Shown here: in pieces, positions 1 through 64,000 of the stretch
Numbering within the stretch: the stretch's first letter is position 1
How the letters are laid out: each line of letters starts with the position of its first letter
Source: Perna viridis
Lineage: Eukaryota
Length of the DNA: 64,000 bases
Direction: 5' to 3'
Assembly: GCA_037379345.1 (NCBI GenBank)
Contig: CM074519.1
Span: 35,428,103 to 35,492,102 of the forward strand
Position numbers and translations under genes: made by a program
Notes under the pieces: generated by a model
What the model was told of the DNA's origin: nothing
Databases searched by the model: none
The model's input: the letters and a program-made list of their open reading frames with translations, nothing else

Positions 1-1110
1 GTGAAATTATCTACTGGCTGTGTAGAGAAAAGGGAGTTAACCCCTGTTCAGATCCCAGTCAGATGAACGTTTACTCTTAATGCCAAATTTTCCTATAAAC
101 TAAATGTATGCTGTCATTGTGAGAAATGAGCAGAAGAATATTTTTCTTGAAAGTAGGGTAACTAAATACTGTGCAGGGCCATTCTAAAAAAAATTTCTAG
201 TCTTCATCAGTTTTATTGTTCAACATTTTTTAACCAAGGATGTGATTTTGTTATTGGGATTTGCAGATTTCTGCTTTTACAAATTTGAATTTGAATTTTA
301 TTGTATATTTACCTAGGATTTAGTAAGTTTCTGCTTCTTTGTTGATCCTGGTTTCTTATCTCTGTTCAAATTGAATACTGAATAACAATATTGTTTAAAA
401 CTTATATTAAAGATAAGCATTTAATAATACCATACAACTCTCAAACTTTTAGCATGGGTTCATTCCAACAGTTGTAAGTATCACATGACTTGCTGTTAAT
501 GCTCTCACCAGGTGGCAGCAGCTGTTCAAGTTTTTACTTTCTTTAAGCTTGATTATGTTCTCATGTTAATGTTTCAGATATGATTGCTTGGGTTTTTTGT
601 TACCTATATGCATTTTTGGGAGTGAATTGTTCCTATCATTTGATGGGTTACTTATCATTTGTGTATTAGAAGCTTTTCAATTTGATGTTTTCATGTTAAG
701 TTGTGGGTCAGTGTTGTTATGTGGTTCAAAGTGATTATTACAGTTAATAAGCTTGCCAAGTTTAAAGAAAGTTTCACAAACATTATTATTAGGTAGCTGC
801 ATGTAAAAGTTCATTGTACAGGCTTTCAGTGACTCCTTTCAGCATATCAAAAATCAGTTGTTTTGGGGGTGAATTTCAAATGAGTATATATACAATTTAA
901 AGTTTATTGGTTGCCATATACCATACTTTGAAAGTTCTAAAGGCTGCACAAGATCCATCACCTTTTTTTTTTCATTGTGTACCAATTTTCATGGTTTCAA
1001 TATTTAGTCAAACCACATACTGTTATTAAAATTTCCAGCTAAAATTTGAATGTATTACTTGAATAATGGAACTCAAGAACACACACAATTACCAAAACAA
1101 ACCATGAAAA

Positions 1111-2540
1111 GTTGATATCCACGACCTTCACACAACATCTTACCATTGATATCCACGACCTTCACACATCATCTTACCATTGATATCCATGACAAAAGTA
1201 CCTTCACACAACATCTTACCATTGATATCCACAACAAAAGTAACCTTCACACAACATCTTACCAATTATATCCACGACAAAAGTAACCTTCACACAACAT
1301 CTTACCATTTATATCCACAACAAAAGTAACCTTCACACAACATCTTACCGTTGATATCCATGACAAAAGTAACCTTCACACAACATCTTACCGTTGATAT
1401 CCATAACAAAAGTAACCTTCACACAACATCTTACCATTGATATCCATGACAAAAGTACCGTCTCGTCTCACAACATCTTACCATTGATATCCATGACAAA
1501 AGTAACCTTCACACAACATCTTACCGTTGATATCCATGACAAAAGTACCGTCTCGTCACACAACATCTTACCGTTGATATCCAGGACAAAAGTAACCTTC
1601 ACACAACATCTTACCGTTGATATCCATGACAAAAGTACCGTCTCGTCTCACAACATCTTACCGTTGATATCCATGACAAAAGTACCGTCTCGTCTCACAA
1701 CATCTTACCAATTATGTCCACGACAAAAGTAACCTTCACACAACATCTTACCGTTGATGTCCATGACAAAAGTAACCTTCACACAACATCTTACCGTTGA
1801 TATCCATGACAAAAGTAACCTTCACACAACATCTTACCAATTATATCCACGACAAAAGTAACCTTCACACAACATCTTACCATTTATATCCACAACAAAA
1901 GTAACCTTCACACATCTTACCGTTGATATCCACGACAAAAGTAACCTTCACACAACATCTTACCGTTGATATCCACGACAAAAGTAACCTTCACACAACA
2001 TCTTACCGTTGATATCCACGACAAAAGTAACCTTCACACAACATCTTACCGTTGATATCCACGACAAAAGTAACCTTCACACAACATCTTACCGTTGATA
2101 TCCATGACAAAAGTAACCTTCACACAACATCTTACCGTTGATATCCATGACAAAAAGTAACCTTCACACAACATCTTACCGTTGATATCCATGACAAAAG
2201 TACCGTCTCGTCTCACAACATCTTACCGTTGATATCCAGGACAAAAGTAACCTTCACACAACATCTTACCGTTGATATCCATGACAAAAGTAACCTTCAC
2301 ACAACATCTTACCGTTGATATCCATGACAAAAGTACCGTCTCGTCTCACAACATCTTACCGTTGATATCCATGACAAAAGTACCGTCTCGTCTCACAACA
2401 TCTTACTGTTGATATCCATGACAAAAGTACAGTCTCGTCTCACAACATCTTACCGTTGATATCCATGACAAAAGTACCGTCTAGTCTCACAACATCTTAC
2501 CATTGATATCCACGACCTTCACACAACATCTTACCATTGA
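1111..2540. repeat. intronic minisatellite, about 33 units, 43-bp and 47-bp variants
   Basis: unit GTTGATATCCATGACAAAAGTAACCTTCACACAACATCTTACC; variant carries TACCGTCTCGTCT; shorter units at both edges. Confidence 0.97.
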
Positions 2541-2699
2541 AGCAAAATTTTACAATGACAGAATATTTTGTTACAGTACAGAACAGAGATAGATATCTGT
2601 GATATAAAAAGTCAAGATCTGAAATGTCTAAAATGACATAATTGCAAAATAAATATACAAATTAGTGTCTGAATTAACCTTTATAGTTTGATATTGTAG

Positions 2700-2844
2700 C
2701 AAGAGGACAAACAGAAAGCAATGATGTCATGGGGTAAAATTTGTACATCTATGGATCAACTAGGCTGGTCAGAAGATGAGAAAAGAGCCATATGTAATGT
2801 CTTGGCTGCTATATACCACCTGGGTGTGGCTGGGGCTATTAAAG
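2700..2844 (+). CDS. MYO18A: myosin-18 exon 1 of window (motor: QEDKQKAMM...[14 protein letters not shown])
   Basis: ttgtag acceptor, AAAG/gtggat donor; not in ORF track. Confidence 0.9.
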
Positions 2845-5800
2845 GTGGATAATTAAGTCAATCATCTATAATTACTCAGGTCCCATTAAGAATACAGAAA
2901 ATTGATCATTTGGAATATTTTGTCAGTCAGAACATTGAAGTATGTTATAAATCTTGACCCACCATATTGTGAGGTGAATGGCTTTTTCTGTGTCGAACAG
3001 ACAAGACTGACCCTTTTCATGAACTTCCGCATCAGTATAGGGCTTCCTAGACAAAATATTAATACCTGAAGAAATCTTCCAGTATTAAGTAATACATATG
3101 CTAGAAGTTACTGAAAACACTACAACTTGGAAGAACACTAGTATTTCTAAATGCTTCAGTACAACAACTTGAATAAGAAGAAATCCTCTGAACATTAATA
3201 CTCCTGTTTATTATACATAATCACATGATTCTTAAGTTCATCTTCCACACAATCCTGGTGAAACTACAGATTAGAATTAAATTACAGGAGTTATTTGTAC
3301 TCCTATATTACAGGTCAGAACAACAAGGCTCAGTTTGCCAAACCTGGATCTGCCCAGAAAGCAGCATCACTGTTGGGTATATCTCCTGAGGAACTTCTGA
3401 GACAAGTCTTCTCATCTTCAGGCTCATCCACATTGACACGAGGAGCTTCTGCCAGGTTTGTTATAATCATGCTTTCTAAGGAAAAGGTTAAACTGAAAAA
3501 TGTCTAATTCATCTATAGATAATTCTGTAGTTGTTTAAGTGGCTTAAGCCATCTATATTTGTGGGGTTCTTGACATTCATCTTAAAGCAACTTTACATAT
3601 AATTCTTTTAAACAGGCAGAAATGGCTCATAAGTGTCAAACAAAAAATTCTTTGATGGTTCCATATTACTTTCAGGTCTAGTCCTGCATCTAAACAAGAT
3701 GATGGCAACACCAATGCTATAGAGGCCTTAGAAGGGTTTGTGATTGGTCTGTACTCAGATGTTTTTAATGCTGTAGTTTCACTTATTAACAGGTAAGAAT
3801 GTAGTGCAGGAATCCTAGAATTTTTAACATAACATACTAAAATCTTTTAACTCTTTCTAACGAAAGTTACTTGATTGTTGAGAAGTCACACTGTAACCAG
3901 AAAAATCATGTTGAAAATGGTAAAACCTGTCAAAGTGTATAGGGTGGGTAAGTCTCGTTCTAGTTCCATTTTTTCTTACCAAAATTTCTGATGTAGAATG
4001 GAATCACATGACAAGACTTACAAACCCTAGTATTAACTAGGTTACTGTAGGCTGATTGAGAACATTTACTTTCCTGAAGACAGTATATAATATCAGTGTG
4101 ATAAAAACAATCAAGCAATCATTTGACCTCACTAACTTATAATTTTTTTTTCTACACAGCAGATATTGCTAGAAACTACAAAGTAATTATCAATGGAAAA
4201 ATCAACAATAAACATTGATTAAAAAATTATCATCCAAGCAACAATGGAACTGGGATCCATGGCATTCATATTATGCTCCTATGAATTAATTATCTGACAG
4301 CAAAAATTATATTTGGCCCATCATGCCAACATGACCAGTACATTGAATGAAGCTTATATTGATTTAAGTAGTAATTCTTTTTTCTTTTAAGAATTAATTA
4401 CATATATAACAATTATTTATTGATTTGTAGATCATTGTCATCAAACTACAGAACATCTACATCAGTTTCAATTCTGGATACACCAGGATTCCAGAACCCC
4501 GCTTCATGTGGACGTCAGTCAGGTGCAACTTTTGAAGATCTGTGTCATAATTACACACAAGAAAGACTTCAGCTTTTGTTCCATGATATCACCTTCACCA
4601 TGCAACAAGATAGATACAGTCAGGTATAACTGAATGGGAGAGTCATTTTAAATATGGCATGACAACAGTTTTTGAAGCAGGATCAATTTTTTACTCAGAT
4701 ATCACTTTGACAAGTTGCTTGTGTGTGCTAGAGAATTGATTTATGAAGATCTTTTAGGAATTATCAATTGAAGAGATTTTTACAGAAGTCATGTGATGAC
4801 TCCTTGTGGTGTTTGCCTCATTTATGTAAAAGAACAAGGATTTTGTTCTTTATGGTTTATAATACCATTACTGATAGAGTAAAACTGAAAACCAGACAAT
4901 TATGCAGCATAATTTATGTTACAAGTCTACGAACATGACTGAACTCACAAAATACTTCACTTTAGGCTTTAATGCCTTTATCTTTCAAATATAACAGTAT
5001 TGACAGTTCTTGGGTCAGAATTCTAAAATGATATCAAAAACACTGAAATTAAGCATGCTAATTGTGCATAGTCTTTAGGTTACAATACATTTGACTGAAC
5101 TCAAATTGTACAAGACACCTTGCAGAAGTTATTGCCCTTTTTCTCTCAATATTGATGGTTGTTACACTTTTTGCTTCATCACTCAAAAACATTTAGATCA
5201 ACTGTAAACAAGAATTTTGTTTAAGCTTGTATACTAAAGGAATGTTTCTAATTTTTGTACAAGTTTTATGAAATAAAGTGGTTTTTGGCAGTTTACTCTT
5301 ATAAATTGGTCCAAACCATGTTATTGGGGGTAATCCATTCAATAACTAGAAACATTCCTTATTATACACATACTGCCTGTAGTAGTGGGTGTGATGCTAG
5401 AGTATCACACGAGGTAAATATATCACCCATGACAAAGTTGGGGATGATATATTTACAGAGTGTGATACAAAGCGTATTACCCTCTACTACAGGCAGTATG
5501 TGTTATATTATACTGAATATGAAAGTGTGATTTATTGAGAGGAGAGAAGGTAATATATACAGTTAACATATCATTGACTGAAATAAAATATAAATTATGT
5601 TTCAACAATTTAATTAAGTAACAACAGACTGAATTTGATTGACTGTCGTCTGGTGTTTACGGAAAAGCAAAAATAATTTTAAAACCCGGAACAATTTCGG
5701 GTCCAAAACACTATTTCCGGTAGAGAGGGTAATGTATTGAGAGGAGAGAGGGTGATATATCTGAGATGAGGGTGATATATCAAGCAGTCATTCACTGTTC

Positions 5801-8800
5801 AGTGGGTGCGAGGCAAGTAAGGATGTGCAGCGATTAGACTAAAATATCACATCACATCAGAATTCAAGATTTTTGTTTGAAGTATAATAGAATTAATTTC
5901 TAATGAATGACAGTCCAGATATTAATAATAATTGATTCATAATGAAAGGGTTTTTTTGTTTGGGGATTATTTGAATTGCAGAGTGCGGACGAATCATTGT
6001 TAATGTCATCATAGTACCAAGCCGGGTTAAACAAAATAATCTGGTTTGGTCAATGAGAACCAACCAATCAGAAGACTTCTTGCAAATCAAAATAAAATAA
6101 TAAACAATAGAAATTCTCCTATCTGTATTTGTAAAGAAACACTAAAGGGAATTATATCTGATTGATGTTTTTCTTCTATTTTAGGAAGGAGTGAATTGTG
6201 ATTTTGAGTTGGTGACAGGCAGTCCTTCATCAATGGTATCTCTCATTGATAAACCTGCCCAACAAAATTTGGTAAGTCTATTTTATTCATCTATGGAATG
6301 TATAAATTCCAACATTTCATATTTGTACAATACAATTGTATTCTGTAAACAGATGCATGCTTTTTTATACTGTTTTTACTTAACTTAAACTTTATTTTCC
6401 TTGACCTATATTTCGCTTCATTTTTTAGTTTCAAATTTGTATTTTCAAAACCTCTGTAGATAATTCACAGTTAATCTTTCCCACAAAATATTTGAATTTC
6501 TTGTTCCCATAGCCAACAACCGTTAGACAACCAGCACAGATGCGACAAGTGCATCATGTAAACCATCATGAAAATGAAGAGGTATCATTTTTGTCACATG
6601 ATCACCTGGATTCAGTCACATGACCACCCTGTATTGTCTCCCTTTATAAACCTCATGTTAATTTGTCTTGTCCAACACTTATGTGTATTTAGATATGAAA
6701 TGCACAGGGTTTGGAATTCCTTTCTATGCCTTGTAGAATCTGTCATTTCATGATATTAATTATTTAATATTTAAGCATTTACAATACATTGTTTTTTCAA
6801 TCTTTTTTCCCCCTTTTTTGTATGTTTTTTATGATCTTTATATTTGCCAGTTCCTCTGCTTCTCTGTATTGTGACTGATTATAACTTTGATTTATGAATA
6901 ATTATCTGGCAAAAATAATAAATAACCAATCTGGCATCTAGCTTTTATTTCTAGCATTAATGTATTATTTTAAACCACTTGTTATTTTCCTTTCCATTTA
7001 GTTACCCAAATATTTAACGAATATTTAAAAATCTGCACTTTTCTCCCTGCTGCTTTAAGTTCTATACTTATAGTATTTTATAATAAGTCTGTATATATAT
7101 AATGTTGTTATAGAGTTTGTATTCTGACTGTATGATGTTAATTGGCTTTTGTTTAGATACTATACTCAAAGTCATATACAGCACATTTTTGATTTGAAGC
7201 TCTATTTTTTAAACTGTCCGGACTTACCGCTAGAGTTGTCTCTCTTTTATTTAATCTGAAGATATTTCGCATATATGCATGACGTGATAGTTCCAACGAG
7301 TCGTTCATTAGCTGAAATCGTGCGTAACAAATTCTAACGGGAAAATCCTATACTAATATCCACCATGTTGGTTTCTACGGGACGATTTGTTTACAAACGA
7401 AGTTCGTAAGTTCCCGTCGAACTCTGGTGACAATCGTCTGCTTGATATCTTCTTGCTGTTGTATGATGTTCGCGTAAAAAAAAATCTGAGATATCCGAAT
7501 TAGCACCGAAATGCATTCTGGGTTCTTTGGTTTTTGGACAAACCATTTAAACGTAAACATCTCCTAGCAACCCAATCACTGTAAACATGGCTGACTTTTT
7601 ACAATGTAAATATTGGCACCGAGAATTAAAATCTGACCGGAATTTAACGATTCAATGTTTAGGGAGAAGCTGTTTGGCTAAACAAATGAGCAAGTCATTT
7701 AAGACAATTTAAATGATGGTAGGTGTCAATAAAGTCATAGAAAATATTTTATTCAAATTTTAACAGTATCTTATTTATGTGACGCCGAGTATAGTAGTTT
7801 AGAACAATCATTTGGCAATTCAAATGTGTATCATTAAAAGACTTTCAGGGGATGTTCCTATTTCATGTGCCCTAGGTTTCTCTTCACTCCTTTTCTTTCA
7901 TAAGATAATTTTAAAGACTAAATTAAGATTTAGTTCAACTTGATTGATTGTGGTTGCACATCTTTCGCCATATATGTCATGCATTTAAGTTTACTTAATT
8001 AAAACCCTTAAAAATGAGTGTGTATCTAAATTTTCTATCTCCAGTAGGCTTGAGCCTAAAAAATTAATGTATGCGGTCCTCTTAGGTCAGACTTGAGACC
8101 AAGAAAATGAATTTTTGTGGTTTACTTAAGTCAGGCTTGAGGCCAAGAGAATTAACTTTTGTGATCTTCTTGGGTATACTTAATCAAATCAGACTTGAGG
8201 CCAAGATAATTAATTTTGTGGTTTAGTTCACTTTAATGTGTAAGTTCTGACTAGTTATATTGTGTTTATGTATTTTTCTGAAGAATAACAATGTCAAACA
8301 CCATAGTAAGCTGGATACACATCAGGTACTTTATCTATAACACACAGTGCTATGCTTTTAAAGGATATACCTCATCCTATAAAACATCTCTAAAATATGG
8401 GGTCAGACTTAAGAAATCATTTGCCTTCAAAAATTGTATTCCAGGCATTTTCAAGACTATCTTATTCATAGGAATTGCCATTTTCATTAAATTATCCTTT
8501 TGCACTTATAACACTTCAATAATGTTTTGAGGTGTTTTCATTAATTTGAAATGAAATTGTATTCATTAAGATGTCCAAATATTAATTTATTTTTCATAAT
8601 ATTTTTTAAGCTTGATTGAAAGTACATCTAGCAAGGCATACATATTATTTCTTTTGAAAAGAACAAAAAAAAAGATCTTTTAAACTCAGTGCCTTTTTTC
8701 TCCAAATATTCGAAGATTATTGAAGTAATTAGAAATTAATAATATCGGAAGAGTTTAGAATCTGTTACTTAAGAAGAATATGAACTTTTTTCTTTCATGG

Positions 8801-11800
8801 TTAAATTTGATCAGCAAAAACATGTAAGACATGAAAATTTAACATTTTTTATTAGGCCAAAAAAAAGATGTGTGTGTTTACGGTCAGCCGACCAACCGTC
8901 ATTTTATTACCCCGACCCTGCCTTGTTTTATTGGCAGTTTTTTAAAATTCTGGCAATTCCTGCTTTTTCCGTCACCGGCACCGGTATTTATCGTATTAAA
9001 CAATAATGGGGGCCAAAAAAAAAAATCTGACCTACCAACCCTATTTATATCAGCATGTGACAGTAAACACACATTTTTTTTTTTTGGCCTTATCACTTTA
9101 TCACTTACAATTTAATCAGCATTTTACACTCATCATTAATTATGTAAGTAGTGATTGCATAATTACTGAGGTGTCATATAGGATGAGGGTTTAAGCTTGC
9201 TAAATACATCATTTAAGAGCTTTCACCCAAACTCATTCTAATTATGTGTTCACTTTGTGCCAATACCATAAATGGCAGTACACTAGTCTTAATACATGTT
9301 TTTCAGATTATGAGTTTTTCTATGTGGTGTTATTAATGTACCCAATGAAATTTTTTGTAAATAAAGTTCATCGACCCAACCAAATGATTATTTCTTCATT
9401 TCACATTTTAAACATCAGCATATTTTCTTTCATTTTATATATGTTATGATATGCATATAAGATATTCTGAACAAAAAATCTTAAGAGTTGATGTGAATTG
9501 TATTAACAGTAAGTACTATCAAGGCTGCATTACACTAGTCCTTGTATTGTATTATGTATTGTTGTATTTACACCTTTTGTATTAAGCTGGAAACACATTT
9601 TGATGCTGAGGTATATTTATAGAGATGGTGGTTGGGAAGGGACGGCTTTTGCTTGGTCCTTCATCGAAAAACAGAAAATGGAGAAAAGCCTGATAAGCAT
9701 TTATATATTCATTTTATTCTTCTAGTTCTGTTTTCTGAACTACCCATCCATCACACCTTTAGTTTCTTTGCCTGTTAAAATAAATCAATTTGAGGAGAAA
9801 ACAATGGATGGTAAAAAAGAGGAAACAATTAAATTTAGATTATGGTGTCTTTTTGGATTTACAAGTCAAGAGTTGTGTCCCTTTTCACTGAAAAATGTAT
9901 TTTAAATAAGGAAGTCTGGATTTTTCTGTTTGTTTTATCAAAAATGTATCAGACTATTACTTAATAGAAGTATACAATGATTTTCCTAACATTTTTTTCC
10001 TTGTGGTATCGTGGTATATTTATAAATTTTAGAAATATTTTTTTATCATTTTCATTTTTGTGCTTTTTGTTCCATTTGTAGGACTAGTTTGAGGTGTATG
10101 CTTTGATTTGGTGTTATTAGAGGTTCTACTTTTCTTGGTTTTCTGCTTTCTGAAACTGGTTACCATTTACAGAATTTGTTAAAAAAAATTAAGTTAATAT
10201 CTTAATCAAAATGTCCAGTCCTAATGGTATAATTTTACCAGTCACCATCACTCATCACTGTTAGCTTATCACAAAATATGCATGGTTCATATTGTTTGAC
10301 AAGAAGGGTAAAAGGAAGATTATTAGTGATTTACTATCCAAATATCGGTGTAGTGTCTAATGATTCTACAAAATAAGCTACATATGGAGATATTCACTTT
10401 ATCAAAAACTGTGATATCATCATTTACATGATAATAGTGTCGTATAGCCTCGTAATTTCTATCTATTATCTCTCTTATTAGTTTAAATTTAGAATTGTTA
10501 ATTTTGGTGAGTGAAAATTTGTGAAAGGCAAAAAGTGACTTGACATTTTTATTGCATTGATTTATAAATGAAATTATAAAGATATTTGAAAGATAGTCAT
10601 TAAATGTCATAACTATGTTAAGAATTGTTTTTTTTTCCTTGAATGTTTTGTGATGACTGAAACATAGTTATTTTGTGTTATGGTCAGATTATCAATACTA
10701 TATTTCTACATTTAGATTAAGACAGCCTCACAGGAGATGAAAGATAGTGAGAGGAAAGGGTTACTATGGATACTGGATGAAGAGAGTATGTTTCCAGGAG
10801 CTACGGAAGACTCATTCATGGATAGATTCTTCACACATCATGGAGAACAGAAAGTCAGAAGTGAGTTTGTGTTTATATAAAGACGAAAATATTTTACTTC
10901 CTTTGTTATATTGATAAAGAAAATATTTTTATAGTACAGGTATTTTACCACTAATGGTGTATACATGTATATATGCATACCATATACATATCTAGCCAAC
11001 ATATTACAGTTTTCTGAACAAGTCAGAATATAAGTTTTGCTGTTAGAAGTTGAGAAATATTTTAGCTTGCGACATGGTTAAAAGAGAATCTGTCTCTCAT
11101 GCAGAAAACACAGACAATGTAGAATTGATTGGCAATGTCATTACCCTATGGTTGTTATCAAAACAAAATTGTGGTTAATACTGGAAACACTTGATATACT
11201 AATTATTGCAAAATCTGTAATGATTTATTATCATAGCATTAGTTGTCTATTGTGAAAAAAATATATAGTATTGACACATTTAAAAAAAATTAAATTAACT
11301 GTGAAATATTACAATCTACTTACAATAAAAATTTCTGTTAAATATTGGAGTCTGCTTATGAATTAACAAATAGTTAATAATGATATGTATGTATTGTTAT
11401 TTAAGGGGACAGTTTACTAAGGAAAGCCTCCTCCTTGGGAAACACATTTATACTAAACCATTTCCAGGGCACCAACCCTGTACAGTACAATGCCAGTGGC
11501 TGGTTAAGATGGTGCAGAGATAACCCAAATATAAAGACTGCTACACAAGTCCTTCAGGACTCTAAAAGGTACATGGTCAACAATTATAGGTATACAACCC
11601 TTATATAAAGACTGCTGCACATGTCCTTCAGGACTCTAAAAGGTACATTTTGTACATAGTACACGCCTATAGGTATACATATAGGGGACACAATGGCGAT
11701 TGGTTATAATTATTTATCATAATATTTGATTCCATTGCGAGTCAGAGTTTTTAATGTCAAAAGGGCTTCTAATGATCAACTGTAGGCCATAGTTTTTAAT

Positions 11801-14800
11801 CTTTTCCCAACATTGAATTTTTACTCCCACAAATCCTAGGGATGATATTTATTTTGTATTTTTCCATTTGTAATTTTAAAAATTGTAAATTCCCCTTTCT
11901 ACAAATCAGCCACAGTCCAGATTTATAAAACCCATGTGAATTATAACATTGCTTAAGTCTCACATTTTCACTTTGTAGTTTAAAGTTTTTTTATCAGTTT
12001 GTAATAATTATGCCTACACATTTCATCATCTAAATTTGAAAGTGTCATTTTTTCAAGTTTAGGCATTATTAGATATAACTATTTCACATGAACATTGAGG
12101 AGATTGATACTATTGTACAAGCTTGAATACAGGACACTTTCATACTATCAGTCTTGCCTTTATGATATTGTAGAAATATGCATGTCCCTAAATAGAATTA
12201 ACAAAACAACAAACACCACAAGATGATACAATCATTTTATAGAAATGAACATATGCTCGGTCTACATCAGGAGTAATACAAATACATATAGACTGGTGAT
12301 CATTGACCAGAACTTGATAGAGTCATGTTAGGGATATGGTTGAAAATAGAATTGTTGAATACTGATTTGAAATAGACTTGTGCAAAATATAATGATTGAT
12401 CCTCACACTTGAATGAAATGAATGTACTATATTGAAGACAAAAAAATGAATGAATACATGTCAGAATTAGTTTGACACAGTATTTTGCAGTCAGACATTA
12501 TGAAGTGTTTTGGCCTTGAGTATTATAGATGGTGTCAGATGATGCATTTCTAATTTTCTTTTACAGACAAAATATCAATGAGCTATTTAACAGTGTCAAG
12601 GCCCCTGTAGCAGGTATGGTTAGTGGGTCAATTGTTGGAATGGAAGGATCAGCCACATTACGTCGTGTCGGGAGTATGAGGAGAACGTTTATGTCTGGAA
12701 CTGCTGGGCTTAAAAAACGATCCATGTGTTTACAAATCAAGTTCCAAGTAGACTCCATTATTGAGACTGTAAGGAAGACTAAATGTCACTTTGTTCATTG
12801 TTTGTTGCCTCAACATAATGCTGGACTATGGGAGTTAAAGACCCCATCAGTACCTCAGGATAAACCAGGGGCCACAGAAGAGATACTAATGAATGTACCC
12901 CTTGTTAGATCTCAGATTAGGGGTAGTGAACTCTTGGATTCTGTTAGAATTTATAGACAAGGTAAGATAATTTACTTTTTATAAGGCTGCCTATCTTGAA
13001 GGTAAAGAGGGCTATGATATGGGTATTTGTCCCTTTATCCCTTCTTACGCTTTGATTCATTTCTGCCACATTTTTTCTTTGCATATTAAGGTGTTTCTGA
13101 AAATTTCTTCAAGGTTTCCATTTCCAACGATAAATTTTAGTGTGGACGTGACTTTAAGTACTGTAATAGTTCTCTTAGTGCTGAGATTTAGGATAAAATA
13201 GCTAGACACAGCTAGACAAATAATTTTATCATAATCAAGTGTAAAATTTCACTTACTGAAAGCTTTAACCTTGAAGTTTTGAAATACATACAAATGACTT
13301 AAATTATTTTTCCTCTGTCTATTTTTGTATTTAAATTCTACAGGTTTCCCTGACAATATGGCTTTCGGAGAGTTTAGACAAAGATTTGAAGGTTTATTAT
13401 CTCCAAATAACAAGCCAACAAAAGATCTTCCAGAAAAACAGGCTATATTACATATATTGGATAATCTTGATATAGATAAACTTAATTATAGAGTTGGACT
13501 TAGTCAGGTAACCATAGTTACATTTGTGTGTATGTTTAGATTGGTCTCTGAAAAGCCAAGGTCAATAGACAGGATATCAGTTTGAGAATGGGCCATTTTG
13601 AATGATCTTGAAAATTTCAATTCTTTAACATTCTTTGTAAAATATTCTGATTAAAATAGGACATTTCTGCTAGAATGTGGTAAATATTGCACTCCCCACC
13701 CCTTCGGCTTATTTACTGTAGTTCATCTGTACTTAATTTACTCATTGAAAGCCAGTTGAAATCTTGAGTACCCCTAAGAATGATGATTTTGTTACATGTA
13801 CCAAGACATTATTTCATGTGAGAAGATTATTTAAAAATTGTACTAAATTCCTATCAATCACAGTCCACTCCATAACTTTTGGGCTTCCATTTTTCCAAAT
13901 GTGTTTTATTCTTTTTCTTTTTATCCTCAATTCTTGTCATAACCTAAAAGTATAAAATGTTCCAAAGTCTCCTTGGCAATTCTTTTCAATGAGTTGATAA
14001 TTGTATTATTTTTTTTTCAGTTACATGTTTATTTTTTATGGTTATTGGTTCTTATAAAGTTCTACCAAAAGTATAGATTAATGATTTATAAGTCTGGATT
14101 ATTCTTTTAAAAATCTAAACAACATATCCTGAACTTTTCTAAATAGCTAGAGAATTAATTAGTGTTCCAATGACACATATAATACATTAAATTCCTGATT
14201 GATGCCAACTCAGGGGCAGACAATTCTGAAATACTTCCTTATCTCAATCAATTATTTAAGATCTAGAGTAGAAGTGTTGAGTTATTGATTTGTCCCAGTT
14301 CTTTGTATTTTTTAAGCATATCAGTAGCTACAATACAACCCTACCTACCATATATCCTATGTATTCACTTGGGCAGGTACTGTTGATTTCACTATCAAAA
14401 AAATTTTGAATCAAGCAAAGATAATTTTTAAAAAGATATTTGAAATGATCACTCATTTATCCTGCAAATAAAATGTAAGCTTACAGAATCATTTACAACT
14501 GCAATTAATAAGTATTGAATAATTTCTTTCAGGTATTTTTCCGGGCAGGTGCTTTGAACCAATTAGAGGCAGCTCGAGATGAGAAAATCTCTGGTACAAT
14601 TGTTGCATTCCAAGCTTGCTGTAGAGGTTTCCTGGGGAGAAAGAAATTAAAAAACCTTAGAGTAAGGACAATATATTTTCATTGTACAATTTAAACTACT
14701 GTTAGTCTGTTCACTCTGTCCATTCTAACTTAGATTGAAGATCTACTTTGTTATTTTTTGTAGAGTGAATTTGATAATGGAAGGACTTTTTACTTTTGAT

Positions 14801-17800
14801 GTTCATTGTTAATCAATTTTTGGTTTCAGAGTTAGTGAATTTTGTATACTTTAAAAGGGAGAACTTATATTTCAAGTGCTTTAGGCAAATATTATATGTA
14901 TATATATTTAACAAATTATTCTTCTTCTTCGTGATACATGCCTTTATAAAGTCATAGGAAATATCTGTGAAGTGATTCTGACAAAATTTAATAGAATTTG
15001 GTACTGTTAAGAAAAGTCATTCTGAGGCTATTTTCCTATCAAAACTATTTTGATGAGTATAAGTGAATTTTATAGCTTTTGTTCTCATGTTCTCTAAGGC
15101 GCTTAAAGTGTTGGTTGTATTGTTTTGGCTTTGGGAAACTCTAGATTGCTGATACTTTCCAAAGCTTAGTGAAAGATCTAGGTCAAGAAAAGAATCCCAA
15201 ATTTTAGACACTATCAGGAATGCCATACTTTGTGTAACCTTTGTAATTATAACATTCCATGAAAAAAAATCCCAAATTTTAGACACTATTTGGAATGCCA
15301 TAATTTGTATTACCATTGGAACTGTAAAGTTCTTATGTCTTTTTAGGTGAAACACATAGCCATTAGCTGTATACAAAAGAATGTCAGGAAGTTTATGCTG
15401 ATAAGGGACTGGAATTGGTGGAGACTATTTACCAAAGTACAACCCATGTTAAATGTCCATAGAACTGAGGAACAACTTCAGGAAAGGGAGGTAAGTCACA
15501 ATTTACCAAAGTACAACCCTTGTTAAATGTCCATAGAACTGAGGAACAACTTCAGGAAAGAGAGGCAAGTCACAGTGAACCTATTATCATACTTAATACA
15601 AAACTTGTAAAATTGAAGCATGGCCCAGCCTGCTATGCATGAATGATGGGTAATGTGGTAATAGAACAATACACATTTAATTGGATTGTCTGCTGTGGTT
15701 ATGTAATAATTATATGACCACTCAAGTCAATTGGAAATTTACAAATAGATAATTTGTTGATACTCTTGAATGTGTTGTGTTTTTGTTGATACTGTTGAAT
15801 GTGTTGTGCTTTGTTGATACTCTTGAATGTGTTGTGTTTTGAAATATTGAAGAAAAAGATAATTGCTCAATTTTCTTAGCATCATATTACAGACCTGATT
15901 TTTTTCAGAATTCTGCTTTTTCAAACCAGAATTTTCCTGTATGCTTCTATTATTACATACAAATACAGGCTTCCGGTAACTCATTTCTGCCTTTTTTTTC
16001 ACATTGGCAAAAGCGTGTCAGATTTTAATGTACCATATGTTCATTATAATTTGAAAGCCATTCTGAGTATGATATTCTTTATCTCATTATCAAGTACTTG
16101 TAAATGTGCCTTTTTGAAATGTTTAATGAAAATTGGATGGAAAATATATTGCCATGTATGGTGTTATTGCAGGTTGAAGTTGAACATCTTAAGAGTAAAC
16201 TGGAAAAGATTGAAAAAGAAAGAAATGAATACAAACAGCTTTATGAGAAAACAGACAGCAGGGTAGAGTCTCATTGGTCTTAATTAATACTTACAAAAAT
16301 ACATTATTTACAAGTTTTAAAGACACATAGAGTTCATATGACATCAGTGGTATCTAAGTGAAAACTAAGCAAGATCTTTTTTTTTTTATCTGAAACAACT
16401 TCTTTAGTTTTTATATTTAATGATTAGAACATTTAAAATAAGCTTGATTTAGAAGAATTCTAGATTGGTTTAGAAACACATTTATAATTTGAATTTTCCA
16501 GATACATGTATAATAATTGATAGTCAGTACCTACCAAAATTACAAAATATTACATCATGTTTTGAATCTTAAAATGGTTATAAAAAATAATACATGAACA
16601 AGCTATCCTGAAACAATTTCTCATGCCATATATATATATTGTAGCTGACAGAAGTACAAGCTGATCTGATTGAGGAACATTCCACTGCGACTCATGCCTC
16701 TGAAATGTTGGAGACAGAAACTGCTGAAAGGATGCAGCTAACCAAAGAACATAAAGATCTACAGGTATTTTTAAAATGTGTCAGGTTTTGTTTTTTGATA
16801 CAAGGTTATGGGATTCCCTGTCCTCTTCACCCAAGGCAGGTAAAATATTTTGAAGGCAATACCATTTATTATGTTACACTTTTCGTATGGCAGTTTGAAA
16901 ATTTGAATTTTGAAAGCGTTTGTTCAGTTTGACTGTTTGGAAGTTAATTTTCATTTGATGTTTCCCATGAAAACCTAAAAAATTTTTAAAATCATGGAAC
17001 AGTGTAATATATCTTGTGGGAATTGCTTTATTGTTTTGTATTTGTATTGGAAATACAATACTGGCTTCAGTTGACATTAATATGTGTAATTTGGCTTTAG
17101 ATTTAAAAATCATATAGATATTTAGTGAAACATGAAATACCCAAAGTGCATTTCTTCTCTACTTGTAGTCCCGATACAATGCATTAAAGAGGCAGGCAGA
17201 AAAGATTGAGATGGAACTAACACAAGTCCACCTATGGCAAGCAGAAGCTCTTGACTTTAATGATGAAGATGCTGATGGTATGTTTTCATTTCTTATCAAT
17301 TTGAAATATACTCCTGAAGCCTGATGTCCTTTGATAGAAATTGTATGACATTTTGTGATGAAAACTTCAGGATTTATTATTTTATCAAACCCTATAACCA
17401 TTTATTCAACAAAATGATAATATTTCTGGCAGTTTGTAGCTTCTTTGAATGAAGTCCTAAATCTCATTTACAGTACCTGAACCGATCTGTGCAACTAAAA
17501 TTGCGATCAGTCTTTGATCCATCAAACCGATCTTTTAAACTGGTGATCGCATCACATAATCATGGCACGGTCAATATATTTTACAGTTTCCATTGTTTTT
17601 TTTTTTTCAATTTTACACATATTTACATAATGCAATAGATTAAAACATCAATTTATACTTTTATTTTACATTTGTTTTATTTTTAATAGATCAACTGTCA
17701 TTTTACATAACAAAACTGTGATCAGATCAGTCACCGGTCATCGGTTATCAATCCGTCAGTGTTCAATCAATCAGCGGTCATCAGTTCATCAAATCGTTGC

Positions 17801-20800
17801 ACGGATCAGTTCAAGGACTGTAGTTAATTTAGAAATATTTGCATGTTCAAGTCACAATTCTGATTTCTGGAAAAAATTGAACTAAATTTTACTTTGAATG
17901 ATTTAGAGAAATGTTAGGACTGAATGTAAAATTTTGTTGATCAGAATATAATTTGATAGTGGATGATCATGAAATTGAAATGAAGTGTCATGACCAATGT
18001 AACATTAACCTGATATTTTCCAGGGAATGACTCTGTGTATAAGGATCGTTATGAGAAGGTTCTACGGGAACTGGATATGACCAAGAAACGGCTTCAGAAA
18101 CAGCACGAGGAAGAGCTAGGGCAAGAGCAACATTCTAAAAAGGCTGTAGAGAAAAGGGTAGGTAGTTTCTGTTTTTATAAAAAGTATAGAATGTGGCCTT
18201 AAAATTGTGAAGGTTTAGTGTATCTTGATTATGAGAGAGAAAAAAAAGTAATGAGGTATTCGATTTTTGCACTTTAACACAAAAACAAGATTTTTTTAAT
18301 CGGTTACATGTAATGTGAGTCCCATCACTAAGTGTGATAGAGACCCTACTAAAGTGACTGCTCTGTGTGCCCAAGAAAAACACACAGGTTCCGGATTCCA
18401 CCTTTGCAACTTGCCTCAATATTGGGATAAAGTTCATTGGATAGTTTGTCAGAATCTGATGGTATGTAGACTGATGTATATGCCTAGGCTTTACTTGAGT
18501 TTCCTGTGTCAGTGTTGATTTTTTTGTCAGTCGTGTATATTTTAATTTCAGAAACTTAGGCTACTCTATCTTTGCAGTATTATTGACTACTATGATCAGT
18601 GAGGGTGACATATGTATTACATTTACTTCTTGAATGAATCAATCCACCATCCTTCAGGCTGTTGTCTCACTTCATAAAGATTCATGATTATGTCTCAAAG
18701 ACAACCAAAATATGTAACAGAAAAATGTGTAGAATAGATACCTCCTTTTTCAAAGTCATACAAAAATGTCTAGGTTCTCTGGCCACTTTTTTAAAAATGA
18801 TGCAGGAAGGCGACTTTTTTAGTCTTTCGTTTTTGTTAAAAGCAAGTTGACGAACTAAATGTGCATGTGGAAGAAACCATCCAGATTTAAAATTTTTTTT
18901 ATTTGTTGCTTTGGAACAAAAATCAGCATTGCTGGAGTATTTTTTCCCTTAGGGTGAAGTTTTTGCAGATTTTCTTACATCTATGATTTAGCAGATTGTT
19001 GAAATGTATATAATGAACTAACATAAGTTTTTAGTGTACACACGTAACCTGTCTTTATCAACTTATTGAACAAAAATCAAAAACAGCTTCTTAAAGTGTC
19101 TAGGTTGTAGGATTGTACTGTATTGATATCAGGAAAGACCATTTTGAAAGGTTAATATGTGATAGTGAGGGACATTTTTAGAGATGAAATAAAAAAAATA
19201 ATTGTATTTTACTTTTCACTTTTTTCACCAATCTGTCAGTTGATTATCGTGAACACAGTTTTGCAACCTTTACTTTAAACATCCTTTAAGGCATATGTGC
19301 AGTGATGGAATTTTGAGTTCTGAGTTTTAGTGAAAGTCTTTGTAAAAATCAAGCAAAACTAGAAAAAATGTTAGATATGCATGTAAAAAAACTACCGATC
19401 TTACAATATATTTTCACTTATTAAAGTCAGTGACCACTATTTGACTTTTGTTCCACTGGATATGTTTAGAAATTTTTCATTAGGTTGGAAAAATGTAGGT
19501 GTGACAAGAGTTATTTGCCCCTGAATTTTTTATTTGCAATGCATCTATGAAATTATAGCTTATTTTACTAGAATGATTAAATGTTATAAATAGTGAATTA
19601 AAAGTTTCAAAATCGTCGGTTATTTCATAGCATGTTTCACTCACTACCTGATTCTTATAAAGACTTCTTATTTTGTTGTCATGGTCTACATTCTGGTCAG
19701 TCTGCATATTGTTTTTTGTGGAAATATTCCATATGTTTATGTAATAACTTCCAATGTGTAATAAGACTTCATATTTGGTCTATTTAATTCCAAATGATTT
19801 AATTCTTTGTAGACCTATTGTGTGATAGCTGCATTTGATCTTTTTAATTCACACACTGCATCAGTGTACTATCTTAAAATTTGTGATTTATGGATAGAAA
19901 TGTACCATTTTTGTGATTGATAGGCAACTGTTATGTAAATTAATTGGAAACAAAATATTGAAAAAGGATAAAACAAGATATCCTGAAGGTAGAAATGGGT
20001 TTGTTAGTCATTCTCCATTTCTGAGAAGATGGATATACCTGTTATTTTATTGTTTGTACTAGAAGTACAATCACCATGTCCTGCACACTTACCTGTGTGT
20101 AATTGACAGGTAATTAATTAGCCAAAGGTGATTATATCAGGTAATAATTCCAGAATGACAGGTGAATGCCCCATGTTACGTAAATATTTGTAAACATGTA
20201 CAGTTTAATCACTAACTTTCCAGTAGTATTGCCAAAAAGACAGATTAGTGTTGGAAAATATTACAGACCTTCAAAGTATAGAGAGCACTTGGAAATTATT
20301 TGTTCAAATAGAAAAATTGATTTTGACTTATCCTTAGGAGCTAATTATATACTATCTATTCCATTGTGTTGTTGCCTTGTGATAGAAATTAGGAAGGTAT
20401 TTTTCACTGAGGAAATTAATTTTAAAGAGTAAAAATTGAGTGAGAATATCTGTTAGGAAGTTAATTATCAGTTATCTGTTGTGTTTGGTTATGCTTAAGA
20501 TAATGCAGATGTTTGGGAGAGTGAAAGGATCTGGGTGATTTGGGAAGTCATTTATCAGACATCACTTAGGAAGCAGGATTTATGTATTTCTTGGACTTTA
20601 GGAAATGATTTGTTCTTGTGAAACTAATGATTTAAAGCCAGATTTGAGGATGAAAACTGAACCAATTCTAGTTAGTAAAGCACAGGTAAACAGTTTTTAC
20701 TATACAGATATGTACCTTTCTGTACAGGTGTTTGTAAAAAATAAATTATTGTATTATTGGTAGATAATAAAATAATTGTCCATTATTTAAAAAAAATGTA

Positions 20801-23800
20801 AAAAAAATTCTCTTGTCAAATGACTAAAGAAGTGATTTATTTCTGTAATTTGTGTTAGCATTGACAAGTATATTAATTGGATTGGAGATGATTTCAATTA
20901 CAATACCAATAAGGTTTAACAGATAAGGCCTATAATTTCTGGAATTCTCTAGATTTTATTGTTGCTTAAATGATTAGAAGTTCTGGGAAATTATACAATA
21001 AAATGCATTATGCAGACAACCGTCAATACAAGTTCAAATTGTTATGGGCTGATAAGGAATTCATGTACATGTAAATCAATTTGAAAGCAGTCCAGAACAT
21101 AGAGTGTGGGAATTTTCCTTTGTTATAAAGGCTTTTAATTCTTTAGAATTGTAGCCATTGCTTATCAGGTTATACACCTCATCTTTATATAAATCCCAAA
21201 CAAACCACATACTTTCCTTTGTTGATAAAAGATTAATAAATGTATTTATAACTACTTCTATTAAAAGCCACAAACCATGGTATTTTTCTGAAGCTACAAT
21301 GTTTTTTTAACCCAGTTTTAGTTTACAGATCCTGCCACATTTTTTGCACCTGACCCAAGTCAGGAATTTCAGGCCTTGTTTGGTTTTCAATTTTAGTTTA
21401 CTTCTGTGTTTGTGGAGTATATAGGGGCAGTTATTTTCCTGTACCTGTATTTAATGTTGTTTTGGGGCAAGCTACAGCCTACCATGTGGTGTTAGGGTTT
21501 CCTGATTGTTAATTGAAGACCTATGGGCTGCCTTTAGCTGACATTTTTCATCCCTGTGGGGTTGTTGTCTCTTTGACATATTCACCATATCCGTTCTCGT
21601 TATATATATATTGCACTAGGAATAAAAAAAAATGTTGCTTCTGGTGCTATGAAAGTTTCTAATGAAAATCAAGGTGTTGTATGCATTTCAAAATAAAAGA
21701 TGAATCATACAACATATGAGTGATTGGAAGATAATTACAACACATGGTTTACCTGATGTTAACAAATTGACCAGATGGTTTACTGCTGTAGTATGTCAAG
21801 GGGAGATAATTAATGGATTCAATAGTTTTTTTTTGTTTCCAAAAACAAAGGGTTCAATATTAACAAATTGACCAGATGAATTACTACATGCTTTTTATTA
21901 AGGATATAATATATTTTATGATTTAAGCTTGGTTTATTTTATTTTAATTTTTTTTTCGGTGGGGGGGGGGGGTCAGATATGAATTGATAGATGATATGTT
22001 ATCCTTCCTGTTATGGAGTAACCAAAACAAGGCATTTAGTATAATCAGATTACTACAGTTGTGATAAATAGATGACTCTTGTATTTAATCTTAACAGCAA
22101 AAAGTCCTCCCAAGGAATTGAGATATTTTGTCTCAAAATAATTTGAGAAAATTTGTTCAGCACTTTTGATAGAACATGTGTGGGCCGACTTCATGAAAAC
22201 TATTTCTAGTGCCTGTTGATTCAAATGCACTTCTTAAGTTCTGTTTAGAACTTTGCCAACTTAATAATTAAAGTACATTTAAATGTAAAAATAAACAAAC
22301 ATTTATCTTCAGATGTCAACATAATACTTTGTTTATTGCCAAAGATAATTATCTATTGAAAGGTATAGCTCTTACTTTGTACTTCTAAGATAAAAAAAAA
22401 AAAACATAAATTACTTGACAGATTCAACTTAAATATTCTGTATTTTATACTACAAAGATATGTGGGAAACTGATAATTATAAAAAGTGAAATGAAATTAC
22501 ATAATTTCAAGGTTAGAACTTTGATTTCTGATCCTTGTTTACAGCTGTGATTAATTGGCTGAATAAGACTCTCTCCGCTTAAAACGTTTTTAAAAGAAAT
22601 TTCTTTGTACTCATAATATATATGAGTAAATGAAAGCTTATGGTATCTGTCTTCACTGTGTCTTTATTAATTTGTTTAATTGGTTTCAGATGCATTGAAA
22701 TCACAATTAAGCCAGAAGGAAGTATGATTTATTTGTTTATTCTAATATCAAATTATGTGTTGTAATGGAAGTAATTTAATGCCTTCCATCCTTTTATCCT
22801 CCTCACTGTCTAGACTGAACATTTTTAAATGGATTTAGGTGAAATTTTGTATTTGGTATACCATTGTTAATCCCTAAACTTTTAATTAATTTAGTTCATA
22901 GGTCAAAAATAGGTCATTAGATATGCATATTATTACTATAAGAGTTAGCTCTGGTCTATGTTGCTCCTGGTTTATCGTAATCTGTGTTCTTTGAATTATC
23001 ATTAAATCCAGAAAGTGGCTTCAGATGAACTTGAAATATATTGAAATGCAGACGGACTCTTTAACAAATATTTGGAAGATTTTCTCCCCATGACTATGTC
23101 AAATTAAGGTCTGATTTTGGCCATATAGAGGAATTTATATCTAGGTTTTTCTCTTTGCATACCCACCACTTGATTTGTCTTTTTTCATGGTCTTTCACCT
23201 TCATTTTCACAATATCTCTCACAGAGAAACATGTTAATGGGGATGTTGGGGTGTGCGGTTCAAGCTCTTTTGGGCCTTAATAGTTACAATATCTCTTGAA
23301 GAGAAACATGTTGATGGTGATGTTGGGGTGTGCCATTCAAGCTCTTTTGGGCCCTAATAGTTTCAATATCTCTTGAAGAGAAACATGTTGATGGTGATGT
23401 TGGGGTGTGCGGTTCAAGCTCTTTTGGGCCTTAATAGTTCCAATATCTCTCGCAGAGTAACATGTTGATGGGGATATTAGGGTGTGCGGTTCAAGCTCTT
23501 TTGGGCCCTAATAGTTCCAATATCTCTTGAAGAGAAATATGTTGGTGGGGATGTTGGGGTGTGCTGTTCAAGCTCTTTTGGGCCCTAATAGTTACAATAT
23601 CTCTTAAAGAGAAACATGATGATGGGGATGTTAGGGTGTGCAGGTTCAGGCTCTTTTGGGCCTTAATAGATACAGTGCTTTGTTGGTGGGTGCTGTGTAT
23701 TGATAAACCCTCATTACATTCAACTTCATAAGTATTTAGTTAGGATCACAATTACTGTAGATTCTTAGGTTCAAGGAATGTTGGTTGAGTTCAAACTCAT

Positions 23801-26800
23801 TATGTGCATGTAAAACTCATTAAGTATAATTAGTTGTAAGCAGTTAATTAATTAATCCTTTATCTTCTAAGACAAGCACTTTTTAGGTGGATAATTTATG
23901 ACTGTTGAAAAATGAACATCATCAGCCTTGGGAGGGATGCTGTTAATGTAATTGAGCTGAAAAAAAAATGCACTATTGTGTCAAGTTCATGCTTTTCATA
24001 TTAGCTATTTATAGGAATTATAATTCTGCCTACATAAAAAATGAAACCTCAGTAGTAGGTCTTGACTCCCTCTTTTGTTGAAAAATTTTGTAAATTTTGT
24101 AAATTTTGCAGAGAATTTTGGCTGGGAACTATTGAAGAATTAATAGCCTAGAACCCCCTTTTTTTCTGAAATCCAGTTGAAATCTCTGGATCCACCCGTG
24201 AACCTATACCTCGTAATTAACCTGGGAATTCAATGGTATAATTAAATAACTTGTACAATTCTGCATAAAATTTGAAAGATTTTGTAACCCTAGTGCAGTT
24301 GATTATTATTGTATGTGATGAGTTCAAAAAAGACTGATGTAGTGATTAAATAAGTTAGAATATAACTTTGTTGCACTTAAAGTGTTTAAATGTAAAAACA
24401 GATCTAGTCAGACATAAAAATGGATGGTTAAATGTTAATCTCTATAGATAGGTTAGTTATATGGTTGCAGGAAATAGCTGTCAATAACTTTATTTTGGAA
24501 ATTCTTGGATTATTAAAGTGTTGGTACAATTTTTTACTTTCTTGTATTTGTGTGTTTGATATATTTATAATGTTAAGGAGTTTGTTTTTTTTTGTTTTGT
24601 TCAGACCAAAGTTTATAAAGATATCACTATCTCCCACTTTCTTGGGGTGAGGGAAGTTGCTATTATCCTGTCTGTCTGTTATAATGCTTGTGCTCCCTAT
24701 ATCTCTTGTATATTTGTATTGAAAAGAAAACTCTTTTTTTTTTCCTGTTCAATAAGGAATAACACTTTATTAATTCGATTTTTTAGTATGAAATCAGAAG
24801 TAAAACTTTTTGTTAATACTTTTTTGTTCAGATAATCATGTAGCCTATTGAGATTTCTTGCAATTGATAGTTGAACTATCTCTGACACATGCTTAGTAGG
24901 ATGAAATATGACTGTCTGCACTTACAAAAATGAAAACTTAAGAAATGTATCATGTATCTGATGGCTGAATGACCAGGTCAAAGGACAGTTTTTTTTTAAA
25001 TTAATATTCAATCTGTACAATTTTCAAATCATTTGCAATAAAAATGACAATCATGTATTAATATATGAACATACAGTAAAGAATACAGGCTTACCTTTAA
25101 TTCTTGAACATGGAATTATTGATAAACTTAAATGCAAAATGTATTACTATAATCAGAACCTGTCCATTTGGTTAATATCAGATGATAATTTGTATATAGT
25201 ATTCAGAGAGGATGTCTTATGATGGTACAAGTTTGTTTATTATAAAGTAGATATCTGGATGTATGCAGGTGCCCTCTTACGAGGAGGCTGTGCTACTCTT
25301 TGTGCTGTAGATGAAATAGGACATTGTTTTTTTAATGTGTTTTTTAATAGCTATGTTGGATAATAATGGAGATATATCAAAGGTTAAACTTCTTGGTCAA
25401 GTAAGAGTTTCATTAATTTCAGTTGATATTTTGACAGATTCTATTCTAAATCTTAAGGAGCATAGTTGAACATTCGTTGCATTACAACTTGAGGAAAGTC
25501 CATCACTGCTTAGTTTCTTTGTTTTTCTCTACTCCACTTTTATTACAGCTGAATTTTCATTAAATTTCATGTAGATATGGACCACCTTATGTTTTTAGTT
25601 AACAATTATGGGTTTTGACTAGTTATGTTAATAATTATGCCATGAACTAAAACATTTTTCAGCCAGCTGTCAGATATATTATTGTGCACAACTCCTCCTA
25701 TATCATTTTGTGGATTTTTATGAATTTTCCAGTAGTAGATGACTATATGGAGATGTACATATTGACATTAAGTTTCTGTTTTTACATGCTGGAGGATGAG
25801 ATATATTGATCTTGTGCAGGACATTCCTTGTTACTACTAGTCTGGAAGTTATTATGTCTAAATGTGGTTTCCCCTAAACTTAATTATAACAGCTTGGCTC
25901 AAGCAATCCAATATTTATGTATATTCTAACAAGAACAGGTCAGCATAAATAACATAAGTTTGACTTGATTCAATCATAATGTGATCCCTTAGTTTACCTT
26001 ACTGGTGCACCTGGTCCATGCTCCCAGTTTTTAGTGGAGTCCGAGTTGCTCATTTACTTATGTTACTTTGTATGTATGATTTTAGTTACTTTATGTTCTT
26101 TGTTGTGTGTGTCTGTTTTCTATGTCTGGTCTTTGTCCCTGGATTACATTCTTTTGATTACCGCTATAACCTTGGTTCCCTTGATTACTCTTTCATACTG
26201 AAATTACTTTTTTTATACCTCTCTCTTTTTTTCTTCCAGTTACACGATGCTGTTGAGGATGCCGAGGACCAGAGGAGACAGTTGGCTGCTGCTAAAAAGA
26301 AGGCATCAAGACTGGCTGCTGAGATGCAGGACACTAAACTACATCTGGAGGAACAGATGGCTAGAAATAATGACCTGGAGAGAAAACAAAGAAGGTAATC
26401 TATATATATATATAGTGATTTCAGTTACTGTAAATTCGAAATTTATTGTGAGCAATTAATATTGCAATTGTGTTATTTTAGTCAATAATGTTTTTTTTTG
26501 TAATGTTTTTTTTACCTTATGCTCAACGTCACATACAGCACATTTTCGATTTGAAGCTCTATTTTTTAAACTGTCGGGACTTACCGCTAGAGTTGTCTCT
26601 CTTTTATTTAATCGGAAGATAGTTCGCATATATGCATGACGTGATAGTTCCAATGAGTCGTTTATTGGCTGAAATCGTGCGTAACAAATCCTTACGGGAA
26701 AATCCTATGCTAATATCCGCCATGTTGGTTTCTACGGGATGATTTGTTTACAAACGAAGTTAGTAAGTTCCCATCGAACTCCGGTGACAATCATCTGCTA

Positions 26801-29800
26801 AATCGACTTCTCAGTGTTGTACGATGTTTGTGTAGAATAAATCCGAGATATCCGAATTAGCGCTGAAATGCATTCTGGGTTCTTTGGTTTTTGGACAAAC
26901 CATTTAAACGTAAACAACATCTCCTAGCAACCCAATCACTGTAAACATGGCCGACTTTTGACAATGTAAATATTGGGACCGAGAATTAAAATTTCACTGG
27001 AATTTAACGATTCAATGTTCAGGGAGAAGCCGTTTGGCTTAACTAATGAGCAAGTTATTTAAGACAATTTAAACAATGGTAGGTGTCAATACAGTCATAG
27101 AAAATATTTTTATTCAAATTTTAACAGTATCTTATTTATGTGCCGCCAAGTATAGTTATGTTCATATTGCATGTTTTGATTATTAAAGCTTCACAATAAT
27201 TACTGAATTTACTGTTGCTAAATAGCCCTTTTGTGACTTGATAGCATAAAATCATTTAAATTTCTTTTATAAAATAAAACAGTGACTTTTTTATGTACTA
27301 CCCACACAAACACCATGTATACAACTCAAATAAAAACAAATACATATCTATAAATTCTCCAAAGGATAGATGATAAAAAAATAAACAACGAATAGACTTT
27401 AAAAACACACGGTTGCCACTGCATATAATGATGATTAGTACTACAGAATTTCAATCTTAAACTTTAATATGGCCGGTACAAGAAAAGGCAAAAAATTAAG
27501 TTATGATTAAAACAAAGCAAAAAAGTAAATCATGACCCTGTAACCCCTTTAGAAATAATTTTTTTTTTTTTTTTTTTTTTAATAAATGTGACTACATGAC
27601 TCTTTTATCATATTTCTTTCAGGTTTGATTCTGAAGTATCAAAAGTTCATGAAGAGGTCAAGGGTGAAAGGGCAATGAGGGAAAGGTTACAGAGAGAAAA
27701 AGATGAACTATTGTCTAAAACATTCACCCTAGAACAAGATCTAACTGTAATTTACTGATAAGACTGTCTTCTATGGTTTCAGATTATCTATAAGCCAACC
27801 TTCATAGAGAAAAATGTAAAAGGAAGGAGTGTCTTCTATGGTTTCAGATAATCTATAAGTCAACCTTCATAGAGAAAAATATATAAGGAAGGAGGTTCAG
27901 TTAAGAAAAACTTCTGTCAAAAATATACAAAATATGAAAATGAATTATTTTTAAAATGTGTTAGTATATAATACTATGCTTGGAGACTGATACATACCTT
28001 ATAACTTCAGGAATGACTTATAAATTTGTACTTCTATACAAAATATTGCATTGAAATGAACTTGGTTTTAATGAACCAACCTTACCTCTGTTCTGTTATG
28101 ACAGTATAAGAGATATCTTTAGTAGTTTGAAAACCTCACCATTACTGTGAAGGTATTCATATTTGCCATTGCTAATTTTCAAGGATTCTTTCAAGTGAAC
28201 ATATTTGTGAATATCAATTTTTTCGTGGTTTTAAAAATTATTAGTGTTGAAACATAACAATTATTAGTACACTGCAAAAAATAATACATAGATGGAAGTT
28301 GATTGGATTCTTTTTACAGAGAGTTAAAGTAGACTTAGATGTAGCTACAGAGAGAGCCAATAGATTAGACAGAGAATTAATGGATGTTACCCTAGCTGGT
28401 ACCAAGTCTGGTGATTCTGAAATCATGTCTCTGAAAAAGGCCAAGAATGAATTAGATGCTAAGGTCAAAGATCAGGAGGAGGAGTTAGATGAACAGGCAG
28501 GGCAAATACAACAGTTAGAACAGGTAGTTATCATATATTAAAAATTAGGTCTAAGTTCTTGAGGTCAATTAGCACAAACATTGGAATAGGTAATTAATAT
28601 CATGATAGATAGCAGTTGAAAGGTCAAGTACAAGACTTAACATAAGTCATGAGTGGAGGTCATTGATCAGAACAGTAAAGTAGATGGCTTCAGCAAGTCG
28701 ACTTTGGTAGCTAAAATCAGGCCATAGGTCAAAGTAAAGGTTAAGACTAGAAAGCATTTCAGTGAAGTAGTTTAAATAGACAAAAAATTATAATTTTGAA
28801 ATCCAGCCATAGATCTAGCTAAGCAAAATTCAATAAGTACATGTTAGAGGTAGATGTTAACCATTAATGAAGTAACAAATCACATGTATAGGGAATGATT
28901 TGTGACCATAGTTTGATATCTATGTTAGCCAAGAATTAAATTTATATTATATTTTCATGTTTTTGTATTTATATAAAGACATTATAAAATTTAATCAAAC
29001 AAAATTTCCAACTAAAACATGAATCTAAGATATTCAAATGGTTTTTGAGTCTGCATATTGTTTTAATATAAATTATCATTATCTATATATATATTATTTT
29101 TGTAATATTTTTGAATGCTAATTATTTTAGACCAAAATCCGACTAGAAATGAATTATGAGAGAATGAGACAACAACATCAGAAAGAATTAGAGGAAAAAG
29201 ATGAAGAAATGGAAGAAATGAGATGTGCTACACAGAAAAAGGTGGGTTTCAGTTTCCTGTCCAGAGGTATATTTTAAGCCTGAATTGTTGTAGAATAATT
29301 TTGAGTGGTTACAGTGATCGATTTTAAGGGGAAATACTTGCTAAATGCAAGTTGAAATTCAATTTTGCTTGTAGAAATTATTTCCATTTGCTAAATTTTT
29401 GCACGTGGAATGCTATATGTCATATAGGTAAAGTCCAGAAATAATCAAAAATAAAAATTTAAATTTAGCATGTGTAAATTTTCAGTACTTGCTAATTTTA
29501 GCTAGTGGAAAAAATTCTGAAATTCAATCCGTTTGGTTATTCCTGTTTTCATTAAAGTAATATAGCCCTGAAAAAGTGTATCCCTATTATGCATGAAAGC
29601 CAAAAATAGAAATTTCTTACAGGTTTTATTTTTAATTTATTCAAATTTTCATATGCTGTTAATTCAAAAATTATTGCATGCTGTAATTATTATGTTTGTC
29701 ATACAAGTCAAAAATTGGAATTTGATTTTTGTGATAAGTTTTAAGTAAGTTTATTGCTATTTCAAGTCGTTCACATTCTTTGTAGTATTAAATGGCACAA

Positions 29801-32800
29801 CAATTTCAGAATTTAACAGTGAAGAAGTCCTGTTTAAATGTGTTACTTCCTGCAATAAAAACACCAGATCTTATTGTAATTTCTTGCTTGAGAGTATGAT
29901 TTCAACATTACAATTTTTCAGGTGAAACACTATGAAAGTCAGATGGAGGAAGAATATGACGAGAAGAAGAAACTAATGCAGGAGAAGAAAGAGTTAGAGA
30001 GACAGATCCAGGAACTTAGTGCTGTGGCTAGTAGTAGAGATAGAGGTATGTTGATTGATTGATTGATTATGCCATTTTGTCAACAAGAACAATATCATGG
30101 CAAGAGCATTTAACAATCATGGAACATGGGGTTTGTTAGTACATTGTTTATCTGTAACAATGACTTTTATAGTCCTAATTTTCCTCCAATTGAAGGCAGC
30201 ATTTCACTTTTTCAAATCTAGAATATACCCTTATTATCTTTTAACTATTATTTTACCTCTGATTTTGCCAGTATCCACTTTGTTCACCTGCAAAAACCAG
30301 TTTTATTGATAGCTAAGGAAATTGTTTGAAACATAATTTTTAGAATTATATAAGAATTTGTAACATACAAAATGGGATTTTGATCAATATTGACTGTTTT
30401 TTAATTGTTTTGGCAGTACTAATGGTAATTAATCCGTCAATCTTGTCTTATTCTGTAGAGGCGTGGCAGGTCTGAGTATTTTGGGGAATAACTCAGATCA
30501 GTACATTTATAACACTGGAAATATTTACAATATAAATTATGCAATGTTAAAATGAATGCATGAATGTTATGTTTCAGAATCAGAAAAAAGGCTCAGGAGG
30601 GACCTAAGAAAGACAAAAGCTTTATTAAAGGATGCTGAGATAGTTATACAGAAACAAACAGGAGCAGAGGGAATGAAGTCGACCATTAGACAACTCAGAA
30701 ATACTGTAAGTTTTGTCTTTAATGGACAGTAATTATATGTTATGTTTAGAAATTCTCAATTTCCCATACATCTTCTTGTTTGAAATACTGTCAATGTTGT
30801 CCTGTTGTCATTAGTTATACAGCTGTTGACACATTTCTTCTATATCTGATCATACACCCTTTTGAAGTAGATTCATTTTAAATTCTCATTTTATACCCCT
30901 TCTAGAATAATGGTCTCACTTTGTCCATTGATCAATATGTTTGTTCACACTTTCAATAACAGATTTTGCGACTTCTTCTGCCTTGGCAAAACAGTTTAAT
31001 ATTTATTATTATTTAGATAGCACCGTCCACAAAATTTGAAATATTTGTTGAAAATAGCAACAAATAATGGAGGAAATCTATATAATAAATAGGATAATCA
31101 ATTGGTTATTGTGAAGAACCAAAATATGATCACTTGCGTCAAGAACGCATTAAGATTATATCTTGTGTGGAACAAGTTCTCCACACTCGTTAAATCAAGG
31201 GTTCTTCAGCAATTGTGATCATATTTTGGTTATTCACTCCTTCCAGTTAATTATCCTATTAGTAAAAGGCTTCTGTATTATGACTTATGTCTCTCTTACT
31301 TAGATTACCAGTACATGCTTCCTGTTTATACTGTGAATTATGATTTTTCTTGAATGATAATTTTGAATAGATTTATTTCAAGTTCTTTTCTTTAACTTCA
31401 GCTTGATGATAAAGAGTTTACCTGTTCAGCTGCTGTAAAAGCCAAGAAAACAATGGAACTTGAGATAGAAGATCTACAGCAACAGTTAGAGGACTTATCT
31501 AAGGCCAAAACTGAGGTGATTTATTTTACTATATATTACAACAGGTAGAGGACTTATCTAAGGCCAAAACTGAGGTGATTTATTTTACTATATATTGCAA
31601 CTGAAGTGATTTATTACTTTCACAAAGTTGTCTACCATTATGATTTAGGAATAAGGCTGGTGATTGTTAAGGCCATCTCATGCCTTACAATTGTCAAATT
31701 CCTCTGAAATAAAAGTATGAATAAAAGTACAAGTAGATCCTACTGATATTTATCCATAATATGGGTGCTTTCTGTCAAGGAAATCAGCTGGTTACTAGTC
31801 TTTACTTCAAATTAATCTTTTTGGTATTCACCTGACTTTTTTTGATCTGAAATGGTAGACAAATCTGCTTCCAAATGCTGCAGGTTAGATCAAAATGACA
31901 AAAGAATTTCTACATTATAAATGGAATTTCATGTGAGTAGGTGTCTACCTATTTCTGGTAATGAAATCATTATTGCAATTAAATTTGGTTTTAGATGTTT
32001 GGCTTTATAGTTGAGAGATTTTTAGGACACTTTGGCCTCATAATGTTACTTAGGTTTGTGTCAGAAAGTTAAAAAATGAATCAAAATGAGGTAGCCATAT
32101 TTTGTTGTATTTTAAAACAATTAAAAAAGGATAACTTGTTTATATGGGAAGATTTTACTCAGTAGGGAGAAAATTAATTAATGTGTATTGTATTAATCTT
32201 GATGTTTGCAACATGGAAGAAAAATTATGGCTAAAAATGAGAATATATTTATTACATGTACATGTATTTGTATACAGTTCTGAATTTTATTTTAGGCTGA
32301 AAGTAAGAATTTAGCATTCCTGAGAGAAAAGGCTGATTTACAAAGCCGTGTGGAGGAAAATGAGGAAGACCTGACTGATATCATGAAGAAATATAAGGCA
32401 GTCATACAACAGGTATACATTAATTTATAGTTACATTTTATGTGCATACCATTAAAGTACTCTAATCTTATTGGATATTCAGCCTGATTTTTCATTAGTT
32501 GATGAAACACAGTTATATAGATAGGCCACGCCTACAATTAAGTGGACTACTTTTATTGTTCCCTGTGTATTGCCTATTTTTTTATGATATCTAAACTAAA
32601 ATAGACAAAAAAATAGAAAAGCATATGAAATGTAATTATGAGAATTAAATGCTTTATTTTTTATGTTTCATCGTCGTGTAAATTTGTTGGTTGCTCACAC
32701 ATTTTGTACATGAAGCACCAGCGTCCTTCATTTAAAATGTGCTGAGGTCAACTCTTTTACACAGCTACATGTATAAAACATTAAAAATTCAATTCTTTAT

Positions 32801-35800
32801 GAAAAATTATAAAAAATGTAAAGCAGTGATTAGGTACAAATGTTTTGATGTGTTATTGCTATTTAAATTGTTTTGTTTCAACAGTTCTGATTGGTTCTTG
32901 TCCATAACTGAAATCTTTTGTAATTAAGGATATTCATTAATTATTATTGATGAATAAGAATTAATTTTGTTAGTCTCTTTGCAGTTATGAATATTCATTG
33001 TTGAAAAATAATTTTGATAGTTTGTTGTGTGAAGACTATTTTGGTTTTTTGTTTCAGCAATCAGTGGACCAAATCTCAATGACTGATAACTTAAAACATA
33101 TAGAAGAATTAACAGCCGAGAGAGACAAATACAGACAAGAGGTAAGGATCATGTTTTGTTTTAATTATACCGTGCTAAACTAGTGTGTGGTATGTTGGAA
33201 TCACCTTGTTTATCCATCTATCATTCTTATTTGTCATTTCATCTGTCCGTCCAATTTTTGTGGCAATTTTCTGGCTCAAAATAAACAGATTGATTACAAT
33301 ATGAAAATAGGAGATGTATGATTGCCAATGAGATAATCATCCACCAAATACCAAGCAACAAACTTTTAAACTGCTACTGGTCACCATACAGTCTTCATCG
33401 GTGAGCAAAACCCAGAACCATAAAACAAGCTGTAATAGGCCCTAAAATAAATGTGCAACCATACATCAAGGACAAAATCAACCTTAGCAATACAAAAAAA
33501 CATAAAACGAATAACATGTTTGGTATGTTCAAAGTTGTTTTTAATTTGTCTTATTAAGAAGTTTTGAAATGAATTTTTTTTTTACAGAGTAATTGTAATA
33601 TTAAAATTTAATAGCTGTCTTTTGTCATGTTTATATGGGGTTTCTTGCCAGAATAAAATCTTATATTGTTATTTAACCATGGTACTTGAATATTTCCTTT
33701 TTTGAGAGGGGCAATCATACAGCAGAACACAGATATAGATTAATGATACTAATCTATGTTACTGTATCAAAACCAGTGTTTTGCCCGGGTTAATACTTTA
33801 TGAATTATACTGAAACCGTTGTCATTGTTTTAGGCGGACCAGTTACAAACAAGATTGAAAGATTTAGAAGAAAATAGTATAGAAAAAACTGTAAAAATAC
33901 GATTAGAAGCTAAAATTAGAGAATTAGAAAATAAATTGGAATTGGAGTCTACAACTAAACATAGATTAGAGGTAAGTAATGTTATTACATCTTTATTGTC
34001 TTGATCATGCATAGCCACCCTTTGGTTGACCTTATCATTTGTGGTCAGACTCTGGTTGACCTTAATGGGTGTAGCCACCCAATGGTTGACCAGAAAGGGC
34101 GGTGCCAGTCACTGCTTGGCATGACTGGGATGGCAGGCCATTGGTTGACCAGAAAGGGCGGCGCCAGCCACTGCTTGGCATGACTGGGATGGCAGGCCAT
34201 TGGTTGACCAGAAAGGGCGGTGCCAGCCACTGCTTGGCATGACTGGGATGGCAGGCCATTGGTTGACATGACTGGGATGGCAGGCCATTGGTTGACATGA
34301 CTGGGATGGCAGGCCATTGGTTGGCATGACTGGGATGGCAGGCCATTGGTTGACATGACTGGGATGGCAGGTCATTGGTTGACCTGATATTTGTAATCAG
34401 AATCTATTTGACATGTATAGCCGAGTCTGATTGGTCTAATTTGGTTGTGGTCAGTCAGTGGGTGACCAGAGAGTGCATGGCCAGACTGAGATTGACTGGT
34501 CGTGGGACATTCCATCAGATTAGGTCCAACAGTCTTGTATCTGGAAATGACCATTTAGACAAGGTTTATTAGTCTTTAAAAAAAGCCCTTTCTTTTAGTA
34601 TGGGTTTTATAGTGAAATACTAATCATTGATATGAAATATACAATTGTAACCAAGTCATCACATCTAGTTGGTGTATTTGCTTATTAAAAATCATTCAGA
34701 TATTTTAATTATAACACTGTAAACCTATATTTTTCATAGTCGCTGATTTGTGTGGATTCTGTCAAGTGAACATATTGGGGGATGTCAGTTGTCACGGTTT
34801 AAAAAAAATGATGGGCCTTTTATAATGTTAAATATCAATTTCATCAGTGCTTTTTTTCTGCACTTCATTGTCCACGGCAAAAATAGCAAAATTAGTAAGT
34901 TTGCAGTATTTATTTATATTTTATGAAAAAGTAAACAATTCAAGCAAAACATGCAATATAAGTTTTGATGTGCACACTTATAAGTAGCTGTCTTTGTAAG
35001 AATCATGCAAAATCTGAAAAATGTGATACACCCTCAGAAAAGTTTACAAATGTTTATTTTTGTATTTAAGTTGTTTTATGGGTCTATACTATGAAATGAG
35101 TAATTATTCATTCCAATCTGCCTGCTTTTAGGAGATAATCAACATTGAAAATCCAGTAGATTCTATTGTAATTGAGCATCATTTACAGAGTTATCTCCCT
35201 TAATTTTGAAATGTACAGTGCATTCTATATAATTTTTATCTCCTAAGAGCACAGGTTATATGAAAAACCACATGTTTTTTTCTGTTTACTATGACATTTC
35301 AAACAAAATATCAAAAATAAAAATATGTAGACTTTTTTCCCATGAATCACAAATTGCATGATTCTTAGCTGGAGTGCTACTTAATACAGTATAGTTAAGA
35401 TTCTTTTTTTTGTAGGTTAATATTAATAGATATAAGGAACAGATAGAAAAACAGAATGAAGAGAGTAATACACTCACCTTTTCTAAAACCCAAGCAGAAG
35501 ACAATCTAAAACGTGCCCAGAGACAGCTTAGAGAGCTACGTGAAGAATTCTCAGATGTTCAGAAAAGGGAGCTTGAGTGCAGTCATAAAAATACAGAACT
35601 AGTAAGTATTAGGTGTACTGGTTTATAATCTTGCTTTTGAGGGGTTAGAAGTCTTAAGTTCTTACATGTAATGTGAAAAAAATTAGTTAAGCAATATTCT
35701 TCTAGTTTTTGCTTGTTATCCCTTTGAAAAAAATTAAAGACAAATGAGTCTGCTTGAAACAAAATCATTCTTATGTATTGATCTGCTATGTAAATGGAAA

Positions 35801-37335
35801 TTTTCTTCGTCCTAATTTTTATTTTTTTTTTTGTGGAAAATCTATGAGACAAATATTTTGCAAGGGAAGGGTAGGGGTTTCACTCCTAAAATTTCTATTA
35901 GGCAAGTGTGCAAAGTTAGTTTGAAATCAGGACATCCATGCTTAGTTGGAAATCACCATTGTTGTAATTGAAAGAGTATTAGAATCTTGCAAAATTTTGA
36001 ACTCTTCTAATCCACATTTTTTTCTCTCATTTAGGAAAACAAAGTCGTAGAACTAGAAACTGATTATCAACAGAATCACTCAGATCTGAAGTTAGCTTTT
36101 AAACGTATTTCTGATCTCCAAGCTGCGTTACAGGAGGATGTTGATAGTGACGACAGTTTAATGTCAGACAGGTTGGTGTCTCCATGCAGGAGTTCATGGT
36201 TTTAGCAAGTTGTTGGAATTTATAAATTACTAATTTTACCCCAGTTAGCATCATTGGCATACAGTAAATATTATTCAATTTGAACATCAGACCTCCCAAA
36301 GTAAAAACTCCCTGGCCTCTTATTATGATGCCACATTCCCAATTTTCATTGACATATCATTAAAATACAAATACAAATTTACATTTTAAAATTTTATTGA
36401 GACCCAAGTATTTTACTTTGAACGGTCAAAGGATGTTTGAATTACCTAGTTATTCCAGATGAATGTAGGAAAAAGAAATTTTTTTTGGAAATCATTGATG
36501 TTTACTCAATATTTCTTTTACTGCACAGTTGACAGCAGTTAGTCGTTATGATATGGTAATACGTTGTATATATTACATAATATTTTCAATTCTAATGTAA
36601 TAATTGCAGAAGTTAAATGATGAACTGTTTTGTAAACTTATGGGTTGTCCACACAAAGTATCTCATGTCTATTTCTGTTATATGACATTGAAATTTATTG
36701 ATTTAATTAAAAATCTATCAGTTGATTTAATTGGAAATTGACTATGTTATTATGTATCAAGATAAGACAGTAAAATCCCAATATAAGTAAAGCCATCCAA
36801 TAAATTTCTTGGATTTTAGAAACCCCCTCATCTTTTTTGAGGCTGCTTCATTACTAATTTTTGTTACCAGAACATTACAATAAGAACAAAAAGACCCCCT
36901 TCATCATTTTGTCTTGTAATGAGCTGTGAGAAAAGCATTCTCCTCAGGTTGTTTTTGCCTGCTTCAAAATATAATTTTGCAATTGTTAATTCCTGAAGTC
37001 AATCAACAGAATTAAATCACAACCACATGCAGTAAATTAATACATTAAAATATCCTGGTTATCAATTAGACTTACTTGCATCATGACACAAGTTATTTTT
37101 CCCTCTCACTGGAATCTTGTATTACCATTTATGTTTTAACCTTTGACTTTCCTTAGCATCATGTTGAGTTTGGTATGAAGTTTTTGCATGTGTAATTTCA
37201 GTGATGGTGATTCCGATGAAGATGAAGACTTACTAAATCCCACATCATATCAGTCACCAAGAACTGTATCATTATCGTCAACCAGTTCACATGAAATTTC
37301 TAGTCTACAATTTTCAAATTTAGATGAATCTAGTA
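2700..37335 (+). CDS. MYO18A: Unconventional myosin-XVIIIa-like gene, 5'-partial; 28 traced coding exons (about 1344 aa)
   Basis: Exons join in phase through GT-AG introns. Myosin-18 motifs: [12 protein letters not shown], switch [51 protein letters not shown]-like [56 protein letters not shown]. Confidence 0.95.
3314..3455 (+). CDS. MYO18A: myosin-18 exon 2 ([22 protein letters not shown]...)
   Basis: tacag acceptor, gtttgt donor, phase 1-2. Confidence 0.9.
3676..3792 (+). CDS. MYO18A: myosin-18 exon 3 (...[24 protein letters not shown])
   Basis: ttcag / gtaaga, phase 2-2. Confidence 0.9.
4431..4623 (+). CDS. MYO18A: myosin-18 exon 4 (switch II and relay: ILDTPGFQN...[14 protein letters not shown])
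   Basis: tgtag / gtataa, phase 2-0. Confidence 0.95.
5359..5889. mobile_element. non-autonomous DNA-transposon-like element with an internal inverted repeat
   Basis: ends TATTATAC...GTATAATA; perfect 20-bp IR ACACATACTGCCTGTAGTAG 5366-5385 / 5484-5503. Confidence 0.55.
6185..6271 (+). CDS. MYO18A: myosin-18 exon 5 ([10 protein letters not shown]...IDKPAQQNL)
   Basis: tttag / gtaagt, phase 0-0. Confidence 0.88.
6513..6581 (+). CDS. candidate cassette exon ([23 protein letters not shown])
   Basis: pyrimidine tract + catag, GAG/gtatca donor, 69 nt, open, phase 0-0; no homology support. Confidence 0.4.
7160..7794. mobile_element. MITE, about 635 bp, TA-flanked (Tc1/mariner-type target site), copy 1
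   Basis: imperfect TIR CTATACTC..GTCA.ATA / TATGTGACGCCGAGTATAG; second copy at 26517-27155. Confidence 0.85.
8045..8225. repeat. degenerate tandem repeat, 4 copies of about 45 bp
   Basis: recurring AGRCTTGAGGCCAAGA..AATTAA..TTTGTG. Confidence 0.7.
8855..9089. mobile_element. PIF/Harbinger-type MITE
   Basis: TIR GGCCAAAAAAAA..ATGTGTG..TTTAC / GTAAACACACATTTTT..GGCC; TTA on both flanks. Confidence 0.85.
10716..10860 (+). CDS. MYO18A: myosin-18 exon 6 ([20 protein letters not shown])
   Basis: tttag / gtgagt, phase 0-1. Confidence 0.93.
11406..11568 (+). CDS. MYO18A: myosin-18 exon 7 ([20 protein letters not shown])
   Basis: ttaag / gtacat, phase 1-2. Confidence 0.92.
12567..12961 (+). CDS. 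MYO18A: myosin-18 exon 8 (loop 2 region, [15 protein letters not shown])
   Basis: tacag / gtaaga, phase 2-1; inside ORF 12529..12984. Confidence 0.95.
13344..13507 (+). CDS. MYO18A: myosin-18 exon 9 (converter: [16 protein letters not shown]...YRVGLSQ)
   Basis: tacag / gtaacc, phase 1-0. Confidence 0.93.
14533..14661 (+). CDS. MYO18A: myosin-18 exon 10 (VFFRAG, IQ motif)
   Basis: ttcag / gtaagg, phase 0-0. Confidence 0.93.
15347..15490 (+). CDS. MYO18A: myosin-18 exon 11 (CIQKNVRKF...[12 protein letters not shown], head-rod junction)
   Basis: tttag / gtaagt, phase 0-0. Confidence 0.93.
16173..16262 (+). CDS. MYO18A: myosin-18 exon 12 (coiled coil [21 protein letters not shown])
   Basis: tgcag / gtagag, phase 0-0. 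Confidence 0.9.
16645..16764 (+). CDS. MYO18A: myosin-18 exon 13 ([15 protein letters not shown])
   Basis: tgtag / gtattt, phase 0-0. Confidence 0.9.
17169..17277 (+). CDS. MYO18A: myosin-18 exon 14 ([17 protein letters not shown]...DEDAD)
   Basis: tgtag / gtatgt, phase 0-1. Confidence 0.88.
17471..17820. mobile_element. Tc1/mariner-type MITE
   Basis: 25-bp imperfect TIR CAGTACCTGAACCGATCTGTGCAAC / GTTGCACGGATCAGTTCAAGGACTG; TA on both flanks. Confidence 0.85.
18024..18157 (+). CDS. MYO18A: myosin-18 exon 15 ([23 protein letters not shown])
   Basis: tccag / gtaggt, phase 1-0. Confidence 0.9.
21325..21600. repeat. decayed interspersed repeat resembling an abundant mytilid family
   Basis: GCCACATTTTTTGC.CCTG.CCCAAGTCAGGA ... 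GGGTTGTTGTCTCTTTGACA.ATTC; recognition from memory only. Confidence 0.5.
23210..23669. repeat. minisatellite, 6 x 77 bp
   Basis: CAATATCTCT starts at 23210, 23287, 23364, 23441, 23518, 23595. Confidence 0.97.
25996..26193 (+). mobile_element. 5'-truncated 3' end of the Penelope-like element seen at 57585-58080
   Basis: reverse complement of 57585-57785; shared end TTGATTACTCTTT. Confidence 0.8.
26240..26394 (+). CDS. MYO18A: myosin-18 exon 16 ([24 protein letters not shown])
   Basis: tccag / gtaatc, phase 0-2. Confidence 0.92.
26517..27155. mobile_element. MITE, same family and orientation as 7160-7794, copy 2
   Basis: colinear high similarity over its whole length. Confidence 0.85.
27623..27746 (+). 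CDS. MYO18A: myosin-18 exon 17 (FDSEVSK...RERLQREKD)
   Basis: ttcag / gtaatt, phase 2-0. Confidence 0.9.
28320..28523 (+). CDS. MYO18A: myosin-18 exon 18 ([21 protein letters not shown])
   Basis: tacag / gtagtt, phase 0-0. Confidence 0.93.
29131..29241 (+). CDS. MYO18A: myosin-18 exon 19 ([26 protein letters not shown])
   Basis: tttag / gtgggt, phase 0-0. Confidence 0.92.
29922..30045 (+). CDS. MYO18A: myosin-18 exon 20 ([20 protein letters not shown])
   Basis: ttcag / gtatgt, phase 0-1. Confidence 0.92.
30578..30705 (+). CDS. MYO18A: myosin-18 exon 21 ([20 protein letters not shown])
   Basis: ttcag / gtaagt, phase 1-0. Confidence 0.92.
31088..31260. mobile_element. short fold-back (palindromic) MITE-like element
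   Basis: terminal IR AATAGGATAAT/ATTATCCTATT plus 23-bp internal IR 31111-31133 / 31215-31237 with one mismatch. Confidence 0.75.
31402..31515 (+). CDS. MYO18A: myosin-18 exon 22 ([22 protein letters not shown])
   Basis: ttcag / gtgatt, phase 0-0. Confidence 0.92.
32296..32412 (+). CDS. MYO18A: myosin-18 exon 23 ([25 protein letters not shown])
   Basis: tttag / gtatac, phase 0-0. Confidence 0.92.
33058..33141 (+). CDS. MYO18A: myosin-18 exon 24 ([18 protein letters not shown]...)
   Basis: ttcag / gtaagg, phase 0-0. Confidence 0.9.
33305..33485. repeat. decayed interspersed repeat resembling an abundant mytilid family
   Basis: GATGT..ATGATTGCCAATGAGA...GGTCACC.TAC.G.CTTCA...TGAGCAAA; recognition from memory only. 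Confidence 0.5.
33834..33971 (+). CDS. MYO18A: myosin-18 exon 25 ([16 protein letters not shown])
   Basis: tttag / gtaagt, phase 0-0. Confidence 0.92.
34010..34385. repeat. GC-rich compound minisatellite (3 x 59 bp, then 4 x 29 bp sub-unit)
   Basis: TGGTTG at 34083, 34142, 34201, 34260, 34289, 34318, 34347, 34376. Confidence 0.95.
34717..34906. mobile_element. decayed MITE-like element
   Basis: short terminal IR CTGTAAAC / GTTTGCAG. Confidence 0.4.
35416..35601 (+). CDS. MYO18A: myosin-18 exon 26 ([14 protein letters not shown])
   Basis: tgtag / gtaagt, phase 0-0. Confidence 0.92.
36035..36171 (+). CDS. MYO18A: myosin-18 exon 27 ([16 protein letters not shown])
   Basis: tttag / gttggt, phase 0-2. 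Confidence 0.92.
37202..37335 (+). CDS. MYO18A: myosin-18 exon 28, acidic/Ser-rich tailpiece ([11 protein letters not shown]...LDESS)
   Basis: ttcag / gtaagt, phase 2-1 fits previous exon; low complexity. Confidence 0.75.
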
Positions 37336-37998
37336 GTAAGTATGATATGATATATTTATAAATTATCTTTAAGTCATGAAAATTTATCCGGGTCATAATG
37401 TTTTGCTTGCTGAACACATTAATTAGAAATTATTGATAGAAAACAAAGAAGCTCATCTTCATACATTTACCTAAATAACATCATTGTGAACTCACATGTA
37501 TTTAAAATTTGCAATCTTTTTGACTAAACTTGCATGCCTAGTCTTTTTGACAGTCTCAATCTGTACTGTTTTTTTTCATTTTGTTTTATTTTATTTTATT
37601 TATTTTTTTTTTTTTTTTTTTGAGTTTTGGTCTATAGCTCAAGGTCACAAAGGAGTCATACTTTTTTGAAGGGCATGTCAGTGTGATTCACATTATATTG
37701 ACCTTGAACATATGTTACATTTATTGTTCATAATTGAGACATTACAATTAAGCTTTAAGAATTACATTGTCATGAATCAACTGCTTCATTGAAGTTAGAA
37801 AAAAGACAACTTTAAATTAGAGGTTGATCAACAACAGTTCATCTTAATGTAGTATACTTTATGTATATAAATTTGATGAAATGAAACTTTAAAATTTTTT
37901 TTGTAAATTTGATATAGCTCACTGATAAAAAGTAAGTTACAAGTACCTTTGCCATTTTTGCTATTTGACAGATTTATAATTCTACAATTTGGCTAGCT

Positions 37999-38001
<3 letters not shown>

Positions 38002-38036
<35 letters not shown>
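38002..38036. repeat. (TG)n microsatellite
   Basis: direct. Confidence 0.95.
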
Positions 38037-38037
<1 letters not shown>

Positions 38038-38691
38038 AATAGCTGCTTTCATTTTCTCATTCAACATATTTTATGCTAATAATATTTTAACCTTTACTGG
38101 TTTTCAGGCTATTTTATTATTTACATTTTTTCAATGTGTTATCTGTGTGTTTTTGTTGATATAATATAGAACTAATCCTACAGCAATAAGTTGTTTACTT
38201 AACCTTCACACATTTATCATCTTTATGTTGAATTATTTATACTTTCATTGTATTATGTATATAGTACTTTGGTATATGTGTATTTCAGGTAGTAAACTTT
38301 AGGTATAATTTGTAGTCTACTTAGAGTTTATTTTCTGTAATTTGTTCAAAGTTAATTATACTCACCCACCTTTCAAATTAGTACCTAGGATTACTTTTAA
38401 CTATTTTTTACAATTTTTTTCAAGTAAATGTATTCCTTGTATCAGTTTTCACATTAAAAAATAATAAGTGTTTCATAGTTAAAAAGTGAATTTTTCTGAC
38501 CCTTTTTCTTTTTTAATTTTATGCTTATTTGTATAGAAAAATTTCGGAAAAAGTATTAATCAATTAAATACAGAATGACGAAAGGTCAAAATTTTAGATT
38601 CAAATAAAATGATCAATCCAAACACTTACGATATTTTTGATGTGCTATATATTGGTCGTAGTAGTAAATTTTTTAATGTATAATATTTCAG

Positions 38692-38711
38692 GTCATGGGG
38701 TGTTTGTATGA
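38692..38711 (+). CDS. candidate terminal coding exon (SHGVFV-stop), followed by a long AT-rich putative 3' UTR
   Basis: atttcag acceptor, phase 1 gives a short peptide then TGA; alternatives exist. Confidence 0.35.
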
Positions 38712-41611
38712 CATTTTGTATGAAGGTATTTTTTTGGGGTGGACTGGTGTATGAATGAAAACATGGTGGTCATACGTATATGGTCAAGATTGATTAAAAT
38801 CAAATCTTTCATTTCGCTCTGTTCTTCATCTTGTCAGACTTAACACTATACATGTACTGTGCATTGGAGGTTGTGTCAGGGGTTGTCATGGATACATAAA
38901 GCCTAGTGATAATATTGGCTAAATTTGGAAATTTGGATTAATGGTATATAATCTTGTATGTAATCTTGCATTTGTAGATAAAATAATTATTCTATAGAGG
39001 ATAACAATAAAACTGTTCAAATAGTGTAATTTTGAACAGAAACACCATATCCACTCTTTGATTGTACCAATTGGATATCATGATGGTGTTTTTGAAAGGT
39101 CATATGCAGGAAATATTGCAACTTTTGTTTTGAAAAATACTTGAAAAAAAATATGTGTAGGAATAGTCCACTAATTAAAATTGATGGAAATTTTGTTATA
39201 TGAGTTAAATGAATCTGATAATATGCCATACATGGAAAGAATATGGTTGTTGTTTTAGTTTGAAAACCATGTGATTTTGTGCATTTGATATACAGAAAAT
39301 ACATATAGCCATATTGATCTTAAACATGAAAAAGAAAGTTATAAAACATGAAAACATATGTTGCAATTTTTTTCTGTGAATGGTTTAGGAATGTGTTTAT
39401 ATTTACCTCTGAGGTCATTTTCAGTGTTTGATCTTTATTTTATTTTATTTTTTTTTGATTTGGTAAGATCTATAGGAGCTCTGTTGGAAGATTTGATTTT
39501 ATTATTTAGATTGAATGGATTTGTGTTTTATGCTGGGTTTACAGGTTATATCTAGATAAAACATTTTACCAGTAGTTTGAAACATTAAATATTAGCATTT
39601 AGACAAGAGGTGTTCAAGCTATTTTAACACAGTGGGTACATCAAAAACACTTTAAACAAAAACTTTTTTCAGGAAATATTTGTCAAATGTGATTTTATTA
39701 GTAGTTTTTTGGTTGATATGTCTTTTTTTAAATATATCATAAATAATACTTTGACATCTGAAAGGGATAATTAAGCAGAACATTTTGTGTAATTAAAGAT
39801 GCATGTGAACCTAGCATTAATTTGGTTTAAAGAGTTGTTGTTCATTCTAAAAAGTGTCATTGCAATATTTAAGTATATCCTGACTAGCAAATCAGATAAG
39901 TTTTATAAACAGAAAAGTGCTTGCAACACTGGAACTTAAAAAGAATCTGCTACTGACAATTTGTAGAAGTTTTTTAAAACAAAGCATTAATTTGTAGGAT
40001 CTAACTCTTCATATTCATAGAACTGATGTTTGATAGAACCAGTTACAGACACATTTGAATGCATAACACTATCAGCCAGTTGAGAAAAATGGAAGAAATC
40101 TTATACATAAATCTATGGGCAGTCCATGACTTTATCATGACTGTCAAATTGAAAGACATGCATTTATTAATAGTAATTAAAGTTCCTATAATTGACTGGT
40201 TAAATGTGTTATGCATTGAAGTCCTATGGTACACTATATATATATATATATAGTATTAGTAATGATTGAATTTGTTTATGGACAATATATTGGTTGTTGA
40301 AGATCAGCACATATTACTAACTGAAAGGTTGGGTTTACATCACTGTTGGGTCTAGGTCATTCTATGGTAGATGTTAATGATGAGCATATACTTATATGAT
40401 TTACTCTTCTTTGATTGTTCTCTTTCTTTTTTTCTTTTTTTTTTTTGGGGGGGGGGTGGGGGTGCAAATTTATTTTGTTAACACTGTTTGTGTTGATCAA
40501 CATGTAGCTAAACAGTTTTTGATAAACAATTTATGTTCAAAAATTTAAAACTGAGCTATGACCTTAGTTAAAAAAATTGCTGAATTTTATCTGAGGGAAC
40601 ACTTAAAACATGCTGTTAATATACTAATCAAAGGACAAATATGCCAACTGTTCACCTGCATAGGGAATAAAAAAAATGTCAAATATTCACATAAAATGTA
40701 ATGTATAGATTTCCTGTAAAATTAGTGCAACCATTGAATTTAATTTCATGCAAATAAAAACAAAACAAAACAAAACAAATAATAAAAAATTGTGAAATTA
40801 AAATTAGATTGTATATCACTCTGTTGCCTGGAGATGCTCATGTCTAAAGGAAGTTAGTACCTAGAAGAAGTGTCATTGGTGAATGTTGAATATACTTGCT
40901 TTTAACACTTTATGCATATAATTTTATTTTTACTTTTCAGGTTATGCTTGACACAACTTTAAATAAGAGAATCAAAAAACCATGGGCAAAGTGCAAATTA
41001 CTCCAATCCTTGGAAGCTTGCTACAAAAGGGACATTAGACTGCAGGGGAATGAAACATTGACTTATGTGTATTCTGCCACATGTTGGTGCTGCTACTGTT
41101 ATTATGATGTTATAAACTTAAATGGTTACACTTTATTTGTTAGATGACTTTAATGTAGTTAAATTTAAGAATTACTGTTATTTGAGGAGAATTTTTACTT
41201 ATTATTCACAGTTCATAGTTGCATGGTTTTACTTGTTTTGGAATGACTTACACATTATATTAAGATGACCTCTGGGTCAACAACATGGTTATATATATAT
41301 ATTCATGATATACCCTAATACCAATTATATATCCTCACAGATACAAATCTTTAGCAATGTGTCATATCTTGTAAAGGTATATTAGCAAAACATATAAAAT
41401 AATTTTACAAGTCCCCCCAAAGAAATACCATTGTATTGCAGTTTTGCCTCTAATAAGCCAGATAGGAATTACATTGTAGATATCAGTTTGTGGAGTAAAC
41501 TGAAACTTTTAATTTGACTCAGCTATTTACTTTAGTTAAAAAAATGATGACATTGGCATTAGAAAGAACAGTAATGTGTATATTTAATGTTTTACTGCAT
41601 ACAACAGTCAT

Positions 41612-41970
41612 AGGAACAGAACGATTGATTTTCTGTCAGGAGGCCTGGGGTTTTAAGGCAGGCTAGATATAGTTTTTTGCTGGCCTTGTAGGCCAGTTTT
41701 TTCCCTAATAGTGATAAAATCAATACTTTTTTTTTTTAAAATCTTATTTTTCCAATTGGCAAATGGAGGGCCATATAAGTTTTGTTCACTCCAGCTGCAA
41801 GCTAGAATAGTAATTCTTTTTACAAATAAAAATGGATAATCTAGGCCTAGCAACCCAGAAAACTAGGCCTAGCAACCCGGATAATCTAGGCCTAGCAACC
41901 CAGATAATCTAGGCCTATCAACCCGGATAATCTAGGCCTAGCAACCCGGAAAATCAAATGGTCCATGCCT
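41612..41970. mobile_element. MITE-like element with an internal array of 5 units of 22-23 bp (41834-41947)
   Basis: imperfect TIR AGG..ACGATTGATTTTC / GAAAATCAAATGGT..CCT; unit GGATAATCTAGGCCTAGCAACCC. Confidence 0.65.
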
Positions 41971-44900
41971 TATAATCAGAAAAATTAATTTCATTACTAG
42001 TAGTTTTGTATTGAGTATAATTGTTGACTTTAATCATTGGTTTCTTTATTAATACACATTTAACTGATACAGTGGACCAGCATTTATTCCTTATCTATAC
42101 TAGAGGCACTTACTAGTGTGAAACTCTAGAAATGTCCATGCTGTTAGCAGCCATGTTGAATTATGATTTTGTTTTATTTAGTTGCCCTATAAGAAATAAT
42201 GGATTAATTTGTTGCTTGCGTTTATCTTTAGTTGACACAAGGCTATTTTTGTCTTCCGTTTCCTGTGATATCTTATTTTTGCCATATTGACATATAAATT
42301 GAATTTTTCCAACTGCATCTATAATAGACTGAACACATAATACAGATGTAAATGCATCATATACATAATAAAATGTAATTAAATCTGTCTCTAATAAAAC
42401 CCTATAAATAGAGAATTGAAATGGTATATCCTTTTGCATAAATTAGATGTGCCTAGCTCCCATGTAGATTTGACCTTTACAATAAATTTGATTGTCTCAA
42501 TATTTCTTAGACCTGATTTCCATCTGATTTAACAAAAATTTGCTTCTTCAGATTGGTATTTTACTCTTGCAGTTTCTTATTTAATTGTTTACATGTATTT
42601 ACTGAGGAATTTGCATTTTTTTCTCTTTTGGTTAGGTCTGATTTCTTCTAATGTTTGTTGATTTGATTTGTCAATAAAGTCCAAGTATTCATTTGAATAT
42701 AAAACTTTTTTATTGCAACACTTTTAACTAGTAATTATAACAGTATGTACAAACTTCAGTTCTTAAGGATTTTGTAGAGACACATTTAAAGGCATTCAAT
42801 GATGATGCAGTAAAAGGTCTTTAATGTTAAACAAATATCATTTGTATATTTTTTTAATTTGTAGGGATGCATGCATTTCATTTTTTATTGTTGCCTTTTT
42901 ACAAATTGAAATTGTTCAAATTTTATCAATTAGCTGAATGGGAAGATATTTGATGTACATATCCCTAAATTAGCAGACAACCAAGTTTTTAGTTTAAAGT
43001 TCAAAATTCTACAATTAAATACAACATTAATTAATGTATGATATTCATTTGCACAATTTTTATTGCTCAAGCAGATACCAAATTTAATCATGATGATTTG
43101 CATCAATGCATTTTCATGTCTGATGATGTTGCATATTCATTAAGTTTTTTTCATCAATGTTCATACATGGAATAGCCATAATCTACATATTCATAGAACT
43201 CATTTGCATAAATATTCATAACTGCCAGTATTTATTTGTTGCTTATTTATCTAGAACAATATGTTTTTATTATGAAGAAATAAAATATAATGACCTACTG
43301 AATTTATTTTGTTTGTTATGTAAAAGGCTCACTCTGTAATAATTGTTATCTCCTGTGAATTTAATTATTTACAATATTTTGTTACAATATTTTGTTACAA
43401 TATTTGCAAAGAAGATTGCAATAATCTTAGCCAACAAATGCAATATTCGTTGCAATAACCAAAATAATTCACATTTGTATAAAAAGGTTGTAAATATAAA
43501 ACAATGCTTCTGAGCAAATAGCCAATGCAAAAAAAAACAATAACTAGATGCTAATTAGTATTTTGTTCCTTTGAAAATTATTAGTTGGTCATATTATGTT
43601 ATAGCACTGTTACAATTTATATTGATGTGTTGTCATCATCATGAGACACTTGGTTTTCATGCTGTAAATTGAATATTAGTGTTTTTATCTTACAACATAG
43701 ATGGAAACCCCACAAAAGGAAGATTTGTATCAAACTAATGGGATAAAAACATAGATGGAAACCCCACAAAAGGAAGATTTGTATCAAACTAATGGGATAA
43801 AGCCACAACAACCATGAATTTAAAACAACTGGCTTGAATACATAATAACCATATAAGTGAAAACATTTTTGGTCATATAATTTTAATGCACTGTCATGAT
43901 CACCATCCACAGTTATTTGTTTTTGTTGTCCTGAGACACTGTTTTTAGTGCAATATCTTGAATATAAATGTTTTCACACAACTCTCAACTTTCACACGGA
44001 AATCACATTAAAGGAAGATTGGTCTTGATAAAATGAAGGAAGTTTGGTATTAATTAAATGAAGGAAGATGGGTATTGATTAAGGAATATGACACTAAAGG
44101 ATTTGGAACAAATTATGAATTTAAAACAACTTAAATACATAACTTAAGTATATATGTGTGGATTTGACGGGTAGGTTTCATATTACAAAAAACATTCTGT
44201 TAATTGTTAAGAGTTATAAACCTTACCACGTCAGAATAAGAATACAAGAAGGTTTCCTAGTCGTTCATTGAAGACCCATGGGTGGCCATGGGCTGACTTT
44301 TTTATTTGATTTTCAATCTGTGGCAATCCAGGGATGCTAGCTAGCCAAATACTTCAGTTATCTAGACTCACCTCGTAATTTAATCACAATGAAGCTTGGC
44401 GACCAACAGATAAGTTTTGCCTGTCATCGATTCCAAATGTTATCGTGTTGATATTAAGGACATTCAAGTTTACTAAAATAACTTCAACGTCAACAATGAA
44501 ACTCGCTGATGTGTTACGAATGTTTTCTATCTGTCATCATCTGAAAAGGGTAAAACAATCACAGTGCTGTTAGCACTTGAGGTTATTGATCTCCGTCAAA
44601 ATTGTAGCATGAACATAATTTCAAAGTTAATATGAAGTAAAATAAAACTGTAATTGTAATTTGCTTTTCCCATAATATTCAAATTTTTGAAATAGTATAT
44701 ACTGAATATAAATGTTTACTACTGATTTTCAGAGATATAAACTGTAGATCAATAGTTAAACAGTATACAACTTCACACACATTTACAATTTTGTTTCATT
44801 TTATCTTTTTCACAAGTTTTTGAACCTATCCAAAAATTTACAATAATATTAAAAAATATGATGCATTCTTACACTGTATTTTTCACAAATTAAAATTTCA

Positions 44901-45837
44901 GCTACAAAATACAATTTCCTAGATGTACATTAAATTTTCCAAGAAACAGACACTAATCAATTTAAGAATCTTCCGACAACTTTACTTTGTGTTTTTAAAT
45001 TAAATGTAATTTGAAAGATATCTTAATTTTGCACTTCAAAATATGCCTGTTCTTTTATTTGCATTTGAGATGGGTTTTTTTTTCACAGCACTTTGATCAG
45101 TGGTGGGGCTAGGATCAAAATTTAGCACATTTTCACTTTCTATAGTAAAAATGTTTTGAAAGTTGCAAGAGATGACTTGGTTTACGGAACTAAAGGAGTA
45201 ATGTGTGAAACTTCGTGGTATCTAACGGTTTATTCACAAGGGGCAAACTTAAAAAATAGTATTTTTTAAATGAATTTATTTCTTTCATGTTTCTTTACAC
45301 ATTCTGCAAAACATAAAATTTTCTTAGTGCAAATTTATAACTAGATATCTTTCAAGGCCAAAAAGAAGTTTCTCTAATCTGCATTTGATTTATGACCAGA
45401 TCTTAATTTCATAATGGTAACTTGCTGTCCTCGTCGTAAACGACTGTTGTTGTCCGGCGTCCGTAGACAATTTGGTTTCCAGACAATAACTAGAGTATAA
45501 GAGTAAGGATCTTCATGAAATTATACCACAAGGTAGGTTTGGATTTTTTAGGATTTGTGACTTAAACCGAGTAAGAATTAAGGACCGACCAACAAGGGCC
45601 ATAAACAAGCATTTCATGATATCTGAACCTATAAACTTGACTATAATGAATCGATTTCTTTGAAATTGTACTATCAGATGACATGCCACATAATGAAGGC
45701 GATTTATATAAAAGATAACAACCTTTCTCAGTCTTTTATGGATTCTAGCCACAATTCAGTCATACCTTGATTATAAAATAGTCAGAAATGTCTGCTGTCA
45801 GTGGATAAAAGATACTAGTGACTAAGTTCGCATGTTT

Positions 45838-46004
45838 AAAGAGTAATCAAGGGGACCAAGGTTATAGCGGTAATAAAAAAAAATGTAATCCAGGGACTAA
45901 GACCAGACATGGAAAACAGACATACACAACAAAGAACATAAAGTAACTAAAATCATACATTCAAAGTAACAAAAGTAAATGAGCAACTCGGACTCCACTA
46001 AAAA
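45838..46004 (-). mobile_element. 5'-truncated Penelope-like 3' end
   Basis: matches 57585-57745 and the reverse complement of 26028-26193. Confidence 0.75.
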
Positions 46005-46434
46005 TTTTAATATTCTTTTTATAATTTTTTAAAATTTTTAAAATTTTAAAAAATTCAAAATTTAAAAATAAAGTTTTTCGAGAGGAGAGAATAATAATCC
46101 TTTATCTAAGAAAATGTTCCATTCCAATGTCACACATTGCTTCCTTGGAACGGATGATGTAGCAGACAATTGCAAGCTTTGAAATTGGCGTGAGGAGATT
46201 CTGTAGAGAATGAATTATCATTCTAAATATATAACTCCAGTTATTCTTGATGGGATTATAGCACATTGTCCGCCCGTCCGTCGTTCAGAATTCTCACAAT
46301 CTTCGTTTAACTACAGTGAATCGTTTATTTTTATTGATGTTGGCTCCATATCTGTTTCCATTCATTTCTGGCTTAACTGTTTCGATAAATGAAAATTTAT
46401 TCTTTAAATTTCAGCGATTTCTTCTTTTGTATTT

Positions 46435-46571
46435 NNNNNNNNNNNNNNNNNNNNNNNNNNNNNNNNNNNNNNNNNNNNNNNNNNNNNNNNNNNNNNNNNN
46501 NNNNNNNNNNNNNNNNNNNNNNNNNNNNNNNNNNNNNNNNNNNNNNNNNNNNNNNNNNNNNNNNNNNNNNN
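46435..46571. other. assembly gap (137 N)
   Basis: N run; corresponds to the T-rich simple repeat at about 50748-50857 in copy 2. Confidence 1.
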
Positions 46572-47118
46572 TTCCATACTCTTCATACTTTACTTGGGTC
46601 GATGCAAATTGTGAGGCACATTTTCAGGTTAGTTTAATTGAATTAAATTGTTCATATCAATCAGCAGTAGTGGACCACGGACATTCGTTTCAATCATAGA
46701 TATAATGTACGAGCTCATAGGGAACGGTTGTATCATGCGTTAATGACACAAGTCTTTATTTTATGGTTCACTTTAAATGTAAAACACACTATGAATTACA
46801 CAGAAACGCATTAAGGGACTCTTACACTATAACAAATTGAGCGAACGAACTGCTACCGAATTGAGAAAAGAATAGAAAAGTGACCTGTTAATCACTTGTC
46901 AGATGAAAAGTTGACGTTTTGAACAAGCTAAAACGATATAATGTGTAATTATAACGAGTAAACCCATTCAGAACGAATTTTTTAACAAACGAAGCACCAA
47001 CACGAAAGCGACTACGGAACGTTCTGTGTACCTATCACTAACCATCTTACCGCATATACTATTAAATATTGGTAATTAACGAATGAAACGCTCATAGGTA
47101 ATACATAACGAATCTAAT

Positions 47119-50100
47119 TTCAATGATGATGCAATAAAAGGTCTTTAATGTTAAACAAATATCATTTGTATATTTTTTTAATTTGTAGGGATGCATGCAT
47201 TTCATTTTTTATTGTTGCCTTTTTACAAATTGATATTGTTCAAATTTTATCAATTAGCTGAATGGGAAGATATTTGATGTACATATCCCTAAATTAGCAG
47301 ACAACCAAGTTTTTAGTTTAAAGTTCAAAATTCTACAATTAAATACAACATTAATTAATGTATGATATTCATTTGCACAATTTTTATTGCTCAAGCAGAT
47401 ACCAAATTTAATCATGATGATTTGCATCAATGCATTTTCATGTCTGATGATGTTACATATTCATTAAGTTTTTTTCATCAATGTTCATACATGGAATAGC
47501 CATAATCTACATATTCATAGAACTCATTTGCATAAATATTCATAATTGCCAGTATTTATTTGTTGCTTATTTATCTAGAACAATATGTTTTTATTATGAA
47601 GAAATAAAATATAATGACCTACTGAATTTATTTTGTTTGTTATGTAAAAGGCTCACTCTGTAATAATTGTTATCTCCTGTGAATTTAATTATTTACAATA
47701 TTTTGTTACAATATTTGCAAAGAAGATTGCAATAATCTTAGCCAACAAATGCAATATTCGTTGCAATAACCAAAATAATTCACATTTGTATAAAAAGGTT
47801 GTAAATATAAAACAATGCTTCTGAGCAAATAGCCAATGCAAAAAAAAACAATAACTAGATGCTAATTAGTATTTTGTTCCTTTGAAAATTATTAGTTGGT
47901 CATATTATGTTATAGCACTGTTACAATTTATATTGATGTGTTGTCATCATCATGAGACACTTGGTTTTCATGCTGTAAATTGAATATTAGTGTTTTTATC
48001 TTACAACATAGATGGAAACCCCACAAAAGGAAGATTTGTATCAAACTAATGGGATAAAAACATAGATGGAAACCCCACAAAAGGAAGATTTGTATCAAAC
48101 TAATGGGATAAAGCCACAACAACCATGAATTTAAAACAACTGGCTTGAATACATAATAACCATATAAGTGAAAACATTTTTGGTCATATAATTTTAATGC
48201 ACTGTCATGATCACCATCCACAGTTATTTGTTTTTGTTGTCCTGAGACACTGTTTTTAGTGCAATATCTTGAATATAAATGTTTTCACACAACTCTCAAC
48301 TTTCACACGGAATCACATTAAAGGAAGATTGGTCTTGATAAAATGAAGGAAGTTTGGTATTAATTAAATGAAGGAAGATGGGTATTGATTAAGGAATATG
48401 ACACTAAAGGATTTGGAACAAATTATGAATTTAAAACAACTTAAATACATAACTTAAGTATATATGTGTGGATTTTACGGGTAGGTTTCATATTACAAAA
48501 AACATTCTGTTAATTGTTAAGAGTTATAAACCTTACCACGTCAGAATAAGAATACAAGAAGGTTTCCTAGTCGTTCATTGAAGACCCATGGGTGGCCATG
48601 GGCTGACATTTTTTTATTTGATTTTCAATCTGTGGCAATCCAGGGATGCTAGCTAGCCAAATACTTCAGTTATCTAGACTCACCTCGTAATTTAATCACA
48701 ATGAAGCTTGGCGACCAACAGATAAGTTTTGCCTGTCATCGATTCCAAATGTTATCGTGTTGATATTAAGGACATTCAAGTTTACTAAAATAACTTCAAC
48801 GTCAACAATGAAACTCGCTGTAGTGTTACGAATGTTTTCTATCTGTCATCATCTGAAAAGGGTAAAACAATCACAGTGCTTTTAGCACTTGAGGTTATTG
48901 ATCTCCGTCAAAATTGTAGCATGAACATAATTTCAAAGTTAATATGAAGTAAAATAAAACTGTAATTGTAATTTGCTTTTCCCATAATATTCAAATTTTT
49001 GAAATAGTATATACTGAATATAAATGTTTACTACTGATTTTCAGAGATATAAACTGTAGATCAATAGTTAAACAGTATACAACTTCACACACATTTACAA
49101 TTTTGTTTCATTTTATCTTTTTCACAAGTTTTTGAACCTATCCAAAAATTTACAATAATATTAAAAAATATGATGCATTCTTACACTGTATTTTTCACAA
49201 ATTAAAATTTCAGCTACAAAATACAATTTCCTAGATGTACATTAAATTTTCCAAGAAACAGACACTAATCAATTTAAGAATCTTCCGACAACTTTACTTT
49301 GTGTTTTTTAAATTAAATGTAATTTGGAAGATATCTTAATTTTGCACTTCAAAATATGCCTGTTCTTTTATTTGCATTTGAGATGGTTTTTTTCACAGCA
49401 CTTTGATCAGTGGTGGGGCTAGGATCAAAATTTAGCACATTTTCACTTTCTATAGTAAAAATGTTTTGAAAGTTGCAAGAGATGACTTGGTTTACGGAAC
49501 TAAAGGAGTAATGTGTGAAACTTCGTGGTATCTAACGGTTTATTCACAAGGGGCAAACTTAAAAAATAGTATTTTTTAAATGAATTTATTTCTTTCATGT
49601 TTCTTTACACATTCTGCAAAACATAAAATTTTCTTAGTGCAAATTTATAACTAGATATCTTTCAAGGCCAAAAAGAAGTTTCTCTAATCTGCATTTGATT
49701 TATGACCAGATCTTAATTTCATAATGGTACCTTGCTGTCCTCGTCGTAAACGACTGTTGTTGTCCGGCGTCCGTAGACAATTTGGTTTCCAGACAATAAC
49801 TAGAGTATAAGAGTAAGGATCTTCATGAAATTATACTACAAGGTAGGTTTGGATTTTTTAGGATTTGTGACTTAAACCGAGTAAGAATTAAGGACCGACC
49901 AACAAGGGCCATAAACAAGCATTTCATGATATCTGAACCTATAAACTTGACTATAATGAATCGATTTCTTTGAAATTGTACTATCAGATGACGTGCCACA
50001 TAATGAAGGCGATTTATATAAAAGATAACAACCTTTCTCAGTCTTTTATGGATTCTAGCCACAATTCAGTCATACCTTGATTATAAAATAGTCAGAAATG

Positions 50101-51406
50101 TCTGCTGTCAGTGGATAAAAGATACTAGTGACTAAGTTCGCATGTTTAAAGAGTAATCAAGGGGACCAAGGTTATAGCGGTAATAAAAAAAAATGTAATC
50201 CAGGGACTAAGACCAGACATGGAAAACAGACATACACAACAAAGAACATAAAGTAACTAAAATCATACATACAAAGTAACAAAAGTAAATGAGCAACTCG
50301 GACTCCACTAAAAATTTTAATATTTTTTTATAATTTTTTTTAAATTTTTAAAATTTTAAAAAATTCAAAATTTTAAAATAAAGCTTTTCGAGAGGAGAGA
50401 ATAATAATCCTTTATCTAAGAAAATGTTCCATTCCAATGTCACACATTGCTTCCTTGGAACGGATGATGTAGCAGACAATTGCAAGCTTTGAAATTGGCG
50501 TGAGGAGATTCTGTAGAGAATGAATTATCATTCTAAATATATAACTCCAGTTATTCTTGATGGGATTATAGCACATTGTTGTCCGCCCGTCCGTCGTTCA
50601 GAATTCTCACAATCTTCGTTTAACTACAGTGAATCGTTTATTTTTATTGATGTTGGCTCCTTATCTGTTTCCATTCATTTCTGGCTTAACTGTTTCGATA
50701 AATGAAAATTTATTCTTTAAATTTCAGCGATTTCTTCTTTTGTATTTTTTGTTTTGATTTGTTTTGTTTTGTTTTGTTTGTTTGTTTGTTTGTTTGTTGT
50801 TGTTGTTGTTTTGTTTTTGTTTTTGTTTTTTTTTGGGGGGGTTATAAACCAAGTCAGTTCCATTTTCTTCATACTTTACTTGGGTCGATGCAAATTGTGA
50901 GGCACATTTTCAGGTTAGTTTAAATGAATTAAATTGTTCATATCAATCAGCAGTAGTGGACCACGGACATTCGTTTCAATCATAGATATAATGTACGAGC
51001 TCATAGGGAACGGTTGTATCATGCGTTAATGACACAAGTCTTTATTTTATGGTTCACTTTAAATGTAAAACACACTATGAATTACACAGAAACGCATTAA
51101 GGGACTCTTACACTATAACAAATTGAGCGAACGAACTGCTACCGAATTGAGAAAAGAATAGAAAAGTGACCTGTTAATCACTTGTCAGATGAAAAATTGA
51201 CCTTTTGAACAAGCTAAAACGATATAATATGTAATTATAACGAGTAAACCCATTCAGAACGATTTTTTTTAACAAACGAAGCACCAACACGAAAGCGACT
51301 ACGGAACGTTCTGTGTACCTATCACTAACCATCTTACCGCATATACTATTAAATATTGGTAATTAACGAATGGAACGCTCATAGGTAATACATAACGAAT
51401 CTAATT
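47119..51406 (+). repeat. 4.3-kb tandem segmental duplication, copy 2
   Basis: as above; scattered SNPs and small indels. Confidence 0.97.
50148..50314 (-). mobile_element. 5'-truncated Penelope-like 3' end (duplicate of 45838-46004)
   Basis: part of the segmental duplication. Confidence 0.75.
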
Positions 51407-51825
51407 CACTTTTTTTGGAAATTGAATGCATGAGGGTATAACCCTCTTTTCGTATACGGGATTCGGCATGCTTTTAAATCATTAATTAAGATTTATTAAA
51501 TTAGACTCGGGCGCAGAGTTGTGCATTGTACGCTGGACTCGCCGTCATTTTTAGAGCATACGGTGGACTCGATGGAGAGGGGTTACACATAAAAAAAATA
51601 TGCATAAAAACAGTACATATTTTAGGAGAATGAAGCAATATAAAAGAAAGTAAACTGCAAAATATTTTTTTCTGATGCAAATGTGATTAAGGTAAAGAAA
51701 ATTGAAGGATCTTCAAAATCGAGGAATTATTTATTATACAGATTGTCTTTCTGGATTTTTGATATCTTTCAGTTATATAACGTGCATGATAACACGAGTC
51801 ATACGACATGTTAATTGCTTCACAG

Positions 51826-52027
51826 TGCATCATTTTAGTAATTTCTTTAATTAACAGCTTGTGTCGTTGCATCATTTTAGTAATTTCTTTAATTGACAGC
51901 TTGTGTCGTTGCATCATTTTAGTTAAATTCTTACGCTGACAGCTTGTGTCGTTGCAACATTTTAGGTAAATTCTTTAATTGACAGCTTGTGTCGTTGAAT
52001 CAATTTAGGTATTTCTTTAATTGACAG
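51826..52027. repeat. tandem repeat, about 5 x 42-43 bp, inside the ORF2 C-terminus of the decayed LINE
   Basis: unit TGCATCATTTTAGTAATTTCTTTAATTGACAGCTTGTGTCGT. Confidence 0.9.
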
Positions 52028-54914
52028 TACGTAATTTAGTTATGCAAATTCTATTAGTTTTTGGAAGTCTTATTTGATATTTTTCAAGTGAAAATTCTAA
52101 TTTAAATGAACCAAAAATTTGTTCTTTTGAAGAATTATTTATGTCACTAAACCACTTTTGTATAAATTGATCTTGTAAAATTTTAGTGACATGATTTAAG
52201 TCAAACTGACCATCTTGATTTAAAAACACATATCTCATGCCGGTTCCATTAAATATACATTCAATATGATTCATCCATATAAAGCTCTCATTTCCATTAT
52301 ATTTCAGTTTATACAATAAAGAATACAATAAACTACTTAACTTATCTTTGTTATTGATAAGTCTATACCAAAACGATAAAATTCTTTTTAACTCTCACTT
52401 CTAAAGGAAAACGCCCCAATTTTCCAAAAACCATAAAATTAGGACACAAGCTTCGAACATTTAAAATTCTTTTTACAAAAACTAAGGTGTATTCTTTATA
52501 TAATTTGTAAATTGTCCTATCCCCAAATTTCAGAACCATAGAGTAAAATAGATTAAATCATAGCATCAAAAAGTATTAGTTGAAGATCAATAGGAATGTT
52601 CTGGGTTCTAATATTTTTATATATGCTAAACAAAGCTCTTTGAGCTTGGTTAACAAGCTTTTGTTTGGCGTTTGAAAAATTGCCATTGTACTTGAAAGAT
52701 AATCCTAGGTAGGGAAAGGTATCTGGAATTTCTATATTTTCGTCTTGTAATCTGAATTGAACGTTAATATAGCATTTCCGTTTAAAAAAATAATCCTAAT
52801 TTTTGTCTTCTCTACATTAACAATTGATTTCCAATAATTACAGTATTGTTGAAAAGTATTTAGTGCGTTCTGCATTCCATCAGAAGTTTCGGCTAATAGT
52901 ACTGTATCATTGGCATACAGAATTACAAACATTAAGAGTAAAATATCAAAATTACGGTCAGCTAGATCTTGCACCAAATACAACAGAGAGCATCCGCGAT
53001 CTTCAAGAAATTCCTCAAGATCGTTTCGAAAAATGGAGAAAAGGAAGGGAGATAAGTTTTCACCCTGTCGGACAACTGTCATACAGGGAAAAATCTGATT
53101 GTTCACCATCATATTGAACACAAGATTTAATATTATCATACATGTTGTATGTAACAGTGAATATCTTTCCTTTTATTCCATTCCATTAACTTCTTCCACA
53201 AGCCTGTTCTCCACACAAAGTCAATAAAGGCGCAAAATAATTTCTTTCTGTTTGATTGGTAAATCGATACGAGAGAATTCAAAATAAACAGGTTGTTTAT
53301 TGTTGAATGTTCCTTTCTAAATGAAGCTTGGTTTTCCGTTAATAAATCAACCTCATTAGCAAAGCACGTTAGACTAGTGTTTAGTATCAAGGTGAAGAGT
53401 TTTCCTACATAACTTATCAACTAGGTTGCTCTGAAGTTATCTGGGTTCATATTATCTCCCTTGTTTTTATACAGGGGTCGAATTATAACAACGGCCCACG
53501 TGTCTGGTGCAACATCCGTATTCAAAATAAGGTTGAATAGATTAACCAATAACTGAATCAATTTCGGAGGCGAGTTTTTTAGATACTCATTCAAAACACT
53601 ATCCAGACCTGGGTATTTCTCATTTTTCAATGATTCGATAGAACGACAAATCTCATCCTCAGCAATGTCATTATTTAATATAGATTCAATCTGCTGATTA
53701 TCACAAATAGTGTTTAAATCTACGACATCATCATCACCATCCTAATCATCATCATTAAGCTTCTTACAATAATCAAAAATGTATCTATATCCATAGGTGG
53801 GTTAGGTTTGCGAGTGCCATAAAATTTATTCAGTATTCTCCAAAAAACTTTAGAATCATACTTCGAATGAGATCTCAACTCCATAGCGGTTTTTTCTTGA
53901 TATCTTCGTAAACCTTTGTTAAGTTCCCGCTTATACTCTCGCGATTTTTTATTCAGAAGCTTTCTGTATAATCGGTTTTAACATGTTTATATTTACTTTT
54001 AGCCTCATGAAATGCACCCCGCTTAATACTGCATTCTTTAGTGAACCAAGGTTTACAATTATATTTTAAATTAGTCTTTGAATTGTGTGTACCAAATACA
54101 GATGTAGCATTTTCATTATAGAATACACATTAATCATTTACAATTGAATTTACTTGATCAAGGGTCGGTCACATGACTGTGTTCTACATTCATTAGTTTG
54201 TCTTCAATATTTTGTAAAACAAGTTCTGAATCATATCTCAAAACTTTCAGAAAATCACCTGCTTTACGCTGGTTCAATTTAACCCTTTCTTTACATGTAT
54301 TTTGTTTTATTATTTACCACTTTATCAGAGCCAGCGAGTAAAGAAATACAAAAAATTAACATGTTATACACATCTGAAAACATAGGATTAAAATCAATTA
54401 TTTCAAAGTCAGTAATTACATCGCACATATAAGGCAAGAGTAACAAATAATCAACTAGACTGACATTTTTACTGGTAGTTCGTCCTTGATTACTACAATA
54501 CACGGCCACTGTCAGCAAAAACGTTACACCTTTTACGTAGTTCTAACAGTTTTGAACCGTATCTATTAACACGACCAGCATCTTGACTGATTCTATCTAG
54601 TGGGATTTGTTTGTGCCTTAAACAGTCAAAACCAGAAAAAGATATGTTTTCGTCTGGAATATCTAAAACATCTAAAAGTTGCTCGTCAGGCACTACAAAA
54701 TCTGGTAAAATATCCGTTCGAGCGTTCACATCACCAACAACTAATGCATATCTTGTATTTTCTGAAAAAAAAAAACCAAACAAACAAACAAATCATATTG
54801 CTTTATCAATAGGTGAAAGTCAGGGTTCAGTAACTTTGATTCGATTCCACAAACGTTTAAGTCAGTAATGTTCAGTTTACTAATAAAACTGGTTCTATCG
54901 TCTGATGCGTTGTC
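52017..54914 (-). pseudogene. disrupted LINE ORF2 (endonuclease-reverse transcriptase)
   Basis: fragments in several frames of the ORF track; catalytic YADD changed to YAND near 52907-52918. Confidence 0.9.
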
Positions 54915-56954
54915 CTAGTCGTGGGGGTCACCGCCTTGATCTCTATTGTGAATTGGCGGTACGGGTGGAGGGTCAATACGAGATCTAATGTTGTACGGAC
55001 GTCCATCAACGGGAATTTGGTTATACACCATCGTAGCGCGTTTCCGTTGTCCCTGTAATTCTTTCAGTTTTGGGTAGAGTTTCCTACGACGTTCGACTAT
55101 TTCGTCTGGATATTATTGGTTAATTGTGTACTGAGGTTTTCCACCAGTTTGGATGCGGCCTTTCTTACCAGCTCATCGTCTTTGTCATTGACAAATCTTG
55201 CTATAATGTCTCTAGGTTTTCCGTCTCTTCTGGCACGAAGACGGTGAACATTCTGAAATTCGATGTCCTCAACGTCCGATATGTCTAGTTCCGTATGGAA
55301 GAAATGTTTTGAGACTGCCTCGTTTTTTTTTCAGTTTCAAAGTTGATTTCTGATATTCCACCACATAATCAAATTGTATTTCATCGAATGGCTTTGTAAT
55401 TTTATCAAGTTTTCTTTCAGTTCAAAATTTTCAGTTTCTAAGCCTTCATTTCAAGACAATTCATTCTTTCCTGTATCTCATTATGCTGTCACTCTTCAAC
55501 CCCCGAGTATATCTTTGTGCTGATTTTGGACAGTTTTGATTTCTTGAATCTCTGTTTTCATATCTGAAATTGCCTTTTCAAATTTTACAAAGTTTTCATT
55601 GATCTTATCGATAATATCAAGTTTCGAGAGTTCATCTTTCATTAAGGAGTCTATTTGATTAAACCGGTGGTTAAAAGCCTCCATAGTGGAGAAATTATTT
55701 GGAGAGATTTCGAATCGACTTGGTTTTGGGATATCGGTACTGGAATAGGCTGCTGTATAATGTTGTTTGGTGGCAGATTTTGTTGAGACTGAAGTGGCTG
55801 TATCCCAACAGACGCCTGTGGAGTACAGTTAGAACTCTGTTGTGGGTGTTTTAATTAATATTATGGCTTCATTCTCGAACAAGAGCACCATATAAGACAC
55901 TTACATACATGTGCATCAGTATTTAAAAATTCAGTATCAAGACTTTAACTTTTTCACGGCTACACTAAGTAAGATCATATAGTGTGTCAACTAGGCTTGC
56001 CAATGCATTCCATTGAATAGTTGATTATTGCTCTCTTTGTTTCTCGAGTTCCGCTATATATACAATACCACGCGTCGGTAGATGCTACTAACTCATCATA
56101 TTTGAATTGTTAACATTTTCACTTTTATATACTTAAAAATTTGGAATGAACAGTAAATTAAGGGAAACCGACCTTAATAATTAAGGAATCATTTTGAATA
56201 AAAAAGGTACCAAATTTTAACTGGAAGTAGATGAGATTCGTTATAAGAAGTAATCCTGGTACTTGATCTGTAGTTTTTTTCTCGCTCAGTCTCACCAAAG
56301 CGTTAAGTAAGTTTCCCCGGTAACACATGCTTTTTCGTTTTGTTAAATATCAAACTGATTATTTCTAATATAATATAATATCATGAGAGATATGCAGACA
56401 ACCAATTAACCAAAAATTACTTAAATTCCGTGGTCGATTATTCAAATATAAAAATAGCAAACACACAAAAATGTGAAGATTTGTAAAAGGCTAACCGGAA
56501 CGGGAAAGTCCCCTTCATTCAATAAAGTGTTTTGATATCGAAATAAAGATACTGAAATAAACCAGTATATTTCTAAAATCATTTGTTTCTAATAAAAGTA
56601 GAAATAAATGTTAAACGTATTGAAAACGCCCTGTAATAGGGCTTAATGTACATCTACAAGCACCTATTAACACAACGAACAGAAATTTTTAAAATAATTT
56701 TGTCGTTCATTTCCAGTTCGTGTGATAATTTGTTATATTATAAGAGCACATTAGTGTTAATTTGCTGTTCTACCGGTTACAGTTCTCATCATAGTATACA
56801 TGTACATACCAAATAATGTGAACAAATTATGAAACAGATGCAGAGAGAAGAAAATAAGCACATGTTCTAATTATAACAACAAGGATAGCCGCACGACTCA
56901 TCTTGGAAATAATACATCACCAAACTGGAAAAAAAAATCTATAACCCTGTAACA

Positions 56955-56955
<1 letters not shown>

Positions 56956-57012
<57 letters not shown>
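56956..57012. repeat. (CA)n microsatellite
   Basis: direct. Confidence 0.97.
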
Positions 57013-57015
<3 letters not shown>

Positions 57016-57584
57016 TATCAATCCTCTACTTAAAGCGTTTCCAAATAAGATATTTAACGATGTTCACATTAGGACGTCGTTGGTACAGATTCATGTAGCG
57101 CGAAAAAGAACCCCGAAAACCTTGGCGGGAACATTATAAATGATTACGTCATAATATTATATAATGAAAAATCCCGGGAGAGGTAATAATAATTTCATTC
57201 TAAATCGCGCGCTCAACCGAATGAAATTATATTTATTTCCTAATATATAAAAATCGGTCTTAATATGCTAAAATCACCATGATAAATATATTTTACGTTG
57301 GTTGCCCTGGTTCGTATAGATATATGAATCAACATGAATATCTACAGGAACAATAACTTTCCAATTTACGGTCATTTTTCTACGTAAAGTCGGTCTTGAC
57401 CGTATTGTATCTACTTCCTGTTTCCGATTCATTATTTTATACAGATGTTTTCCACATCGTTTAACTAACAGCTTTAGACATACAATATATATACCCAAAC
57501 AACATGATCGGACAACGTGATCAATATCAATGGGACAACACAGAGAAAAGTCATTTGAAATGAACCTATAAATTGCAATAAGCA

Positions 57585-58080
57585 AAAGAGTAATCAAGGA
57601 AACCAAGGTTATAGCGGTAATCAACAGAATACAATCCAGGGACAAAGACCAGACATGGAAAACAGATATACACAATAAAGAACATAAAGTTACTAAAATT
57701 AAACATAAACAATAACAAAAGCGAATGAGCAACTCGGACTCCACTCCACTAAAAACTGGAAGCATGGACCAGGTGCACCGGTAGAGTAATCGTCCTCTGC
57801 TTTTCTAGAAACACCCACCGAGTTGCTCATAAAAAGTCAAGTCCGGGGTAAACAAACGAAGAAAGGAAAATTATAACCCGTTGAATAAATCAGTTTTCAT
57901 GGTGCACATGGATACACCATAACGATCCACGAGTTCATGATGACGACCATAAAACTTCTGCAGTGATGCCTTCAATCTTGTAGCAACATAACCCTGTTCT
58001 AGAAGCCTATTTGTTAGAGTTCTAGCGCGATACCAAAAGTCGGTGTAGTTTCGGCAAGCTCTGGCATAACATATGAGTTG
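57585..58080 (-). mobile_element. 5'-truncated Penelope-like retroelement: RT C-terminal 69 aa plus structured 3' UTR
   Basis: 58080->57871 translates QLICYARACRNYTDFWYRARTLTNRLLEQGYVATRLKASLQKFYGRHHELVDRYGVSMCTMKTDLFNGL-stop, matching the SQLIRYARAC...QGY...KFYGRH pattern I recall for invertebrate Penelope-like RTs. Confidence 0.78.
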
Positions 58081-59039
58081 TTATTTGATCATTCCATCAA
58101 AATCAACAATTCAAAACACACGAAGGGCATTATAGCTTTCCAAAGGGCTGATGTGCATTCCCATACGATCTTGTTAGCCAAACGGACAGGTTATACGGAC
58201 CGTGTGTACGGACTTTCTGGTTGCTGAATCTGTAATGCCCGGACAGCTGTTTTGCCTTTGGCGTAGGGGCCTCTGGACCAATACAGCCAACCTCAAAGTT
58301 GAAGGTAATAAGGTGTTACTAAAATGCCGTATTGGCCATGGTATAATCCACACTTTATTACCTGTGACTATATTTACATGTATATGTAATAAAACGTGTT
58401 TTATTTTCATTTCTATGTCCAATATCTATACGTATGTAACACAAGTAAAATCTCAACATTAGTAAGGGTACCAAAAATTATTACTGATGCAATCATTGCA
58501 TTTGTATATAAGAACTTCTTTGGTTGGGGTCTTTTCCGCGCGTGTGTATGTGCATCCTATAAGCAGATACATAACATTGTACATTATTTTATGCATAGTA
58601 GCCCAATTTTTTGTTTGATTTTTGTTTGTTGTTAGTTATTTTTTATTGTTTGTTTTTCATTTTCATTGCCATGATTCTTTTTTTATCTGATTCTATTACG
58701 ATTACTGTTATACTGAAAAACGAAACGGTCTAATGAAATCTAATAAAAGCGAGAAACCAAAAATAAATTCAACCATAATATTCGAGCATAACCGGGAGAG
58801 GGGCTATGCATACTGAATGTTGCAGTTTGTTAAACCACGACACCAATATCAAAAATAAATTACATTTCTATGTTAAAATTCTAGTATTTTGATGTTAATC
58901 TAGTCTGCCAAAATACAAGCTTTTCTGTTAAGCCGATGTAAGCTCACATTTTGTAAGCCGAGAACATATCTGAGTTAGACATTTCACTTTTTTTACGGAT
59001 AAATTAAAGGAAACCAATCAACGTCTCTTAATAATTTGC

Positions 59040-59291
59040 ATACGTATCTATCCCCAAAATCAGTCCCCGCCTCGATGATTGGCGATATTTACTTAACTCA
59101 TCTTATTCCGGTTCTGTATGTGAAGATTGAACACATAATGTTCTCATTTAACATTAAAAAAAATCACATGAGACTCCTCTAAGAAGTCTTTACTGGTTGT
59201 CCTGACGATTGACGACTAACCAACTGTGCTAGAGCCTTTGCAGTCACATGATAATGCAGAGCTAATTTTTAGGACTATATTTGAGGTATGT
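59040..59291 (+). promoter_or_regulatory. possible promoter and non-coding first exon upstream of the LINE
   Basis: GC box CCCCGCC and inverted CCAAT (GATTGGC) at about 59065-59083; GAG/gtatgt donor at 59286. Confidence 0.3.
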
Positions 59292-59466
59292 CTATTCATA
59301 AGTTCAAACTTGAGTTAAATGTGAAAAAGGATTGTACAACTGACCATTGATTTGCGATTGGAACTGTGTAGACAAAAAGGCATTTTTTTTTGTTTCCTTC
59401 GTAAAAACAAAAATGACACTATCTAAGAATTAAGTAATCTAAGTATCATCTTAAGAATAATTTTAT

Positions 59467-60147
59467 TTGTATATACATATGTTTTATAATCTGATCACAA
59501 TTAAAGCTCTAAAAACTGACATAGACATTGATATGGCCCGTGAATCGTCACGCATGGACACCCTCGCTAAATCTTTAGAAACACTCACTACACGTATTGA
59601 TACTATACAGGGTATTGTTGACAATGTACCGGTCGATGAACATGGATTAGGCAATAACGGTCAAGCGAATACACAAAATGCTCACGGCAATCCACGTAGG
59701 CCAGATCCACTGAATGACAATGAAATCACCGTTATAGTTAAAAATGTTCCATATTCTGACGATGAAGATATAACCGAAAAAGCAAATAACATTATAAATA
59801 GTATCGGTGAAGATATATCAAATAACGTGAAAATTGTAGCAGCAGCTAGACTACGAAAGCGATTTCGTGACAAACCGGCATTGATAAAAGTCAGTTTCGA
59901 AAACTCAGATCAAAAAGTACTCGTTCTCCGAAATAAATATAAACCCAAAGAAGTTGATGAATATAAACGGGTGTTTATCCAGGGCGCGAAATCACGCATG
60001 GAGAGACTTCTTGAAACAAATGCGAGAACAATATTGAAAGAATTACCACACGGAAATTCGTACAGAATAACGGGAAGCGGACGCATTCTTAAGAAAAATG
60101 AAAACGTACCGATGGAGGCAAACGATATTCAAAACGATTCGGAATAG
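59467..60147 (+). CDS. LINE ORF1 (coiled coil + RRM-like/CTD nucleic-acid-binding protein); N-terminus uncertain
   Basis: heptad segment MDTLAKSLETLTTRIDTIQ; VIVKNVPY..EDI, ARL...KPALIKVSF, VFIQ typical of LINE ORF1. Confidence 0.8.
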   Translation: MYIHMFYNLITIKALKTDIDIDMARESSRMDTLAKSLETLTTRIDTIQGIVDNVPVDEHGLGNNGQANTQNAHGNPRRPDPLNDNEITVIVKNVPYSDDEDITEKANNIINSIGEDISNNVKIVAAARLRKRFRDKPALIKVSFENSDQKVLVLRNKYKPKEVDEYKRVFIQGAKSRMERLLETNARTILKELPHGNSYRITGSGRILKKNENVPMEANDIQNDSE

Positions 60148-63100
60148 GTACACGGCCGGTGCAACTGGACTATTAGCATAGCTCAGCTAAATGTTTGTGG
60201 TTGGACTGAAAATAACTCTTTATTACGAAAGCAGATTGTTAAAAATGTAGATGCCGATATATTCAGTATATGCGAAACGCACTTGAAAAATGATGATAAA
60301 CTAGAGATAGAAAATTATAAATGGATAGGATCGAATAGAAAAGAAATTCACAGAAACGCACCGAAAGGGTCTGGGGGTGTCGGACTTTTCGTCAAACATT
60401 GGATTAATCAGGAATATACTTCGGAAATAATAGACGCTACATACGATGGTATTCTATGTGTAAAATTTACTTCCAAAAGTACCGACCTCAGTTTCACCGT
60501 GATATCTTGTTATCTACCGCCGGAAAATTCAGTTTGGGGACGAGATTCACAAAGTTTCTTTGCGCATATCCTGTCAATCATGTACTCTTATAACGACTGT
60601 GACGCTCATATTATATGCGGAGACTTGAATGCGCGCATTGGATCCTTAAGCGACGTTTCAGAGTTTGATTCTGTACCGGAAAGGTCGTGCATTGATAAAG
60701 CAATTAATCAACATGGACATGCCTTTATAGACTTTTTGAACGAATCTAAAACGTGCGTTCTAAATGGAAGATATGATAATTCAAAAAACAATTATACGTG
60801 CATATCGGGAAAAGGAAAGTCAGTTGTCGATTATATATGCGTTCCACATGAAGCTTTACAGACATTCATTTCGTTCGAGGTTCGCACCATACGATCGATA
60901 GTTGAAAAATACGACTTATTTGGATACCTAAATGACCGCTCGAAAGTCCCGGATCATTCTGTACTAGAAACTAAAATGAACACACAAATTAATGTCGATA
61001 GTATAAGTAAAAAATCAGGAAGTGCTTTCAAAAAACGATATAAACTGAAGGTGATTCCGAACGATTTTTTCGCCTCTGATATATCGAAACAAGCAATACA
61101 AACACTTATAACACGTATTGAACGGACCCGTGAAACACAAAGCAACATAGATGGAATATATACGGATTTGTGCGATACTATCTTAAAGGAGATGGATGAT
61201 ACAATTCCTTGCTTTGCACCAAGTAACAACACGAAAAAACGTTTCCGAAATCATAAACCATACTGGAATGAAGAACTATCGACTCTTTGGAAAGACATGC
61301 ACTTTAAAGAGCGATCATTCTTAAAATGTACGGGAAATACAAATTCGAAACGATTAAAACGGCTCCAATTCCAAAGTGCACAAAAACTATTTGATCGTAG
61401 ATTGAGATTTTATGAAAGACGGCACCGAAATGCGTTCTGTGAGGAACTTGAAACAATGACAACAAAAAACCCTAACGAATTCTGGGCTAAAATACGTAAT
61501 ATGGGACCACGAAAACAATCCGAAATACCCATGGAAGTTTATGACGATGAACGAAATATTCTTAATGACGAAAATGAAGTTTGCGAAAAATGGAAATCCG
61601 AATTTGAAAAAATGTACAACAACACTAATGCAAATCAGGATTTTGATAATGAATTTTATAGACAATCGCTACAGCATAAAAATCTACTAGAAAACAACAT
61701 GTTAGATCCGTTATATCAATGTAACGAAGAATTAAATTCCAATATTACTATTGAAGAGGTCTCTGTAGTGATTAAAGCCACGAAAAATGGAAAAGCTACT
61801 GGTTTGGATAAAATACCATACGAAGTTCTTAAATCGCCGAACATCTTACCAATTCTACTATCTCTTTTTCAATGGATATTTGATACAAGTTTGATACCAT
61901 CTTTATGGAGAAAGGCAATATTGTTTCCCATCCTGAAAGACATGTCCTCCGATAAGCGAGAACCATTGAATTATAGAGGAGTGTGTCTACAGTCATGTAT
62001 ATCTAAACTGTTTAGCTCTTTTATGAACAATCGTCTAACTTCCTATTTAGAGGATAATGATTTACTTGCAGACGAGCAAAATGGATTCCGCCGACAAAGA
62101 TCATGTGAGGACCATGTTTTTACACTGAACAGTATAATTCGAAATAACCAAAATATAATAGCAACTTTCGTAGACCTGAAGAAAGCGTTCGATTTCGTAG
62201 ACCGTGATATGCTCCTTTATAAATTACTCTTAAAGAATATCGATGGTAAACTTTATAACTCTGTGAAAAGTATATATTCATTGACTTCAGCAAGCATACG
62301 AATAAACAATACTATGACAGACTGGTTCACGTGCTATTCAGGAGTTAAGCAAGGTGATAATTTGTCCCCGACTCTATTCTCGATATTCATAAATGACTTG
62401 GTTCAGGAAATAAATAACCTAGAGTTGGGTATCGATATCCATTCAAAAAAACTTTCACTGTTATTGTATGCCGACGACATAGTTATGTTTGCGACTAACG
62501 AGAATGACATGCAGCTTATGCTGAATACTCTTCACAACTGGTGTAAAAAGTGGCGAGTTCTCATTAACACGGACAAATCTAAAGTCGTTCATTTTCGATC
62601 GGGACGAAGACCAAGAACATCCTTCCAGTTTAAAATTGGTGATAATATGCTACAAATAACAGAACAATATAAGTATCTAGGCGTGATATTTCATGAAAAG
62701 AAGACATTCGAGTCAAATGCCGATAATCTTGCTAAGGCTGGAGGTCGTGCCCTCGGGGCCCTAATCTCAAAAGTGCACGGGCTAAAGGACTGTGGAGTTA
62801 ATACTTTTCAAAAACTGTTCTACTCATGTGTGGCTCCGATTATTGACTATAATGCTGCTATATGGGGATTTAAAGGTTTCAACTGTATTGACAATGTTCA
62901 AAATAAAGCAATCAGATACTTCTTAGGAGTACACAAGTTCGCACCTAAATCGGCAATAATCGGAGATATGGGTTGGTTACCATCACGACATAGACATTTT
63001 CAACATATGGTTAGATACTGGAATAGACTTATGAAAATGCCTGACGACAGATTATGTAAACAAGTGTTTCTGTGGGACTATAACAGATGTAACAATAACT

Positions 63101-63809
63101 GGTCCTCAGATTTAAAGTCTGTGATGAATGATATTGGACTCAATCATCAATTTAGTAATAAACTCGTATGTGATCTTAACACCGTAAATGACTCTCTTGT
63201 TGAAAAGTACGCACATGAGTGGTTTGATATGAATGAAAACTCACCAAAGTTGAGGACTTACAAAACGTTTAAATCGTTCTTCCAAATTGAACCATACGTC
63301 AAAATGAACTTATCGAAATCTGAGAGATCTATGATGGCACAGTTCAGATGTGGAATTCTCCCTTTGAGGATCGAAACAGGCCGCTATGTAGGTGAACCCA
63401 AACATCAAAGAATATGTCGTTTGTGTGACACTGACAATGTAATTGAAGATGAAATACACTTTTTGACCGAATGTTGTTTTTACAATGATATCAGAACTGA
63501 GCTTGTCAATAACATAAATGGACTTGATACTTTCAAAACCTTACCAAAATGTGAACAGTTAATTCAACTTGTGAAATATTTTCCCAGACAAACTTCAAAT
63601 ATTATTTTAAAAGCTTATTGTAAGCGTAGACAGTTCATTTACTCAAAATGATTTTTTTTTCTGGTGTTTTACTTTGCTTGAAATTGTATATAGATAAAGC
63701 TAATTTAAGTGACTTATAGGTCCAGTGGGCCGGGTGTATCTTATTTCATGTTAAAATTATTGTTTGTTAGTTTGATTTTGTACACATGTCACTATAATAA
63801 ATAATTACT
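59481..63809 (+). mobile_element. young CR1/L2-group LINE, probably 5'-truncated within ORF1
   Basis: ORF1 plus uninterrupted ORF2, short 3' UTR ending AATAAATAATTACT; possible TSD TACATAT 59474-59480 / 63810-63816. Confidence 0.93.
60148..63651 (+). CDS. LINE ORF2: APE endonuclease + reverse transcriptase + C-terminal CCHC knuckle; 1167 open codons from the ORF1 stop
   Basis: APE: LNVCG, ICETHL, GGVG, YLPP, GDLNAR, VVDY, PDH. RT: NYRGV, EQNGFR, DLKKAFD, GVKQGDNLSP, YADD (62467-62478), YKYLG. C-terminal CRLC..EDEIHFLTEC. Confidence 0.96.
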   Translation, partial: VHGRCNWTISIAQLNVCGWTENNSLLRKQIVKNVDADIFSICETHLKNDDKLEIENYKWIGSNRKEIHRNAPKGSGGVGLFVKHWINQEYTSEIIDATYDGILCVKFTSKSTDLSFTVISCYLPPENSVWGRDSQSFFAHILSIMYSYNDCDAHIICGDLNARIGSLSDVSEFDSVPERSCIDKAINQHGHAFIDFLNESKTCVLNGRYDNSKNNYTCISGKGKSVVDYICVPHEALQTFISFEVRTIRSIVEKYDLFGYLNDRSKVPDHSVLETKMNTQINVDSISKKSGSAFKKRYKLKVIPNDFFASDISKQAIQTLITRIERTRETQSNIDGIYTDLCDTILKEMDDTIPCFAPSNNTKKRFRNHKPYWNEELSTLWKDMHFKERSFLKCTGNTNSKRLKRLQFQSAQKLFDRRLRFYERRHRNAFCEELETMTTKNPNEFWAKIRNMGPRKQSEIPMEVYDDERNILNDENEVCEKWKSEFEKMYNNTNANQDFDNEFYRQSLQHKNLLENNMLDPLYQCNEELNSNITIEEVSVVIKATKNGKATGLDKIPYEVLKSPNILPILLSLFQWIFDTSLIPSLWRKAILFPILKDMSSDKREPLNYRGVCLQSCISKLFSSFMNNRLTSYLEDNDLLADEQNGFRRQRSCEDHVFTLNSIIRNNQNIIATFVDLKKAFDFVDRDMLLYKLLLKNIDGKLYNSVKSIYSLTSASIRINNTMTDWFTCYSGVKQGDNLSPTLFSIFINDLVQEINNLELGIDIHSKKLSLLLYADDIVMFATNENDMQLMLNTLHNWCKKWRVLINTDKSKVVHFRSGRRPRTSFQFKIGDNMLQITEQYKYLGVIFHEKKTFESNADNLAKAGGRALGALISKVHGLKDCGVNTFQKLFYSCVAPIIDYNAAIWGFKGFNCIDNVQNKAIRYFLGVHKFAPKSAIIGDMGWLPSRHRHFQHMVRYWNRLMKMPDDRLCKQVFLWDYNRCNNNWSSDLKSVMNDIGLNHQFSNKLVCDLNTVNDSLVEKYAHEWFDMNENSPKLRTYKTFKSFFQIEPYVKMNLSKSERSMMAQFRCGILPLRIETGRYVGEPKHQRICRLCDTDNVIEDEIHFLTECCFYNDIRTELVNNINGLDTFKTLPKCEQLIQLVKYFPRQTSNIILKAYCKRRQFIYSK

Positions 63810-64000
63810 TACATATATTGGTGTAACTTCGAATGTATTTCATTGCTAATCATGACACCACCACTCTAATTATAATATATAAGGTATCAGCATTATTATT
63901 TTTACAGGACAGTTCATCAATTATCAAACACAGATATGGGTATATGGAAATGATAACAATAACTTTAAAAAGATGAAATAAATATATCAAATTACTAAAA

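Follow-up and report, generated by a model that had tools for sequence, protein, structure and literature searches.

A conserved in-frame UAG between ORF1 and ORF2 suggests Gag-Pol-like readthrough in RTE-X-like LINEs

We analyzed a 64,000-nucleotide stretch of Perna viridis DNA (contig CM074519.1; hereafter the window) that carries a LINE with ORF1 and ORF2 in one frame, separated by a single UAG. Programmed readthrough of the UAG is the probable route of ORF2 expression in this family and would yield a Gag-Pol-like ORF1p-ORF2p fusion. Judged from sequence, the junction design is conserved across RTE-X-like LINEs and resembles gammaretroviral gag-pol in its anatomy.

Results

The ORF1-ORF2 junction of the window element

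ORF1 ends on the forward strand at TAG 60145-60147, in the context GAA TAG GTA CAC GGC CGG, and ORF2 follows in the same frame, as an earlier note on this DNA had claimed. Past the TAG the frame stays open over 60148-63651 (+), i.e., for 1167 codons up to TGA at 63649-63651. The same note had placed the endonuclease motifs LNVCG and ETH ahead of the TTG at 60283 (ORF2 codon 46) and had described a late ATG. Both hold: the motifs are seen there, and the earliest in-frame ATG of ORF2 lies at 60580-60582 (+), codon 145, deep within the endonuclease. In a profile alignment to T9-N14 of the L1 endonuclease (L1 EN), the first endonuclease strand corresponds to 60172-60192 (+) and ends with Asn15, the equivalent of L1 EN Asn14. 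As this residue precedes all ATGs, any AUG start of ORF2 would remove catalytic residues; ORF2 thus has no usable AUG. Reinitiation of the SART1/L1 type uses an AUG in the ORF2 frame that overlaps the end of ORF1 or comes soon after it; such an AUG is absent. The stop and its following codon, UAG GUA at 60145-60150 (+), form a candidate readthrough site that matches the type III hexanucleotide UAGGUA.

ORF2 comprises an APE endonuclease (Pfam, residues 13-237), a reverse transcriptase (RT; residues 605-848, 61960-62691 (+), RVT_1 with E 2.7e-37) and a C-terminal Cys/His motif with invariant C1090, C1093, H1104 and C1109. No protease domain was found in ORF2 by Pfam. With an APE endonuclease followed by RT, the window element is an APE-type non-LTR retrotransposon. 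In profile alignments L1 EN was the best sequence match of its endonuclease, and L1 EN was also the best fold match of the relative L019 (Z 21.6, rmsd 2.7, 209 aligned residues). The 3' UTR runs from 63652 to a presumed end at 63812 (+), with AATAAA at 63796-63801, a short simple-repeat tail and no clear target-site duplication.

The RT segment and the length of the element are like those of bivalve RTE-X LINEs (Martelossi et al. 2023, PMC10294476). In the part of the published alignment consulted, the RT segment closely resembles 17 clusters by eye, e.g., M.edulis_245_LINE; the six of these 17 that were looked up are all annotated RTE-X in the tree, an assignment by eye and not by reference tree. 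A full-length copy would measure about 4.8 kb, against an RTE-X mean of 4937 bp (PMC10294476). We therefore regard the element as most likely an RTE-X LINE. Its nearest named homologues are Mytilus proteins, in keeping with a mussel-like host. Motif searches in portions of the curated bivalve LINE libraries (PMC10294476) gave no match.

The window ORF1 (59500-60147 (+)) equals residues 84-298 of P0248, a 298-aa database ORF1, with one residue changed. Residues 1-83 of P0248 have no match anywhere in the window, and we therefore consider the copy 5'-truncated at about 59500. The earlier description of an intact LINE was wrong in this respect, as the initial 83 of 298 ORF1 codons are missing. 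No target-site duplication was found at the 5' truncation junction, and the copy does not show the 5' UTR with target-site duplication that marks a full-length element. 5' truncation is usual among LINE copies. The structural model of P0248 has an 89-residue helix (coiled coil) and an RRM-like domain with CTD, and its best nine Foldseek matches are all human L1 ORF1p (E 3.5e-5 to 4e-4). The model thus predicts an L1-type, i.e., type II, RNA-binding ORF1 with coiled coil, RRM and CTD.

Further copies of the RTE-X-like element were not found within the window. The window's second LINE, a decayed element from a different family, lies on the reverse strand at 52029-55828, with ORF1 and ORF2 remnants (25-37% identity to ORF2). 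Its junction at 54743-55112 (-) has the same in-frame design: an ORF1 tail, TAG-GAC with TAG at 54917-54915, and the endonuclease in frame. Exon-like stretches at 12529-12981 and about 26240-26395 (+) appear to resemble myosin-18, which suggests that the LINEs lie within or near such a host gene. The window also holds a tandem 4.3-kb duplication (42795-47119 and 47119-51406) whose copies are about 99% identical, the first containing an N run; it may be an artefact of assembly. Further features are tandem repeat arrays at 1111-2540, 23198-23674 and 34048-34403, and dispersed short repeats at about 26000, 45900, 50200 and 57600-57790.

The stop in the family and in close homologues

The database ORF1 P0248 terminates at the same stop as the window ORF1. 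P0002 is the ORF2, with four residue differences from the window, and was called separately from the TTG at codon 46. Each of the two records lists a longest contig of 4833 nt, from which we infer that they lie on one contig. The earlier note had reasoned that a sense codon in other copies would point to a private nonsense mutation; we found the in-frame TAG to be fixed throughout the family and well outside it.

Among 101 ORF2 homologues, the called start falls past the catalytic Asn in 71, inside the first strand in 14 and still further upstream in 16. The 11 full-length homologues with at least 50% identity are without exception called from scattered codons between 11 and 47. This pattern is suggestive only, since it reflects gene-caller choices. 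The stop of another ORF1 protein, P0119, could be decoded against its frameshifted twin P0151: it is TAG, with 14/14 sense codons consistent, and the endonuclease follows in frame with the same spacing as in the window. In four colinear fused database proteins the residue at the stop position is Glu, Lys, Tyr or His, the first three each being one base from TAG. Full-length fusions are rare (1/9 matches, namely L002, described below). In a sub-lineage (P0015, P0021, P0022, P0023, P0035, P0113, P0116, P0153) the endonuclease is preceded by an acidic low-complexity extension of 60-260 residues that is unrelated to ORF1.

Distant relatives

A scan of genome bins gave 24 loci on what appear to be animal host contigs. 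The junction is absent from eight of them, and 12 combine an ORF1 profile match with an endonuclease (33-39% identity). In 11 of these 12 two-ORF elements the order is ORF1-TAG-ORF2, in frame and with a single stop. The twelfth, L002, has one fused ORF of 1487 codons with TTC (Phe) at the stop site. L015 (26% identity) also has TAG-G in frame, after an upstream ORF that lacks an ORF1 profile match. L001 shows an in-frame TAA; this locus starts 30 nt before the endonuclease at a contig end and holds no ORF1. One genome-bin record supplies 11 of the 12 informative loci and another record in that series the remaining one, hence the 12 are probably families of a single host.

The informative loci are 45-78% identical within groups, with silent sites near saturation in group C, where synonymous codon identity among six elements is 38-46%. 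The TAG elements spread over at least four deep lineages in a quick tree without bootstrap, and L002 is nested among them in the same tree, beside L005 and with L008 outside. The fused frame of L002 (326-4789), sister to the TAG-bearing L005, is followed at its 3' end by tandem repeats of about 40 nt.

In L013 and L021, which carry a PHD-type ORF1, the ORFs overlap out of frame. The L013 overlap (5821-6022) measures about 200 nt, ORF2 lies in the -1 frame, and no Met occurs before codon 110. A correctly phased heptamer U_UUU_UUA at 5842 is the sole one in its ORF1 (chance expectation 0.13), and no structure was found downstream of it. L013 may tentatively be read as a candidate for -1 frameshifting. 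The decayed L021 also has TTTTTTA nearby.

A motif resembling GTCACGCT was noticed by eye in the leaders (5' regions) of L003, L009, L010, L011 and L012 and might be an internal promoter element. The animal LINE contigs of L001-L012, L019, L020 and other scan loci sit in records labelled as bacterial genome bins, an apparent host contamination of that collection.

Stop codon, context and position against the fold

Read as DNA, all 14 in-frame junctions have TAG and the same frame. A single in-frame UAG between the ORFs, as at type III sites, is thus kept in the 11/12 relatives, in L015 and in the second window LINE. ORF1 ends with TAG in 13/13 cases, ORF2 in 0/12 (Fisher p 2e-7 with relatedness ignored). 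When six lineages and the highest G-ending rate are assumed, the chance estimate is about 0.006 for TAG throughout and about 0.001 for the shared frame; the G-ending share of Lys, Glu and Gln codons is 25-43%. G directly follows the stop in 11/14 junctions, and a purine stands two bases before it in 13/13. Five of the 14 carry an exact type III hexanucleotide (UAGGGV, UAGGUA or UAGGAU), among them the window with UAGGUA and L012 with UAGGGA.

The stop is also close to the fold. It lies seven codons ahead of the catalytic Asn in six elements. In the L019 model the fold begins at the residue next to the stop (pLDDT 94 for residues 21-30), and this first folded residue aligns with L1 EN residue 8. 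Since the stop abuts the first endonuclease strand, these six elements leave no room for a downstream start. Only one of 12 in-frame elements has a Met upstream of the catalytic Asn (L008, with a usable ATG). The first codons after the stop vary among in-frame elements. The fourth tends to C/G-G-G, with G in 11/13 at each of its last two positions; we regard this NGG as a lead only, because it is confounded with strand-1 residues and because the second window LINE has TCA. A Met near the ORF1 end (60112 in the window) was rejected as a signal, as it occurs in 11/31 ORF1 tails, about the chance level.

Synonymous conservation after the stop was 0.69 versus 0.48 in group A, 0.71 versus 0.37 in group B and 0.43 versus 0.42 in group C. 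In the two raised groups, 24/822 and 17/1039 sliding windows reached equal silent-site conservation.

RNA structure near the stop

The earlier note had pointed to a 5-bp hairpin at 60156-60168 (+). It can indeed be drawn and starts 8 nt past the stop. It does not exceed chance, however: when the 53-nt fragment was shuffled, 147/200 versions folded equally well. In longer folds it is replaced by another stem, and 27/200 shuffles are as good. The accompanying analogy to a gammaretrovirus-like hairpin or pseudoknot 3' of the stop was unsupported by folding, RNAalifold and long-range pairing tests, which covered stems and long-range pairing to about 330 nt with pseudoknot-free models. Dinucleotide shuffles of 60, 90 and 120 nt past the stop gave no z below -1.4 in 14 sequences, the combined p against synonymous shuffles was 0.10, 0.85 and 0.72, and the RNAalifold consensus past the stop contained 0 pairs. 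In a shared-register test for long-range stems, 33/173, 96/261 and 51/107 controls were as good. A cluster of long-range partners 190-230 nt downstream (4/13 sequences at ≤8/200 controls) vanished against shuffled arms; L020 alone remained (p 0.005; combined p 0.34). Rfam searches over 59300-64000 returned one chance match.

Discussion

Readthrough and alternative explanations

The earlier note had left readthrough and non-AUG reinitiation side by side. We favor readthrough, with reinitiation as its main rival, because neither the frame nor the TAG varies, because the stop directly adjoins the first endonuclease strand and because one relative is naturally fused. In the proposed mechanism, most ribosomes would stop at the UAG and release RNA-binding ORF1p, while a few would insert an amino acid there and continue to an ORF1p-endonuclease-RT fusion. 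The readthrough rate would then set a low enzyme-to-chaperone ratio, as it does for gammaretroviral Gag-Pol. We infer the readthrough itself, its low rate, and that the fusion joins ORF1p trimers on the element's own RNA. Against readthrough stands that type III sites generally depend on a structure some 8 nt 3' of the stop (PMC13517186, as far as the source was consulted), whereas the folding and pairing tests found none here. Also against it are the unraised synonymous conservation in group C, the probable single host of the informative loci, the out-of-frame overlaps of L013 and L021, the TAA of L001, the usable ATG of L008 and the scarcity of full-length fusions.

If instead ribosomes terminated at the UAG and reinitiated without an AUG just downstream, a free ORF2p would result, as proposed for human L1. 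Translation of L1 ORF2 can be AUG-independent. In the portions consulted, PMC5972666 and PMC2881922 give reinitiation as the model generally adopted for both SART1 and L1. Reinitiation would also agree with the ATT and ATA at window ORF2 codons 9 and 11 and with the stem and long-range tests, in which no readthrough stimulator was found. But reinitiation needs neither the same frame nor a particular stop codon, and both are invariant in 14/14 junctions. Moreover, in group C it would have to begin on the codon right after the stop, yet this codon varies (GTA, GTC, GTT, ATA, CTA). We therefore consider reinitiation unlikely, though a serious competitor. Far less probable is that the TAG is a nonsense mutation private to one copy of a single-ORF element, or that the arrangement is a passive leftover while an internal transcript supplies ORF2. 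The fully fused L002 and the short fused database proteins would suit such an origin. Its private-mutation form is refuted by the same stop in other family records and in 11/12 relatives, and an internal transcript would still be without an AUG ahead of the catalytic residues.

Two explanations invoke changes to the RNA. Use of TAG/G as a 3' splice acceptor, joining an upstream AUG to the endonuclease, would account for the AG requirement and for the G preference at +4, and gene models of the relatives P0007, P0014, P0017 and P0103 do splice across the junction. These splices, however, delete the first catalytic strand and disagree among themselves. A pyrimidine tract is lacking, since pyrimidines make up 23-55% of positions -25 to -4 in 13/13, the in-frame ORF1 would be left unexplained, and a retrotransposed spliced RNA should lose the junction. 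With no pyrimidine tract, we give splicing scarcely any credence. A-to-I editing of UAG to UIG (Trp) in some transcripts would account for the stop being UAG, a preferred ADAR triplet. The stop, however, lies in no consistent duplex, no fused protein carries Trp at that site (L002 has Phe), and edited RNA copied in cis would be expected to fix TGG. Without duplex and Trp fusions, editing is the least probable of these explanations.

Comparison with known systems

With UAG readthrough as the preferred reading, the closest likeness is the gag-pol junction of the gammaretrovirus MoMLV (type III of Beier and Grimm), where structural and RT ORFs also share one frame with a single UAG between them. 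The UAGGGA of L012 is the identical hexanucleotide, and the UAGGUA of the window also counts as type III in the consulted parts of PMC13517186 and PMC3159437. Unlike MoMLV, the window element is non-LTR and has no Pfam protease, no conserved pseudoknot or stem was found by the tests above, and its readthrough is a prediction. We regard the junction as no more than a candidate type III site, with a putative stimulator and a putative fusion.

Human LINE-1 shares the L1-like ORF1p fold, the APE-RT ORF2 and the reliance of ORF2 on a non-canonical step. It differs in its 63-nt spacer and ORF2 AUG (PMC5972666, in part), whereas the window element has neither spacer nor AUG. Bombyx SART1 also lacks an intergenic region between ORF1 and ORF2, but in its UAAUG stop-start the AUG overlaps the stop and a structure lies downstream, whereas the window ORF2 is in frame and without AUG (PMC5972666, PMC3894237, consulted parts). 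Candida Tca2 (gag-UGA-pol) and Zorro3 are retrotransposons with ORFs in phase and stop codons between them. Tca2, an LTR element, is a cautionary precedent, since a reporter test of its junction gave no readthrough according to the part of PMC7175516 consulted. Zorro3 has several stops between its ORFs, versus the single TAG here.

We found no report of ORF1-ORF2 readthrough in a LINE in the open literature; one may exist in Repbase Reports, in Dfam notes or in subscription papers. The consulted text of a 2026 readthrough review (PMC13517186) does not mention retrotransposons. Where consulted, PMC3894237 describes the translation mode of non-LTR ORF2 as an open question, and the reviews on ORF2 translation give reinitiation (SART1, L1), IRES and 2A routes only (PMC5972666, PMC3894237, PMC2881922). 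Within the searchable literature, the junction design appears to have been previously unflagged.

Implications for the clade

Beyond the window family, we think it somewhat more probable than its opposite that an ancient and large LINE clade, RTE-X, makes a Gag-Pol-like fusion by amber readthrough, with a signal other than a simple 3' stem or known motif. Sister elements would have swapped it for constitutive fusion (L002) or possibly -1 frameshifting (L013), i.e., the retroviral set of solutions. The junction design also accounts for database ORF2 proteins of this clade that were given a wrong start within the endonuclease or a splice over the junction. A clade-wide readthrough site would supply a new natural readthrough context and would add a retrovirus-like mechanism to LINE ORF2 expression. 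Readthrough would also imply a physical link of ORF2 to the ORF1p trimer, which would offer a simple way to achieve cis preference.
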